64,000 nucleotides of DNA. It comes from Candidatus Limnocylindria bacterium. GTDB taxonomy: Bacteria > Chloroflexota > Limnocylindria > QHBO01. The stretch lies in contig DATBJR010000043.1 in the NCBI GenBank assembly GCA_036556325.1, forward strand, positions 3,285-67,284, read 5' to 3'. The notes below the pieces were generated by a model. The model was given only the letters and a program-made list of their open reading frames with translations. It did not search any database and was not told where the DNA came from. A program made the translations under genes and the position numbers. Below, in pieces: positions 1-64,000 of the stretch (the first letter of the stretch is position 1; every line of letters begins with the position of its first letter).

Positions 1-1
1 G

Positions 2-334
2 CTCGAGCAGGAGGAGCTGCGCGTCCTGCTGTTGAACACGAAGAACGTGGTGACCGGGATGGTCACCGTCTATCTCGGCAACCTGGCGGGCTCCTCGGTG
101 CGCGTGGGCGAGGTGTTCCGTGACGCGGTCCGTCGCCAGGCGGCGGCCATCGTGGTCGTCCACAATCACCCGTCCGGCGACCCATCACCGTCGGCCGACG
201 ACCTGCGCATCACCGCCGAGCTGGCGCAGGCGGGGCGGCTGCTCGACATTGAGCTGCTGGACCACGTGGTCGTTGCGCGCAACGGGTGGGTCAGCCTCCG
301 GGCCTTGGGCGCGACCAACGGCCAGCTGCCCTAG
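2..334 (+). CDS. radC: DNA repair protein RadC (JAMM/MPN domain), C-terminal part; 5' end lies outside the window
   Basis: Frame 2 is open from the first base. The [18 protein letters not shown] motif and C-terminal RadC-like sequence are present. The TTG at 32 is only the first in-window start-like codon. Confidence 0.85.
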
Positions 335-344
335 CGCCCGCGCC

Positions 345-1628
345 TCAGTGGCCGGCGACCACGTGGTAGACCGCCCCGCCGGCGATGTCGGCCACGAACA
401 GCTCGCCATCCTCGCCCGCGCCGAACGAGCTGATGGCCAGGTCGCTGTGCAGCACCGTGCGGGGCTGGTACCGGTGGCTGTCGACCTGGAGCGACCAGAC
501 CGTGCCGGAGCAATAGTCCCCGAACAGGTAGACGCCCCGCAGTCCCGGCTGCAGGGCGCCCCGGTATACGTAGCCGCCGGTCACCGAGCAGCCGGCATCG
601 TGGCCGTACTCGGCGATGGGATCCACGAACCGCGTGCGGTCGCAGCCGTCGGTGTAGCAGTGCAGCCCCTCGGTCTGGTTCCAGCCGTAGTTGCGACCCG
701 CCCTGGCCCCGGCTGGCTGGCGGTCGATCTCCTCCCACGCGTTCTGCCCGACGTCGCCGATGTAGAGGTCGCCGCGCTGGGCGTCGAAGCTGAACCGCCA
801 GGGGTTGCGCAGGCCCAGTGCCCAGATCTCCGGCGCTCCCTGGCCCGGACGCGGCCCATCCGGTCCGAACGCGTTGTCCGGCGGCAGGCCATATCCCCGG
901 CGTGCGGCGTGCGGCCCGTCCACGTCCAGGCGCAGGATCTTGCCCAGCAGCACGTCGGGGTTCTGGCCGTTGCCGAACGGGTCGCCGCCACTGCCGCCGT
1001 CACCGAGGCCCAGGTACAGGTAGCCGTCCGGGCCGAAGGCGAGCTGGCCGCCATTGTGGTTGGCGAACGGCTGGGCCACGGTCAGCAGCACCCGTTCGCT
1101 GGATGGGTCCGCGGTCTTCCCGTCGGCAGCGGCATGCAGCTCGCTGACCACCGTCGCGCCGTCGCCGGCGCGGCTGTAGTGCACGAACAGCCGGCGGTTG
1201 TCGGCGAAATGGGGATGAAAGGCCAGGCCCAGCAGCCCGCGCTCGCTGCCGGCCTCGACGCGGTCGGAGAGGTCGACGAAGGGCTGCTGACGCAGCGACC
1301 CGTCACGGTCGATCACCCGCACCACGCCACCGCGCTCGTTGACGAAGAGACGCCCGGACCCGTCGCCGGCATTCGTGATCCCGATGGGATCGGCCAGGCC
1401 GCTGGCCACCTCGTCCAGGTGAATCGCATCCGGGTCGGCCGATGGCGGGTGGCTGCTGGCGGCGGGACTGGGCGACGCCGCCGCCGGGACCGATGCGGAG
1501 GAGCTTGCCGCGGCCGATGGGACCGTGCTCGGGGACGCCGCGCTGCACGCGCCCATTCCCACCGCCAGGGCCGCGAGGCACGCCAGAACGGCGGCGAGGT
1601 GGCGAAGCGTGCGGGCTGATCCCATCAC
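345..1628 (-). CDS. PQQ-dependent sugar (glucose/sorbosone) dehydrogenase, secreted/lipoprotein-like
   Basis: N-terminal signal peptide ending near GMGAC followed by a Ser/Ala/Pro linker. Motifs GLLGLAFHP, NHNGG and GLRNPWR are typical of soluble PQQ dehydrogenase beta-propellers (YliI/Gdh_B type). Confidence 0.8.
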   Translation of the reverse strand: MMGSARTLRHLAAVLACLAALAVGMGACSAASPSTVPSAAASSSASVPAAASPSPAASSHPPSADPDAIHLDEVASGLADPIGITNAGDGSGRLFVNERGGVVRVIDRDGSLRQQPFVDLSDRVEAGSERGLLGLAFHPHFADNRRLFVHYSRAGDGATVVSELHAAADGKTADPSSERVLLTVAQPFANHNGGQLAFGPDGYLYLGLGDGGSGGDPFGNGQNPDVLLGKILRLDVDGPHAARRGYGLPPDNAFGPDGPRPGQGAPEIWALGLRNPWRFSFDAQRGDLYIGDVGQNAWEEIDRQPAGARAGRNYGWNQTEGLHCYTDGCDRTRFVDPIAEYGHDAGCSVTGGYVYRGALQPGLRGVYLFGDYCSGTVWSLQVDSHRYQPRTVLHSDLAISSFGAGEDGELFVADIAGGAVYHVVAGH

Positions 1629-1709
1629 GGCAGACTACCCCGACACCTCGCAGATGGTTGCGAGGCCCCATCAGCGGCGTGGCCCCGTGCGCCCGGTGGA
1701 TACGGTAGG

Positions 1710-3872
1710 GTGATCGGCGGACCGATGACGACGACCCGATCACGCACCCACCGCGCCCAGTCGGCCCCGCCCGCCGGTGGCGGCGCGTCGGGCGGCGCCC
1801 CGGCGCCGGACACCGGAGACGAAGGGCAGGAGCCGGCGGCCGACGAGCTCGGCACCCGGCGCAGCATCTGCATCGAGCGCATCAGCCCCATGCTCGACGG
1901 CGGCCGCTATGCGGTGAAGCGGATCGTCGGGGACGAGCTGCTGGTGACGGCCGATATCTTCGCCGAGGGCCACGGGCTGCTCGACGCGGCGCTGCTGCTG
2001 CGGGTCGAGGGCGGCGCGGCGCGCGGCGCGTGGCGCGAGGCGCCGATGCGGCCCGTCGAGAACGATCGCTGGTCGGGCTCGCTGCGGGTCGAGCGCAACG
2101 CCCGCCACCGCTACGCGATTGAGGCCTGGCGCGACGAATACGGCAGCCTGCGCGAGGCGTTGCTGAAGAAGGTGGAGGGCGAGGTTCCGTTCGCGGTGGA
2201 GCTCGAGGAGGCGCGGCTGCTGCTGGAGGCGGCACGGGCGCGGGCGGAGGCATCCGGTCGGGGTGGCCAGGTTGACGCGGCGCGCATTGCCGAATCGCTC
2301 GCGGCCCTGCGGCGCGCCCGGAGCGACGCGAGCCGGGCCCTCGTGGCCAGCGACGAGGAGCTGTTGGGCGCTGTTCGCCGCCATCCCGACCGCGGCGCGG
2401 CGACACGGTCCGCAGAGCTGCCGCTCATGGTCGACCGGGAGCGGGCGCGCTTCGGCGCTTGGTACGAGCTCTTCCCGCGCTCCCAGGGCCGCGATCCCAG
2501 CTCACCGGCGCCCACGACCTTCGACGAGGCAGCCTGGCGGCTGCCGGACATCTCCCGGATGGGGTTCGACGTGGTGTACCTACCGCCGGTGCACCCCATC
2601 GGCAGAACCAACCGCAAGGGCCGGAACAACACGCTCAAGGCCGGGCGGGACGACCCGGGCAGCCCGTACGCCATCGGCTCGGCCGACGGCGGTCATGACG
2701 TGGTCGCGCCGGAGCTCGGCGGCGAGGCCGCCTTCCTGCGATTTCGCGAGGCGGTGGAGGCGCACGGCATGGAGCTGGCGATGGACATCGCCATCCAGGC
2801 CTCGCCCGACCATCCGTGGGTGCGGGAGCACCCCGAGTGGTTTCGCCACGCGCCCGACGGCTCGATCAAGCATGCGGAGAACCCACCGAAGCAATACCAG
2901 GACATCTATCCCATCGAGTTCGGCAGCCAGTCGGCCGCGGCCCGCGCCGCGCTGTGGCAGGCGTGGCGCGACGTCTTCGCCGCGTGGATCGGGCGCGGCG
3001 TCCGAGTCTTTCGGGTCGACAACCCGCATACCAAGCCGCTGCCCTTCTGGCGATGGCTGATCGAGGACGTGCAGCGCGAGCACCCCGACGTGATCTTCCT
3101 GTCCGAGGCGTTCACCAGGCCGCGGATGATGGAGCAGCTGGCGAAGATTGGCTTCACCCAGAGCTACACCTACTTCACCTGGCGCGAGTCGCGGGACGAG
3201 CTGCGGGACTACTTCACCCAGCTGTCCCAGACGGAGCTGCGCGACTACTTCCGCGGAAACCTGTTCACCAACACGCCGGACATCAATCCGCACCACCTCG
3301 ACCACGGTCGCCCGGCGTTCGTCATCCGCACGGTGCTGGCGGCCACGCTCGGCTCCAGCTACGGGATCTACTCTGGCTGGGAGCTGTGCGAGAACGCTCG
3401 CCTTGAGGATCGGGAGGAGTACCTGGATTCGGAGAAGTACGAGATTCGCGCTCGTGACTGGGAGGCGCCGGGCAACATCAAGCCGTTGATCACCAGCCTC
3501 AACCGGCTGCGCCGCGAGTGGCGCTCGCTGCAGCTGTTCGACAACCTGCGCTTCCAGTACGTCACCGGCGAGCGGACGCTCTTCTACCGCAAGGCGCTGC
3601 CCGCCGGGAAGCCCGACGCGCTGACGGGGCATCCGCTTCGCTGGCGAGAGCCCGTGTTCGTGGCGGTGAACTGCGATCCGGCCAGCGGCGAGCGGGCGAT
3701 CCTGCATCCGGATCTGCCGGCGGTGGGCATCGGCTGGGACGAGCCGTACGAGATGATCGATCTGCTCAGCGGCCGCGTCCGTCGCGAGCGGGGCGCCGAT
3801 GTGGCGGTGGAGCTCGACCCCATGGACGAGCCGTTCCGCATCTTCACCGTCCGGCGCGCGAGCGACCCGTGA
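1710..3872 (+). CDS. glgE: alpha-1,4-glucan:maltose-1-phosphate maltosyltransferase GlgE
   Basis: 720 aa. Long stretches (RFGAWYELFPRS, GFDVVYLPPVHPIG, KGRNN, ENPPKQYQDIYP, FRVDNPHTKP) match the conserved GlgE core (GH13_3). Confidence 0.92.
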   Translation: MIGGPMTTTRSRTHRAQSAPPAGGGASGGAPAPDTGDEGQEPAADELGTRRSICIERISPMLDGGRYAVKRIVGDELLVTADIFAEGHGLLDAALLLRVEGGAARGAWREAPMRPVENDRWSGSLRVERNARHRYAIEAWRDEYGSLREALLKKVEGEVPFAVELEEARLLLEAARARAEASGRGGQVDAARIAESLAALRRARSDASRALVASDEELLGAVRRHPDRGAATRSAELPLMVDRERARFGAWYELFPRSQGRDPSSPAPTTFDEAAWRLPDISRMGFDVVYLPPVHPIGRTNRKGRNNTLKAGRDDPGSPYAIGSADGGHDVVAPELGGEAAFLRFREAVEAHGMELAMDIAIQASPDHPWVREHPEWFRHAPDGSIKHAENPPKQYQDIYPIEFGSQSAAARAALWQAWRDVFAAWIGRGVRVFRVDNPHTKPLPFWRWLIEDVQREHPDVIFLSEAFTRPRMMEQLAKIGFTQSYTYFTWRESRDELRDYFTQLSQTELRDYFRGNLFTNTPDINPHHLDHGRPAFVIRTVLAATLGSSYGIYSGWELCENARLEDREEYLDSEKYEIRARDWEAPGNIKPLITSLNRLRREWRSLQLFDNLRFQYVTGERTLFYRKALPAGKPDALTGHPLRWREPVFVAVNCDPASGERAILHPDLPAVGIGWDEPYEMIDLLSGRVRRERGADVAVELDPMDEPFRIFTVRRASDP

Positions 3873-3900
3873 CCTCCCCCTCCCGGCTACCCTCACGCCG

Positions 3901-5641
<1,741 letters not shown>

Positions 5642-5661
<20 letters not shown>

Positions 5662-6939
5662 CGTCGTCATCGACGCCGGCTGGCTTGCCTCACGACGCTG
5701 GTTCCGCCACAAGGCACGGCCGATCAGGTCCGTTCGCGTGAGCGACGCGGTGGCGCTGGGCCGTGGCTGCTCCTTGCTGGTGCTGGCGGCGCAGCTGGCC
5801 TCGGCGGAGGAGGTGCGCTACTTCGTGCCGGCGACCGGCTCCGGGGGCGAGCTGCACGAGCCGAACGACGGCGACGGCGGCTGGCGCGCCCTGCTGCGCT
5901 GGCTGGTCGCCGAGGATGGCACGGTGCCGTCCGACCACGGCACCTTCGTGGCGCACTCCGGGCCGGCCACCGAGCTGCTGCCGCCCGCCGGCGAGGTCAC
6001 GGGCCTCGAGGAGCGGCGGCTCGGTGCGCAGCAGAGCAACACCTCGGTGCGGCTCGGCGATCGGCTGCTGCTCAAGCTGTACCGGCTGCTCGAGGAAGGG
6101 ACCAACCCGGAGGTCGAGGTCTGCGCGTTCCTGAACGCGGCAGGCTTCCGGCACGTGCCGCCGGTCGCCGGCTGGATCGAATATCGCGCGGATGACGCGA
6201 GCGCAGCGGTCGCCATCGTGCAGGGCCTGGTCCCGGCCCGCGGCGATGCCTGGGAATGGATGCTTGACCGCCTGGCATCGGTCCCGCGCGGCCCGGCCGT
6301 GGCCCTGGCCGCGGTGGCGCAGCTGGGCGGCATCACGTCCGAGCTGCACGCCGCGCTGCGCTCCCGGCCCGACGCCGCGGGGTTCGAGGCGGGTCCGGCC
6401 ACGCCCGATGACCTGCGTGCCTGGCATGCCGGCGCCGAAGCGCAGCTGGCCGCGGCTCGGGCCATTCTGACCGGCGAGCCCGCCGAGCAGCTGGGCGACC
6501 TGGCGCCAGACATCTCGCACGCGCTGGCGGCCATCCCGGCGGCGTCCACCGCCATCCGGTCGCGGATCCACGGCGACTACCACCTCGGCCAGCTGCTGGC
6601 CACCGAGTCGGGCTTCGTGGTGATCGACTTCGAGGGAGAGCCGGCCCGTCCACTGGCCGAGCGCCGCCGGCCGGCCTCCCCACTGCGCGACGTGGCCGGC
6701 ATGCTCCGCAGCCTGGACTACGCCGCCCGCACGGCGGAGCGCAGCTCAGGCGGCGCGGACCTGTCGAGCTGGCTGGCCGACGCACGGGCCGCGTTCCTGG
6801 CGGCCTACGGTGAAGCCGCCGACGCCGCACTGCTGCGGGCATTCGAGGTCGAGAAAGCCTGCTACGAGGTGCGCTACGAGGCGAACCACCGGCCGGACTG
6901 GGTGTGGCTGCCCCTCCAGGCGCTCGAGCGGCTGGTGGC

Positions 6940-6943
<4 letters not shown>
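5642..6943 (+). CDS. mak: maltokinase (maltose 1-phosphate-forming; Pep2/Mak), aminoglycoside-phosphotransferase-like fold
   Basis: Sits immediately after treS, and overlaps it by 20 nt (11 nt if the ATG at 5651 is used). The kinase-like motif [17 protein letters not shown] is present. Its position between treS and the glgX/malQ genes fits the GlgE pathway. Confidence 0.8.
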
Positions 6944-9053
<2,110 letters not shown>

Positions 9054-9057
<4 letters not shown>

Positions 9058-10883
9058 CGGCGGCCCCGACGCCCGTCGAGGCTCGCTGGGTCGACGCCTG
9101 GCGGCGGCAGCGCACCACCAGCCCGGCGGCGCGCAAGGCGGTGCTCGACAGCATGCGGCTGGCGCCGGGCGAGCTGGAAGGCGCCGAGGCGTCCGTCGTG
9201 GTGGCGGCGCCGGGCGCGCAGCTGGCGAGGGCCGGTGCGGTGGTGACCGAGGACGGCGACGACCTCGGACACCTCACCCGCCTGCCGGATGACCTGCCAT
9301 TCGGCTACCACCGCCTGCGCCGCGGAACGGACGAGCAGCTCCTGCTGGTGGCGCCAGCTCGCTGTGCGCTACCGCCGGACCTGCGCACCTGGGGCTGGGC
9401 CGTCCAGCTGTACGCGGTCCGCAGCCGGGGCAGCTGGGGGATCGGCGACCTGGCTGACCTGCGTCGCCTGGGGACGTGGTCGCGCTCGCTGGGGGCCGGC
9501 GCCATGCTGGTCAGCCCACTGGCCGCGGCCAACCCCGGGCCGGACCCGGAGCCCAGCCCCTACTACCCCAGCTCGCGACGCTTTCGCAGCCCGCTGTACC
9601 TGGCGGTCGAGGCGGTGCCCGGGTACGCCGCGCTGGCCGCCGAGGTGGCGCCGTTGGTCGAGGAGGCGCGCCGGCTCAACGACGATCCGGCCATCGACCG
9701 CCCGGCGGTGCAGGCCGTCAAGCTGCGGGCGCTGGAGCGCATCTGGGCCAGGCCGCATCCGGGGCGGCATGCCGAGCTGGCACGGTTCCGCGCCGACGGC
9801 GGGGAGGCGCTGCGGCGCTGGGCGGTCTTTGCCGCGCTGTCCGAGCGGCATGGCCCCGGCTGGCAGCGCTGGCCGGCGAATCTGCGCGACCCCGACGGTG
9901 CGGCGGTGCGCCGCGCGGAGCGGGAGCTCGCGCATCGGACAGGGTTCCATGCGTGGCTCCAGCTGCTGCTCGCCGGACAGCTGGCCAGCGCCGGCGGCGG
10001 GCTGCGCCTGATCAGCGACCTGCCGCTCGGCTTCGACCCCGGCGGCTTCGACGCGTGGTGCTGGCAGCCGCTGCTGGCCGCGGCGAGCTTGGGTGCGCCG
10101 CCGGATCGGTTCAACCCGGGCGGCCAGCGCTGGGGGCTGCCGCCGTTCGTCCCGGCCCGGCTGCGCCTGGCGCGGTACGAGCCGTTCGTGGACACCATTC
10201 GGGCCGTGCTCAGCCACGGCGGCGGGCTGCGGATCGACCACGTCCTGGGCCTCTTTCGCCAGTGGTGGGTCCCCGACGGCGGCGCGCCGGAGGATGGTGC
10301 CTACGTCACCCAGCCCGCCGACGAGCTGCTGGCGGTGCTGGCCATCGAGAGCACGAGGACCGGGGCGATCGTCATCGGCGAAGACCTCGGCACGGTGCCG
10401 GTCGGCATCCGCCGCCGGCTGGCAGCCGCCAACGTCCTCTCGACCCGGCTCGCCTATTTCGAAGCACGGCCGGCGTCGCGCTGGCCACGGCGCTCGGTGG
10501 CGGCGGTCACCACCCACGACCTGCCGACCCTGGCCGGCACCTGGACGGGAGCCGATCTCGGCGACCAGGCCGCTGCCGGGCTCGACCCCGACCGTCGCGC
10601 CGCCGACCTGCTCCGGCGCCGCCTGGCGCGCAGCGGCTCGATCGCGGAGGATGCGGATCTGCCGGCAGCCCTGCTGGCCACCCATCGCGCGATCGCCGCG
10701 GCGCCCTCAGTCCTCGCCCTGGCCACCCTGGAGGATGCCGCCCGCGACCCACGCCGGCCAAACCTGCCCGGCACGTCGCGCGAGCAGCGCGACAACTGGT
10801 CGCGGGCGCTGCCGCTGCCGCTGGAGGAGCTGGAGCAGGACCCGCTGGTCGCACGCCTGGCGCAGGTGATGACCCGGGCCTAG
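9054..10883 (+). CDS. malQ: 4-alpha-glucanotransferase (amylomaltase) MalQ
   Basis: [10 protein letters not shown] motif (the typical FGIGDF equivalent) and GH77-like length. The GTG start overlaps the glgX stop (GTGA). Confidence 0.85.
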
Positions 10884-13081
10884 CCCTCGGGCAGCAGCAC
10901 CAGGGTGGCCAGTGGTGGCAGGGTCAGCGTGACCGATGCCGGCTGGCCGTGCCACGGCTCCGCATTGGCCTCGATGCCGCCCAGGTTCCCGAGGTTCGAG
11001 CCGCCGTAATGCTCCGAGTCGCTGTTCAGCGCCTCACGCCAGTGTCGCCGCCGGGGAACGCCGAGCCGGTACGCGCTGCGCGGCACCGGGGTGAGGTTCT
11101 GGACCACCACCGCCACCTCGTCACCGGCACGGCGGATCCAGCTGAACACCGACGACTCCACGTCGGAGGCATCGATCCAGGCGAAGGTCCCCGGTTCGGG
11201 GTCGGCCGCCCACAGCGCCGGGGTGGCGCGGTACAACGCCCCGAGGTCCGCCAGGAAGCGGCCGAAGCCGGCCCGCAGCGGCTCATCGGCCAGCGCGAAG
11301 TCGAGCGCCCGGTCGTGGCTCCACTCGGTCCAGGGCGCGAGCTCCGAGCCCATGAACAGCAGCTTCTTGCCCGGCTGGGTGTACATGTTGGCGATCAGGC
11401 AGCGCAGGTTGGCGAAGCGCTGCCACTCGTCGCCGGGCATCTTGGCCAGCAGCGAGCCCTTGCCGTGGACCACCTCGTCATGCGAGAGCGGCAGCACGAA
11501 GTGCTCGGTGTGCAGGTAGAGGGCCCGGAAGGTCAGCCTGTTGTGGTGGTAGCGCCGATGGACCGGATCCTCGTGGAAGTAGGCCAGCGTGTCGTGCATC
11601 CAGCCCATGTCCCATTTGAAGCCGAAGCCTAGCCCGCCCAGGTAGGTGGGTCGCGTGACGCCCGGGAAGGCGGTGGACTCCTCGGCGATGGTCACCACGC
11701 CCGGATGGCGGCCGTAGACCTTTTCGTTGACCTCGCGCAGGAAGGCAATCGCCTCCAGGTTCTCGTTGCCGCCGTACTGGTTGGGCTGCCACTCCCCGGC
11801 CTGGCGCGAGTAGTCGAGGTAGAGCATCGAGGCCACGGCGTCGACCCGCAGGCCGTCGATGTGGTAGCGGTCGCACCAGAACAGGGCGTTGGCCACCAGG
11901 AAGTTGCGCACCTCGGCGCGGCCGTAGTCGAAGATCAGCGTGCCCCAGTCAGGGTGCTGGCCGCGCTTGGGGTCGGCGTGCTCGTAGAGCGGCGTGCCAT
12001 CGAACTGGCGCAGGGCGAAATCGTCGTTGGGGAAATGCGCCGGCACCCAGTCGAGGATCACGCCGATCCCCGCCCGGTGCAGCGTGTCCACCAAGGCCCG
12101 GAAGTCGTCCGGCGTCCCGAAGCGCGCGGTCGGGGCGTAGTACCCGGTGACCTGGTAGCCCCACGAGCCGTCGAAGGGGTGCTCGGCCACCGGCAGCAGC
12201 TCGACGTGGGTGAAGCCGAAGCGCCGGCAGTGCTCCACCAGCCGCTCCCCGGCCTGGCGGTAGCCCAGCCAGGAGCCGTCGGGGTTCCGCATCCACGAGC
12301 CCAGGTGGACCTCGTAGATGGCCATCGGCTGGCGATACGGGTCGGTCACGGCCCGGCGCGCCATCCAGTCCGCATCGGTCCAGGCCTCGTCGGAGCCGAG
12401 GTCCCACACCCGGGACGCGGTCTCCGGCCGCACCTGCTGCGAGAAGGCCATGGGATCCGCCTTGACGCGCAGGCGCCCGTCGGCGCCGAGGACCTCGTAC
12501 TTGTAGAGCTCGCCGGCGCCGATCCCGGGGACGAATAGCTCCCACACGCCGGATGCTCCGAGCGAGCGCATCGGGAAGAGCCGTCCGTCCCAGCGGTCGA
12601 AGTCGCCGACCACCCGCACGCTGCGGGCGTTCGGCGCCCAGACGGCGAAGGCGACGCCTGCCACGCCGCTCGCGGTTCGGGGATGTGCGCCGAGCACCTC
12701 CCACAGCCGTTCGTGGCTGCCCTCGCCGATCAGGTGCAGGTCCAGCTCGCCAAGGGTCGGCAGGAAGCGATACGGGTCGCCCCGCTCCCAGGCGTTGCCG
12801 TCGGCGAAGCGGAAGCGGAGCCGGTACTCCGCTCCCGGGGCGAGCGGGGTGGCCGCCGCCCAGAGACCGCCACCCAGCGGTTCCATGGGCGTCGCCGCAT
12901 CACCGCCGAGCAGCTCCACGCCGGTCGCGTCGGGGTGGAAGGCACGGACCACGGACCCATGCTCGCCGCCGTGCAGTCCCAGGATCGCGTGCGGCTGGTG
13001 ATGCTCGCCGGCGGTCAGCCGGGCGGCCTCGGCGGCAGTCGGGCGCAGCAGGGGAGTGGTCGAGGGGGTGGGCCTAGCCAT
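10880..13081 (-). CDS. glgB: 1,4-alpha-glucan branching enzyme GlgB
   Basis: 733 aa with GH13_9 motifs ([54 protein letters not shown]). It is convergent with malQ and their 3' ends overlap slightly. Confidence 0.92.
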
Positions 13082-13772
13082 CGGCCTTGGCGCCGGCTAC
13101 GGATAGGTCGCGGTCCTGCATCTCCCAGGCATGGTCGAGGACGTGGTAGGCGGAGTGGCGGATGAGGTAGGGGATCGTCCACTTGCCCAGTGGCCGGCCC
13201 TCGGCGCGCCAGCCGCGCATCGCCTCCACGAAGCGATCCCGGTGGCCGGCACGGCCCTTGGCCGGCAGCAGCTCCTGCCACGCGGCCGGCTCGGGCACCT
13301 TGACACGCTTGGCGAAGTCGCCGCTCTCGACGCGCAGCACATGGCCGACGATCTCGTCGCGGGACCGGCCACCACCGCGCGGCCCGGGTCGCAGCTCGGC
13401 CGAGACCTGCCCCGCCACCTCGTCGAACTCGGCCCACGCCGCGCGCAGCAGCGCAATCCAGCGCGCGAAGGTGGCGTCGTCCATCGGCTCCCGGTCCTCC
13501 GCCGATGGTGCGAACGAGATGCCCCAGAAGTCGGTCGAGCCGGTGCCGGTGTGGTGGGCGACGACAGTGGTCGCCGCCTGACGCTCCAGCTCCGCGCCCA
13601 GGCGGGCACGCCGCGCCACCGGCAGATAGCGCGGCCGGTAGCTGCGCAGCTTCTCGACCGCCTCCTCTTCGCTCTTGCCGTTCCGCTCCAGGCCGGGCCA
13701 GTCGCCGGCGATGGCGACCCAGCGCTTTCCCTTCGGCGCCTCCTCGATCAGGACGCGCAACCGCTCAGTCAT
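13074..13772 (-). CDS. hypothetical protein; N-terminal HicB/UPF0150-like segment and C-terminal DinB/YfiT-like His-rich segment (tentative)
   Basis: Coherent ORF upstream of glgB. The N-terminus ([31 protein letters not shown]) resembles HicB-type antitoxin folds. The C-terminus ([13 protein letters not shown]) resembles DinB_2 metal-binding helices. Domain calls are weak. Confidence 0.5.
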
Positions 13773-13901
13773 CCCCTACACGCTACAGGACCAGTCCGGG
13801 GACCGTTCGAGGCGGGACCCGTGTGCTAGGGTTGCGACGCCCACCGAACCGACAGCGGAACCGTCGGTGCCACGGTCCGCGAAGCACCACGAGAGGAATC
13901 C

Positions 13902-14957
13902 TTGGGACTCTTCGACGGCCTGCTCGGCATCCTCAGCCACGATGTTGGCATCGACCTTGGGACGGCGAACACGCTGGTCACGGTCCGGCACCGCGGCATC
14001 GTCATCAGCGAGCCAAGCGTGGTGGCCATGGACACCCGCAGCAAGCGGGTCCTGGCCATCGGCGCGGAGGCCAAGCGGATGGTCGGTCGCACACCTGCCA
14101 ACATCGTCGCCATCCGGCCGCTGCGCGACGGCGTCATCAGCGACTTCGACGTCACCGAGCAGATGATCCGCTACTTCATCGCCAAGGTGCACGAGCGCTT
14201 CGCCCAGATCCGCCGGCCACGCGTCCTGGTCGGCATCCCGTCAGGGGTGACCGAGGTCGAGAAGCGTGCCGTGCGCGACGCGACCGTGAACGCCGGTGCG
14301 CGGTGGGCCCGTCTCATCGAAGAGCCCATGGCGGCCGCAATCGGCGCCGGGCTGCCGGTGTCGGAGCCGTCCGGCAGCCTGATCGTGGACATCGGCGGCG
14401 GGACGACCGAGGTGGCGGTCATCAGCCTGGGCGGCATCGTGGTCAGCCGCAGCGTGCGCATCGGTGGCGACGAGATGGACACCGACATCGTCAGCTTCGC
14501 GCGCCGGGAGTACAACCTGCTCATGGGCGAGCGCACCGCCGAGGAGATCAAGATCGCCGTCGGCTCTGCGTACCCAATCGAGGACAGCCGCACCGTCACG
14601 TTCCGCGGTCGCGACCTGCTCACCGGGCTGCCGCGCAGCGTGGAGGTGGGCAGCGATCAGATCCGCGAGGCGCTGGAGCCGTCCGTGGCGCAGATCATCG
14701 ACGCCATCAAGGAGACGATCGAGGAGACGCCGCCGGAGCTGGTGGCCGACATCATGGACCAGGGCATCGTCCTGGCCGGCGGCGGCGCGCTGCTCGCGGG
14801 GCTGGACAAGCGGGTGGCGGAGGCGACCCAGATGCCAGTCCACATCGCCGACGATCCGCTGACCTGCGTGGTGCGTGGCACCGGGCGCGTCCTGGAGGAC
14901 CTGGATGCCCTGGAGCGGGTCCTGGTCAGCGAGCAGTACACCCGCGCGCCGCGCTGA
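13902..14957 (+). CDS. mreB: rod shape-determining actin homolog MreB
   Basis: The GIDLGTANTLV start, an actin-fold phosphate loop and the IVDIGGGTTEVAVISLGG motif. Full length is 351 aa. Confidence 0.95.
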   Translation: MGLFDGLLGILSHDVGIDLGTANTLVTVRHRGIVISEPSVVAMDTRSKRVLAIGAEAKRMVGRTPANIVAIRPLRDGVISDFDVTEQMIRYFIAKVHERFAQIRRPRVLVGIPSGVTEVEKRAVRDATVNAGARWARLIEEPMAAAIGAGLPVSEPSGSLIVDIGGGTTEVAVISLGGIVVSRSVRIGGDEMDTDIVSFARREYNLLMGERTAEEIKIAVGSAYPIEDSRTVTFRGRDLLTGLPRSVEVGSDQIREALEPSVAQIIDAIKETIEETPPELVADIMDQGIVLAGGGALLAGLDKRVAEATQMPVHIADDPLTCVVRGTGRVLEDLDALERVLVSEQYTRAPR

Positions 14958-14984
14958 CGGGCGCGGCGGCATCGGCTCGAACCG

Positions 14985-15839
14985 ATGATCGGCGGACCGC
15001 ATCGCCGCAGCCGGAATGGGCTGTGGTTCGCGGCGTTCACCATCGTCTCGCTGCTGCTCCTGCTCGCGTCGCAGACGGAGGCCGCCCTGACCCTGCAGCG
15101 GGTGAGCGCCCGCGCGCTGGACCCGATCCGCCAGACGATCGGCGGCATCGGCGCGGGGATCGCTGGCGTCTTCGGGACCATCGGCGAGATCGACCGCCTC
15201 CGCAGCGAGAACGATGACCTGCGCAGCAGCCTGGCCGGGGCGCAGCAGCGGATCGCCGAGCTGCAGGAGGCGGCGGCTGAGAATGCGGAGCTGCGTGGGC
15301 TGCTGGGCCTGACCCAGTCGCTCGAGATGGACCTGCTGCCAGTGCGCGTCATCAGCCGCGATCCGTCCAACTTCACCTGGGACATCGGCATCGACGCCGG
15401 CACGGATGACGGCGTGGCGGTGGGCATGCCGGTGGTCGGTGCGGCCCAGGGGGCCGGCGCCCTGGCCGGCACGGTCGTCTCGGTCGGGGCCGATACGGCC
15501 ACCGTGCGCCTGATCGTGGACACCCGTTCCAGCGTCGTCGCGCTCGACCAGCGATCCCGCGCTTTGGGGCTGGTCCAGGGACAGCTCGGCGGGCAGCTGG
15601 TCATGGTCCAGGTCGATATCACCGACTCGCTGCAGGAGGGCGACGGCATCGTCAGTGCCGGCCTGGAGCTGTCGCGAGGTGCTGCGCGGAGCCCGTACCC
15701 GAAGGGCCTGCTCATCGGTGCCGTGCAGGCCGTGCAGCGGGACAGCAATGCCCTGACCCAGACCGGCTTCGTGCGACCCGCGCTGGACTTCCGGCAGCTC
15801 GATCGGCTCCTGGTCGTCCGCTCCTATCGGCAGGACTGA
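14985..15839 (+). CDS. mreC: rod shape-determining protein MreC
   Basis: Directly downstream of mreB. It has an N-terminal TM helix, a coiled-coil region (RLRSENDDLRS...ELQEAAAENAELR) and a C-terminal beta-rich domain. Confidence 0.8.
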   Translation: MIGGPHRRSRNGLWFAAFTIVSLLLLLASQTEAALTLQRVSARALDPIRQTIGGIGAGIAGVFGTIGEIDRLRSENDDLRSSLAGAQQRIAELQEAAAENAELRGLLGLTQSLEMDLLPVRVISRDPSNFTWDIGIDAGTDDGVAVGMPVVGAAQGAGALAGTVVSVGADTATVRLIVDTRSSVVALDQRSRALGLVQGQLGGQLVMVQVDITDSLQEGDGIVSAGLELSRGAARSPYPKGLLIGAVQAVQRDSNALTQTGFVRPALDFRQLDRLLVVRSYRQD

Positions 15840-15961
15840 CCCCGAATCCCTGACGCCGCGCCAGCGGTGCGTGGGCGCAACTGGCCCCAACGTCTGCCGC
15901 CGTCGCGACCATCGGGGCATGGAGGGCGATCCGCCGGGCCCGCACGCTTGGCGGCACACCC

Positions 15962-17731
15962 GTGCCCATGCCGTGCTCAGGGGACCGCGCATTGCCAGAC
16001 CGACTCCGCGCCATCGCCACCGCAGCCCTCACCGTCGCGCTGAGCTGGACGCTGCTGGGGGCCACTCCGGCGGCTGCGGCCGATCCGCTCAAGGTGGTGA
16101 TCATCGTGGGGCCGACCGGCTCGTTGACCGCCAGCTACCGGTCAGCCGGGAATGCCATCGCCGAGGTCGCCGTCGCGGCCGGCGCGGAGGTCGTCAAGGT
16201 CTACTCCCCGCGGGCGACCTGGGCCAGAGTCCGCCAGGCGGTGGAGGGCGCCAACGTCGTCATCTACCTGGGCCACGGCAACGGCTATCCCAGCCCGTAC
16301 AGCAGCACCGAGTGGACGGACAGGGTCAACGGCTGGGGCCTGAACCGCACCACCACCGGTGGCGACTCGGATGACTGGTCGAAGCACATGGTGTACTGCG
16401 GCCAGAAGGCCCTGGTGGGCACGCTGACGTCGGCGGACGGGGCGGCCCAGTGGAAGTACTGCGGTGGCGCGAGGGGCACCCAGGGCATTCACCCCGCCGC
16501 CAGCTGGGTGATGATCTACAACAGGGCCTGCTACACGCCCGGCGCCAGCGAGGGCTGGGACGTGAAGGCGACCCAGTCGGTCGCCTTCAAGCGCGTCAGC
16601 AACTACAGCTACCCGGCCCTCAAGGTCGGTGGCGGCGCCTACTTCGCCACCGACATGTATCGCGGCGCGGAGGGGCTGGTCGACCTGGTCCTGGCGCACC
16701 GCGACTGGACGTTCGGCGCCATCGCCGAGGCGGCGCCCGGCTACGACCTCGCGGCCCAGAGCCGGATGGAGCACCCGGACCTCCCGGGCCGCCAGCTGTG
16801 GATCCAGCGCACGGAGAACGGCATGGGCACCGACTACTGGTATGCGTATGCCGGCGACCCGAACCTGACCCCGTCCGGCGCGATGGGCGTCTATGTTCCG
16901 CCGCCGGCGCCGCAGGTGACTGCCGTGTCGCCGGCAGCCGGCACCTCCGACGCCACGACCGACACTGCCCTGACCGCCGCGTTCGACCTGCCGGTGACCG
17001 GCGTCAACGCCGCCTCGTTCCTGGTCCGCGACGCCTTCGGGCTGACCATGTCGGGCGTGGTGAGCTACAGCGCCGCCACGCGCACCGCCACCTTCACGCC
17101 GAGCACCCCGCTCGAGGCCGGGCTGCCGTACACCGCCAGCCTGACCAAGGGCATCAGGAGCCGCCTGGGGGCTCGCCTGGCACGGTACTCGTGGTCCTTC
17201 AGCGTGGCGGGTCCGACGGGCGCCGCGGTCACCCTGTACGACGAGCCGCAGGCGCTGGTGCTCGAGCCTGGCACCAACACCCGCTACCTGTTCACGCGCG
17301 ACGGCGTCCTGCGCGGGGAGCAGACGGCCACGCTCCTCGACGCCGCGCAGGTCACCACGTCCATCCGTCGCACGCTGCCGAACCAGTCGGGCACCTGGTT
17401 CTACGTCGACGCCGGCACCTGGGCGCACTACTGGCTGCGCGAGTCGAGCGCGGTCCACCTGGCCGATGCCGTGGCCGCGGCCACGACTGGCGGCGAGGAC
17501 GCGTTCTCGCCGGCGGCCCCGGTGCGCATCAAGCGCGGCACCCACACCGGGTACGCCTTCGACGGCGGGACGATGACGGCCCACAAGACGCTGACCCTGA
17601 CCGGCGGCCGTCGGGCTTACGCCGGCGAGCTGCGGAGCCTGCCCGGCCAGACCGGCCTCTGGTTCCACATCACTGCGGGCAGCTGGTCCGGCCGCTGGCT
17701 GCGCGCCTCGGACGTCGTCTACCTCGAGTAG
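15962..17731 (+). CDS. secreted multidomain protein: N-terminal domain with caspase-like His/Cys dyad context, one Big_5/SbsA-type Ig-like domain, two C-terminal copies of a novel ~80-aa Trp-rich repeat
   Basis: Signal peptide ending AAAADP. A hydrophobic strand + HG (ANVVIYLGHGNG, His at 16274-16276) and a hydrophobic strand + AC (SWVMIYNRACYTPG, Cys at 16529-16531). The Ig-like segment is VTAVSPAAG...TASLTKG. C-terminal repeats cover roughly 17222-17476 and 17504-17728. Confidence 0.75.
   Translation: MPMPCSGDRALPDRLRAIATAALTVALSWTLLGATPAAAADPLKVVIIVGPTGSLTASYRSAGNAIAEVAVAAGAEVVKVYSPRATWARVRQAVEGANVVIYLGHGNGYPSPYSSTEWTDRVNGWGLNRTTTGGDSDDWSKHMVYCGQKALVGTLTSADGAAQWKYCGGARGTQGIHPAASWVMIYNRACYTPGASEGWDVKATQSVAFKRVSNYSYPALKVGGGAYFATDMYRGAEGLVDLVLAHRDWTFGAIAEAAPGYDLAAQSRMEHPDLPGRQLWIQRTENGMGTDYWYAYAGDPNLTPSGAMGVYVPPPAPQVTAVSPAAGTSDATTDTALTAAFDLPVTGVNAASFLVRDAFGLTMSGVVSYSAATRTATFTPSTPLEAGLPYTASLTKGIRSRLGARLARYSWSFSVAGPTGAAVTLYDEPQALVLEPGTNTRYLFTRDGVLRGEQTATLLDAAQVTTSIRRTLPNQSGTWFYVDAGTWAHYWLRESSAVHLADAVAAATTGGEDAFSPAAPVRIKRGTHTGYAFDGGTMTAHKTLTLTGGRRAYAGELRSLPGQTGLWFHITAGSWSGRWLRASDVVYLE
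17222..17728 (+). repeat. protein-level tandem repeat module (2 copies) of a ~80-aa Trp-rich domain, consensus approx YDP-R-L-LRRG-HTGY-F---G-----------------G-W--V-SG-LAGYWLRES--VHL
   Basis: Seen directly when the C-termini of the three consecutive secreted proteins are aligned by eye. It has conserved RxGxHTGY and G(Y/R)W(L/V)RE(S/T) blocks. Confidence 0.7.
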
Positions 17732-17851
17732 CCCTGGCCCCGGGGGGATCGCCGCTGGCCCTTCCGTACCATGGTTCGGAGCGGCTGGGATCGGTAGGGT
17801 GGAGACCGCTGCGGTCATACGCGACCGCGGCTGCGATCCCGACCCCGCGAG

Positions 17852-20800
17852 GTGACCGACCCCATGCGCCGCCTGCCAGCCGCCATCCTCGGCCTCCTGC
17901 TCACCCTCGGCTCGATGCCGACCGCCGCCGTCCGCGCTGCTGATCCCTCCCCGGCCTCATCCGTCTCGCCGGAGCCGCTGGCGACGGGTGCGGTCCTCAC
18001 CGCCGACGGACGCGTCCTGCCACCGATGCCGGCCGGGATGGAGCAGACGTCGGTCCACGCCGAGATGCTCGCCGCCCATGCCGCCGATGTCGTGCGCTTC
18101 ACGCCGGGCGGCGCCCCATCGGTGCTGCTCACGCCCACCGGCAAGATCCAGATGGCGGGGGCCGCGGTGGCGCCGGATGGCGGAGCCGTCAGCGCGCAGG
18201 TCTCCGCCGCCGGGCTGCCGAACGGGCTGCGCAAGGAGGTGTTCGGCTTCCTGCCGTACTGGATGCTGTCCGGCTCGGCACTGTCGTCGATGAACTACCA
18301 CCTGGTCTCGACCATCGCCTACTTCAGCGTCAACGCCAAGATGACCGGCTACCTGGCCAAGGGCACCAGCACCAACCCCACGGCCGGCTGGGCCGGTTGG
18401 AAGAGCTCGGCCATGACCGGGGTGCTCAACCGGGCCCATGAGCAGGGGGTGCGGGTGGTGCTGACCGTCACGATGATGGCCTGGGACAGCGCCTCCGCCA
18501 GCCGGCAGGCGTCGCTGCTGCAGACGGCCAGCGCGCGCAGCCGGTTGGTGAACCAGATCGTATCGGCCGTGCGCGACCGCGGCGCCGATGGCGTCAACCT
18601 GGACTTCGAGCCGCTGGCGACGAGCCTCCGCGACGAGTACGTCAGCTTCGTCAAGCAGCTGAAGCGCGGGCTCGCCAACGCCGGCGTGGGCGATTACCTG
18701 ACGGTCAGCGTGATGGCCAGCGCAGCGACCTGGGCGACCGGCTACGACGTGGCGGGGCTGACGGCCGCCGACGCCGCCGACGCCCTGTTCGTGATGGGCT
18801 ACGACTACAACTGGTCCGGCTCGTCGCGCGCAGGCGGCGTGGCCCCGATCCAGAGCCCGTTCACGATCGACGTGGCCGGCACCATGGCCGACTTCCTGAC
18901 CCAGACCAGCGGCTCGAAGCTGATCTGGGGCGTGCCGTACTACGGCCGGACCTGGCCGACGAAGGCCAAGACCCTCAACTCGGCCACGCTCGGTGGCGGG
19001 TCGAAGGCGTACACCTACACCGGCCACCTGGCCGAGGCCGGGCGCTACGGCCGGCGCTGGGACGACGTGGGCAAGGTGCCGTGGTATCGCCACTGGGATG
19101 GCGCGGCCGGTCACTGGGTGCAGGGCTACTACGACGATTCGCATTCGCTGGGCGTGAAGTACGACCTCGTCAACTCGCGCGGCCTCAAGGGCACCGGCAT
19201 GTGGACCCTGCTCATGGACCAGGGCCGCGACGAGCTCTGGCGCCTGCTGGCGCGCAAGTTCGTGAACGACACGGCGCCGCCGGTCGGCGGCATCAGCCTG
19301 CTGCCGAGCTCGGTCGACGGGGAGGCCTTCAAGGTCAGCTGGCGCGCCCAGGACTACGCGTCGGGGGTATCGACCTACGGCGTGCAGTGGCGACGCCCGG
19401 GCGGCGTCTGGCAGCAGTGGCTGAGCAACACGAAGGCGACGTCGGCCTGGTTCACCGGGACCGCCGGTCGCACCTACCAGTTCCGGATGCGCGCCATCGA
19501 CGCCAAGGGCAACGTCCAGCCCTGGACGAGTCCTCCGGCGACGCCGACGTCGCTGACCCCGGCCGCCTTCGGCAAGGTGGTGGCCGCCACGCTCAACGTG
19601 CGGACCGGGCCCGGGACGGGCTACGGCATCATCGACAGCGCCGCCGCTGGCGACCTGGTGTACGTCCTCGAAGGGCCCGTGAGCTCCGGCGGATACGAGT
19701 GGTATCGGGTCCAGTACGGCTTCACCGAATGGCCCAGCGCCGACTACCCGACCATCGCCTGGATGGCCGGCAGCTCGTCCGGCACGCCGATGATCGCGCC
19801 GGCGCAGGCGCCAGCCGTGACCAGGCTGCGCCCCTTCGTGTCCCAGGGCAGCCGAACCGCCGCATTCAGCCCGAATGGAGACGGCGTGCAGGACAGCGCC
19901 ACCATCGGTTTCAACCTGGCGGGGGCCACGAGCGCCACCCGGCTCGAGATCGTCGATGACGGCGGGGCGGTCGTCCGCTCCATTGGCCTCGGCGCACGTT
20001 CGGCCGGCGCCAACCAGGCGAGCTGGAACGGGCAGCTGGCATCCGGCGATCCGGCGCCCGACGGCCGTTACCTGGCCCGCATCGTGGCGACCGATGGAAG
20101 CGGCACGCTGCACGTCGGCCCGAGCGGCACCCTCAGCGCCGCCGCCCTGAAGCGCTGGGGCATCACCGTAGATGACGCTGCACCCGGCGTGGACGCCACG
20201 CCCGGGTCCGGCACATCGATGGTGCCGGCCATGGCCAAGGTCGAGGTCGCCTTCACCGAGCCGATGGCGGGGCTGGACGGCGCCGCGGTCCAGCTCACGG
20301 CTGATGGCGTGCCCCTGGCCGCGCACGCGTACGTCCGCGCCGACGACCGCAGCGTCCTGCTCCGAGCGGACGATCCGCTGCCCACCGGCGCTGCCATCGG
20401 CGTGGTCCTGGACGCGTCGGTGCGGGACGCGGCCGGCAATCGGCCGGCGATGACCGCCTGGACCTTCAGCACGGCGCCCGGCCGGGCCTACGACCCGGCA
20501 CGACACGGCACGCTGCGGCGCGGCACGCGGACCGGGTACGCCATCGGCGCCGATGGCGACCTGCTCCTCCGCCACACCGCGGGGCTGTCCGCGGCGCGGG
20601 ACGTCACGCTCAGCCAGCGCGCCGTGCTCCCGAACCTGCCGGGTCGCTGGCTGTATGCCAGGAGCGGCCCCCTCGCCGGCCGCTGGCTGCGAGAGACGGC
20701 CAACCAGCACGTCGACGGGTTCGTCTCGCGCACGACCTATGACACGGCCCAGCGGATCAAGCTGCGCGCGGGCGATCACCTCGGCTACCGCTTCACGCTC

Positions 20801-21208
20801 GACGGTCGCGTGCTGCGCACCAAGCGGCTCAGCCTGCGCAGGGGCGTGCTTGCCGCCTCGTCGGTGCGCGCCGTGATCAATGGTGTGACCTGGTGGCGGC
20901 TGTCTGGCGGGGCGCTGGACGGCTACTGGGTCGAGCAATCCGCGGCGGTGCATCGCCGCGGCGCCGTGGGCAGGCTGCAGTTCGCCGCTCCGCCGCGCGT
21001 CGACGTCGCCGCCGGCACGTACACGGCGTACAGCTACGACTGGCTGGGACGGGTCCGCGGCTCGGTGACGGCGAAGGTCGGCAGCAGCACCGGTGTCCGC
21101 GTCGCGGCCTGGGCCGTCATCAACGGCACGCCCCGCTATCTCGTCAGCAGCGGGCCCTGGGCGGGCATGTGGCTGGCGGAGACCTCCGACACCCGGCTGC
21201 ACGTCTGA
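17852..21208 (+). CDS. secreted GH18 (chitinase/peptidoglycan-glycosidase-like) multidomain protein: GH18 - FN3 - SH3b - FlgD_Ig-like - Big_5 Ig-like - 3x novel C-terminal repeat
   Basis: Signal peptide AVRAADP. The GH18 core FGFLPYW...DGVNLDFEP...MWTLLMD sits at about 18233-19219, with a DGxNxDFE variant of the DGxDxDWE motif at 18587-18610. FN3-like about 19277-19537. SH3b-like (ATLNVRTGPGTGYGII...YEWYRVQY) about 19565-19771. The FSPNGDGVQD FlgD_Ig-like motif lies within about 19817-20116. A Big_5 domain at about 20177-20479. Three repeat copies at about 20483-21205. Confidence 0.85.
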   Translation: MTDPMRRLPAAILGLLLTLGSMPTAAVRAADPSPASSVSPEPLATGAVLTADGRVLPPMPAGMEQTSVHAEMLAAHAADVVRFTPGGAPSVLLTPTGKIQMAGAAVAPDGGAVSAQVSAAGLPNGLRKEVFGFLPYWMLSGSALSSMNYHLVSTIAYFSVNAKMTGYLAKGTSTNPTAGWAGWKSSAMTGVLNRAHEQGVRVVLTVTMMAWDSASASRQASLLQTASARSRLVNQIVSAVRDRGADGVNLDFEPLATSLRDEYVSFVKQLKRGLANAGVGDYLTVSVMASAATWATGYDVAGLTAADAADALFVMGYDYNWSGSSRAGGVAPIQSPFTIDVAGTMADFLTQTSGSKLIWGVPYYGRTWPTKAKTLNSATLGGGSKAYTYTGHLAEAGRYGRRWDDVGKVPWYRHWDGAAGHWVQGYYDDSHSLGVKYDLVNSRGLKGTGMWTLLMDQGRDELWRLLARKFVNDTAPPVGGISLLPSSVDGEAFKVSWRAQDYASGVSTYGVQWRRPGGVWQQWLSNTKATSAWFTGTAGRTYQFRMRAIDAKGNVQPWTSPPATPTSLTPAAFGKVVAATLNVRTGPGTGYGIIDSAAAGDLVYVLEGPVSSGGYEWYRVQYGFTEWPSADYPTIAWMAGSSSGTPMIAPAQAPAVTRLRPFVSQGSRTAAFSPNGDGVQDSATIGFNLAGATSATRLEIVDDGGAVVRSIGLGARSAGANQASWNGQLASGDPAPDGRYLARIVATDGSGTLHVGPSGTLSAAALKRWGITVDDAAPGVDATPGSGTSMVPAMAKVEVAFTEPMAGLDGAAVQLTADGVPLAAHAYVRADDRSVLLRADDPLPTGAAIGVVLDASVRDAAGNRPAMTAWTFSTAPGRAYDPARHGTLRRGTRTGYAIGADGDLLLRHTAGLSAARDVTLSQRAVLPNLPGRWLYARSGPLAGRWLRETANQHVDGFVSRTTYDTAQRIKLRAGDHLGYRFTLDGRVLRTKRLSLRRGVLAASSVRAVINGVTWWRLSGGALDGYWVEQSAAVHRRGAVGRLQFAAPPRVDVAAGTYTAYSYDWLGRVRGSVTAKVGSSTGVRVAAWAVINGTPRYLVSSGPWAGMWLAETSDTRLHV
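20483..21205 (+). repeat. same ~80-aa repeat module, 3 tandem copies at the C-terminus of the GH18 protein
   Basis: The copies begin RAYDPARHGTLRRGTRTGYAI, TTYDTAQRIKLRAGDHLGYRF and LQFAAPPRVDVAAGTYTAYSY. Each ends in a G-x-W-[LV]-x-E block. Confidence 0.7.
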
Positions 21209-21321
21209 CGCAGGCACCCCATCGGTACCAGACCGATTAGGTCATGCCCCGGCCGCATGGTGCTCCGTAGGGTGAGCCCGAACTCATCCGACTGACCACT
21301 GCCAGAGGGGGACTCATCCAG

Positions 21322-22323
21322 ATGCCCCAGTCCACGGGACGCGGACGCCTCGTCGCCGCACTCACCGCCCTGATGCTGCTGGCGGGCGCCGTCGCCGCCT
21401 CGCCAGCCACCACCCTCGCCTACGGTGGCGACGGGCTGCGGGCAGCCGCCAACCGGCTCCGCGCCGACGCCCATGTCCCGCCGGTGGCCGGCACCGCGCT
21501 GCTCGACGACATCGCCAGCCACCGCGCCAGCCAGCTGGTCCGCCTTGACCGCCTGGAGCACGACATGGACTACGTCACCCATCGGCTCAACGACGCCGGG
21601 GTGTGCTGGAAGCAGGCGGGCGAGATCCTGGCCTGGGAGAGGGGTGCCTCCGATTACGACTACCGGCGCACCGGGCAGGCCTGGTTCGATTCCGACACGC
21701 ACCGGGACATCATGCTGGGCGCCGACTACAACGCCGCGGGTGGCGCCTGGCGCAGCGCGCCGCACCTGCAGCATTACTCGGTCATGGTCCTGGTGGAGCT
21801 GTGTGGCACGACCACCAGCTCGGTCAGCATCAGCGCCCTCAGGCCGCGCCGGACCTACGACCCGGACCGGCCGCTCGTCCTGCGCCGCGGCCGGCATACC
21901 GGCTACAAGCTGAGCGCGGAGGGATTCGTCGTGTCGCGCCGGACCGTGTCGTATGCCCACCGTGCCACGCGAACCACCTCCGGACGCGTCTACGTCGGCA
22001 ACACGGCCTACCTGAAGGTCAGCAGCGGGAAGCTGCGGGGCTACTGGGTTCGGGAGAGCAGCCACACCCACGTCAGGGGCATGACCCAGTACCGCGAGTT
22101 CCAATCAGCGCGGGCCATCTCGGTGGCGGCCGGCCGCCACCGCGGCCATCGCTTCGATTGGCTGGGACGCGTCACCGACTCCCGCGGCCGCATCTATCGC
22201 CACGCCACCCTGACCGCCGCCACCGCCCGCGCGGTGATCAACGGGCGCGTCTACCTGCGCTTCGCGAACGGCTGGCTGGCCGGACACTGGGTGCGGGACA
22301 CCGGCCACATCACCTTCAGGTAG
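21322..22323 (+). CDS. secreted CAP/SCP (YkwD-like) domain protein with two C-terminal copies of the novel repeat
   Basis: Signal peptide. A YkwD-like signature (AWFDSDTHRDIMLGADYNAAGGAW) is present. Repeat copies are at about 21847-22080 and 22081-22320. Confidence 0.7.
   Translation: MPQSTGRGRLVAALTALMLLAGAVAASPATTLAYGGDGLRAAANRLRADAHVPPVAGTALLDDIASHRASQLVRLDRLEHDMDYVTHRLNDAGVCWKQAGEILAWERGASDYDYRRTGQAWFDSDTHRDIMLGADYNAAGGAWRSAPHLQHYSVMVLVELCGTTTSSVSISALRPRRTYDPDRPLVLRRGRHTGYKLSAEGFVVSRRTVSYAHRATRTTSGRVYVGNTAYLKVSSGKLRGYWVRESSHTHVRGMTQYREFQSARAISVAAGRHRGHRFDWLGRVTDSRGRIYRHATLTAATARAVINGRVYLRFANGWLAGHWVRDTGHITFR
21847..22320 (+). repeat. same ~80-aa repeat module, 2 tandem copies at the C-terminus of the CAP-domain protein
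   Basis: RTYDPDRPLVLRRGRHTGYKL...GYWVRESSHTHV and ISVAAGRHRGHRFDWLG...GHWVRDTGHITF. Confidence 0.7.
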
Positions 22324-22359
22324 GGGCCACGGTCCCCACGCGTCGTAGAATCGGCGCCG

Positions 22360-23091
22360 ATGTCTATCGCCGTTGCCCGCCGTCCCGATGGACGCGCCAC
22401 CACCCAGCTCCGGCCGGTCAAGATCGTGACCGACTACCTGAAGTTCGCCGAGGGTTCGGTTCTGATCCGGGTCGGGGATACGCGCGTCATCTGCGCGGTC
22501 ACCATCGAGGATCGGGTGCCTGGCTGGCTACGCGGCAAGGGCACCGGCTGGGTCACCGCCGAGTACAGCATGCTGCCGCGCGCCGGGACCGAGCGCAGCC
22601 AGCGTGAGGCGCACACCGGTCGCATCGGCGGGCGGACGCACGAGATCCAGCGCCTGATCGGACGGTCGCTGCGCGGGGTCATGGACCTGGCGAAGCTCGG
22701 CGAACGCACCGTCACCGTCGACTGCGACGTGATCCAGGCGGATGGCGGCACGCGTACGGCCAGCATCACCGGCGCCTACGTGGCGCTGGCCCGCGCACTG
22801 AAGAAGTACGGCATGGCGCACCTGCTGACCGGGCAGGTGGCCGCCGTCAGCGTCGGCATGTCGGGCGGCACGCCGCTGCTGGATCTGAACTACGCGGAAG
22901 ACTCGACGGCCGACGTCGACTTCAACGTGGTGATGACCGATGACGAGCGATTCGTCGAGGTGCAGGGCACGGCTGAGCACCGCGCCTTCGACCGCGCGCA
23001 GATGAACGCGATGATCGACCTGGCGGCCGCCGGCATCCGCCAGCTGTTCGAGCTGCAGCGCACGGCCATCGACGCACCGGCTGCCGAGTGA
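22360..23091 (+). CDS. rph: ribonuclease PH
   Basis: Whole-length match to the RNase PH family ([37 protein letters not shown]). Confidence 0.95.
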
Positions 23092-23696
23092 GGGACCTCC
23101 TGCTGGCGACCGCGAATCGCGGCAAGCAGCGAGAATTCGGCCGTCTGCTGGCCGGCATCCCCGGCCGGCTCGTCTTCCCGCAGGAGGTGGGCATCGACCT
23201 GGATGTGCCGGAGCCGTATCCGACCTACGCCGGCAACGCGGCTGCCAAGGCGGAGGCCTACTGCCTCGCATCCGGGCTGCTGACCCTGGCCGATGATTCC
23301 GGCATCGAGGTCGAGGCACTCGACTGGGGGCCCGGCGTGGTGACCGCACGGTTCGGGGGCGATGACGTGGCCGATCGGGTGGGGCTCCTGCTGGACGCGG
23401 TCGGCGACACGTCGCGTCGGGCGGCGCGCATGGTCTGCGTCCTGGCCTTGGCCACCCCTGCCGCGGGACCGGGCGGGTCGCCACGAATCGAGATCTTCCA
23501 CGGAGAGATGAGTGGCGAGCTGACGCGCCAGGCACGCGGCGATGGCGGCTTCGGCTACGACCCCGTCTTCCTCGGGCCGAACGGCCGCACGAACGCCGAG
23601 CTGCCGGAGGGCGAGAAGGACGCGATCTCGCATCGGGGCCGCGCGGTCGCGGCGGCCATGCCGCGGCTTCGCGAGCTGCTGCAGGCGCCGGCATGA
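23088..23696 (+). CDS. rdgB: non-canonical purine NTP pyrophosphatase (dITP/XTP pyrophosphatase) RdgB/Ham1 family
   Basis: [13 protein letters not shown]-terminus and GFGYDPVF motif. The classic rph-rdgB gene pair, with a 4-nt overlap. Confidence 0.9.
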
Positions 23697-24286
23697 GCGA
23701 GCCGGCGTTCGTCCACCCGACTGCCGAGGTCGAGCCGGGCGCGGAGGTCGGCAGCGGATCCCGCATCTGGAGCCACAGCCAGGTGCGAGCCGGGGCACGC
23801 ATCGGGTCGGGCTGCAACGTCGGCCGCAACGTCTTCGTGGACGTCGACGTGATCGTCGGCGACCGGGTGAAGATCCAGAACAACGCCAGCCTGTTCCGGG
23901 GCGTGACCGTGGAGGATGGCGTCTTCATCGGTCCGCACGTGTGCCTCACCAACGACCGCCAGCCCCGCGCGGTGAACGCCGATGGCAGCCTGAAGACGGA
24001 CGACGACTGGCAGGTGACGCCCATCCTGGTGCGCACCGGCGCGGCAGTCGGTGCGGCCAGCGTCGTGCTGCCGGGCGTGACGATCGGCCGCTGGGCCATG
24101 GTCGGGGCCGGCTCGGTGGTCACCCGCGACGTCGCCGATCACGAGCTCGTGTTTGGCAGCCCCGCCCGCCGGCGCGGCAGCGTCTGCGTCTGCGGCCAGC
24201 CACTGCCCGATGGGCTCGACGGTGCCCCGTTTGCCGGCAGCTGCCCGGCCTGCGGACGCCCGTTTCCGCCCGAGGCCGAGCGGTGA
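23693..24286 (+). CDS. left-handed beta-helix (hexapeptide-repeat) sugar N-/O-acetyltransferase (WbpD/PglD/NeuD-like) with a C-terminal Cys4 zinc-ribbon-like tail
   Basis: Repeated [LIV]G-x-x-x-x hexapeptides (IGSGCNVGRNVFVDVDVIVGDRVKIQNNA...). The C-terminus is CVCGQPLPDG...GSCPACG. The ATG overlaps the rdgB stop. Confidence 0.8.
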   Translation: MSEPAFVHPTAEVEPGAEVGSGSRIWSHSQVRAGARIGSGCNVGRNVFVDVDVIVGDRVKIQNNASLFRGVTVEDGVFIGPHVCLTNDRQPRAVNADGSLKTDDDWQVTPILVRTGAAVGAASVVLPGVTIGRWAMVGAGSVVTRDVADHELVFGSPARRRGSVCVCGQPLPDGLDGAPFAGSCPACGRPFPPEAER

Positions 24287-25377
24287 GGGTCGTCACCGTG
24301 GTCGGTGCCCGTCCGCAGTTCATCAAGGCCGCACCGGTGAGCCGCCAGCTGCGGCCGCGGCACCGGGAGATCCTGGTGCACACCGGCCAGCACTACGACG
24401 ACGCCATGAGCGCAGCCTTCTTCCGCGAGCTCGAGTTGCCGGACCCCGATCTCAACCTGGAGGTCGGCAGCGGGACGCACGGGGCGCAGACGGGGGAGAT
24501 GCTGCGCGCGCTGGAGCCGGTGCTGCTGGAGCACGAGCCCGACGGCGTGCTGGTCTACGGCGACACCAACTCCACTTTGGCCGGCGCACTGGCAGCGGCC
24601 AAGATCGCCTATCCCGGGGGCCGCCGTCCGTGGCTGGCGCACGTGGAGGCGGGGCTGCGCTCGTTCAACCGGGCGATGCCCGAGGAGCGCAACCGCATCG
24701 TCGCCGATCACCTGGCGGACCTGCTGCTGGCGCCGACGCCGGCCGCGGCCAGCCAGCTGTCGGCTGAAGGGCTGGGCGAGCGTACCCGGGTGGTGGGTGA
24801 CGTCATGGCCGATGCCGTCTGCTGGGCCGCCGATCGCGCCGATCTGCACCTGCCCGCCGAGGCCGAGCAGCGACCCGGCTTCGTGCTGCTCACGCTCCAC
24901 CGGGCCGAGAACGTGGATGATCCGCGCCGCCTGGCCGCCTGCCTGGCCATGCTGCCGCACGATCGCCCGGTGATCTGGCCGATCCACCCCCGGACCGCGG
25001 CCGCGCTGAGCGCCGCCGGACTCGCGCCGGCGGCCAACGTCTGCGTGCTCGAGCCGGTCGGCTACCTGCCGATGCTGGCGCTCGAGCGTGCCGCGGCGGC
25101 CGTCGCCACCGACTCCGGCGGCGTGCAGAAGGAGGCCTACCTCGCCGGCACGCCGTGCATCACGCTGCGCGCCGAGACCGAGTGGGTCGAAACCGTCGCT
25201 GCCGGCTGGAACCGGGTCGCCGGCGAGGATCCCGATGCGCTGCGGGCGGCCCTGGCCGATGCGGCGTTCATGGACCGCTCCCGGGCACGGCCCGAGCTCT
25301 TCGGCGACGGCCACGCCGCGGAACGCATCGTCGCCGCGCTGGAGCGGCTTGACGTGGCATTCCCGGCCTCCGGATGA
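24283..25377 (+). CDS. wecB: UDP-N-acetylglucosamine 2-epimerase (non-hydrolysing)
   Basis: VVGARPQFIKAAPV N-terminus, HVEAGLRSFN and DSGGVQKEAY motifs. The GTG at 24283 overlaps the upstream stop (GTGA). The 611-aa track ORF from 23542 is the same frame read through upstream. Confidence 0.9.
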   Translation: MRVVTVVGARPQFIKAAPVSRQLRPRHREILVHTGQHYDDAMSAAFFRELELPDPDLNLEVGSGTHGAQTGEMLRALEPVLLEHEPDGVLVYGDTNSTLAGALAAAKIAYPGGRRPWLAHVEAGLRSFNRAMPEERNRIVADHLADLLLAPTPAAASQLSAEGLGERTRVVGDVMADAVCWAADRADLHLPAEAEQRPGFVLLTLHRAENVDDPRRLAACLAMLPHDRPVIWPIHPRTAAALSAAGLAPAANVCVLEPVGYLPMLALERAAAAVATDSGGVQKEAYLAGTPCITLRAETEWVETVAAGWNRVAGEDPDALRAALADAAFMDRSRARPELFGDGHAAERIVAALERLDVAFPASG

Positions 25378-26372
25378 CCGGCGAGGCGCTCCGCGTCGGG
25401 GTCATCGGCCTGGGGAGCATGGGCCAGCATCACGCCCGGGTCTGGTCGTCGCTGCCCGGTGCCGAGCTGGTGGCGGTCGCCGATCCGCGCGCCGACGTGC
25501 TGGAGCGCGCCACCGCGGCGACCGGCTCGCGCGGGTACGCCGATGCGCTGGAGATGCTGGCTGGCGAACGGCTGGACGTCGTCAGCGTGGCAGCGCCGAC
25601 GTCCCTGCACTGCGAGCTCACGGTGGCCGCCCTGCGCGCCGGGGGCAACGTCCTGGTCGAGAAGCCAATCGCCGCCGACCGGCGCGAGGCGCAGACGATG
25701 ATGGAGGCCGCGGCGGTCGCCGGCCGCCTGCTGACGGTCGGCCATATCGAGCGCTTCAACCCGGCCATCGTCGAACTGCGCCGCCGCCTCGGCCTTGGCG
25801 AGCTGGGCCGCATCTTCGAGGTTCGGGCGGAGCGGCTGGGACCGTTCCCGGACAGGATCCGCGACGTCGGAGTGGTTGTGGACCTCGCGCCCCACGACCT
25901 GGACGTCATGCGCTTCCTGCTCGGCTCGGACCCGGTGCGGGTCTACGCGGAGACCGAGCAGCGCATCCACACCGATCACGAGGACCTCTTCGTGGGCGTG
26001 ATCAAGTTCGCCAACGGCGCGGTCGGCCTGCTCGATATCAACTGGCTGACGCCCACCAAGCAGCGGCGGCTGTCGGTGACGGGTGAAGGCGGGATGTACG
26101 TGGCGGACTACCTGTCGCAGGAGCTGACCTTCTTCGCCAACCCGTCCGATGCCTCCGTCGCGGCGGGTCCGTCGCAGCCGCGCCACATCGAGCGGCGCGA
26201 GCCGCTGGAGGTCGAGCTCGAGGCCTTCGTCGCCGCGGTGCGCGACGGCGGGCCTCCACCGGTCGAACCGCGCGAGGCGCTGGTGGCGCTGCAGCTGGCG
26301 CGGGCCATGGTCGAGGCCGCCAACACCGGCAACGCGCTGAGCGGCCCGGCGCTGGCCGAGGCGCTGCGGTGA
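25374..26372 (+). CDS. Gfo/Idh/MocA-family NAD(P)-dependent oxidoreductase (WbpB-like sugar-nucleotide dehydrogenase candidate)
   Basis: An N-terminal Rossmann segment VGVIGLGSMGQHHAR and a GHIERFNP motif. It overlaps wecB by 4 nt. Confidence 0.85.
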   Translation: MTGEALRVGVIGLGSMGQHHARVWSSLPGAELVAVADPRADVLERATAATGSRGYADALEMLAGERLDVVSVAAPTSLHCELTVAALRAGGNVLVEKPIAADRREAQTMMEAAAVAGRLLTVGHIERFNPAIVELRRRLGLGELGRIFEVRAERLGPFPDRIRDVGVVVDLAPHDLDVMRFLLGSDPVRVYAETEQRIHTDHEDLFVGVIKFANGAVGLLDINWLTPTKQRRLSVTGEGGMYVADYLSQELTFFANPSDASVAAGPSQPRHIERREPLEVELEAFVAAVRDGGPPPVEPREALVALQLARAMVEAANTGNALSGPALAEALR

Positions 26373-26382
26373 GGCGCCGGAC

Positions 26383-27657
26383 ATGAGGATCGCGGTGGTC
26401 GGCCTGGGCCAGATCGGGCTGCCCCTGGCCGTGCAGTACGCGTCGCGGGGCCACGAGGTCATCGGCTGCGACGTCGACGCTCGCGTCGTCGACAGTGTCA
26501 ACCGTGGCGAGCCGCCGCACCCGGGCGAGGCCGAGGTCGACGAGCGGCTGCCTGGTCTGGTGGCGTCGGGTCGGCTGCGGGCGACCACGGACGATCGGGC
26601 CGGGGTGGACGGCGCCGAGACAGTGGTGGTCATCGTGCCGGTGGCCGTGGATGGCGAGCGGCGCATCGACTTCGCCGCGATCGACGGAGCGACGCGCGAC
26701 GTGGGCAGCGGCCTCTCCGCGGGAACCCTTGTCGTATTCGAGACGACCCTGCCGGTGGGGACCACCCGGAACCGGCTGACGCCGGTGCTCGCGGCCGAGA
26801 GCGGCCTCACCCTCGAACGCGACCTCTTCGTCGCCTTCTCGCCGGAGCGCGTCCTGGTGGGCCGCGTGCTGGTCGACCTGCGGCGCTATCCCAAGGTCGT
26901 GGGCGGCATCGGGCCGGAGTCGGCGCGCCGGGCCGTCGGCTTCTACACGGAGGTCCTCGATGCCGGGACAGAGATCCGGACGCTGGCCAGCGCCGAGGCC
27001 GCGGAGATGACGAAGCTGGCGGAGACGACGTACCGCGACGTCAACATCGCACTGGCCAACGAGTACGCCCGTTTCGCCGCGGCGCGCGGGATCGACGTGA
27101 TGGAGGTCATCGACGCCGCCAATTCCCAGCCGTACAGCCACGTGCATCGGCCAGGCGTGGGCGTCGGCGGGCACTGCATCCCGGTCTACCCCTATTTCCT
27201 CTTCACCGATGCACCCGAGATGCGCCTGCCGCCGGCGGCCCGTCGCGTGAACGACGAGATGGCCGCCTGGGCGGTGGCGGCCGCCGACGAGGCCCTGGGC
27301 GGCCTGCGCGGCGTTCCGGTGCTGGTGCTCGGCATCGCCTACCGCGGCGACGTGCGCGAGGATGCCTTCAGCTCCGCCTTCGCCCTGCGCGATGCCCTGC
27401 GCGCGGCCGGCGCCGAGGTGCACGGCCACGATCCCTACTTCGGCTCCGATGAGCTCGCGGCGCGCGGCTTTGCGCCGTGGCGGCCGGGCGACTCGGCGTC
27501 GATTCGCGTCGTCTTCCTGCAGGCGGACCATGCGGCGTATCGCGACCTCGACCTGGGCGCCATCGGCTCGCTGGAGCTGGTGGTCGACGGCCGCAACGCG
27601 CTTGACCCCGATGCCGTGCGCGCCGCGGGCGTCCGCTACCTCGGCATCGGTCGCTGA
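26383..27657 (+). CDS. wecC: nucleotide-sugar dehydrogenase, UDP-N-acetyl-D-mannosamine dehydrogenase (WecC/Cap5O)-like
   Basis: An N-terminal Rossmann segment IAVVGLGQIGLPLA. The catalytic Cys context GVGGHCIPVYPYF is typical of WecC/Cap5O rather than UGDH. It lies downstream of wecB. Confidence 0.8.
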   Translation: MRIAVVGLGQIGLPLAVQYASRGHEVIGCDVDARVVDSVNRGEPPHPGEAEVDERLPGLVASGRLRATTDDRAGVDGAETVVVIVPVAVDGERRIDFAAIDGATRDVGSGLSAGTLVVFETTLPVGTTRNRLTPVLAAESGLTLERDLFVAFSPERVLVGRVLVDLRRYPKVVGGIGPESARRAVGFYTEVLDAGTEIRTLASAEAAEMTKLAETTYRDVNIALANEYARFAAARGIDVMEVIDAANSQPYSHVHRPGVGVGGHCIPVYPYFLFTDAPEMRLPPAARRVNDEMAAWAVAAADEALGGLRGVPVLVLGIAYRGDVREDAFSSAFALRDALRAAGAEVHGHDPYFGSDELAARGFAPWRPGDSASIRVVFLQADHAAYRDLDLGAIGSLELVVDGRNALDPDAVRAAGVRYLGIGR

Positions 27658-27660
27658 TCA

Positions 27661-28452
27661 GTGTCCGAGCAGCAGCAGGTCGGAGCCGCGGAGGCGACCG
27701 CGCATGTAGGACTGGCAGCCGGCCGCGGGGTGTGGGTGGTGCTGCCGACCTACAACGAGCGGGAGAACCTGGAGGCGGTGAGCGCGGCCATCCTGCGCGC
27801 CCTGCCCGAGGGACAGCTGCTGGTGGTGGACGACAGCTCGCCGGACGGGACCGGGCTGCTGGCCGACACGCTCGCCGCCGGTGAGCCGCGGGTGCAGGTG
27901 CTGCACCGGCCCGCCAAGGAGGGCCTGGGGGCCGCGTACCGCGACGGGTTCCGCTGGGCCCTCGGCCAGCCCGGAACGCGGGCGGTGGTGCAGATGGACG
28001 CGGACTTCAGCCACGACCCCGGCGACCTGCCGCGCCTGCTCGCACCGTTGATGCGCGACGCCGACCTCGTCCTCGGCACGCGCTACATCAGCGGGGGCGG
28101 GACCATTGGCTGGCCGCTGTACCGGCAGGTGATCAGCCAGGGCGGGACGCTCTTCGCCCGAACCGTCCTGCTGCTGCCGTATCGCGACCTCACCGGCGGC
28201 TTCAAGGCGTGGCGTCGCGAGCTGCTGGAGGCGGTCCGGCTGCGTGACGCGAACGCGTCGGGCTACGGCTTCCAGATCGAGATGACGTGGTGGTCGCACC
28301 GCCGGGGGGCGAAGATCGTCCAGGTGCCGATCATCTTCCGCGAGCGGGTCGCCGGCCGCTCGAAGATGTCCGGCAGCATCGTGCGCGAGGCACTGCTGCT
28401 GGTGGTCAGGCTGCGACTCGGCGCCATGCTCGATGCCGTGCGACGCCGCTAG
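27661..28452 (+). CDS. GT2 polyprenol-phosphate glycosyltransferase (dolichol/undecaprenol-phosphate mannosyltransferase Ppm1/DPM1-like)
   Basis: VVLPTYNEREN, VVDDSSPDGT and QMDADFSHDP motifs. Confidence 0.85.
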   Translation: MSEQQQVGAAEATAHVGLAAGRGVWVVLPTYNERENLEAVSAAILRALPEGQLLVVDDSSPDGTGLLADTLAAGEPRVQVLHRPAKEGLGAAYRDGFRWALGQPGTRAVVQMDADFSHDPGDLPRLLAPLMRDADLVLGTRYISGGGTIGWPLYRQVISQGGTLFARTVLLLPYRDLTGGFKAWRRELLEAVRLRDANASGYGFQIEMTWWSHRRGAKIVQVPIIFRERVAGRSKMSGSIVREALLLVVRLRLGAMLDAVRRR

Positions 28453-28455
28453 CCG

Positions 28456-28477
28456 GGCTGCCTGCTAGCATGCAGCC
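28456..28477 (+). terminator. GC-rich hairpin (GGCTGC-N10-GCAGCC, containing the palindrome TGCTAGCA) 4 nt after the GT2 stop; possible intrinsic terminator/attenuator, no U-tract
   Basis: The inverted repeat is read directly from the sequence. It lies in the 75-nt gap before the PPIase gene. Confidence 0.3.
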
Positions 28478-28527
28478 TCGCCCATTGGTGTTGACCCCAG
28501 TATCCGTGTGTCCGAGGCGCTCCGAGC

Positions 28528-30264
28528 ATGGCCTTCCGTAACCGTCCGGTTCTCGATCGCAAGCACCGTCCGCGCTGGCAGGACGAGTTGCGCATGCAGC
28601 AGCTGCTGGTCGCGGGCTTCGCCGTCGCGATCGCCATCGCGATCGGCATCTTTGCGGCGGCCGCCTGGAGCTCGTTCTTCGAGTCGAACCTGCGGCAATC
28701 GGCGCTGGTGGGTGGCGTGCCGGTCGACCGCTCGGCGGTGCTGACGCGCGTCAACATCCAGGCCGCCGAGCTGCAGGCCAAGGGCAGCGACCTGGCCTCC
28801 CTGACGGGCGGCATGACCGGCGACCGCTACTCGCAGCAGCTGCAGGGCATCCAGACCGCACTGAACCAGGTGCCGCAGAGCGGCGCCGATTCGCTGGTGA
28901 CCGGCATGGTCCTGGATCGGCGGGCGGCGGACTACGGCCTGAGCGTCACGCCGGCCGCGATCGATGCCGAGGTCGACAAGCGAATGCACCTCCCCGAGCG
29001 CCGCCAGCTGTCCATCATCATGGCCTCTCCCAAGAAGCCCAAGGGTGCCAGGGACAGCGACAAGCCGACCGATGCGGCCTGGGCCGAGGCCAAGCAGCGC
29101 ATCGACGATCTGAAGTCGCAGGTCGACGCCGGCGGCGACTTCGCCGCGCTGGCCAAGGACCAGAGTGACGACGGGAGCAAGTCGAAGGACGGGTCGCTGG
29201 GCTGGGTGCAGGCCGATGACCCGAACTACGCCGACTACTTCACCACGGCCGCCAAGGCGCAGACCGGCGACGTGCTGGGGCCATTCCGCAACGACGCCGG
29301 CTGGTACATCCTCAAGGTCGACGGCATCCGCCAGGCGACCGAGAACGCGACCCTGCGCGACCTGCTCACGGCCAGCGGCGTGAGCGACGCGGCCTATCGG
29401 GACTTCGTCCGGCAGGAGCTGCTGCGCGACCAGTACCAGCACTACTTCGAGACGAAGGTCGTCACCGAGTTCGAGCCGCAGCGCAAGGTCGCCCAGATCG
29501 TCATCACCAAGGATGCGCCAGGCTCCCCGGGCACCAAGCTCCGCCTGCGCCACGTCCTGGTGGCGCCGCTGCCCGGCGAGCCGGACCAGAGCAAGGCCAC
29601 GGCCAAGCAATGGCGGGCCGCGCTCGTCAGGGCCCGCGCGCTGCACGCCGAGCTGGTGAAGCCGGGCGCCAACTGGTGGGAGCTGGCCAAGCAGAGCGAC
29701 GATCCGGGCACGGCGACGCGCGGCGGCGCGCTCGGCTGGGCAGACCCCGGGACGCTGAACCAGCAGTTCGTGCCGGAGTTCGCGCGTGCCGTGCTGCGCA
29801 TGGCGGTCGGCGACACGAGCGAGCCGGTGAAGTCGCAGTTCGGCTACCACATCATCCAGGTCGTCGACCGTCGGACCTCCGTGCAGAGCTTCGCCGATGA
29901 CCTGGCGGCCAAGCTGCAGAAGGATCCCGATGGCTTCGCCGACATGGCCCGCGACCTGAGCGATGACTTCGCCACGGCCGGCGCCGGCGGCGAGCTCGGC
30001 TGGGTGCTCCACTACCAGCTGGCCAATGCGGCCGACGACGCGATCTTCGGGCTCGCCAAGCCAGGTGACGTGTCGGAGGCGGTCGCCACCAAGGGCGAAT
30101 ACACCATCTACAAGCTCGAGGAGGCGGCCGATGACCGCTACGCCACCAGGACGGCGCGCAACAAGGCCAAGGCCGGGTTCGGCAACTGGCTGGACAAGCT
30201 CAAGCAGGACGTCGGCTACTGGCTCGACGCCGAGTTCCTGCCGACCACCACCGCCGTCGGCTGA
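28528..30264 (+). CDS. membrane-anchored peptidyl-prolyl cis-trans isomerase, SurA/PrsA/PpiD-like with multiple parvulin (PpiC) domains
   Basis: N-terminal TM helix. Three repeats of the parvulin signature (GGDFAALAKDQSDDGSKSKDGSLGWV; ELAKQSDDPGTATRGGALGW; MARDLSDDFATAGAGGELGWV). Confidence 0.75.
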   Translation: MAFRNRPVLDRKHRPRWQDELRMQQLLVAGFAVAIAIAIGIFAAAAWSSFFESNLRQSALVGGVPVDRSAVLTRVNIQAAELQAKGSDLASLTGGMTGDRYSQQLQGIQTALNQVPQSGADSLVTGMVLDRRAADYGLSVTPAAIDAEVDKRMHLPERRQLSIIMASPKKPKGARDSDKPTDAAWAEAKQRIDDLKSQVDAGGDFAALAKDQSDDGSKSKDGSLGWVQADDPNYADYFTTAAKAQTGDVLGPFRNDAGWYILKVDGIRQATENATLRDLLTASGVSDAAYRDFVRQELLRDQYQHYFETKVVTEFEPQRKVAQIVITKDAPGSPGTKLRLRHVLVAPLPGEPDQSKATAKQWRAALVRARALHAELVKPGANWWELAKQSDDPGTATRGGALGWADPGTLNQQFVPEFARAVLRMAVGDTSEPVKSQFGYHIIQVVDRRTSVQSFADDLAAKLQKDPDGFADMARDLSDDFATAGAGGELGWVLHYQLANAADDAIFGLAKPGDVSEAVATKGEYTIYKLEEAADDRYATRTARNKAKAGFGNWLDKLKQDVGYWLDAEFLPTTTAVG

Positions 30265-30270
30265 TCGCAC

Positions 30271-31398
30271 GTGGCCGGCTCGCTGGACGCCCTGCTGCGC
30301 TCGGCCGGCCTGGACCCGGCGGACGGTGTCCAGCTGGCCGGCTCGGATCGGCTGACCGGCATCGCCTTCGACCCCTCGCTGCCGCTCGTGCTGCTGCGGC
30401 CGGCCGCCGGCGCGCCAGCCGTTGCCACCGTGGAGACCCTGCCCGGCCGCCACGCGCGCCACGGCCTGCGGGAGGTGCTGCTGGCCCTGTACCCGCATTC
30501 GCATCCGGTCCGGCCGCTGCCGGCCGGTGAGCCGCGACCCCTCGACTCGCTGACGGACGAGGAGCTCCTGGCCGGGGAGTGGCTGCTCCCCGCGCTGCCT
30601 GCGCTCGACAACCTGGCCAGCCCCCACGGGATGGCAGCCATCTCCGCCCGGCTGCGCGACGAGGACGGCTGCCCGTGGGACCGGCGCCAGACCCACGCCA
30701 GCCTGCGGCCATTCGTGCTCGAGGAGGCGTACGAGACGGTGGACGCCATCGAGCACGGCGCCCCGGCCGACCTCGCCGAGGAGCTGGGCGACCTCTTCCT
30801 GCAGATCATCCTGCACGCCCAGCTGGCGGCGGAGGACGGCCAGTTCGACCTGACCGATGTCTACCGCACCCTGGGCGCCAAGATCGTGCGTCGCCATCCG
30901 CACGTCTTCGCCGACGTCGAGGTGGCCGATGCGGCCGAGGTTCTGCGCAACTGGGAGAGCATCAAGGCCGGTGAGCGGGCGGCGGCGGGCGCCGAGCCCT
31001 CGCCGTTCGCCGGCATCGCCCGCGCCCTGCCGGCGCTGCCGGCCAGCCGCGAGATCCAGGAGCGTGCCAGCTCGCTCGGCTGGGACTGGCCGGTCATCGA
31101 GGGCGTGTGGGGCAAGGTGGGCGAGGAGCTGGACGAGCTGCACGGCGCGGCGGCGGCCGGCGACGAGGGCCGGGACCAGCGCCTGCACGAACTGGGCGAT
31201 GTCCTCTTTGCGGTCGTCAACCTGGCCCGCTGGCTGAAGCTGGACCCCGAGGAAGCGCTGCGCGCCGCCAACCGCCGCTGGATCGAGCGCTACCAGCGCG
31301 TGGAGCGACTGGCCGCGGAGCGCGGCCAGGCCCTGGGCGACCTGTCGCCGGACGAGAAGGATGCGCTCTGGAACGAGGTGAAGGTGAAGCCCGCGTGA
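30271..31398 (+). CDS. mazG: nucleoside triphosphate pyrophosphohydrolase MazG with ~115-aa N-terminal extension
   Basis: Two MazG EEXXE-type helices (LEEAYETVDAIE, EELGDLFLQI; LHELGDVLFAVVNLARWL). Confidence 0.8.
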   Translation: MAGSLDALLRSAGLDPADGVQLAGSDRLTGIAFDPSLPLVLLRPAAGAPAVATVETLPGRHARHGLREVLLALYPHSHPVRPLPAGEPRPLDSLTDEELLAGEWLLPALPALDNLASPHGMAAISARLRDEDGCPWDRRQTHASLRPFVLEEAYETVDAIEHGAPADLAEELGDLFLQIILHAQLAAEDGQFDLTDVYRTLGAKIVRRHPHVFADVEVADAAEVLRNWESIKAGERAAAGAEPSPFAGIARALPALPASREIQERASSLGWDWPVIEGVWGKVGEELDELHGAAAAGDEGRDQRLHELGDVLFAVVNLARWLKLDPEEALRAANRRWIERYQRVERLAAERGQALGDLSPDEKDALWNEVKVKPA

Positions 31399-32588
31399 GC
31401 CGGGTGGCGATCGTCGTTCACGCCATCTACCCCGGCGACACCCGGGTCCGCCGCCAGGCCGACGTTCTGCTCGCCGCGGGTCACGAGGTCGACCTCTTCT
31501 GCCTGCGGCAGCCGGGGGAGCCGGCCGAGGAGGCCTCCGGGGGCATGCGCATCCATCGGCTCCCGCTGAACCGCCTCTTCGGCAGCTTTGCCGGCCACCT
31601 GGCCGAGTACGTGGCGTTCGCCGGCCTGGCCACGGTGCGTCTGGCAGCCGAGCACCGGCATCGGCGCTATGGCCTGGTCCAGGTCGCGACGGTGCCCGAC
31701 TTCCTGGCCTTCGCCGCCGCGCCCGTCCGGCTGGCCGGCGTGCCCCTCCTGCTCGACCTGCACGAGGACATGCCCGAGTTCTTCCGCGACCGATTCGCCC
31801 ACCCGCTGCTGCGTCCGCTGCTGCCCGCCGTTACCGCCTCGGCGCGGGCCGCGGCCGCGTTCGCGACCGAGATCATCACCGTGCATGAGCCGCTCCGCCA
31901 GCTGTCGATCGCGCGCGGCGTGCCGGCCGAAAAGGTGCACGTCGTGATGAACGCGCCGGATACCCGCCTGTTCGACGCTGGCCGATACCGGCGTCGGGCA
32001 TTCATGGAGGACGGCGAGCTGCGGCTGATCCATCACTCCAACCTGCAGCGCCTCTACGGCCTGGACCTGGCGGTCGAGGCCGTGGCACAGCTGGATCCCG
32101 ACGCCCTGCCGCACCGGCTGGACGTCTACGGGGATGGGCCCTTCCGGCCGGCCATCGAGGCGGCCGTCGCCCGCACCGGGACCGCCGATCGCGTGCACCT
32201 GCACGGCCGCGTCCTGCTGGACGAGCTGCCCGGCCTGCTGGCCGGTGCGGACATCGGCCTGGTGCCCTCGCGCCCGGAGCCCTATTTGCGCTACTCGCTC
32301 AGCGCCAAGCTGCTCGAGTACGCGGCCATGGGCGTGCCGATCGTCGCCAGCGACCTCGCCACCTTCCGGGCCCACTTCAGCGACGCCGCCATCCGCTACG
32401 TGCCCGGCGGCGATTCAGCCGCGCTGGCGGCAGCCATTCGCGAGCTGGCGGACGATCCCGAGCGCGCCGCGCGCATGGCGGCGGAGGCCCGGCAACAGCT
32501 CGCCGCCTACAGCTGGGAGCTGCAGGCGGCGCGCTACCGGGAGATCGTCGAGCGGCTGCTCGCGCAGCCGGCTACGACACGACGGTGA
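31395..32588 (+). CDS. GT4-family glycosyltransferase
   Basis: GT-B fold C-terminal EX7E-type region (LLEYAAMGVPIVASD). The GTG at 31395 overlaps the mazG stop (GTGA). Confidence 0.85.
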   Translation: MSRVAIVVHAIYPGDTRVRRQADVLLAAGHEVDLFCLRQPGEPAEEASGGMRIHRLPLNRLFGSFAGHLAEYVAFAGLATVRLAAEHRHRRYGLVQVATVPDFLAFAAAPVRLAGVPLLLDLHEDMPEFFRDRFAHPLLRPLLPAVTASARAAAAFATEIITVHEPLRQLSIARGVPAEKVHVVMNAPDTRLFDAGRYRRRAFMEDGELRLIHHSNLQRLYGLDLAVEAVAQLDPDALPHRLDVYGDGPFRPAIEAAVARTGTADRVHLHGRVLLDELPGLLAGADIGLVPSRPEPYLRYSLSAKLLEYAAMGVPIVASDLATFRAHFSDAAIRYVPGGDSAALAAAIRELADDPERAARMAAEARQQLAAYSWELQAARYREIVERLLAQPATTRR

Positions 32589-33930
32589 GCGAGAAGGTGT
32601 CCGCCAAGATCGTGCCGTTCAGGCTCGTCACCGACATGACGATCCTGGCGCGCACGGTGCCTCCCGGCGCCGTCACATTCCGCTCGGACAGCGTCCAGCC
32701 GGTAGGCCCGGTGAACACCGCGATCCCGGTGGTGCCGATCTTCGCGCCGTTGCCTCCGAACCAGACGATGCGGATGCGGTACGTGAAGGTGTCGGTGGTC
32801 GACGGGATCCGCGTCCAGCCGGAGAAGTGGTACGTCTCCCCGGCCACCACGTCATTGAGGTCCTGGCGCACGCTGTAGCTCAGGTCGGCGGTCCCGCGAT
32901 GGCGACCCGAGTACGACCCGTCGTGCTTGGCCAGGCTGGTCCGGGTGAACTGCGCGTTCAGGCGGTCCTTGACCCAGTAGTCCGGCTTGTGGTTGCCGTT
33001 GCGGTCGAGCTCGAAGCCGCCGTTGCGGATCAGGTTCGGCGGGCGCGGCACGGTCCGCAGCTCGACGATCTTGCCGTCGTTCTCGTTCGGGTGGCCGGCG
33101 TTGTCGACGCCGCGGTCGGCGACGTAGAAGCTCTTCTGCGAGGGGCTGATGCTCGACGGTCCGTAGGCCAGGGCCGACGGATGCCTGACCCCCGCGGTCG
33201 ACAGGTCGAAGGCGCGGATGACCGTCCCATCGGCAGGGTTGATCTCCAGGATGTCGGCGTTCTTGCGGTTGGCGACGATGAAGAGCCGATGGTCGGCGAA
33301 CTCGATGCCCTCGATGTCGCTGGCGACGCCGCTCAGGTCGAGCGCGGTGATGACGTCGTCGCTCCCCACGCCCTCGATCTTGCTGTTCGGGCCCGGGTCG
33401 ATCTTGTAGACGAAGCCGGTGCTGCCGTCGCTGACCCACAGGTTGCCATCGCCGAAGGCCAGGCCCTCGGGATCATGGGAAGCCGGCGTGAACAGCGCGG
33501 TCGAGAAGGACCGCCGATGGTCGTCGCTGGTGCCGTAGATGTGGTCCGCGCCGAGGCCCTTGACGTAGATCCGGCCCTTCACCCCGCTGAACGGCAGGTC
33601 ATCAGAGAAGTACCAGACGTTGCGGGTCACGTCGGAGGCGATGTCCGTGGGCTCGCGCGACCACGGCTTGGTGCTCATCGTGCGCTGGACGGTGCCGTGA
33701 CGCGAAATGCGCCAGATGTTCTTGCCCTTGTCGCGAATGGTCTCGTCCACCTCCGAGTCCACCACCAGCAGCTGGCCCTTGAACAGGTCCAAGCCGGTTG
33801 GGTCGGGGCTCGGCGTGCTCCATCTGGAGGTGAAGATCACGTGGCGGACGGCGGTGCTCGTGGCGGCGACCGGCGTCGCGTTGGGCAGGATGACGAACAG
33901 GGCAAAGACGAAGGGCAACAGGCGGCGCAT
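32572..33930 (-). CDS. secreted beta-propeller (NHL/SMP-30-like) protein with C-terminal CBM4_9-like carbohydrate-binding domain
   Basis: Signal peptide MRRLLPFVFALFVILPNATPVAA (start moved to the ATG at 33930). Repeated GxxxGDGNLWVSD-type blades. The C-terminus (NGGFEL..YHFSGWTRI) resembles a CBM4_9 jelly-roll. Confidence 0.6.
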   Translation of the reverse strand: MRRLLPFVFALFVILPNATPVAATSTAVRHVIFTSRWSTPSPDPTGLDLFKGQLLVVDSEVDETIRDKGKNIWRISRHGTVQRTMSTKPWSREPTDIASDVTRNVWYFSDDLPFSGVKGRIYVKGLGADHIYGTSDDHRRSFSTALFTPASHDPEGLAFGDGNLWVSDGSTGFVYKIDPGPNSKIEGVGSDDVITALDLSGVASDIEGIEFADHRLFIVANRKNADILEINPADGTVIRAFDLSTAGVRHPSALAYGPSSISPSQKSFYVADRGVDNAGHPNENDGKIVELRTVPRPPNLIRNGGFELDRNGNHKPDYWVKDRLNAQFTRTSLAKHDGSYSGRHRGTADLSYSVRQDLNDVVAGETYHFSGWTRIPSTTDTFTYRIRIVWFGGNGAKIGTTGIAVFTGPTGWTLSERNVTAPGGTVRARIVMSVTSLNGTILADTFSLTVVS

Positions 33931-34165
33931 TGATTCTCCCCGTGAGCGTGGGCTGGCTCGGTTGATGCCGATGATGGCCGGCGCATGATGCACCATCCGC
34001 TTCGGCGTGTCGACCGGCCGCCAATGGGGTAGGCCGGGGAAGTACCGGTTTCTGTTGACGACCTGCAACGGTCAGCGCGGCCGGACCCCGACCGCGGCCG
34101 ACCGGTTCGTTGTGCACGGCCAAGCCTGCCTGTACCCTCTCGGGCCCAGAGGTCCAGAAAGCCAG

Positions 34166-35305
34166 ATGTCGATGTCCGCTGCCGCACGCCTTCTCCTGGC
34201 CGTCGTGCTCGCCGTCGCTGCGAGCGGCGCCGGGCTGCTCGATCGCGGCCTCGCGCTCGGCGCCGACTGCACGGTGAGCATCGGACCATCGGTCGACAAG
34301 GTCGACGGAGCCGCCGATGGCCGCATCGGCCCCGGCTCGGTCGTCTGCCTGGCCGCGGGACAGCGCGGGAACCTGAAGCTCTTCAACCTGCGCGGCACCG
34401 CCGAGCGTCCGGTCGTGGTTCGCAACGAGGGCGGTCCGGTGACGATCAGCGGCACGAAGTTCGGCGACGGCGGGATCATCATCGGCGGCAGCTCGTTCCT
34501 GCGCCTGACCGGCAGCGGCACGACCCACCTCTGTGGCGCCGAGTACGACGCCACCGAGCAGCAGTGCGGGATCGCGATCGACGGTGCCAAGAAGGGCATC
34601 AAGATGGTCACCGACAAGGGAACGGTCCACGATCTCGAGATCGACCACGTCGCGGTGCTGCGTGTGTCACAGAAGGTGAAGACCCGCGGAATCCTGATCC
34701 ATCCGCTGCCCGGCCAGGTCATCTCCGGCCTGCACATCCACCACAACTTCGTGACCAATACCCTGGCCGAGGGTATCTACCTCGGCAGCGAGCCGCACGG
34801 GCGGCCATTCGCCAGCCTCGCCAAGCTGGAGCGGGTGGAGGTCGACCACAACCTCGTCAAGGACGTCGGCTACGACGGCATCAAGGTCAAGGTCGCCATC
34901 GCCGATGTCTCCGTCCACGACAACGTGATCCTCAACGCCGGCATCTCGCGGACTCCGGCGCACCAGGGCGGCATCAAGCTCGCCATGAGCGTCGGCGACT
35001 ACTACAGCAACACCGTGGTCGGCGCGGTGGAGGGCATCCGGATGGGTCGGACGATCCCGAATGCCACCACCCGGTACTTCAACAACCTGGTGGCCGGCGT
35101 CGTGGACGTGGGCATCGAGGCCGATGAGACCGGTGCCCAGATCTTCAACAACATGGTGGTGAGCAGCGCCGGCGCCGGCATCCGCGCCACCGGCAGAGGC
35201 GCCTCGGTCTCGAAGAATGTCGTGGTGGCGTCCGTGCTGCCGCTCGACGTGACGCGCGGAACCGCGACCGGCAACCTCGTTCTGCGACTGGATCAGGGCT
35301 CGTAG
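34166..35305 (+). CDS. secreted right-handed parallel beta-helix repeat protein (pectate-lyase/C5-epimerase/polysaccharide-depolymerase fold)
   Basis: Signal peptide MSMSAAARLLLAVVLAVAASGA. Periodic ~22-aa beta-helix rungs rich in N/G/V/I (VHDNVILNAGIS, IFNNMVVSSAGAGI). Confidence 0.65.
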   Translation: MSMSAAARLLLAVVLAVAASGAGLLDRGLALGADCTVSIGPSVDKVDGAADGRIGPGSVVCLAAGQRGNLKLFNLRGTAERPVVVRNEGGPVTISGTKFGDGGIIIGGSSFLRLTGSGTTHLCGAEYDATEQQCGIAIDGAKKGIKMVTDKGTVHDLEIDHVAVLRVSQKVKTRGILIHPLPGQVISGLHIHHNFVTNTLAEGIYLGSEPHGRPFASLAKLERVEVDHNLVKDVGYDGIKVKVAIADVSVHDNVILNAGISRTPAHQGGIKLAMSVGDYYSNTVVGAVEGIRMGRTIPNATTRYFNNLVAGVVDVGIEADETGAQIFNNMVVSSAGAGIRATGRGASVSKNVVVASVLPLDVTRGTATGNLVLRLDQGS

Positions 35306-36225
35306 CCGAAGCGCCGCAGCTCGCGGCGGCCCACCATTCCGAACCAGCGCCGGACCAGCGGGTGAACGCGGGATCGCCACCGATCCACGCTGCTGCGATC
35401 GAAGCCTGCCGCGGCGTGGCGGTCCTGCTCGAAGCTCGATCCCACGACCACGGTCTCTTCCAGCAGGCCCGGGTCGAACGGGATGCCGATGAAGTCGCAG
35501 ACACCTCGCAGGGTGGCCTCGGGCTCGGTCACCAGGTCCTCGAAGCGGACGAGGCGGTAGCGCTCAGCCAGCGCCGCCGCGTGGCGGTGATGGAGGCGGG
35601 CGGCATCCAGCCAGACCCGTGAGGTCTCGAGGACCTCGATCGGCGCCAGGATCGGGTCCAGCAGGCGGGCCGGAACGCCGGGCAGCCGCGCCTTCATGCC
35701 GCGCGTGCCGGCTTCGGAGCGAACGATGCGCGAGGCGTAGATCGCGCGCGGGTCTCGGAAGGTGTGGATGAAGCGCGCCTGCGGGAACCATTCGGCCAGC
35801 ATGCCCAAGCCGTAGATGTGGTCCGGCGTCTTCTCGCCCCGAATCGTCACCGGACGCGCTCCACATGCCTCCTCGACGTACAGCTCCAGGAGGAGGTCGA
35901 ACAGCGCGCGCTCGCTGAGGTCGGTCGCCAGCAGGCGGGCGGTGAAGCGCTCACGTCCGACGTTGCGCCCCAGCCATGGCCAGAAGCGCGGGCCCAGCAG
36001 GTCGCGGACGACTGGATCGAGCAGGGCGGCCCGGTCGTCGGCCGGCGCGGCCCTGGCGCGCTCCAGTTTCCGGTCGAGCTTCAGGCGACGCGCCGATTTG
36101 AGGAAATGCGTCTCCGACGCCAGGCAGACCTGCGGCGATCGGTTCAGCACATGGCGCAGCAGGGTCGAGCCCGTTCGCGGGCTGCCGACGATGAAGAGCT
36201 GGCGGGCTCCGCCGTCCGGTTCCAT
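35293..36225 (-). CDS. sulfotransferase family protein (PAPS-dependent), type A
   Basis: The 5'-PSB motif FIVGSPRTGSTLL lies near the chosen ATG at 36225. An arylsulfotransferase-like region follows (ETHFLKS...FIHTFRDPRA). Confidence 0.75.
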   Translation of the reverse strand: MEPDGGARQLFIVGSPRTGSTLLRHVLNRSPQVCLASETHFLKSARRLKLDRKLERARAAPADDRAALLDPVVRDLLGPRFWPWLGRNVGRERFTARLLATDLSERALFDLLLELYVEEACGARPVTIRGEKTPDHIYGLGMLAEWFPQARFIHTFRDPRAIYASRIVRSEAGTRGMKARLPGVPARLLDPILAPIEVLETSRVWLDAARLHHRHAAALAERYRLVRFEDLVTEPEATLRGVCDFIGIPFDPGLLEETVVVGSSFEQDRHAAAGFDRSSVDRWRSRVHPLVRRWFGMVGRRELRRFGYEP

Positions 36226-36239
36226 CGCCCGTCTCGCGG

Positions 36240-36968
36240 CTAGATGTAGGCCCGCAGGTATCGCCAGTAGAGGCGGGCGAAGAAGCTGAAGATCGCGTAC
36301 TGGATCCGGTGGGTGCGGGTCGGCGGCCGGACGCGCCATGCCGCCGGGAACTCGTAGCCCCAGCGCTCCATGTAGGGGCCCATCACCCGTCGCGCGCGGC
36401 GGATGGCCCGCGGCGAGTAGTAGCTCGCGAAGTCGCGGTCTCGGCGTCCGGTGCGGTTGACCACCGGCAGCGGCCGGACCGGCTCCACCCCGATGCGGCG
36501 CAGCGCCTCGGCGAAGTCATCGGCCAAGCGCTCGAAGCGCATCACATAGCCGAACCGCTCGTGGGAGAGGCTGGCCCAGGTGTCGTGCGGGAATTGGTAG
36601 AACTTCAGGAAGAAGGTCGAGAAGTCGGCGTCCTCGCCGGCGACGTAGCGGAACATGGCCCGATCGCGGAGGCCATTCAACAGGCGCTGGTGCTTCGGGG
36701 CCCGGTCGGGATCGGTCCGCCGCGAGTTATGGTCGGTCTTGAGCTTGAAGTAGAGGCTGACCGCGTCATCGAGCGGGTTGCGGATGCTCGAGAAGACGAA
36801 GTAGGTCTTCTCGTCCGGCGTCGCCTTGCGCAGGAACTCGTCGTAGGTGGCGTGCTTGTGCAGAATGGGCCGGGCGCCGTAGACATCGCGCAGCTCGCGA
36901 CGGACCGCCGTCGAGCCGGTGCGCGGCAGCTCGACGAAGACGAAGCGGTGCTCATGGCTGATCATCAC
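36240..36968 (-). CDS. sulfotransferase family protein, type B (Sulfotransfer_2/3-like)
   Basis: An N-terminal FVFVELPRTGSTAV P-loop-like PAPS motif. It sits in tandem with the upstream sulfotransferase. Confidence 0.7.
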   Translation of the reverse strand: MMISHEHRFVFVELPRTGSTAVRRELRDVYGARPILHKHATYDEFLRKATPDEKTYFVFSSIRNPLDDAVSLYFKLKTDHNSRRTDPDRAPKHQRLLNGLRDRAMFRYVAGEDADFSTFFLKFYQFPHDTWASLSHERFGYVMRFERLADDFAEALRRIGVEPVRPLPVVNRTGRRDRDFASYYSPRAIRRARRVMGPYMERWGYEFPAAWRVRPPTRTHRIQYAIFSFFARLYWRYLRAYI

Positions 36969-37045
36969 GGCGGCGTCACCTTACCATCGGCCCCGGGTTG
37001 CGACGGATGCGAGCCGATGGCGCCGTCCGCCTACAATGACGCGCC

Positions 37046-37122
37046 CGGGGCGTAGCGCAGCCTGGTAGCGCACCTGCTTTGGGAGCAGGAGGTCGCCCGT
37101 TCGAATCGGGCCGCCCCGACCA
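37046..37122 (+). tRNA. tRNA-Pro (anticodon UGG)
   Basis: Folded by hand. Acceptor stem CGGGGCG/CGCCCCG, D-arm GCGC..AGCGC, anticodon stem CCTGC/GCAGG with loop TTTGGGA (U33, anticodon TGG, G37), T-arm GCCCG-TTCGAAT-CGGGC, 3' A-CCA encoded. Confidence 0.9.
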
Positions 37123-37155
37123 TCGCCTGGTCACCCAGCGCCGGGAGATAGCCCG

Positions 37156-38121
37156 ATGATCTCCGCGACCGCGTTCCTCGTCGCCTTCGTCGCGGCCATC
37201 TTCCTCACCCCGGTCGTGCGTGGCGTGGCGCGCAATGCGGGCCTGCTCGATCAGCCCGGCGGTCGGAAGGTGCACGCGATCGCCGTGCCGCGGCTCGGCG
37301 GCTTCGCGATCGCCACGGCCTTCTACCTCGGCATCGCGGTGGCGCTGGTCGTGGCCCGCGCCATCTTCGGCCGGCGCATCGACATCGAAACCGGCCACCT
37401 GGCCGCCATCCTGGCTGGCGTCGCCCTGATCGCCGGCCTGGGCCTCATGGACGACCTGCAGAGCATGCGAGCGCGCGTGAAGCTCGGCGCCCAGATCGTC
37501 ATCGTGCTGGCCATCTACGGCCTGGGGCTGTCCATCGATCGCCTCGACGGCCCGTGGGGCTCGCTGCAGCTCAGTTGGTGGGCGTCGCTGCCGCTCACGC
37601 TGCTCTGGATGGTGGCGATCATCAACGCCATGAACCTCATCGACGGGCTGGACGGGCTGGCGGCCGGGGTGGCGCTCATCGGCCTCGCCGCCTTCCTGGG
37701 GGTCGCGCTGGTCCACGGCGGCTCGAATCCGGTGCAGGTCGTGCTGGGTGCCGCCGCGGGGGGTGTGCTGGGCTTCCTGCGCTTCAATCTGCCGCCGTCG
37801 ACGATCCATATGGGCGACTCGGGCTCGATGCTGCTGGGGTTCGTCCTCGGCGCCGCGGCGATCACCGTGACCCAGGCCGGCCGGCACGGCATCCCGCCGT
37901 GGGTTCCGCTGCTGATCCTGGCGTTGCCGCTGGCCGACACGCTGCGGGTCATGGTCATGCGGCTGCTGGCCGGGCACCCCGTCTTTCGCCCTGATCGGCG
38001 TCACGTGCACCATCGCCTGCTGCGGCTGGGCATCTCGCAGGGGAGCGCCACGCTGGTGCTGTGGGCGGCCTCTGCGCTGCTGGCGGCGGTCGGGGTGCTG
38101 CTCGCCGCGCTGGCGAGCTAG
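37156..38121 (+). CDS. wecA: UDP-GlcNAc:undecaprenyl-phosphate GlcNAc-1-phosphate transferase (WecA/TagO, MraY-like)
   Basis: About 10 TM helices and the MraY/WecA motifs IINAMNLIDGLDGLA and HMGDSGSM. Confidence 0.9.
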   Translation: MISATAFLVAFVAAIFLTPVVRGVARNAGLLDQPGGRKVHAIAVPRLGGFAIATAFYLGIAVALVVARAIFGRRIDIETGHLAAILAGVALIAGLGLMDDLQSMRARVKLGAQIVIVLAIYGLGLSIDRLDGPWGSLQLSWWASLPLTLLWMVAIINAMNLIDGLDGLAAGVALIGLAAFLGVALVHGGSNPVQVVLGAAAGGVLGFLRFNLPPSTIHMGDSGSMLLGFVLGAAAITVTQAGRHGIPPWVPLLILALPLADTLRVMVMRLLAGHPVFRPDRRHVHHRLLRLGISQGSATLVLWAASALLAAVGVLLAALAS

Positions 38122-39686
38122 CCCTCGGGCCCGAGGGACCGCGAGGCCAGGTACCAGCCCTGCAGGCTGTCCGCGCCGAAGAGCCGGCGCATCAGGCGGC
38201 GGATGTCGTCGCGGCGCGGGGTGAGGACGTAGGTGGCATTCAGGTCCGCCGGCGGATCGACGTAGCGCGGCACGCCCAGCACCACCCGCTTGATGTCCGG
38301 GCCGGTGATGAGCGGCAGCAGGGAGGCAAGGTCGCCGGCCTTGTCGCGCGGGAAGTCGGTGTGGACCGTGGCCCCCACCGCCTGCAGCGTGCGCGGCAGC
38401 TCGAAGAAGAGGTCGAGCTTCGCGAACTCGCGCCGCAGCTCCAGCAGGACCTGCTGTTGCCGATCGGCGCGCATGAAGTCGGTCAGCACTTCAACCGTGC
38501 CGTCGGGGAGCGTCAGCGTGCCCTTTCGCGCGCGTGCGTAGGCGAGGGCATGGATGCCGTCGTACTCGGCACAGCCCGGCTTCAGGACGATGCCGCGCTT
38601 GTAGCTGGTCCAGGTGTCGCCGGGCCCCTGGTAAGTGGGATCGTCGAGCGTCCCGTTCAGGCACAGCCGCAGGGGGCCGACCGCGTCGATGAGGTGGGTG
38701 AAGCCCTCGAGGTCGATGGTGGCGTAGTACTGGATATCGATCCCCAGGTAGAGGCCCACTGTTCGTTCGAGGGTCCGCAGGCCACAGGCGACTCCATCGG
38801 CGGCCGGCATGTCCGGGCACCAGCGGGCCGGGTCGTTGCCCGCCTCGGTCGACAGCGCGTTGATCTTGTTGGGGTAGAGACCGTCGGGATAGACGCTGCG
38901 ATCGGGTAGCGGCGTCATCACCGTGTCGCGCGGGACCGAGATCATGGCCGCCGTCTTGGCCACCGGATCGACGCTCACCGCCAGGATGGTGTCGGTCAGC
39001 GCCTCGTCCCGACCCGGGCCGCTGTCGATGCCGAGCAGCAGGAAGTTGATGCGCTCGGTCCCGTTCCACGCGTACTCCGGCCGGTTTAGGGGTCCGCCGT
39101 TCCCGAGACCGTGCCCGTCGCCCTCGCTGCTTCCCTGGCCGCCGAAGACGTCGCCCAGGGTGCTGTTGATCTCCGTCAGCAGCAGGCCCGCCCAGGCATG
39201 CATCACGATGGTGACCGCCATCATGACCGCCACCACGGCCAGCGTGCCGGCCCGGCGGGCCGAGGGAAGCTGGAGCCGGGCGCGGGATGCCACCGCATCG
39301 GCCGATGCGGACGCGGCGTGCACAGGGAACGCCGTCTCGCGCTGCCCGGTCGCTGTGGGCCGCGCCAGGCCGACCTGCCCGATCGCCAGCAGCCGCCACG
39401 CGAGCAGCGCCGCGTCGAGCACCACCAGCGCGGTCAAGAACGTGGCCGACAGGACGCTGTTCAGCACCTGCGAGCCGCCCGCCAGCAGCATCCCCAGCGC
39501 GACCAGGATGAGCAGCGCCACCGGCAGCGCAAACAGCGCGGCGAGGCGGCGACTGCCGGCGTAGGCCTGTCCGAGCCCCGGGAAGAGGAACGACAGGAAC
39601 GCCGCCAGCGCGGGATGGCGAGAGCTCCGCGATTCGATCATCGACACCAAAACGCCGCGGGCCATCCGCGCGTTGCGCGGCTGCAC
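38118..39686 (-). CDS. LytR-CpsA-Psr (LCP) family glycopolymer phosphotransferase
   Basis: N-terminal TM segments, then the LCP core FLLLGIDSGPGRDEALTDTILAVSVDP...MISVPRDT. The start is ambiguous (MQPRN at 39686 or MARGVL 6 codons in). It converges on the wecA 3' end with a 4-nt overlap. Confidence 0.85.
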   Translation of the reverse strand: MQPRNARMARGVLVSMIESRSSRHPALAAFLSFLFPGLGQAYAGSRRLAALFALPVALLILVALGMLLAGGSQVLNSVLSATFLTALVVLDAALLAWRLLAIGQVGLARPTATGQRETAFPVHAASASADAVASRARLQLPSARRAGTLAVVAVMMAVTIVMHAWAGLLLTEINSTLGDVFGGQGSSEGDGHGLGNGGPLNRPEYAWNGTERINFLLLGIDSGPGRDEALTDTILAVSVDPVAKTAAMISVPRDTVMTPLPDRSVYPDGLYPNKINALSTEAGNDPARWCPDMPAADGVACGLRTLERTVGLYLGIDIQYYATIDLEGFTHLIDAVGPLRLCLNGTLDDPTYQGPGDTWTSYKRGIVLKPGCAEYDGIHALAYARARKGTLTLPDGTVEVLTDFMRADRQQQVLLELRREFAKLDLFFELPRTLQAVGATVHTDFPRDKAGDLASLLPLITGPDIKRVVLGVPRYVDPPADLNATYVLTPRRDDIRRLMRRLFGADSLQGWYLASRSLGPEG

Positions 39687-39906
39687 CCATTCTCTGGGCG
39701 GGAGGGGCAGTCTACCACTGGGTGCTCGCTCGGTCGGCGAGCGGACTTAGACCATCTTTGTGGTGCCCGCGCGCGACGCCGTGGGTACTACGGTTCGGTT
39801 CGGTGCACTGGTACCTTTGCGGCCCTTCGGATGGGACCCTTAGACTAGCCGCGGTCGGTGCCGAGCGGCTGCCCCGTCAACGTCCCACCCCATCCATCAG
39901 GACGAC

Positions 39907-41526
39907 GTGCCACCAGAGCTCATCTTCCTCATCGTCAGCGCAGCCGTAGCCGTCCTGCTGGGGGCCGGCGCGGTGGTGGCTGCGCTCCGCAGCCGGCGCG
40001 CGGCCGAGGCGGCGGGCGACCAGTTGCAGCTTCCCGACGCCGCCCCTCAGCCCGACAAGTACGACGGTGGTGCCGGCGAAGTCGAGCGGCGCAGCCGCCG
40101 AAGCTACGCCACGGCCGTGCGCGTCCTCTGGTGGGTGTCGATTGCCGGCGTCCTGATCGGCGTCGGCCTGTCGGATGCGTACGACGCCTCGCAGGCGGGC
40201 ATCTATGCCGTGGGCGCGGTGGCGGTCGGCGCCGTGGTGCTGCTGCACGACCTGCTGCCGGAGCGCTTCCGCACCGCGCCGGTCGTGACCATCGAGATCC
40301 TGCTGGCCCTTGGCCTGACCACGGCCCTGGTGGCCCTCACCGACTTCGGCACGTCGCCGTTCGCCTTCGGCTACAACCTGGTGGCAGTGGCGGTTGCGCT
40401 GGCGCTGGGCGGGCCGATGGCGCTGGTCGTGGCCGCGCTGGCGACCCTGGCCTACCTCGGCGTGCTGGCCGTCGACCCGTCGCTGCCGCAGTACGGCACC
40501 GCCGACCTGCTGCGCTTCGGCCTGCAGATCGGCTCCATCTGGCTGCTGGCCTACGTGGCCGGCGTGTTCGCGTCTGGCGAGCGGCGGATGCGGGCGCGCG
40601 TCCTCCAGATGTCACGCACCGACGAGCTGACCGGGCTCTACAACCGTGGGCAGCTGTTCCCGACGCTCGAGGAGGAGGTCCAGCGCACGCGGCGCAGCGA
40701 GCGCGGCTTCTGCCTGCTGATGATCGACCTGGACGGCCTGAAGGCCGTCAACGATTCCTATGGCCATCATCGTGGTGACGAGGTGCTGCGCCAGCTCGGC
40801 AACGTCTTCCGCCACTCGATCCGGCTGGTCGACACCGCCTACCGCTACGGTGGCGACGAGTTCCTGGTGCTGCTGCCGGAGACCGACTTCGCCGGCGCCT
40901 TCGTGGTGGCCGAGAAGATTCGGATGGGGGCCGAGGAGATCGGCCTGGTGGCAGGCGGTGGCGAGCTGCTGACAAGCGTCAGCATCGGCCTGGTGTCATG
41001 CCCGGAGGACGGGACCAGCGTCGAGGAGCTGATGATCGCGGCCGACCGGGCCATGTACCAGGCCAAGTCACTCGGCAAGAACCAGGTGAGCGGCAATCCG
41101 CGCCCACGACGGCTGGTCTACAGCCCCGACGGCGACGCCGCCGCCCCTCGGCCTGAGGCTCCCTCCGCCCCGGCGGTGACAGCGGAGCGATCCGCTCCCG
41201 AGGCCGCCGAGGCGGCAGCGATCAGCGTCGAGCCGGAGCCCGTCGCCGCCGCTGGTCCGATCCCGATGGGGCCGATCGTCAGCGAAGGCGCACCGGTCCA
41301 GGCCGAGGTTGCGCCGCCGGCGGTCGAGGTTGCGCCAGCGCCGGTAGCCGCTACGACGGGTGCGCCGGCTGCCACTGCAGAGGGTGGCGACGAGGATGAG
41401 GCCGATCCCAGCGAGGTCCGGCGGCAGATCGCAGCGGCGCGTCGCAACATGGACCCGGACCACCAGATCCGGCGCGCGATGGACGCGTTCCTCTCGCCGA
41501 CGCGCCCGAACGACCCGCCGAACTAG
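39907..41526 (+). CDS. membrane-integral diguanylate cyclase (GGDEF domain) with Pro/Ala-rich C-terminal tail
   Basis: About 6 N-terminal TM helices. The GGDEF domain carries an intact RYGGDEF active site and RxxD I-site context. The C-terminal ~130 aa is low-complexity A/P/E rich. Confidence 0.85.
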   Translation: MPPELIFLIVSAAVAVLLGAGAVVAALRSRRAAEAAGDQLQLPDAAPQPDKYDGGAGEVERRSRRSYATAVRVLWWVSIAGVLIGVGLSDAYDASQAGIYAVGAVAVGAVVLLHDLLPERFRTAPVVTIEILLALGLTTALVALTDFGTSPFAFGYNLVAVAVALALGGPMALVVAALATLAYLGVLAVDPSLPQYGTADLLRFGLQIGSIWLLAYVAGVFASGERRMRARVLQMSRTDELTGLYNRGQLFPTLEEEVQRTRRSERGFCLLMIDLDGLKAVNDSYGHHRGDEVLRQLGNVFRHSIRLVDTAYRYGGDEFLVLLPETDFAGAFVVAEKIRMGAEEIGLVAGGGELLTSVSIGLVSCPEDGTSVEELMIAADRAMYQAKSLGKNQVSGNPRPRRLVYSPDGDAAAPRPEAPSAPAVTAERSAPEAAEAAAISVEPEPVAAAGPIPMGPIVSEGAPVQAEVAPPAVEVAPAPVAATTGAPAATAEGGDEDEADPSEVRRQIAAARRNMDPDHQIRRAMDAFLSPTRPNDPPN

Positions 41527-41548
41527 CCGTTCCGCTCTTGGCGGCGGC

Positions 41549-42682
41549 TCAGTGCTCCTTGACGGTGGTGTAGAGCGGCAGAATCTCGCGCCACACGACG
41601 CCGGGTGGCAGGACCACGGTGTCGCCGCCGTGGAGGTACGTCCATCGCGTCCGGCTCTGCGCCGTCGGCCGCGACCAGTGCACGGCGATCGCCCGCCCGG
41701 CGACGTACAGCGTGGCACGCCCCTCGCCGACGAGGTGGTGGTAGCGACGGGGATAGCCGCCCGGGTCGTGCGGGCCGTAGACGATGTCCTCGCGGACGTA
41801 CTGGACCATGACGCTGGTGGCCGCCAGCACTCGATGGGTGCCGGCGTCGACATGCTCCTGGCCGGCATCGTTGCGGCGCCACGCGTCCAGCTGGGCATCC
41901 CACTCCCAGCCGAAGTTCCAGAAGCTGTTGGTGAAGAACTGGACGTGCGCCACGGGCCGGCCGGCGGGCAGCTTCACGTCGGGCTCGAAGCGGAACGGAG
42001 CCCGCAGGTCGCCGGTACGGGCCGCCAGCCGGTCGATCGCCTGGTTGTGCCCGAAGTCGTTGCGGACCTTCTGCAGGTCGGCGTAGAGATTGTGGGGTGC
42101 TGGCCGGTCGTGGCTGCGCAGGTAGTACGGCCATTGGCCGGTGATGCCGTTGATGTACGGCAGGTGCGCCGCGTGGTAGCGCCGCACGCCCTCTCCACCG
42201 GCGCCGAACATGAACGGCAGCACGTGCATGTCCTGCCACAGGTCGATGCTGTAGTAGCGACCGGATCGTACCGGGCCGACGAGCCCATCGGCCTTGCGGC
42301 AGAGGTAGATGCCGGTGAAGCGCGTGACGTCACCCTCGACGGTGGCCTCCACCACCATGTCCGCCAGGCCCAGGTTCGTCACCGGGCGCGCCAGCGGATG
42401 GTTCTCGATCTGGACCGCCAGGGCCGGGCGCTTGAGCCGATGCCGATCCGTCAGCGCCAAGCCGTCGAGCGGGCACCGGGCTGCCGGCTCGGGCGTGGCG
42501 CTCGGCGTCGGCGCCGGACTGGGGGTTGCCGATGGCGTCGGGGACGGCTTGGCGACGCTTGGCAGCGGCGTGGGGATCGGTGAGGGCGGCCCCGTGAACG
42601 CCAGCCAGCCTCCCCCCACGATCGCGAGCAGGAGGACGGCTGCGGCGCCGAGCATGGCGGGCCGTGACCGCAGCAGGTCCAT
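41549..42682 (-). CDS. DUF3048 (YerB-like) domain lipoprotein/secreted protein with Pro/Thr/Ser linker
   Basis: Signal/TM N-terminus and a PSPIPTPLPSVAKPSPTPSATPSPAPTPSATP linker. The globular domain resembles YerB-type DUF3048, but that recognition is weak. Confidence 0.45.
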   Translation of the reverse strand: MDLLRSRPAMLGAAAVLLLAIVGGGWLAFTGPPSPIPTPLPSVAKPSPTPSATPSPAPTPSATPEPAARCPLDGLALTDRHRLKRPALAVQIENHPLARPVTNLGLADMVVEATVEGDVTRFTGIYLCRKADGLVGPVRSGRYYSIDLWQDMHVLPFMFGAGGEGVRRYHAAHLPYINGITGQWPYYLRSHDRPAPHNLYADLQKVRNDFGHNQAIDRLAARTGDLRAPFRFEPDVKLPAGRPVAHVQFFTNSFWNFGWEWDAQLDAWRRNDAGQEHVDAGTHRVLAATSVMVQYVREDIVYGPHDPGGYPRRYHHLVGEGRATLYVAGRAIAVHWSRPTAQSRTRWTYLHGGDTVVLPPGVVWREILPLYTTVKEH

Positions 42683-42744
42683 CGGCCGCCCATCCTAGCC
42701 GAGTCGGCGGTGGGGCCGAGGGCCCCTGCTAGACTCGGCCGGTC

Positions 42745-43920
42745 ATGGCCGGCTTCTCGACCCGAGCGATCCGTGCGGCCAGCCGCGTGCCCGCCGCGCC
42801 ACAGCCGCCCGTCAACGTCCCCATCTACCAGAGCAGCACGTTCGAGGTCTCGAGCGCCGGCGAGCTGGCCGAGCTGCTGGAGTTCGCGCGGCCCGGCCAT
42901 TCGTACAGTCGCTACTCGAATCCCACGCACGCGGCCCTCGAGGACGCCCTGGCCGAGCTGGAGGGCGCCGAGGCATGTCATGTCACGGCCTCCGGCATGG
43001 CGGCCATCCACGCCGTCATGCTCTCGACGCTCAGCGCCGGCGACCAGGTCCTGATCCCCGGTGCCGTGTACGGAGGCGTCATCGGGCTGGCGCACGCGGT
43101 CCTCGAGCGCTCCGGGATCGAGGCGGTCGCGGTGGACACCACCGACGCCGAGGCGGTCCGCGCCGCCATCGGCGACCGCACCCGGCTGCTGTGGCTGGAG
43201 ACGATCAGCAACCCGACCACTGCCATGGCCGACGTCGGCCGCCTCGCCGCCATGGCGCACGAGCGCGGCATCACGGTGGCGGTGGACAACACGTTTGCCT
43301 CGCCATACCTCGCCAACCCGCTCTCGCTCGGCGCCGACGTGGTCGTGCACTCCACCACGAAGTACGTGGCCGGCCATTCGGACATCACCGGCGGCGCCAT
43401 CCTGGGCAGCGGCGAGCGGGTCGACGCCGCGCGCCGGATCGTCATCAACGCCGGCGGCAACGCGGCTCCGCTGGAAGCCTTCCTGGCGCTTCGGGGCCTG
43501 AAGACGCTCGCGCTGCGCATGCAACGTCACTCGTCGAACGCGCTGTGCGTGGCCCGTGCGCTGCAGGACGCGCCCGGTATCGGTGCGGTGCTGTACCCCG
43601 GCCTCGAGTCGCATCCGCAGCATGAGCTGGCGATGCGAACCCTGCGCGACGGCATGGCCGGCGGGATGCTCAGCATCGATCTCGCCGGGGGCCGTGCCGC
43701 GGGTGAGCGGTTCCTCGATCGGCTGCAGGTCGCCGTCCACGCGACCAGCCTCGGCAGCGTCGAGACGCTCTGCAGCCACCCGGCGTCCTCGTCCCATCGG
43801 CAATTCGGCGAGGACGACCTTGCGCACGCGGGGCTGACCGCGGGCATGGTCCGCGTCTCGGTCGGCCTGGAGGATCCGGAGGACCTGGTGGCCGATCTGA
43901 CGGTCGCCGCAGCACCCTAG
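42745..43920 (+). CDS. PLP-dependent trans-sulfuration family enzyme (cystathionine gamma-synthase / O-acylhomoserine sulfhydrylase / methionine gamma-lyase family)
   Basis: PLP-Lys motif VVHSTTKYVAGHSD. Family-typical segments NPTHAALE and LGSVETLCSHPASSSH are present. Confidence 0.85.
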   Translation: MAGFSTRAIRAASRVPAAPQPPVNVPIYQSSTFEVSSAGELAELLEFARPGHSYSRYSNPTHAALEDALAELEGAEACHVTASGMAAIHAVMLSTLSAGDQVLIPGAVYGGVIGLAHAVLERSGIEAVAVDTTDAEAVRAAIGDRTRLLWLETISNPTTAMADVGRLAAMAHERGITVAVDNTFASPYLANPLSLGADVVVHSTTKYVAGHSDITGGAILGSGERVDAARRIVINAGGNAAPLEAFLALRGLKTLALRMQRHSSNALCVARALQDAPGIGAVLYPGLESHPQHELAMRTLRDGMAGGMLSIDLAGGRAAGERFLDRLQVAVHATSLGSVETLCSHPASSSHRQFGEDDLAHAGLTAGMVRVSVGLEDPEDLVADLTVAAAP

Positions 43921-43931
43921 GCCCGCACCGC

Positions 43932-44945
43932 ATGACGAGCGTGGTCGACGTCTGGCGCGCGATCGATCCCGAAGCGCGCCTGCTCGCCGGGCCCCCGACC
44001 GGGCTGGTCCGGCCGATTCGCTCCGTGCTGCGCAGCCGGGCGACGCCGCCGCATCTGCCCGATCCGGCCGAGGCGGCACTGCTGATCGTCGACGCAGCCG
44101 CGCTGGGGCTGCGCGACACCGCCGACCTGTTCGCCGCCCTGGCCGAGGCACGGCTCGAGCCGGCCGCCATCCTGCTGCCCGGCGCGGCGAGCCTGGATGT
44201 GGCCGATGCGCCGCTGCCAGTCCTTTCCAGCGCCCAGCCGATGACCCGTCTGGCCGCCGACGCGGCCGCCTACCTGGCCGACGAGCCCGGTTCCCTGGCG
44301 CGGCTGGCCATCGACCTGCGGCTGGCATGTGCCGAGGCGGCGCTGGCGGAGCCGCAGCTCTCGACACCGGCCGGTCTGGTCGCCGCCCGCCTGGACCGTG
44401 GCGTCGCAGTCGCCGTCGACGGCACGTTGGCGACCCTGCATCCGCGCTCGGCGGGCCGCGCACTCGCCGCCAGGTTCGCGGCGCTGCATGCCCGCCTCCT
44501 GTCGGCCGGCGGCGCCGGGTCGCGTGGACCACAGCGTCAGTCGCGTGAAGGCCTGTGGCTGGCCGAGGGCCGTATCCGCCACGGCGCCTCGGTCTGGCTG
44601 TTCGACGACCGGCCGCTGGCCGCGGTCGACGAGGTCGCGGTCGAGGCGCTGACCGCCACCTCGCGTGCCCTGCTGCGGCGGCCAGCGGCTGACGTGCTGT
44701 TGCGCCCCGCTCAGCGCGGCGTCCGGCCGGTGCCGGCGTCGCCGGCAGGGGATCCACTTGACGCCACCCTGCTGGCCGTGGCGCTGGCGAACGGTCGTGT
44801 GGCACCGGCGGCCCGGGCCCTGGGGGTGCATCGCAACACGGTGCTCTACCGGCTTCGTCGCGCCCGGGCGGAGCGCGGCGTCGACCCGCGCCTGCCAGAG
44901 GACGCGCTGCGGATCCTGACCGACCGAAGGTCGCCGCACGCATGA
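43932..44945 (+). CDS. PucR/CdaR-family transcriptional regulator
   Basis: A C-terminal PucR-type HTH (LLAVALANGRVAPAARALGVHRNTVLYRLRRA). The N-terminal domain is unassigned. Confidence 0.7.
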   Translation: MTSVVDVWRAIDPEARLLAGPPTGLVRPIRSVLRSRATPPHLPDPAEAALLIVDAAALGLRDTADLFAALAEARLEPAAILLPGAASLDVADAPLPVLSSAQPMTRLAADAAAYLADEPGSLARLAIDLRLACAEAALAEPQLSTPAGLVAARLDRGVAVAVDGTLATLHPRSAGRALAARFAALHARLLSAGGAGSRGPQRQSREGLWLAEGRIRHGASVWLFDDRPLAAVDEVAVEALTATSRALLRRPAADVLLRPAQRGVRPVPASPAGDPLDATLLAVALANGRVAPAARALGVHRNTVLYRLRRARAERGVDPRLPEDALRILTDRRSPHA

Positions 44946-44969
44946 CCAGCCGTTACTCGACGAGATCCG

Positions 44970-44986
44970 TTGTGCACACTGCACAA
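44970..44986. promoter_or_regulatory. perfect 7-bp inverted repeat TTGTGCA-cac-TGCACAA, 112 nt upstream of glnA and 25 nt after the PucR-regulator stop; candidate operator
   Basis: Read directly from the sequence. It is the only perfect palindrome of this size in the 152-nt intergenic region. Confidence 0.4.
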
Positions 44987-45097
44987 CAAATCAACGACGT
45001 CCAACGGCGAAGCCGCCGTGCCATCGGGCTCCGTGGCGCCTAGGCTCTACGGGTCCCATTCGGGGCAGCCATCCACACCAGAGGAGCCGATCGACCG

Positions 45098-46462
45098 ATG
45101 CCGTCCAAGGAGCTGAACGCCGCCCTGAAGCTGGCCGAGGAGCGCAACCTGCGCTTCGTCAGCCTGCAATTCACCGACATCGTGGGGGCGGTGAAATCGG
45201 TCCAGGTGCCGATGCACCAGCTCGAGGAGGCGGTCGAGCACGGGAAGTGGTTCGACGGCTCCAGCATCGAGGGCTTCGCCCGCATCGCCGAGTCGGACAT
45301 GTTCCTGGTGCCGGACCTGTCGACGTTCGCCGAGATCCCCTGGGAGCCGGGCCGCGAGCCCGACGGCAGCGAGCGCGCGACCGGTGCGGCGCGCGTCATC
45401 TGCGACGTCTTCACCCCCAATGGCGAGCCATTCCCCGGTGACCCGCGCTGGGTCCTGCGGCGGCAGCTCGATCGGGCCAAGCAGCTTGGCTACGTCCTGA
45501 ACACCGGGCCCGAGCTCGAGTTCTTCCTCCTGCGCCGCAGCGAGACCGACGTGGAGACGCTGCCGCACGACGCGGCCGGCTACTTCGACCTCTCCGAGGA
45601 CCTGGGGACCGAGGTTCGCAAGGAGATGATGAACGACCTCGAGGCCTTCGGGATCAAGGTCGAGACCGCGCACCACGAGGTCGCCACCGGCCAGCACGAG
45701 ATCGACTTCGAGTACGCCGATGCCCTCCGCACCGCCGACAACGCGGTGACCTTCAAGACCACGCTCAAGGCGGTGGCCGCCCGGCACGGGCTGTACGCGA
45801 CCTTCATGCCCAAGCCGTTCTTCGGCATGAACGGCAACGGCATGCACACCCACCAGAGCCTGTGGGACGTCAAGAAGGGTCGCAACGCCTTCGCCGACGA
45901 GAAGGACGACTACGGGCTGTCCGACACGGCCCGCAGCTACATCGCCGGCATCCTGGAGCACGCCCGCGGCATGATCGGGGTGCTGGCACCGCTGGTGAAC
46001 AGCTACAAGCGGCTGGTGCCCGGCTACGAGGCCCCGGTCTACATCGGCTGGGCCCGGATCAACCGCTCGGCACTGATCCGGATCCCGCAGATCAGCAAGG
46101 GCCAGATGAACTCGACCAGGATCGAGCTGCGCTGCCCGGACCCGTCCTCGAACCCGTACCTGGCCTTTGCCTGCATGCTGGCCGCCGGCCTGGATGGCAT
46201 CGAGCGCAAGCTCACGCCGCCGGCACCGGTCGAGGAGAATCTCTACCACTTCGATGCCGCCAAGCTGGCGAGCCGCAAGATCAGGCAGCTGCCAGGTACG
46301 CTGCGCGAGGCGCTGGACGAGCTCCAGGCCGATGCGGTCATCGGCGAGGCGCTCGGCGAGCACGTCTACGAGCGGTTCGTGGAGGCCAAGACCGAGGAGT
46401 GGGACGAGTACCGGATGCAGGTCACCTCGTGGGAGGTGGAGCGCTACCTGGAGGCCTTCTAG
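45098..46462 (+). CDS. glnA: glutamine synthetase, type I-alpha (GlnA, Bacillus-like short form)
   Basis: 454 aa. The N-terminus (RFVSLQFTDIVGAVKSVQVP..FDGSSIEGFARIAESDMFLVPD) and GS catalytic motifs (NGNGMHTHQSL, NSYKRLVPGYEAP) are present. Confidence 0.9.
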   Translation: MPSKELNAALKLAEERNLRFVSLQFTDIVGAVKSVQVPMHQLEEAVEHGKWFDGSSIEGFARIAESDMFLVPDLSTFAEIPWEPGREPDGSERATGAARVICDVFTPNGEPFPGDPRWVLRRQLDRAKQLGYVLNTGPELEFFLLRRSETDVETLPHDAAGYFDLSEDLGTEVRKEMMNDLEAFGIKVETAHHEVATGQHEIDFEYADALRTADNAVTFKTTLKAVAARHGLYATFMPKPFFGMNGNGMHTHQSLWDVKKGRNAFADEKDDYGLSDTARSYIAGILEHARGMIGVLAPLVNSYKRLVPGYEAPVYIGWARINRSALIRIPQISKGQMNSTRIELRCPDPSSNPYLAFACMLAAGLDGIERKLTPPAPVEENLYHFDAAKLASRKIRQLPGTLREALDELQADAVIGEALGEHVYERFVEAKTEEWDEYRMQVTSWEVERYLEAF

Positions 46463-46499
46463 CGACCACTCTCGCCCGGGCGTCTGCCCGCGCCCGCAG

Positions 46500-47660
46500 G
46501 TGAGCGGGCTCCGCCTCGCCTTCCTGGGTGATCCTGGGAGCGTTCACCTGCACCGCTGGCTGGCCGCGTTCGTCGCGCGTGGTCATGCCGTCTGCCTCCT
46601 CGAGCCGCACGGCCACCCGGCTGACGATGCCGGACCGCCCGCCGGCGTCGAGCGACTGCAGTTCCGCTCGGTCCAGGCCGACCGCTCGCCGATGGGTTTG
46701 TGGCGGGCGCGCGCCGACCTGCGGCGCACCCTGGCCGCCTGGCGGCCGCACGTGCTGCACGCGCACTACGCCCGCAGCCCGGCCTGGCACGCCTGGCTGT
46801 CGGGGTGGCGACCCTACGTGGTGACGGTGTGGGGCTCGGAAGTCCTGCGTGCAGCCGAGATGCCGCGGCTCGGACGGCTGTTCACGCGGCTGGCGCTGCG
46901 TGACGCGGCGCTGGTGACGGCCGGCACGGAGCAGCTCGCGGCGGCGGCCGTGCGCCTGGGCGCGCGCCCCGAGCGCGTGCGCCATGCCGAGTTCGGGATC
47001 GACACCCTGCGCTTCCACCCCGGGATGGCAGGCGCGCAGCGCGCCGAGTTGCGGGCCGAGCTGGGGCTCGGCGACGCCCGGGTGGTCGTCTCGCCGCGCA
47101 TCCTGGCTCCGCTGTACCGGCACGAAGTGGTGATCGAGGCGCTGGCGCGCATGCCCGCGGACGTGCTGGTCCTCTCCAGCGGCATGCGGGCCGATCCCGC
47201 CGAGCGCCAGCGGCTCGAGGCGCTGGCGCGGCAGCTCGGCGTCGCCGAACGATGGCGCATCTTGCCGGCCATGGACGCCGATCGGATGGCGGACCTCTAC
47301 CGCCTGGCCGATGTGGTCGTGTCCGTACCCGAGAGCGACGCGATGCCACAGAGCGTGATGGAGGCCATGGCCACCGGGACGCCGGCGGTCGTCAGCGACC
47401 TGCCTGATCCGCGCGGGTGGCTTGGCGACCTGACACCGCAGCTGATCGTGCCGGTGGGTGACGCCGCCGCGACCGCGGCGGCAATGCAGCGTGCGCTGGC
47501 CCTGTCAGGCGGGGAGCGGCGCGCCTTGGGCGAGGAGCTGCGCCAACGCGTCATCGAGCGCGCCGACGCGACACGCAGCATGGACGAGGTGGAGGGCTGG
47601 TACCGCGAGCTGGCGGAGGCTCGCCACGGGCGCCGTGGCGGGCGGGCTGGCGCCGGATGA
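46500..47660 (+). CDS. GT4-family glycosyltransferase
   Basis: A GT-B C-terminal region (PESDAMPQSVMEAMATGTPAVVSD). A GTG start at 46500 is chosen. The upstream part of the track ORF overlaps the glnA 3' end. Confidence 0.8.
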   Translation: MSGLRLAFLGDPGSVHLHRWLAAFVARGHAVCLLEPHGHPADDAGPPAGVERLQFRSVQADRSPMGLWRARADLRRTLAAWRPHVLHAHYARSPAWHAWLSGWRPYVVTVWGSEVLRAAEMPRLGRLFTRLALRDAALVTAGTEQLAAAAVRLGARPERVRHAEFGIDTLRFHPGMAGAQRAELRAELGLGDARVVVSPRILAPLYRHEVVIEALARMPADVLVLSSGMRADPAERQRLEALARQLGVAERWRILPAMDADRMADLYRLADVVVSVPESDAMPQSVMEAMATGTPAVVSDLPDPRGWLGDLTPQLIVPVGDAAATAAAMQRALALSGGERRALGEELRQRVIERADATRSMDEVEGWYRELAEARHGRRGGRAGAG

Positions 47661-48985
47661 GCGACCGTCCCAGCTTCGGCTCGCAGGTGGCGCGGGTCTA
47701 CGCTGCGCGACTGGTGCAGTTCGGCTGCACGGTGGCGGTGGCCTTCCTGCTGGCTCGCCTGCTCGGGCCGAGCGGTCGCGGGGAGTACTCGCTCCTGCTG
47801 CTCCTGCCCTCCACGCTGTTTGCGCTGGGCCAGCTGGGGCTGCCGTCGGCCCTGACCTACTTCGCCGGCAGCGGGCGTTCGGTGGCCTCGCTGGCGGCGG
47901 CGGCCGCGGTGGTCGCCACCGTGCTGTCCGCCGTCCTGGTGGCCGGCAGCTTGGCGGCCCTGCCGACCCTGCACCCCGCGCTGTTCGCCGCCGCCCCGCT
48001 GGGGCTCCTGCAGGTCGCCACCGTGGCGCTGCCGATCCTGCTGGCCACCTCGTTCTTCGGCTCCATCCTGTGGGGCCGACAGCTGGTGCGGCCGTACAGC
48101 CGCGTGCTGGCGAGCCAGTCGCTCGGCTGGCTGCTGGCGGTCATCGGCCTGGTGGGCGTGGCCCACCTGGGGGTGACCGGCGCGCTGTCGGCGTACCTGC
48201 TGGTGACCGGGGTGGGCGCCGCGGCAGTGGTGGTGCTCGTACTCCGTGAGCGGTCGCGCGCGGCCGCCGATGAGCCGCCCGCCGGGGCCGTCAACCTCGG
48301 CGCGTTGCTGGGGTACGGCCTGCGCCTCTACCCCGCCGGCGTGTCGACCTTCCTGAGCTACCGCGCCGACCTCTTCCTGCTCAGCGCGCTGCGCGGCGAC
48401 GCGGCGGCCATTGGCCTGTACGCCCTGGCAGTGTCACTGGCCGAGATCACCTTCCAGGTCCCGGACTCGGTGGCCACCCTCTTCTATCCGCGGGTGGCCG
48501 GCGCCGAGCGGGAGGAGGCGGACCGCCTGGCGCCCTCGATCGCACGCTTCAGCCTGCTGCTCACCGGCCTCGCCGCCGTGGCGCTCATCCCGATGGCGTG
48601 GCTGGCCATCCGGATCGTGCTGCCGGGCTACGACGGCAGCCTGCTGCCCTTCCTGCTGCTGCTGCCCGGCACGGTGGCGCTGGGGCTGTCGAAGGTGCTG
48701 TCGGGCTACATCTCGGGGCTTGGGCGGCCCGAGCCGGTGGGCATCATCGCGATGGTGGCGCTGGGGGTGAACCTGGTCGTCAACGTCGTCCTCATCCCGC
48801 CGCTGGGCATCGCCGGCGCCGCACTGGCCTCGATGATCTCGTACAGCCTGCACGCCGCGCTGACCGTGTGGCTGGCCAGCCGTCTGTCAGGCGTCCGGCC
48901 GCTGGAATTCGTCACGCCCGGACGGGCCGAGGTCAGCCGGCTGGTCGAGCGGCTCGCCAGCCTCTGGCCCAGCCGCGCCGGCTGA
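47657..48985 (+). CDS. Wzx-type oligosaccharide flippase (MOP superfamily polysaccharide biosynthesis protein)
   Basis: 12-14 predicted TM helices of PST-family type. The ATG overlaps the upstream GT4 stop (ATGA). Confidence 0.75.
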   Translation: MSDRPSFGSQVARVYAARLVQFGCTVAVAFLLARLLGPSGRGEYSLLLLLPSTLFALGQLGLPSALTYFAGSGRSVASLAAAAAVVATVLSAVLVAGSLAALPTLHPALFAAAPLGLLQVATVALPILLATSFFGSILWGRQLVRPYSRVLASQSLGWLLAVIGLVGVAHLGVTGALSAYLLVTGVGAAAVVVLVLRERSRAAADEPPAGAVNLGALLGYGLRLYPAGVSTFLSYRADLFLLSALRGDAAAIGLYALAVSLAEITFQVPDSVATLFYPRVAGAEREEADRLAPSIARFSLLLTGLAAVALIPMAWLAIRIVLPGYDGSLLPFLLLLPGTVALGLSKVLSGYISGLGRPEPVGIIAMVALGVNLVVNVVLIPPLGIAGAALASMISYSLHAALTVWLASRLSGVRPLEFVTPGRAEVSRLVERLASLWPSRAG

Positions 48986-50461
48986 GGCCGCCCGCCCGCC
49001 CGGCAGCGACCAGGCCAGGCCCGCCAGCAGCGCCACCGCCAGGACGTCGCCGTTCATGGTCCGGTAGGGCCGATACAGGTCGTTGCCGAACAGGGTGGCC
49101 ATGGCCACGAACCCGATCAGCGCCAGGGCCACCGCGACGCCGGTGATGCGCTCGGGTGCGATCGTCGATCGGCGTGTCCCCAGCGCACGCCAGAGGACCA
49201 ACGCCAGGCCGATGGCGGCCAGCAGCGCGAACGGCAGCCCGTACTCGGCGGCCAGGTTCGGCAGCAGGTTGTGGGCGGACTGCAGCTCCGGCACGCTGGC
49301 ATCCGGGCGGATGCGCTCGAACTCGGCCTGAAACCCCCCTGGCCCCACGCCGAGCAGCGGGGACTGCGCGGTGATCTCGGCGGCGGCGCCCACGGCTTCC
49401 AGCCGAATGCCGATGGAGCCCGAGCCGTTGTACGTGTCCGGATCCCAGGATTCGACACGCCCCTCGCCCTGCATCCCGACCAGCAGCGACTCGTAGGCGG
49501 CGGCCACTCCGGGCGCGACGACGCGAAGGGCTGCCAGTGGGTAGGGAACCACCACCGCCAGCAGCAGCGCGATCACCGCCAGCAGCGCCAGGCGACGCCG
49601 CCAGCCGCGCACCAGCAGCAGCACCATCAGCGCAGCCACCAGCGCTGCCGAGAGCCAGGCACTCTTCGTGTACGTGAAGAACAGCGCGAGGATGATGAGG
49701 CCGATCGCGGCCCAGCCGACAAGGGTCGCGACCCGGCGCCGGCTGGCCCAGGGCCACGCGAACACGACGCTGGCGGCCGCCGGCAGGGCAACCACCAGCA
49801 TCGTGCCGAAGATGCCGACGTTGAAGTAGGTCAGCCGCGCGAACAGCATGCGCTGCTCGTACAGGTCGCGGGGCCCCACCACGATCAGCAGCCAGGCGAA
49901 GTTGAGGAGCGTGGCGACCACCACTCCGGCCGCCACCGCCAGCAGCGCGGCGGACACCTGGCGCAGGGTGGGCCGCAGGGCGAAGGCGACCGCGAACAGC
50001 GCGAGCGGCTCCAGCACGCCGTGCAGCGTGATGTTGACCGCGTCGTCGCGGGAGGGCGCGGCCAGCGTCGCGACCACGGCAAGGCCGGCTCCCAGGATCA
50101 TTGCGATCCAGGTCGGCCACCGGTTCCGCTCCTCAGCACGATCAGGGGTGCGGTCGAGCAGCGCGCCGACCGCCAGCGCTGCGATCACGATCGTCGCCGG
50201 CAGGACCTGGACAGGGCCGACCACCGCCTCGGCGCGCGCGACGTTGACGATGGGCAGGGCGGCCGCCAACAGCAGCAGCCCGGACCAGGGCCGAGCCACC
50301 GCCAGGACGACCATCGCCGCCGCCAGCGTCGCCGCCACCACGGCGGCCGCCACGCCGAGCGCCGGGGGCGCCTCGACCGGCCGGTAGGCACCGGCCATGG
50401 CCAGGGCGGCCACCGCGAGGGCCAGCGCGCCACCGGCAGTCCAGCGCACGGCGGTCGTCAC
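48887..50461 (-). CDS. O-antigen ligase/polymerase (Wzy_C domain) family membrane protein
   Basis: Polytopic membrane protein with a Wzy_C-like core (FFTYTKSAWLSAALVAALMVLLLV) and a periplasmic loop. The GTG start at 50461 overlaps the upstream GT4 stop (GTGA). The 3' end overlaps the convergent Wzx by ~100 nt, so one of the two ends may be shorter. Confidence 0.65.
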   Translation of the reverse strand: MTTAVRWTAGGALALAVAALAMAGAYRPVEAPPALGVAAAVVAATLAAAMVVLAVARPWSGLLLLAAALPIVNVARAEAVVGPVQVLPATIVIAALAVGALLDRTPDRAEERNRWPTWIAMILGAGLAVVATLAAPSRDDAVNITLHGVLEPLALFAVAFALRPTLRQVSAALLAVAAGVVVATLLNFAWLLIVVGPRDLYEQRMLFARLTYFNVGIFGTMLVVALPAAASVVFAWPWASRRRVATLVGWAAIGLIILALFFTYTKSAWLSAALVAALMVLLLVRGWRRRLALLAVIALLLAVVVPYPLAALRVVAPGVAAAYESLLVGMQGEGRVESWDPDTYNGSGSIGIRLEAVGAAAEITAQSPLLGVGPGGFQAEFERIRPDASVPELQSAHNLLPNLAAEYGLPFALLAAIGLALVLWRALGTRRSTIAPERITGVAVALALIGFVAMATLFGNDLYRPYRTMNGDVLAVALLAGLAWSLPGGRAASAGAAGPEAGEPLDQPADLGPSGRDEFQRPDA

Positions 50462-51513
50462 GTGAGCCGCTCGACGATCTCGGCCGCCCGGTCGTCCCAC
50501 GTCGAACCGGGCGCCACCGCGAGCGCGCGTGCCGCGGCAGCCAGCCGCTCGGCGAGCGCGGCGTCGCGCAGGACCGACAGCAGGCCGGCCGCGATGGCGG
50601 CGGCGTCATCGGCCACCAGCAGTCCTGCGCCCGACGGCGCCAGCAGGGCAGCCGTCTCGGCCGCCGCGGTGGCGACCACCGGCTTGCCCAGTGACAGGTA
50701 GTCGGCCAGTTTCACCGGCCGCGCCAGGTCGGTGTAGCGGTTGATCGGCCTGGGGATCACGCAGGCGCGCGCTGCCCCAAGCAGTCGCGGCAGGTCGCCC
50801 CGGCTGCCGGCCACGAGGTCGACCCAGTCCGGCAGGCTGCCGGCCGTGGAGCCGCTGACCACCAGCAGCCGCGCCGCCGGCAGCTCGGCGCGCACCAGCG
50901 CCATGGCGTCGAGCAGGCGGTCGAAGCCGTCGGCCGCGTTCAGGGCGCCGACGTAGGCCACGATTGGCTGTTCCCCGGCGCCCAGGTCCGGCTGCCGCGG
51001 ATCGGTCCCTGGCGGCAGGAGCACCGCTCGACGCAGCCGCAGGGCCGTCGCAAGGCCCGACGACGGGGCGAAGGGCACCGTGGCCAGCCGGCGCAGGAGG
51101 CGGATGCTGAAGCGCCAAGCCAGGTCGGACAGACGCTGGCGGAACGAGCCGGGCGGGTAGAGATCGCGGAAGAGCTGGTAGGCGTCACGAAAGTAGATCC
51201 CCACCGGGCGCCGCATGGCCCGCGCGGCGGCGAGTGCCAGCAGGTCCCATGGCATGCTGGCGCCGGTGGGCGACTCCACGTAGACGGCATCCACCCGGCG
51301 GAGCTGCCAGAGCACGTTGGGCAGGGCCGCGAGGCGCTGCCAGCGGCCGCGATCGGCGCGGACGAGGCGAGCTCGGCGCTCCAGGGCGTCGGCCAGCAGC
51401 GCGATCCGCACCCGCGGGGCGCTGGCCGGGATCCTGGCGTCGTACATGCCGTACAGCAGCAGGCTGGGGCGCCGGGGTGGCGAGTCGCGATGAGGCGCAG
51501 AGCCGTTGGCCAT
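50458..51513 (-). CDS. GT4-family glycosyltransferase
   Basis: A GT-B C-terminal segment (RPVKLADYLSLGKPVVATAAAE). The start is set to the ATG at 51513, 10 nt after the ppa stop. The longer track ORF reads through ppa in another frame. Confidence 0.75.
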   Translation of the reverse strand: MANGSAPHRDSPPRRPSLLLYGMYDARIPASAPRVRIALLADALERRARLVRADRGRWQRLAALPNVLWQLRRVDAVYVESPTGASMPWDLLALAAARAMRRPVGIYFRDAYQLFRDLYPPGSFRQRLSDLAWRFSIRLLRRLATVPFAPSSGLATALRLRRAVLLPPGTDPRQPDLGAGEQPIVAYVGALNAADGFDRLLDAMALVRAELPAARLLVVSGSTAGSLPDWVDLVAGSRGDLPRLLGAARACVIPRPINRYTDLARPVKLADYLSLGKPVVATAAAETAALLAPSGAGLLVADDAAAIAAGLLSVLRDAALAERLAAAARALAVAPGSTWDDRAAEIVERLT

Positions 51514-51523
51514 GCGAACGCGC

Positions 51524-52078
51524 CTAGCGCCAGGTGCCGGGGTTGGCCGCCTCGCCCTCGCTGTCGGTGCCGCGGCGCCCGGCCTCCGCGGCGGCGTCGA
51601 TGATGCGCCACGCCTCCTCCACGCCCAGCCAGCCGGAAACCTCGGTCGGACGACCCTCCAGCTCCTTGTAGATATCGAAGAAGTTTTCGATCTCACGCAG
51701 GCGATGCGGCGAGAGGTCCTCGAGCGTCTCGGTCTCGTCCCAGCGAGGGTCGTCGTGGGCCACGGCCAGGATCTTGAAGTCGTGGCCCTTCTCGTCCTTC
51801 ATGTCCAGCACGCCGACCGGGCGGGCGCGGACGATGCAGCCGGGGAAGGTCGGCTCGCTGATCACCACCAGGACGTCCAGCGGGTCGCCGTCATCGGCCA
51901 GGCTGCCATCGATGAACCCGTAGTCGCACGGATAGTGCACGCTCGAGTACAGCACGCGATCGAGGACGAATCGGTGCCGCGCGTGGTCGTACTCGTACTT
52001 GTTGCGGCTGCCGGAGGGAATCTCGACGGTGACCTGGATCGGCTCGCGCGCTGGCCCCATGGCGCGAGTATGCGGCAT
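51524..52078 (-). CDS. ppa: inorganic pyrophosphatase (family I)
   Basis: EIPSGSRNKYEYD, DGDPLDVLV and FKILAVAHDDPRWDE motifs. The alternative start MGPARE is 6 codons in. Confidence 0.9.
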   Translation of the reverse strand: MPHTRAMGPAREPIQVTVEIPSGSRNKYEYDHARHRFVLDRVLYSSVHYPCDYGFIDGSLADDGDPLDVLVVISEPTFPGCIVRARPVGVLDMKDEKGHDFKILAVAHDDPRWDETETLEDLSPHRLREIENFFDIYKELEGRPTEVSGWLGVEEAWRIIDAAAEAGRRGTDSEGEAANPGTWR

Positions 52079-52105
52079 GGGACCCGGTGGCGGCCGTGGT
52101 CGAAC

Positions 52106-54184
52106 TCAGGGCAGGTGATCGAAGGCCCAGCTGAGCTGCTGGGCGAGGACCGTCGTGATGGTGGCGGTCAGGTGCCCGTTGTTCCGGTAGACGAGGTAGT
52201 CGCCCAGGATCAGCGGGCACGAATCGGCGCGGCAGAGCCAGGGGATGGTCGGGATGAGGTGTGCGCCGCTGGCCGCCGTGGTGCGGTGCTCGAGCTCCTC
52301 GTAGGCGCTGCTCACCAGGCGACGGCGCGGCACGGTGCAGGCCTCGACGCGCCCCTCGGTGGCCAGGCAGCGCGGCGGGTCGAAGTGGAAGTGCGGCGAT
52401 TCGCCGATGAGCACCACCCGCTCGGTCAGCCCGCGCAGAGCGGTCAGGGTGCGGAGCATGCCTGACTCCCACCCGGCATAGGCATTCGTGGGCAGCGGTT
52501 GCCCGCTCGCGCTGACCAGCTGGTAGTTGCGCGAGCCCGCGACGAAGATGATCGCCGGATGCTCGCGCGCGATGACGTCCATCGCCAGCGGGCGCCATTG
52601 GTCGCACTCCGTCAGGGGTCGGTCGAGCGAGGGCCGCCAGACGGAGACCTCGAACGGGGGGCAGGCGACCTTGATGACGGGCACCACCCGCCAGTGGCGG
52701 TCCGCCGCCATCAGCTCGATGGCCGGCAGCCACATGGCCGCATGCGAATCGCCGTACAGCACGACGGTGGTGCTGCCCTGCTGGTCCCCGACGACGCACG
52801 GATCGGGCTGCGTCTCGACGATCAGGGTGACGCAGGTTTCCTGGCCGATGGGCCCCCGATCGTCGCGCGCCTGGGCCAGCGTCGGTCGCAGGCCCTCGGG
52901 GATCGGCCCGGCGAGGATCGGCTGAAGCAGGGCCGGCTGCGGATCACCGCTGGCCGGCAGGCTCGGCGCCGGGACGTCCGCGACGGGCGGCGCGAACAGG
53001 CTGCCGCTGACCAGGACGGCGGCCAGCGCCACGCCGAGCGAGGAGGTGCCGGCGAACGCCAGGGTCCGCACGGTGGCGAGGCGTGAGCCGCGGCCGACCC
53101 GGAAGGGGGTCTCGATGAACCAGGTGCTGAGCGCCGCCACCCCGATCGAGACCAGTGCCAGCGCGACCCGGACCCAGCCGCCGCCATGGCCGATGAGGAG
53201 CGGGCCCAGGATCAGGATCGGCCAGTGCCAGAGGTAGAGCGAATACGAGATGCGACCGAACCAGCGGGGCACCGGCGTCGCCAGCGCGCGTGCCGCGAGG
53301 GTCAGATGGCGCTCGCCACCCACGATGACCAGCGCGGTGCCGCCGGCCGGCAGCAGCGCCGCGAGCCCCGGGAATGGTGTGGATGGGCTGATCAGCAGCA
53401 CGCCTGCGCCGATGAGCGCCAGCCCGAGGGCCGTGGCCGTCGACGCAACGAGCGTCGGCCAGCGGGCCGGGATGGCGAGCACCCCCAGCGCCGCCAGCGC
53501 GCCCAGGGCGAGCTGCCAGGCGCGGGTCGGCAGTGAGTAGAACGCCCACGGCGCGTCGACCTGGGTGATCCACAGCGAAAGCGCGAACGAGGCGACCGCC
53601 ACCGCCACGGCCACCGCCCACAGGCGACGCACGGCCCACAGCCGGGCTGCAACCAGGAGCAGGAGCGGCCAGAACAGGTAGAACTGCTCCTCCACGCCCA
53701 GCGACCAGTAGTGGAGCAGCGGCGACGGGGCACTCTGCGCCGCGAAGTAGTCGGTCGCCACCAGGGCAAAGCGGTAGTTCGACACGTAGACCGCGGCCGC
53801 CGCTCCGTCGCGCGCGACGTCCGGGAAGTCGATGTCGGGCAGCAAGATCCACGAGGCGACCAGCGTCACGGCGATCGCGACCAGTGCAGCGGGCAGCAGC
53901 CGGCGAGCGCGCCGGGCGTAGAAGCGCGGCAGGTCGATCCGCCCCGAGCCGCGCAGCTCGCGCAGCAGGAGGCCGGTGATGAGGTAGCCCGAGATCACGA
54001 AGAAGACGTCGACGCCGATGAAGCCGCCCTGCAGGAAGGGGAGTCGGGCGTGGAAGGCCAGCACGGCCAGGATGGCGACGGCGCGAAGGCCTTCGATATC
54101 GGGCCGGAAGTGCTCGCCGCCGACGCTCGAGACGGCGGCATCCCACGCGGACGCCTCCGTCGACGCAGCGCGCGCGGGGGTCAC
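52106..54184 (-). CDS. OatA-like O-acyltransferase: acyltransferase-3 (OafA/YrhL) membrane domain fused to C-terminal SGNH hydrolase domain
   Basis: The Acyl_transf_3 signature (RPDIEGLRAVAILAVLAFHA..GFIGVDVFFVISGYLIT) and about 10 TM helices. The C-terminal domain has VLYGDSHA (SGNH block I). The GTG at 54184 overlaps the GT26 stop (GTGA). Confidence 0.85.
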   Translation of the reverse strand: MTPARAASTEASAWDAAVSSVGGEHFRPDIEGLRAVAILAVLAFHARLPFLQGGFIGVDVFFVISGYLITGLLLRELRGSGRIDLPRFYARRARRLLPAALVAIAVTLVASWILLPDIDFPDVARDGAAAAVYVSNYRFALVATDYFAAQSAPSPLLHYWSLGVEEQFYLFWPLLLLVAARLWAVRRLWAVAVAVAVASFALSLWITQVDAPWAFYSLPTRAWQLALGALAALGVLAIPARWPTLVASTATALGLALIGAGVLLISPSTPFPGLAALLPAGGTALVIVGGERHLTLAARALATPVPRWFGRISYSLYLWHWPILILGPLLIGHGGGWVRVALALVSIGVAALSTWFIETPFRVGRGSRLATVRTLAFAGTSSLGVALAAVLVSGSLFAPPVADVPAPSLPASGDPQPALLQPILAGPIPEGLRPTLAQARDDRGPIGQETCVTLIVETQPDPCVVGDQQGSTTVVLYGDSHAAMWLPAIELMAADRHWRVVPVIKVACPPFEVSVWRPSLDRPLTECDQWRPLAMDVIAREHPAIIFVAGSRNYQLVSASGQPLPTNAYAGWESGMLRTLTALRGLTERVVLIGESPHFHFDPPRCLATEGRVEACTVPRRRLVSSAYEELEHRTTAASGAHLIPTIPWLCRADSCPLILGDYLVYRNNGHLTATITTVLAQQLSWAFDHLP

Positions 54185-54975
54185 TTCCGCCGCGCGCGGA
54201 GCATCCACCAGAAGAAGCGCGGGTCGTCCCAGAGGTAGCGGCGCGCCAGGCGGCGCGGATCATGGACGAGCCGATACGCCCATTCCAGGCCGACCCGCGT
54301 CATCCACGCCGGCGCGACCGGTTGCCTGCCGCCGAGCACGTCGATCGCCTGGCCGATGCCGACCATCACTGTGCGTGGCAGCGCGGCGGCGTGGCGCGCC
54401 ATCCAGCGATCCTGCTTCGGCGAGCCAAGCCCGACGAACAGGACCTGCGGATCGGCATCGGCCAGCAGCCGCACCGCCGCCTGGTCGGCCTCGCCGCCGA
54501 TTGCGAAGCCCATGGGCGGCGAGGTCGCGGCCCGCACATCGCCACCCAGCTCGCGCAGCCGCTGCGCCGCCGGCTGGGTGGCGCCCGGCAGCCCGCCCAT
54601 CAGCGCCAGGCGCAGCCGGTCGGGGTGGCGCGCCAGCGCGGCCGGCAGCAGCCGTCCGGTGATGCTGCCGCGCAGCGGGCTGCCCGCCAGGCGCGCGCCG
54701 TACACCACACCCATGCCATCTGGCACGCGTAACCGCGCCCCGTCGATGATGGCGCGGAAGGACGGGTCGCGATGCGCGCGGACCACGTAGTCGACGTTGG
54801 TGGTGACCACGTACCCGCCGCTGCCCTCCCGCGCCCAGCCGGCGATGGTCTCGACGGTGCCCTCGAAGCCGATGTCGTCGACGGCAATGGAGTCGATCTG
54901 CACCCTGGGACGGGTGGCCGGTGCATCGGTCGCGCGGCGGTCCGACGAGGCGATGGCAGGAATGTTGCTTTCCAA
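54181..54975 (-). CDS. GT26 WecG/TagA/CpsF-family glycosyltransferase (N-acetylmannosamine/ManNAcA transferase)
   Basis: GT26 motifs (RVPDGMGVVYGARLAG, VLFVGLGSPKQDRWM). Confidence 0.85.
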   Translation of the reverse strand: MESNIPAIASSDRRATDAPATRPRVQIDSIAVDDIGFEGTVETIAGWAREGSGGYVVTTNVDYVVRAHRDPSFRAIIDGARLRVPDGMGVVYGARLAGSPLRGSITGRLLPAALARHPDRLRLALMGGLPGATQPAAQRLRELGGDVRAATSPPMGFAIGGEADQAAVRLLADADPQVLFVGLGSPKQDRWMARHAAALPRTVMVGIGQAIDVLGGRQPVAPAWMTRVGLEWAYRLVHDPRRLARRYLWDDPRFFWWMLRARRK

Positions 54976-55049
54976 GGGCTGTTAGCCTAGCGCGCGCGAT
55001 CCTCGCCGCGCCCGCCACCGGGGGGTGACAGGAGGTCCAGCTCCCGCCC

Positions 55050-55937
55050 GTGCTGCCAACGTTCCTGATCGGTGGTGCGCCGAAGGCCGGCACCACCGCG
55101 CTGTGGGCGCTGCTCGACGCGCATCCCGAGGTCTTCATGACGCGGATGAAGGAACCGCGCTTCTTCACGCGCAACCTGAACGAGCCCGCGCCCGGCGTCC
55201 ACATGATCGGGCCACCTCGCCGCGTGAACTTCGACCGCGGGATCGACTGGTACCAGTCGCTGTTCGCGGGCAGCGAGGGCGCGCTGGCGCGCGGAGAGGC
55301 GAGCCCGCAGTACATCGGCGCGCAGGATGGGCCGGAGATCATGGAGCGCTGGGTGCCGGGGGTGAAGATCGTGTTCGCCCTGCGGCAGCCGGTCGAACGT
55401 GCCTACTCGCAGTACTGGCAGCATTGGAAGAAGGGCTGGCGGATGGCGCCCTTCGAGCGGCTGCTCGAGGACGAGCCGAGCCTGCGCTATCTCGAGTACA
55501 TGAGCCGCTATGCCCAGCATCTCGAGCGCTATCGCCACGCTTTCGGCCCGGAACGGGTTCATCTCGTCCTGTTCGACGACCTCCGCAAGGAACCGCAACG
55601 GGTCTACCGGGAGCTGTGCCGCTTCATTGGCGTCGATGACACGTTCCAGCCCGCGTCGTACGACGAGGCCTACAACGAGTTCACGTCGCCGCGGTTTCGC
55701 TGGCTGCAGCGCGGGCTGATGGCGACGCACTTCGCACGGTTCGGCCGGCTCGTCCCGAGCGGCGCGCGGCCGCGGCTGCGCCGGCTCCGCCTCCGGGTCG
55801 AGGGCATGAACCGCAGCGCCAGCCGCTATGTGCCGCTCGACCCTGCATTGCGCGCGCGGCTGACGGAGCGCTTCGAGGACGACATCGCCTACGTGGAGCG
55901 CCTCACCCGGCCACTTCCCGAATGGCGAGCGCGCTGA
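55050..55937 (+). CDS. sulfotransferase family protein, type C (Sulfotransfer_1-like)
   Basis: The N-terminal 5'-PSB motif FLIGGAPKAGTTAL, and 3'-PB-like RQPVERAYSQY. Confidence 0.8.
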   Translation: MLPTFLIGGAPKAGTTALWALLDAHPEVFMTRMKEPRFFTRNLNEPAPGVHMIGPPRRVNFDRGIDWYQSLFAGSEGALARGEASPQYIGAQDGPEIMERWVPGVKIVFALRQPVERAYSQYWQHWKKGWRMAPFERLLEDEPSLRYLEYMSRYAQHLERYRHAFGPERVHLVLFDDLRKEPQRVYRELCRFIGVDDTFQPASYDEAYNEFTSPRFRWLQRGLMATHFARFGRLVPSGARPRLRRLRLRVEGMNRSASRYVPLDPALRARLTERFEDDIAYVERLTRPLPEWRAR

Positions 55938-55938
55938 T

Positions 55939-56838
55939 TCAGCCGGTGCGGCTCCAGGCGCCCAGGTCGCGACCGATCAGCTCGCCCAGGGCGGCGACCT
56001 CCGGGGCGAGCTCGGCAGTCAGCCGGCGACGGAGCTCGGCATCCATCGGCCGTCGCGCCTCCGGGACGCTGTTGGCGCTCACGACCGTGTCCCGCAGGCG
56101 GTGGACCAACGGGAAGCGACGGAGCAGCGGGACGACCCGGCGCAGCGGGCCCGGCGGGCGGTAGATCAACCGCTGCAGCACGCCGGAGCGCGCCCGGCGA
56201 TTCGGATTGCGCACTCCCAGGTCAACCCCCACGTTCGGGTCAACGCGGAGGAAGGCGAACGTGCCACGCACCACGGCGGCTGCATCGGCGACCAGGTCGT
56301 CGTGGACGATGACGTGGACCCGCTCGCGACCGAAGACGTCGAAGTAGCGCTGCAGCTGCTCGGCGAAGCGGACGCTGTGCCGGTAGAACAGCGCCTCGCG
56401 CCGCAGGGCGCCCGCCGGGATGCGACGTCCAGCGCGCCGATCGGCCTCGGCGGCCAGCGCCTCGCCGAAGTCGACCAGGTCTTCCCGCTGGTTGAAGCGC
56501 AGCTGGCTGTGCTGGGCGTGCATCACGTCGACCGGGTTGCGCAGCATGACGATCGCCTGGGCCCCCGGCGAGAAGGCCTCGATCTCGCGCGCCGCGCTCG
56601 CCGAGTAGAGGTACCACGGCGAGGCCTCGCCGACGCGCTGGCCCGGGCGGGCATCGGCGAAGAGGCGAAGGTACTCGTCCTCGGTCATGCGCCGATACCG
56701 GGCATCCAGGTCCGCCCCGAAGTACATCGGCTCCTTGTGGAACGGCATGAACACCTGCGGGTGCTGGCGCAGGGACTCGTAAAGCGACGTGGTGCCCGCT
56801 TTGAAGGCACCGACGATGAAGAAATCGGGGCGCGTCAT
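55939..56838 (-). CDS. sulfotransferase family protein, type C (paralog 2)
   Basis: FFIVGAFKAGTTSL PSB motif, and MLRNPVDVMHAQHSQ. It is about 55-60% identical by eye to the next gene. The ATG overlaps the upstream paralog's stop (ATGA). Confidence 0.8.
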   Translation of the reverse strand: MTRPDFFIVGAFKAGTTSLYESLRQHPQVFMPFHKEPMYFGADLDARYRRMTEDEYLRLFADARPGQRVGEASPWYLYSASAAREIEAFSPGAQAIVMLRNPVDVMHAQHSQLRFNQREDLVDFGEALAAEADRRAGRRIPAGALRREALFYRHSVRFAEQLQRYFDVFGRERVHVIVHDDLVADAAAVVRGTFAFLRVDPNVGVDLGVRNPNRRARSGVLQRLIYRPPGPLRRVVPLLRRFPLVHRLRDTVVSANSVPEARRPMDAELRRRLTAELAPEVAALGELIGRDLGAWSRTG

Positions 56839-57749
56839 GCGGCGCGGACGCGGGAGCCGTCCAGCCAGGCCGACAGGTCGCGCCCCACCAGCTCGCCCAG
56901 CTCCCTGATCTGCGGCGCGAACTCCTCCAGCAACCGGCTTCTGAGCGTCGCGTCCATGGGAGGCCGGCTCGCGGCGGAGCTGTTCAGACGCAGCACCCGC
57001 TCGCGCACGGCATGCGCCAGCGGGAAGCGGCGGATGATGGGCACCAGCCTCAGCAGCGGACCGGGTGGCTGGTAGACGAGCCGCTGCAGGGCGCGGAAGC
57101 GGACGCGCTTGTTCGGGTTGCTGACGGCGAAGTCCGGGGCGAACGTCGGGTCCACGCCCAGGAACTCGAGCACGCGACGATAGGTGCCCGGCGTGTCGGC
57201 CACGAAGTCGTCGAAGACGATCACATGCACCCGCTCGCGGCCGAAGGCATGGAGGTAGCGGCGCAGCTGGTCGGCAAAGCGGACGCTCTCTCGGTAGTAG
57301 AGGTTCTCGACTCGCAGCGGCCCGGGTGGAAGGCGGCGGCCAGCCCGCCGTTCCGGCTCGGCGTCGAGCGCCTCACCGAAGTCGGCGATGTCCTCCTCCA
57401 CGTTGAACAGCAGCTGGCTGTGCTGGGCGTACATCACGTCCACCGGGTTGCGCAGCATCACGATGATCTTCCCCCCCGGCGCGGCAGCGTGGATCTCCGT
57501 TGCCGCCGAGCGGGAGTACAGGTACCAGGCCGATGCCTCCCCGATGCGCTGGCCGGGCTTGGCGTCCGCGAACAGGGCTTCGTACTGGGCGCGGGTCATG
57601 CGCCCGTAGCGACGGGTCAGATCGTCGCCGAAGAACAGCGGCTCCTTGTGAAAGGGCATGAAGATCTGCGGGTGCGGTCGCAGGTAGTCGTACAGGGCCG
57701 TGGTGCCACACTTGAAGGCACCCACGATGTAGAAGTCCGGAATCGGCAT
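56835..57749 (-). CDS. sulfotransferase family protein, type C (paralog 3, tandem duplicate)
   Basis: FYIVGAFKCGTTAL PSB motif. Long nucleotide stretches are near-identical to 55939-56838, for example the GTGCTGGGCGT(G/A)CATCACGTC(G/C)ACCGGGTTGCGCAGCAT segments. Confidence 0.8.
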   Translation of the reverse strand: MPIPDFYIVGAFKCGTTALYDYLRPHPQIFMPFHKEPLFFGDDLTRRYGRMTRAQYEALFADAKPGQRIGEASAWYLYSRSAATEIHAAAPGGKIIVMLRNPVDVMYAQHSQLLFNVEEDIADFGEALDAEPERRAGRRLPPGPLRVENLYYRESVRFADQLRRYLHAFGRERVHVIVFDDFVADTPGTYRRVLEFLGVDPTFAPDFAVSNPNKRVRFRALQRLVYQPPGPLLRLVPIIRRFPLAHAVRERVLRLNSSAASRPPMDATLRSRLLEEFAPQIRELGELVGRDLSAWLDGSRVRAA

Positions 57750-57869
57750 GGATCGTCCTGCGAAGGTGGCCGAGCGTTGCCGCCCGCCCTGTTAGCCTAC
57801 CGTGAGCGCGAACTCGGCGGCTCCAGCCACCGGCGGCGCCCGGTGGAGGAACCTTGAGGAGACGGCTGC

Positions 57870-59501
57870 TTGACTGAGGCCTGGATTCCTGCCGATCACG
57901 GCAGCGGGCAGCAGGGCCTGCGCCGCCAGGTTGCGCGCGGCCTGACCTGGACCTTCGTCCACACCTGGGGCGGCCAGCTGCTGAGCCTGCTGGTGTTCCT
58001 GGTGCTGGCCCGCCTGGTCAGCGTCAACGATTTCGGGCTGGTGGCCTACGCCGCGCTCTTCGTGGCCTTCGCCCAGCTGCTGATCGACCAGGGCTTCGGC
58101 GACGCGATCATCCAGCGGCCCAGCGTCACCCGTGGGCACATCGACACCGCCTTCTGGGTCGCGGTTGCCACCGGGCTGCTGCTGTCGGTGATCGGCGTGG
58201 TCATCGCCGCACCGCTGGCGAGTTTTCTCACCGGCAAGGCGCCGGCCGATGCGCCGCGGCTGACCCCCATCATCCAGGTCCTCTCGCTGTTGTTTGTCAT
58301 CTCGTCGCTCAGCAGCACCCAGCAGGCGCTCCTGCGCCGCGAGCTGGCGTTCCGCAGCCTGGCCACCCGCGGCCTGCTGGCGCTGGGCGGCGGCGGCGTG
58401 GTGGGGATCGTCATGGCGTTCATGGGCTTCGGCGCCTGGGCGCTGGTCGGGCAGCAGATCGCGGCCGCGCTGATCGCGGTCGTCACCCTGTGGACGATCA
58501 GCCCGTGGCGCCCGGGCCTGGAGGTTTCGCGGGCGAACTTCACCGAGCTGTTCAACTTCGGCATCAAGGTCGTCGGCTCCGACATCCTGACCTTCCTGTC
58601 CCGCAACAGCGACAATTTCCTGGTCGGCATCTTCCTGGGCCCGACGCCGCTCGGCCTGTACGCGGTCGCCTATCGGATCCTGGACACGACCCAGAAGGTG
58701 CTCGTCAGCGTCTCGCGCCGGTTGGCATTTCCAGCCCTTTCGAAGCTCCAGGGCGACCGGGAGCGGATGTCGCGGGCGTACCTGCAGCTGACGCGGATCG
58801 CGGGTTCGGCCATCCTCCCGGGCTACGTCGGCCTGGCCCTGGTGTCGCCGGAGATGACCGTCGCCCTCTTCGGTGCCAAGTGGCAGTACGCCGGCGTCGT
58901 CTCCTCGGTGCTGTTCCTCATCGGCCCGGTCCTCTCGATCCAGGCGTTCTCGACCTCGCTCCTGACGGCAGCCGGCCACCCGTCGATCGTGTTCCGCTTC
59001 CGGCTGATCAGCACGATCGTCAACGTGCTCGGCTTCTTCCTGGCGGTGCAGATCGGTAAGGACATCCTGTGGGTGGCGTTTGCCTTTGCGTTGCGCGGCT
59101 ACCTGCTCCTCCCGCTGAACCTGTCATGGCAGCGACGGTACGCCGGCATTCCCATTGGCGCGTACCTGCTGCAGATGCGCGGCACCGCGCTGGCCACGCT
59201 GGCGATGACGGCGGTCGTGCTGGCAGTGAAGCTGCTGCTGTACGGGGTGCTTCGACCGACGCCGCTGCTGCTCGTGGAGGTCGTCGCCGGCGCGGTGACC
59301 TTCCTGCTGGCGATGTGGCTGCTGGACCGCCGCCTGCTGCTCGAGATGTGGCGCATCACCCGCCAGAGCGTCCCCGGCCTGCGCCGCTTCTCCGGCGTGC
59401 TGCCGCGCGGTCGGCCGCGGGCGCTGGCCGAAGCCTCGCGTGAGCCCGCGGCCGAGGCGAAAGCGGATCCGCTCAGCCCATCGATCCGGGGCGACGAATG
59501 A
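57870..59501 (+). CDS. Wzx-type flippase (MOP/PST polysaccharide biosynthesis protein), second copy
   Basis: 14 TM-helix PST-family topology with an N-terminal conserved segment (GLTWTFVHTWGGQLLSLLVFLVLARL). Confidence 0.8.
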   Translation: MTEAWIPADHGSGQQGLRRQVARGLTWTFVHTWGGQLLSLLVFLVLARLVSVNDFGLVAYAALFVAFAQLLIDQGFGDAIIQRPSVTRGHIDTAFWVAVATGLLLSVIGVVIAAPLASFLTGKAPADAPRLTPIIQVLSLLFVISSLSSTQQALLRRELAFRSLATRGLLALGGGGVVGIVMAFMGFGAWALVGQQIAAALIAVVTLWTISPWRPGLEVSRANFTELFNFGIKVVGSDILTFLSRNSDNFLVGIFLGPTPLGLYAVAYRILDTTQKVLVSVSRRLAFPALSKLQGDRERMSRAYLQLTRIAGSAILPGYVGLALVSPEMTVALFGAKWQYAGVVSSVLFLIGPVLSIQAFSTSLLTAAGHPSIVFRFRLISTIVNVLGFFLAVQIGKDILWVAFAFALRGYLLLPLNLSWQRRYAGIPIGAYLLQMRGTALATLAMTAVVLAVKLLLYGVLRPTPLLLVEVVAGAVTFLLAMWLLDRRLLLEMWRITRQSVPGLRRFSGVLPRGRPRALAEASREPAAEAKADPLSPSIRGDE

Positions 59502-60850
59502 GCGAAGACCTGGATCGAGCAGCGTCATCGGCCGCCGCAGGCAAGCCGGCTGGGCCGACGGAGCAACCGCCGGAGCTCGGCAAGGCGATGTGGGGCCTGA
59601 CGGGAGCGCGGCCTGGCCTGCGGATGGCGGCCAAGTTCGCACGGCGCAACGCCATGTCGGCCGTCTTCCTGGCCAGCCGCCTGTCGCGTCGCGACAAGCG
59701 GGTGTGGCTCTTCGGCAACCACAAGGGCTTCCGTGACAACCCGCGCTACCTGGCCGAGCACATCGTGGCCGAGCATCCCGAGATCGAGGTCTGGTGGCAG
59801 GCTCGCAGCCGCCGGGAGGCGGAGGCGGCTCGCGCGGCGGGGCTCAAGGTCGTGCTGCGCAGCTCGCGGACGAGCGCACGGCTGCACCTGCGGGCCGGCG
59901 TGGCCTTCCTCTGCTCCGGCTTCATGGATCTCCGCGTGCCGCGGCTGGGCGGCGCCTACATCGTCCACCTCTACCACGGCACGGCGCTGAAGCGGATCTC
60001 CCTGGACGTCGACTTCGAGCGGTTCGTGTCCGGGTCGCGCTTCGGGCGCTGGTACGCCGCGCGGCAGCACGCGGGGCTGCAGTCGCGCCATCGCCGCGTC
60101 TCCATGGTGGTTGCGGCCGGTGAGCTGGCCAGGCGCCGCTTCGAGACGGCCTTCGGCCTGCCGCCGGAACGCATCCCGATCCTCGGTACACCGCGCTTCG
60201 ACGTGATCCTGGGCGGTCCGGCCTATCGGCGCGTGGCCGGCGACGACCTGCGCGGGCGCCTGGGCATCGGCGCCGCCGACCACCTGGTGCTGTGGCTGCC
60301 GACCTGGCGCGAATCGGGCGACGCCGGCTGGCTGCCGGCCGTCGACAGGGCCGCGGTGGACAAGGCGCTCGGGGGTTCGAAGGTCCGGATGCTGGTCAAG
60401 CCGCATCCCTACGCGGACTTCGACGTCTACCGCCAGCGCCTGCCCGATCACCCGGCCCTGCGCCTGCTCCGCGAGGATGACACCGACGTCAACGCCCTGC
60501 TGCACATCGCCGACACGCTGGTGACCGACTACTCCAGCGCCATGTTCGATTACGCGCTGCTCCATCGGCCCATCCATTTCTTCGCCCCGGATGCCGCCGA
60601 GTACACCGAGGGTCGTGGCTTCTACGAGCCGTACGACGAGCTGACCGGTGGCCATCAGCATCTCGCCTGGGGCACGCTGCTGCCCGCGCTGCGAGAGGCC
60701 GCCGAAGGCACGGACGCGGCCGGCCTGGCCATGGCCGAGCGCATCGCCGCGCTCGCTGGCAACTGCGAGGAGCCAGGCAACAACGAGCGAATCTTCCGCG
60801 CCGTCGCCGAGGCCGCCGGCGTGCCGCTCCCGGACGGACGAACGGCATGA
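59498..60850 (+). CDS. CDP-glycerol:poly(glycerophosphate) glycerophosphotransferase family (TagB/TagF-like, Glyphos_transf)
   Basis: Signature segments HLVLWLPTWRE and ADTLVTDYSSAMFDYALLHRPIHFFAPD. It overlaps the Wzx stop by 4 nt. Confidence 0.85.
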   Translation: MSEDLDRAASSAAAGKPAGPTEQPPELGKAMWGLTGARPGLRMAAKFARRNAMSAVFLASRLSRRDKRVWLFGNHKGFRDNPRYLAEHIVAEHPEIEVWWQARSRREAEAARAAGLKVVLRSSRTSARLHLRAGVAFLCSGFMDLRVPRLGGAYIVHLYHGTALKRISLDVDFERFVSGSRFGRWYAARQHAGLQSRHRRVSMVVAAGELARRRFETAFGLPPERIPILGTPRFDVILGGPAYRRVAGDDLRGRLGIGAADHLVLWLPTWRESGDAGWLPAVDRAAVDKALGGSKVRMLVKPHPYADFDVYRQRLPDHPALRLLREDDTDVNALLHIADTLVTDYSSAMFDYALLHRPIHFFAPDAAEYTEGRGFYEPYDELTGGHQHLAWGTLLPALREAAEGTDAAGLAMAERIAALAGNCEEPGNNERIFRAVAEAAGVPLPDGRTA

Positions 60851-62145
60851 GCGAGGAGACGCCGCGCGCGATCACGGCGCCCATCAAGGCCCTCCAGGAC
60901 GAGCGCGGCGCGCGTCGCATGGTCACCAGCTTCGTGCGGCGCATCGGCGGGGCCGGCATCTACTACCTCAGCCACCTGTCGCGGCGCGACCCGACAGTGT
61001 GGGTGTTCGGCAATCACAAGGGCTTCCGCGACAATCCACGCTACCTGGCCGAGCACATCGTCCATGCCCATCCCGAGCTGGAGCCATGGTGGATCGCCCG
61101 CACGCCCGCCGAGGCGCAGCTGGCCAGGGATGCCGGCCTGCACGTGGCCATGTTCGCCGGCAAGCTCGGGGCTCGCATCCAGCGGCGGGCAGGGGTGGGG
61201 TTCCTCTCGAACGCCTTCATCGACCTGCGCTCGCCGTACCTCGGCGGCGCGCTGATCGTCCACCTCTACCACGGCACCGCCCTCAAGCGGATCCTGCTGG
61301 ACATGGACGTCACCCGGGTCATGCGTGGCTCGCCCCTGACGCGGGCGTTCAAGCGACTGCATCGCTGGTCGATCGCCCGCCGGCTGCGCCAGGTGGACCT
61401 GATCATGGCCGCCGGCGAGCTCGCGCGGGAGCGGTTCGTGACGGCCTTCGGCATCCCGGCGGAGCGTATCCCACCGGTCGGCACGCCGCGCTTCGACGTC
61501 ATCCAGGGGGGCGCCGCCTACGACCGCGTGGTGCACGGAGACCTGCGCGCCCAGCTTGGCGTGCAGCCGGACGAGCACCTGGTGCTGTGGCTGCCCACCT
61601 GGCGCGAGCACGGGGATGCTCCCTGGCTGCCGGCGCTCGACGCCTCGACGGTCGAAGCGGCGTTCGGGCGCACCAACGTGGTGATGCTGGTCAAGACCCA
61701 TCCGTATGCCGACCAGGAGGTCTACGAGCAGCGGCTGCCGCCGCATCCGAAGATCCGCCTGCTGCCCGAGGCGGACGTGGACGTCAACACCCTGCTGCGC
61801 ATCGCCGATACGCTGGTGACCGACTACTCCAGCGCCTTCTTCGACTACGCCCTGCTGGAGCGGCCCATCCACTTCTTCGCCCCCGATACGGACGAGTACC
61901 GTGGTGGACGGGGACTCTACGAGCCGTTCGAGAGGCTGACGGGCGGGCAGCACCACACCGAGTGGCACTCGCTGCTGACGGCGCTGGCGGACGCGTCCCG
62001 CGGCGAGGACGAGCAGGGCATGGCCATGATGCGCCGCGTCGTCGCCTTCGCCCGCAACAACACCGAGCCGGGCAGCTGTGAGCGCATCGTGCAGACCGTG
62101 GCACAGGCGGCCGGGGTGCGGCTGCAGCCCGCCCGCGCCGACTAG
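60847..62145 (+). CDS. CDP-glycerol glycerophosphotransferase family (TagF-like), tandem paralog
   Basis: The same signatures (HLVLWLPTWRE, ADTLVTDYSSAFFDYALLERPIHFFAPD). Extensive nucleotide identity to 59498-60850. The ATG overlaps the preceding stop. Confidence 0.85.
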   Translation: MSEETPRAITAPIKALQDERGARRMVTSFVRRIGGAGIYYLSHLSRRDPTVWVFGNHKGFRDNPRYLAEHIVHAHPELEPWWIARTPAEAQLARDAGLHVAMFAGKLGARIQRRAGVGFLSNAFIDLRSPYLGGALIVHLYHGTALKRILLDMDVTRVMRGSPLTRAFKRLHRWSIARRLRQVDLIMAAGELARERFVTAFGIPAERIPPVGTPRFDVIQGGAAYDRVVHGDLRAQLGVQPDEHLVLWLPTWREHGDAPWLPALDASTVEAAFGRTNVVMLVKTHPYADQEVYEQRLPPHPKIRLLPEADVDVNTLLRIADTLVTDYSSAFFDYALLERPIHFFAPDTDEYRGGRGLYEPFERLTGGQHHTEWHSLLTALADASRGEDEQGMAMMRRVVAFARNNTEPGSCERIVQTVAQAAGVRLQPARAD

Positions 62146-62885
62146 GACGGCGGCGGCTCCAGGAACTTCGGCAGCAGCCGGCGCGCGGTTTCCAGGTCCT
62201 CGGCGAAGTCGATCTCGGTCCACGCGCGCCCCCGGGTTGGCACGGCGACGGCGTCGGCGCCGCCGTCGGCCAGGAGCCGGTTGATGGCCGCCTCGAAATA
62301 GGAGCCGATGGCGCCGTCCGCCACCTCCCGCTCGATGGCGTCGACCAGCCCGGGCACGATCCGCGCCCGGAACAGCCCGATCCCGATGAACTCGCCCGCC
62401 GTCCGCTCGTCCGGAAGCTCCTTGGAGAGGTGCAGGATGCGGTCGCCCGCGACCTCGGCCTTCATCTGCTCCGGCTCGCACGCCCGCAGGTCGACCGGCA
62501 GCGCGATATCGGCTTCGGCCGCCAGCAGGTCGTCGAGGATGGTCGGGTCGAACACCGTATCGGCATGGGCGTAGACGAAATCGTCATGGAGCCGGTCGCG
62601 CGCGAACCAGGCCGAGCCGAGCACGTTCGTCACGCTCCAGAACGGGTTGAAGACGAACTCCAGGCCGATGCGTCCCGCGGCGCGCCGCTCGGCCGCCGCC
62701 TGCAGCAGATCGCGGCGATAGCCGGTGACCAGCACCGCTCGCCCGACGCCGCGCGCGATGAGCACCTCCAGCTGGAGCTCCAGCGGGCTGATTCCGCCCA
62801 GGTCGATCAGCGCCTTCGGCCCGTCGTCGGTGAGGCCGCCCAGCCGCGACCCGCGTCCGGCAGCCATGATCAGCGCATCGGTCAC
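62142..62885 (-). CDS. sugar/alditol-phosphate nucleotidyltransferase (GT-A-like NTP_transferase fold; candidate CTP:glycerol-phosphate or ribitol-phosphate cytidylyltransferase)
   Basis: N-terminal IMAAGRGSRLGGLTDDGPKALIDLG nucleotide-binding loop. The GTG at 62885 overlaps the upstream dehydrogenase stop (GTGA). The 410-aa track ORF is a frame artefact extending upstream. Confidence 0.7.
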   Translation of the reverse strand: MTDALIMAAGRGSRLGGLTDDGPKALIDLGGISPLELQLEVLIARGVGRAVLVTGYRRDLLQAAAERRAAGRIGLEFVFNPFWSVTNVLGSAWFARDRLHDDFVYAHADTVFDPTILDDLLAAEADIALPVDLRACEPEQMKAEVAGDRILHLSKELPDERTAGEFIGIGLFRARIVPGLVDAIEREVADGAIGSYFEAAINRLLADGGADAVAVPTRGRAWTEIDFAEDLETARRLLPKFLEPPPS

Positions 62886-64000
62886 CAGCTCGCCTCGTAG
62901 AGGGCCGTCAGCGCGTCCGGATCGGTGGGTCCCGGGTCGTTCTCCAGCGTTCCCTCGACCATGCCCGCCAGGCGGGGCAGATCCTCGCGGCGGATGCCCA
63001 GGTCGCGCAGGCGCGGCTGCAGGTCGATGCGCTCCATGAACGACAGCACCGAGGCGGCGACCGCCGCGGCCGCGTCGCCCTCGTCCCGGGCGGCACTGCC
63101 GATGCCCGCCGCGAAGGTGGCCAGCCGCTCCGGAGCGTGCCGCAGCACGCGGTCCAGCCACGCCGGCGTGAGCGCCGCCACGCCGGTGGCATGCTCGCTG
63201 TGCGCAACTGACCCCAGCGGGTACTGCATCCGGTGCGGCAGGCAGGTGGTGGAGTTGGCGAGGTTGACGCCCATCAGCATCGCCGCGTAGGCGGCGGCCG
63301 AGCGCGCCGCCAGGTCGCCGGGCTGCGCCATCGCTCGCGGCACGGCGTCGAGCAAGCGTGGCAGCGCCTCCCATGCCAGCGTGCGCGTCACCGGGCTGGC
63401 GGCGCGCGAGATCGTCGTCTCCACCGCGTGAGCCACGGCATCGAAGCCGGCGCGGGCCGTGACCCGCGGCGGGCAGCCGACCGCCAGCTCCGGATCGACG
63501 ATCGCCGCGCGCGCGGCGACGCCGCGGCCCCGAATGCCATGCTTCCGGCCGGTGTCGGGGTCCGTCACGATCGCGCCGCGGCTGACCTCCGCGCCGGAGC
63601 CCGCCGTGGTGGGCAGCGCGACCACGGGCAGCCCCACCGGGCTGTCGAAGCGGGGCCCGGTGGCCAGCTGCTCAGCATCCAGCACCGAGTGCGCGCTGAC
63701 GGCCGCCGCCTTGGCCAGGTCGATGACACTGCCACCACCCACCGCCACCACCACCGTCGCCCCGTGCTCCCGGAACGCGTCGGCCGCCGCCAGGACGCTG
63801 CCGAGCTCGGGTTCCGCGGTCACCTGGCAGCGGACCACGGCCTCCACCCCCGCCGCCCGCAGCGCGTTTTCGATCTCCGCGCCGTGCGGTCCGGCGGCGA
63901 GCGAGTGCGCGCCGGTGACAAGGGCTGCGCGCTCGCCGAACGCGGCCGCGATCCTGCCGACCTCGGCCCGCCGGCCGACGCCGAAGGAGACGGTCGTATC
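62882..64000 (-). CDS. iron-containing alcohol dehydrogenase / glycerol(-1-phosphate) dehydrogenase family (DHQS-like fold); 5' end beyond window
   Basis: A GGGSVIDLAKA glycine-rich NAD motif, DPDTGRKHGIRGRGVAARAAIVDPEL, and metal-His motifs (AVAHAVE, H..TGVAALTP). The frame stays open to the window edge. Confidence 0.7.
   Translation of the reverse strand, partial: DTTVSFGVGRRAEVGRIAAAFGERAALVTGAHSLAAGPHGAEIENALRAAGVEAVVRCQVTAEPELGSVLAAADAFREHGATVVVAVGGGSVIDLAKAAAVSAHSVLDAEQLATGPRFDSPVGLPVVALPTTAGSGAEVSRGAIVTDPDTGRKHGIRGRGVAARAAIVDPELAVGCPPRVTARAGFDAVAHAVETTISRAASPVTRTLAWEALPRLLDAVPRAMAQPGDLAARSAAAYAAMLMGVNLANSTTCLPHRMQYPLGSVAHSEHATGVAALTPAWLDRVLRHAPERLATFAAGIGSAARDEGDAAAAVAASVLSFMERIDLQPRLRDLGIRREDLPRLAGMVEGTLENDPGPTDPDALTALYEASW

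Follow-up and report, generated by a model that had tools for sequence, protein, structure and literature searches.

How are the two TagF-like phosphotransferases encoded near the end of this stretch of Limnocylindria DNA supplied with an activated alcohol? The wall teichoic acid pathways likewise have TagF-family phosphotransferases that act on CDP-alditols (CDP-glycerol with TagD/TagF, CDP-ribitol with TarI/TarJ/TarL). However, the window (the whole stretch of 64,000 nucleotides that was analyzed) differs from these pathways in having no HIGH-motif TagD, IspD-type TarI or zinc-MDR TarJ: the TagD-type HIGH motif (G.FD..H.GH) is absent from every frame, and the Pfam annotation of 54 predicted genes includes no CTP_transf_like, TarI or TarJ gene, in agreement with the preliminary description of this DNA. 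The answer that we favor, with a probability of about 0.7, is that a four-gene cassette, of which two genes lie in the window, makes a CDP-alcohol used by the TagF-like enzymes to decorate a sulfated wall polysaccharide.

Convergent genes in a surface-polymer cluster

The phosphotransferase genes are part of a larger cluster that includes a TagO/WecA-type GT4 initiating transferase (37156–38121, plus strand; PF00953, 3e-39), an LCP ligase (38118–39686, minus strand; PF03816, 2e-23), a Wzy_C protein, a TagA/WecG-type glycosyltransferase (54181–54975, minus strand; PF03808, 6e-44) and sulfotransferase genes (PF13469/PF00685) at 55050–55937 on the plus strand and at 55939–56838 and 56835–57749 on the minus strand. 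The TagO-like, TagA-like and LCP genes are a further likeness to the wall teichoic acid pathways, but the export set of the window is of the Wzx/Wzy type, with no TagGH ABC transporter. A Wzx-type flippase (Polysacc_synt_3; 57870–59501; PF13440, 3e-80) heads the plus-strand operon and is followed by the two Glyphos_transf genes, encoding proteins of 450 aa (59498–60850; PF04464, 2.6e-49) and 432 aa (60847–62145; PF04464, 1.2e-49). At both junctions, the start codon overlaps the preceding stop codon in the sequence ATGA. Converging on these from the minus strand are a nucleotidyltransferase (NT) gene (62142–62885) and an iron alcohol dehydrogenase (ADH) gene (62882 to beyond 64000), and the stop codons of the second TagF-like gene (TAG) and the NT gene share the palindrome CTAG at 62142–62145. 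All four genes are real, and the convergent layout first described for them stands.

On the other hand, the two TagF-like genes are not the recent duplicates with long identical nucleotide runs that they were taken to be. Their products are 58–61% identical, the genes are 68% identical at the nucleotide level and only 56% at third codon positions, and no exact match is longer than 27 nt, a length reached within the conserved TLVTDYSSA motif. Two related genomes have separate orthologs of each copy (86–93% identity), and there the paralogs are again only about 59–61% identical to each other. Judged by these identities, the duplication is old. The second copy aligns with TagF (3L7I) at 1e-25 and keeps the histidine of HGT(A/P)LKR as well as a second histidine; scores of the TagF-like proteins fall far below the TarF/TarL/TarB equivalog cut-offs.

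The nucleotidyltransferase and the dehydrogenase

In the list of open reading frames, the NT appears as a 410-aa ORF, but its real start is a GTG at 62885, giving a protein of 247 aa (NTP_transf_3/NTP_transferase; PF12804, 4e-12). This start is confirmed by an identical gene call on a public contig of 2.9 kb, the only one that matches this genome over this stretch. Since the GTG overlaps the stop codon of the ADH gene (GTGA), the two genes are translationally coupled. An alignment of 19 NT orthologs has 34 invariant columns, and the profile of the cassette NTs matches LicC (1JYK, 3e-30), PntC (6PD1, 3e-28) and IPCT (4JD0, 2XME and 4MND) over the full length. These are CTP-dependent enzymes for phosphocholine, 2-aminoethylphosphonate and inositol-1-phosphate, respectively, and the PGAP family name is "phosphocholine cytidylyltransferase family protein." A grouping with sugar-1-phosphate enzymes of the GlmU/RmlA type was tested and does not apply, as the match to these is confined to the N-terminal 60–70 residues. 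As in IPCT/DIPPS-like systems, relatives of the NT adjoin or are fused with CDP-alcohol phosphatidyltransferases. However, identity to LicC, PntC and IPCT is about 30% or less, and the cassette has no choline kinase, PEP mutase or inositol-phosphate synthase. The family matches support placing the NT with cytidylyltransferases that activate small phospho-alcohols, and it is most likely a cytidylyltransferase itself.

The ADH gene runs out of the window, so that its start codon and about 10 N-terminal residues are missing from the 372 aa visible (PF00465 and PF25137). The preliminary description had seen in it an AraM/EgsA-like enzyme that could make sn-glycerol-1-phosphate. Its scores tell otherwise: 130–197 bits on the NCBIfam models of classical iron ADHs (ErcA, GbsB, SarD, PsrA and FucO) but only 25–27 bits, from the Rossmann part alone, on the glycerol-1-phosphate dehydrogenase (G1PDH) and GldA models. 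For the G1PDH model NF002022, the score of 25 bits (cut-off, 413) covers only residues 21–103. The PDB neighbors are dehydrogenases for methanol, 1,3-propanediol and lactaldehyde, and none of the 41 PDB matches is a G1PDH. The protein thus groups with unrelated iron ADHs such as 1,3-propanediol dehydrogenase, an outcome that had been named beforehand as one that would refute the proposal. By these comparisons, it is a classical group III enzyme of the FucO/DhaT/SarD/PsrA type and not an EgsA/AraM-like one. Among 13 orthologs, the GGGS motif, the Asp/His/His/His metal ligands and an Arg beside one of these ligands are invariant.

A four-gene cassette in at least seven phyla

The NT and ADH genes had been regarded as a two-gene unit. 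In two relatives, L002 (89% identical) and L003 (80%), in which the same sulfotransferase genes flank the cassette, they are instead the distal (3') half of a four-gene operon, in which the ADH is immediately preceded by genes for a class II aldolase (PF01116, 5e-81) and for an FGGY kinase (PF00370/PF02782). In the present genome, these two genes would lie beyond the window, and their presence is predicted from the relatives. The usual order is aldolase, kinase, ADH, NT. A tblastn search led to about 35 loci with the kinase–ADH–NT core, and in about 27 of them the aldolase is present too; five to seven are without it. The core spans at least seven phyla, with record titles that name Limnocylindria/Chloroflexota, Methylomirabilota, Verrucomicrobiota, Gemmatimonadota, Bacillota, Spirochaetota and Vibrio. 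The NT is linked to three classes of phosphotransferases that use CDP-alcohols: its neighbor is TagF-like in most loci and a CDP-alcohol phosphatidyltransferase in three, and one locus has LicD beside the cassette. Fusions join FGGY kinase to ADH (one protein), NT to Glyphos_transf (four) and NT to CDP-OH_P_transf (two). In Selenomonas, the cassette is divided into kinase–NT and aldolase–ADH pairs, which fits the reaction order aldolase, ADH, kinase, NT. Many Bacillota loci have GDPD genes next to the cassette, and many have, beside it, a cytidylyltransferase domain that resembles TagD and is fused to an oxidoreductase of the GFO/IDH/MocA type.

The aldolase keeps its zinc and catalytic residues, together with a basic residue at what we take to be the distal-phosphate site of class II aldolases. 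The kinase, the best conserved member, keeps its catalytic Asp; its first Mg-binding Asp is replaced by Asn, the glycerol-binding residues of GlpK are missing, and its nearest relatives are xylulokinase and gluconokinase rather than glycerol kinase. From their metal ligands, catalytic residues, NT motifs and histidines, all five kinds of protein (ADH, aldolase, kinase, NT and TagF-like) look catalytically intact. The cassette is a widespread but uncharacterized four-gene pathway. Taken together, the family assignments, the cross-phylum core, the transferase neighbors and the fusions support a route to a CDP-alcohol that would use neither TagD nor TarIJ.

What might the cassette make?

The cassette would convert a sugar-derived aldehyde into a small alcohol-phosphate and then, with CTP, into a CDP-alcohol. 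The TagF-like enzymes, co-transcribed with the Wzx flippase, would take this as donor and place alcohol-phosphate units, in phosphodiester linkage, on a lipid-linked repeat unit begun by the TagO-like and TagA-like enzymes and also sulfated. Wzx would then export the unit, the Wzy-like protein would polymerize it and the LCP ligase would attach it to the wall. We infer the order of the reactions, the use of CTP and the identity of the alcohol. The last is, tentatively, glycerol of some isomer; our best guess is glycerol phosphorylated by a route other than GlpK/TagD, with glycerol-2-phosphate the likeliest by analogy with pneumococcal CDP-2-glycerol. The invariant Arg of the ADH and the basic residue of the aldolase could, however, point to intermediates that carry phosphate and to reactions in another order. 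The missing GlpK residues of the kinase, its Asn in place of the Mg-binding Asp and the aldolase-free loci were also counted against the proposed pathway.

Could the product be something else? Synthesis of CDP-glycerol of sn-1 stereochemistry, by a G1PDH acting on DHAP followed by the NT, is very improbable. The ADH and G1PDH do fall within the wider Fe-ADH/DHQS-like superfamily, and such an arrangement exists in Streptomyces fungicidicus p1, where DUF5941, a LicC-family NT, a G1PDH homolog and a CDP-alcohol phosphatidyltransferase stand in a row, the NT adjoining a dehydrogenase of the superfamily as in the window. The cluster has neither aldolase nor FGGY kinase, however, and its dehydrogenase, a genuine homolog of G1PDH, has no detailed relationship to the window ADH, so that the earlier model is matched by S. 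fungicidicus p1 and not by the window. The Streptomyces cluster served as a positive control: its dehydrogenase matches G1PDH structures at 4e-40, and therefore the test can detect a G1PDH where there is one, but this protein and the window ADH share only 25 bits. A G1PDH would also leave the conserved aldolase and kinase unexplained, and by sequence this model is already largely refuted. Equally improbable is a role of ADH and NT in phosphonate (2-hydroxyethylphosphonate/AEP) or phosphocholine decoration of the PhpC/PntC or LicA/LicC/LicD type. Such a role is suggested by the ADH scores on TIGR03405 Phn_Fe-ADH (157 bits) and GbsB (180 bits), and by PntC and LicC as best PDB matches, and the PGAP name, of the NT, but no model score comes near its equivalog cut-off; Pfam annotation of the cassette neighbors in about 13 loci found no PEP mutase, phosphonopyruvate decarboxylase or LicA-type kinase, and immediately upstream the ADH has the FGGY kinase in every case and, in most, the aldolase too.

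Two further routes would retain the whole cassette. In one, doubtful in our view, glyceraldehyde-3-phosphate from the aldolase would be reduced by the ADH to sn-glycerol-3-phosphate, and the NT would stand in for TagD to give ordinary CDP-sn-glycerol-3-phosphate; the kinase would serve to salvage sugar or glycerol. The ADH Arg and the aldolase basic residue would suit phosphorylated substrates, the GDPD family acts on glycerophosphodiesters, and the partner transferases bear the CDP-glycerol glycerophosphotransferase family name. This route would, however, duplicate GpsA and central glycolysis, it would be redundant in the many Bacillota with a TagD-like domain beside the cassette, and it gives no necessary role to the kinase, even though this is the member with the strongest conservation and occurs in fusion with the ADH. 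In the other, unlikely but less so, the product is a CDP-alcohol new to bacterial glycans, for example with 2-hydroxyethyl phosphate as a C2 unit derived from phosphoglycolaldehyde, or with the phosphate of a C4 polyol, and the enzymes act as ketose kinase, ketose-phosphate aldolase, phospho-aldehyde reductase and cytidylyltransferase. Among the best-scoring ADH families are SarD (sulfoacetaldehyde reductase), PsrA (phosphonate-cluster) and GbsB (choline dehydrogenase), with substrates X-CH2-CHO in which X is charged, and the structures closest to the NT are those of LicC and PntC, which activate compounds of the form P-(O)-CH2-CH2-X; the affinities of the kinase, the ADH Arg and a change in the aldolase motif also fit. 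Every clue, however, is a similarity-level hint, and the Selenomonas pairing better suits the alternative order. To our knowledge, no glycan carries such a substituent, and we know of no FGGY kinase that feeds a class II aldolase in this way.

Relationship to known systems

The guess of glycerol-2-phosphate comes from the pneumococcus, whose Gtp1, Gtp2 and Gtp3 reportedly have reductase, phosphotransferase and cytidylyltransferase activities that together lead to CDP-2-glycerol. In serotypes 23F and 15, they are encoded with the glycerol-phosphate transferase WchX inside a Wzx/Wzy capsule locus, and the capsule has a glycerol-phosphate side group (PMC1391919). The logic is that proposed for the cassette, a TagD-independent CDP-glycerol isomer with a dedicated transferase, but the likeness is by analogy: the pneumococcal locus lists no aldolase, and its gene order, wchX-gtp1-gtp2-gtp3, is different. 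The same three enzyme classes that precede the NT (FGGY ketose kinase, class II aldolase and an iron ADH, FucO) also make up the fucose/rhamnose cleavage triad. The cassette aldolase, however, is of the PF01116 family (FBA/KbaY type), unlike FucA and RhaD, which are members of another family, PF00596 (class II aldolase/adducin). Because the cassette triad is coupled to a cytidylyltransferase and phosphotransferases, it would be biosynthetic rather than catabolic.

Gene arrangement and the TagF-like pair

The four genes that the preliminary description placed at 59498-64000 are all present as described. Two TagF-like genes of family PF04464 lie on the + strand (TagF-like 1 at 59498-60850 and TagF-like 2 at 60847-62145; E about 1e-49 for each) and converge on two - strand genes. 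One of these encodes a 247-aa nucleotidyltransferase (NT; 62142-62885, PF12804/PF00483), a gene call repeated identically on a public contig of 2.9 kb. The other encodes an iron alcohol dehydrogenase (ADH; 62882 to >64000, PF00465 + PF25137), of which about 10 codons are missing past the window end. The ADH gene runs into the NT gene, its stop and the NT start sharing the tetranucleotide GTGA. On the + strand, ATGA overlaps join the Wzx flippase gene (57870-59501) to TagF-like 1 and TagF-like 1 to TagF-like 2, so that these three genes form one operon. The palindrome CTAG at 62142-62145 supplies the stop (TAG on each strand) of both TagF-like 2 and the NT, leaving neither an intergenic spacer nor a terminator hairpin between them, and the same 4-nt overlap of stops is found in the loci L001-L003. 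A promoter and terminator scan of 57.5-64 kb gave no signal exceeding shuffled expectation. The G+C content of the window is 72%, and among public genomes it is nearest to MAGs of 'Candidatus Limnocylindria' (Chloroflexota).

The TagF-like pair had been taken for a recent duplication with long identical runs. Neither point holds: the copies share 58-61% identity in protein, 68% in DNA and 56% at third codon positions, and the longest exact run is 27 nt, within the conserved TLVTDYSSA motif. In two close relatives, L002 and L003, each copy has its own ortholog (86-93% identity), and identity between the paralogs is again about 59-61%. Both proteins score far above the PF04464 gathering cut-off (168.6 and 169.7 bits vs 22.1). 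On alignment with Staphylococcus epidermidis TagF (3L7I), YHGTALKR falls opposite WHGTPLKR and KTHPY opposite RMHYL. The catalytic histidines of 3L7I, that of HGT-x-LKR and a second His, are thus kept in the aligned protein. Scores against the NCBIfam equivalogs for TarF, TarL and TarB are only 40-79 bits, with cut-offs of 500-1000.

A four-gene cassette shared across phyla

Relatives of the ADH were sought in 185,579 species genomes, and the loci were fetched to view the genes past the window end. In L002 (89% identity) and L003 (80%), the genes that immediately precede that of the ADH encode an FGGY-family kinase and a class II aldolase (PF01116), so that the supposed two-gene unit is, in relatives, a unit of four. 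The best NCBIfam model for the 512-aa kinase is xylulokinase (257 bits, under its cut-off), and the aldolase clears the cut-off of the 'ketose-bisphosphate aldolase' subfamily. By tblastn, kinase, ADH and NT occur together in 32 of 33 loci, about 24 of which also have the aldolase; further loci fetched afterwards raise both counts. The commonest gene order is aldolase-kinase-ADH-NT.

Among its carriers are Methylomirabilota, Verrucomicrobiales, Gemmatimonadaceae, Lachnospiraceae, Selenomonas, Paenibacillaceae, Treponema and Vibrio breoganii. Between phyla, the kinases share about 40% identity, the NTs 36%, the ADHs 33% and the aldolases 30%. In V. breoganii the full aldolase-kinase-ADH-NT set (L041 3854-8028) stands beside UDP-glucose dehydrogenase, epimerase and GalU-like genes; this cultured gammaproteobacterium is a tractable organism. 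Profile searches in which the 8000 top candidates were scored found at least 1123 NT and at least 709 kinase homologs in public data, and an exhaustive scan gave 2637 NT-family clusters at E<=1e-10. Among the best 120 matches of the NT and kinase searches there are generic names only ('phosphocholine cytidylyltransferase family', 'xylulokinase'). In a search for carriers whose glycan structure is known, a low-GC cassette had zero blastn matches in E. coli genomes, plasmids yielded distant LicC-like NTs and gluconokinases only (tblastn), and a Fusobacterium match carries the NT alone. Literature searches on the gene combination, on CDP-threitol or CDP-erythritol and on flagellin-linked versions found nothing relevant. 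As far as found, the cassette is a conserved and widespread variant of CDP-alcohol donor pathways with no earlier description.

The nucleotidyltransferase and the dehydrogenase

A profile of 19 NT orthologs matches, over positions 2-238 and thus at full length, LicC of S. pneumoniae (1JYK, 3e-30), PntC of Treponema (6PD1, 3e-28) and the inositol-1-phosphate cytidylyltransferases 4JD0 (1e-16), 2XME and 4MND. Sugar-1-phosphate enzymes of the RmlA/GlmU type, on the other hand, match the first 60-70 residues only (positions 1-70). The NT therefore groups with enzymes whose products are CDP (or CMP) derivatives of small phospho(no)-alcohols. Its use of CTP and a CDP-alcohol product are predicted indirectly, since CDP-alcohol phosphatidyltransferases and TagF-like enzymes are encoded next to it or fused with it. 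It is an NTP_transf_3 protein, not a CTP_transf_like protein with HxGH, and has no IspD match at the threshold used (precomputed IspD matches of its orthologs are weak); the reductase, for its part, belongs to the Fe-ADHs and not, like TarJ, to the zinc MDR enzymes. No G.FD..H.GH motif occurs in the six frames of the window. With no TagD or TarI/J gene there, the earlier proposal of a supply route that is neither TagD nor TarI/TarJ stands.

The mechanism proposed for that route, an AraM/EgsA-like dehydrogenase making glycerol-1-phosphate (G1PDH), has to be given up. The ADH groups with the classical Fe-ADHs, the outcome that the preliminary description itself had named as refuting its proposal. 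Over the whole protein, classical models score 130-197 bits: ErcA 197, choline dehydrogenase GbsB 180, sulfoacetaldehyde reductase SarD 173, PsrA of phosphonate clusters 157 and lactaldehyde reductase 140. G1PDH and glycerol dehydrogenase models give 25-27 bits, confined to the Rossmann segment; the G1PDH model NF002022 covers no more than residues 21-103, at 25 bits against a cut-off of 413. The 41 relatives in the PDB are dehydrogenases of methanol, 1,3-propanediol, lactaldehyde and butanol, and G1PDH is absent among them. As a positive control, the dehydrogenase of locus L039, on plasmid p1 of Streptomyces fungicidicus, matches G1PDH structures at 4e-40 (4RGQ), and the window ADH scores only 25 bits against this true G1PDH homolog. 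What is left of the model is a non-canonical CDP-alcohol supply, with a different dehydrogenase and in a larger gene unit.

The ADH has the features of classical group III (FucO/DhaT type): PF00465 + PF25137, the GGGS NAD motif and the metal ligands. Across 13 orthologs, G88-G89-G90-S91, D187, H191, H256 and H270 do not vary, and since the motif and all four ligands are retained, the enzyme is probably active. Cassette ADHs also share an invariant CLPH-R-MQY(P) motif (alignment A5), in which an Arg adjoins the metal-binding His; canonical Fe-ADHs have H-x-x-A-H where this motif has Arg and Tyr.

The L039 cluster (5187-9559) encodes DUF5941, a LicC-family NT, the G1PDH homolog (named 'iron-containing ADH' there) and a CDP-alcohol phosphatidyltransferase in consecutive genes. 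It adjoins glycosyltransferase, ABC transporter and hopanoid (hpnCDE) genes. It is this cluster, and not the window, that fits the idea of sn-glycerol-1-phosphate feeding a CDP-alcohol.

Partners and fusions

The gene next to the NT differs by lineage, and is always of a class that uses CDP-alcohols. A TagF-like gene holds this place in Limnocylindria, Treponema and most Bacillota; in Methylomirabilota (two copies), Verrucomicrobiales and one marine contig it is a CDP-alcohol phosphatidyltransferase; and in one Clostridiales locus a LicD gene adjoins the cassette. The same associations recur as fusions. The NT is fused to a TagF-like (Glyphos_transf) domain in four representatives (P0268, P0308, P0327 and P0309), one such fusion being a 1773-aa protein that also has GT2 and TPR domains, and to a CDP-OH_P_transf domain in two (P0317 and P0386). 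The kinase and the Fe-ADH are fused in the 816-aa P0196 (L043 286-2736). Together, these neighbours and fusions show that the four cassette enzymes form one pathway. The TagF-like enzymes draw on its end product as donor, and this product is almost certainly CDP-linked.

Bacillota loci usually have, ahead of the cassette, genes for a GDPD phosphodiesterase and for a fusion of a TagD-like cytidylyltransferase with a GFO/IDH/MocA oxidoreductase (L035 2223-11979 and L037 2198-12016; likewise L010, L011, L015, L017, L018, L020, L022-L024, L027, L028 and L031). In L035 and L037, two AP_endonuc_2 proteins precede it as well. The block of L035 (Kineothrix) lies among GT2 glycosyltransferase genes. 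That of L037 (Lacrimispora) lies between a flagellin gene and genes for Maf/MptE-like, NeuB and CMP-sugar synthetase proteins, and is situated in a flagellin-glycosylation island.

Which alcohol?

In Selenomonas the cassette is split into kinase+NT and aldolase+ADH pairs, and several loci have no aldolase; with this, a reaction order of aldolase, ADH, kinase and NT fits. The aldolase would yield an aldehyde or ketone, which the ADH would reduce to an alcohol and the kinase convert to a phosphate ester before the NT acts. With glycerol as the alcohol, this order would follow the logic of the pneumococcal CDP-2-glycerol pathway, in which a capsule-type locus encodes reductase, kinase, cytidylyltransferase and glycerol-phosphate transferase together (PMC1391919). 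The likeness to Gtp1-3/WchX is one of enzyme class only, with ADH, NT and TagF-like enzymes in the window and the kinase in relatives. The enzyme activities of the pneumococcal pathway were reportedly described by Wang et al. in 2010.

A TagD-like domain adjoins the cassette at many Bacillota loci, and the glycerol-binding residues of GlpK (whose sequence, as used here, aligns as a genuine FGGY member) are not conserved in the kinase; both points are evidence against ordinary sn-glycerol-3-phosphate. A glycerol-kinase-like pocket can thus be set aside, and its absence speaks neither for nor against glycerol as such. The kinase has its own signature, with Asn in place of the first Mg-binding Asp of the ASKHA fold (LNLGLKSIR) and a C-terminal ENL (alignments A2/A4). 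The aldolase has N-I-S-T/S, as opposed to N-V-D-T in a solved KbaY-type relative (alignment A3), N-x-D-T being the canonical motif, and it retains a basic residue at what is presumably the distal-phosphate site. Several of the closest named relatives of the ADH and NT act on two-carbon compounds of the types X-CH2-CHO and P-O-CH2CH2-X. Together with the Arg of the ADH, these aldolase features and relatives are evidence for phosphorylated intermediates or for a smaller or larger alcohol. A phosphonate pathway, with a PhpC-like ADH and a PntC-like NT, was also considered and rejected: the upstream genes in L002 and L003 are aldolase and FGGY kinase, not pepM/ppd, and neither PEP mutase nor phosphonopyruvate decarboxylase occurs among the cassette neighbours Pfam-scanned or with precomputed Pfam matches in about 13 loci.

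All three isomers of glycerol-phosphate are found in bacterial surface polymers (PMC8587909). The boldest reading, to which we give a probability of about 0.4, is that the cassette makes a CDP-activated alcohol-phosphate by undescribed chemistry, and does so in at least seven phyla for three classes of transferase (TagF-like, CDP-alcohol phosphatidyltransferase and LicD). Its product would be a glycerol-phosphate of unusual isomeric form, built from free glycerol, or else a C2-C4 unit other than glycerol. On this reading, the donor would serve wall polysaccharides, possibly lipids, and flagellin glycans in Lachnospiraceae. In textbooks, bacterial surfaces receive their phosphodiester decorations from CDP-glycerol (TagD), CDP-ribitol (TarIJ) and CDP-choline (LicAC). 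To these the cassette would add another donor pathway, complete in itself and spread over poorly known soil phyla (Limnocylindria, Methylomirabilota), rumen and gut Bacillota, Treponema and Vibrio. The identity of its product would give a function to several thousand genes and would predict a phospho-alcohol epitope on the walls and flagella of gut commensals.

The surface polymer and the rest of the window

The cluster at about 35-64 kb encodes a TagO/WecA-type initiating transferase, an LCP ligase, a Wzy_C protein, a GT1 glycosyltransferase, an inorganic pyrophosphatase, an AT3-SGNH acyltransferase, a TagA/WecG transferase, five sulfotransferases (35293-36968 and 55050-57749) and the Wzx flippase. 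A TagGH-type ABC transporter, TagD, TarI/J and GpsA were not found in the whole window. The likely product, from this gene content, is a Wzx/Wzy-made, wall-anchored, sulfated polysaccharide with alcohol-phosphate groups, which the two TagF-like enzymes would add on the cytoplasmic face. Sulfotransferases also flank the cassette in L002 and L003, and in an uncultured bacterium (L008 4824-6701) a bifunctional ATP sulfurylase/APS kinase is encoded near it; together with the sulfotransferases of the cluster, this points to a polymer bearing sulfate as well as phosphodiester groups. Knowledge of the cassette product would also open a first way into the chemistry of wall polymers in monoderm Chloroflexota.

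Elsewhere, the window holds a complete GlgE-type alpha-glucan gene set at 1710-13081 (GlgE, a TreS-like alpha-amylase, a maltokinase-like protein, isoamylase, 4-alpha-glucanotransferase and the branching enzyme GlgB), followed by MreB and MreC at 13902-15839. A predicted protein of 1118 aa with GH18, SH3_3, FlgD_ig and Big_5 domains (17852-21208) adjoins one of 589 aa with Big_5. Three ORFs have coding-type GC3 (>0.9) and no Pfam match (13074-13772, 21322-22323 and 47657-48985), and the last of these lies within the polysaccharide cluster, adjoining the Wzy_C gene.
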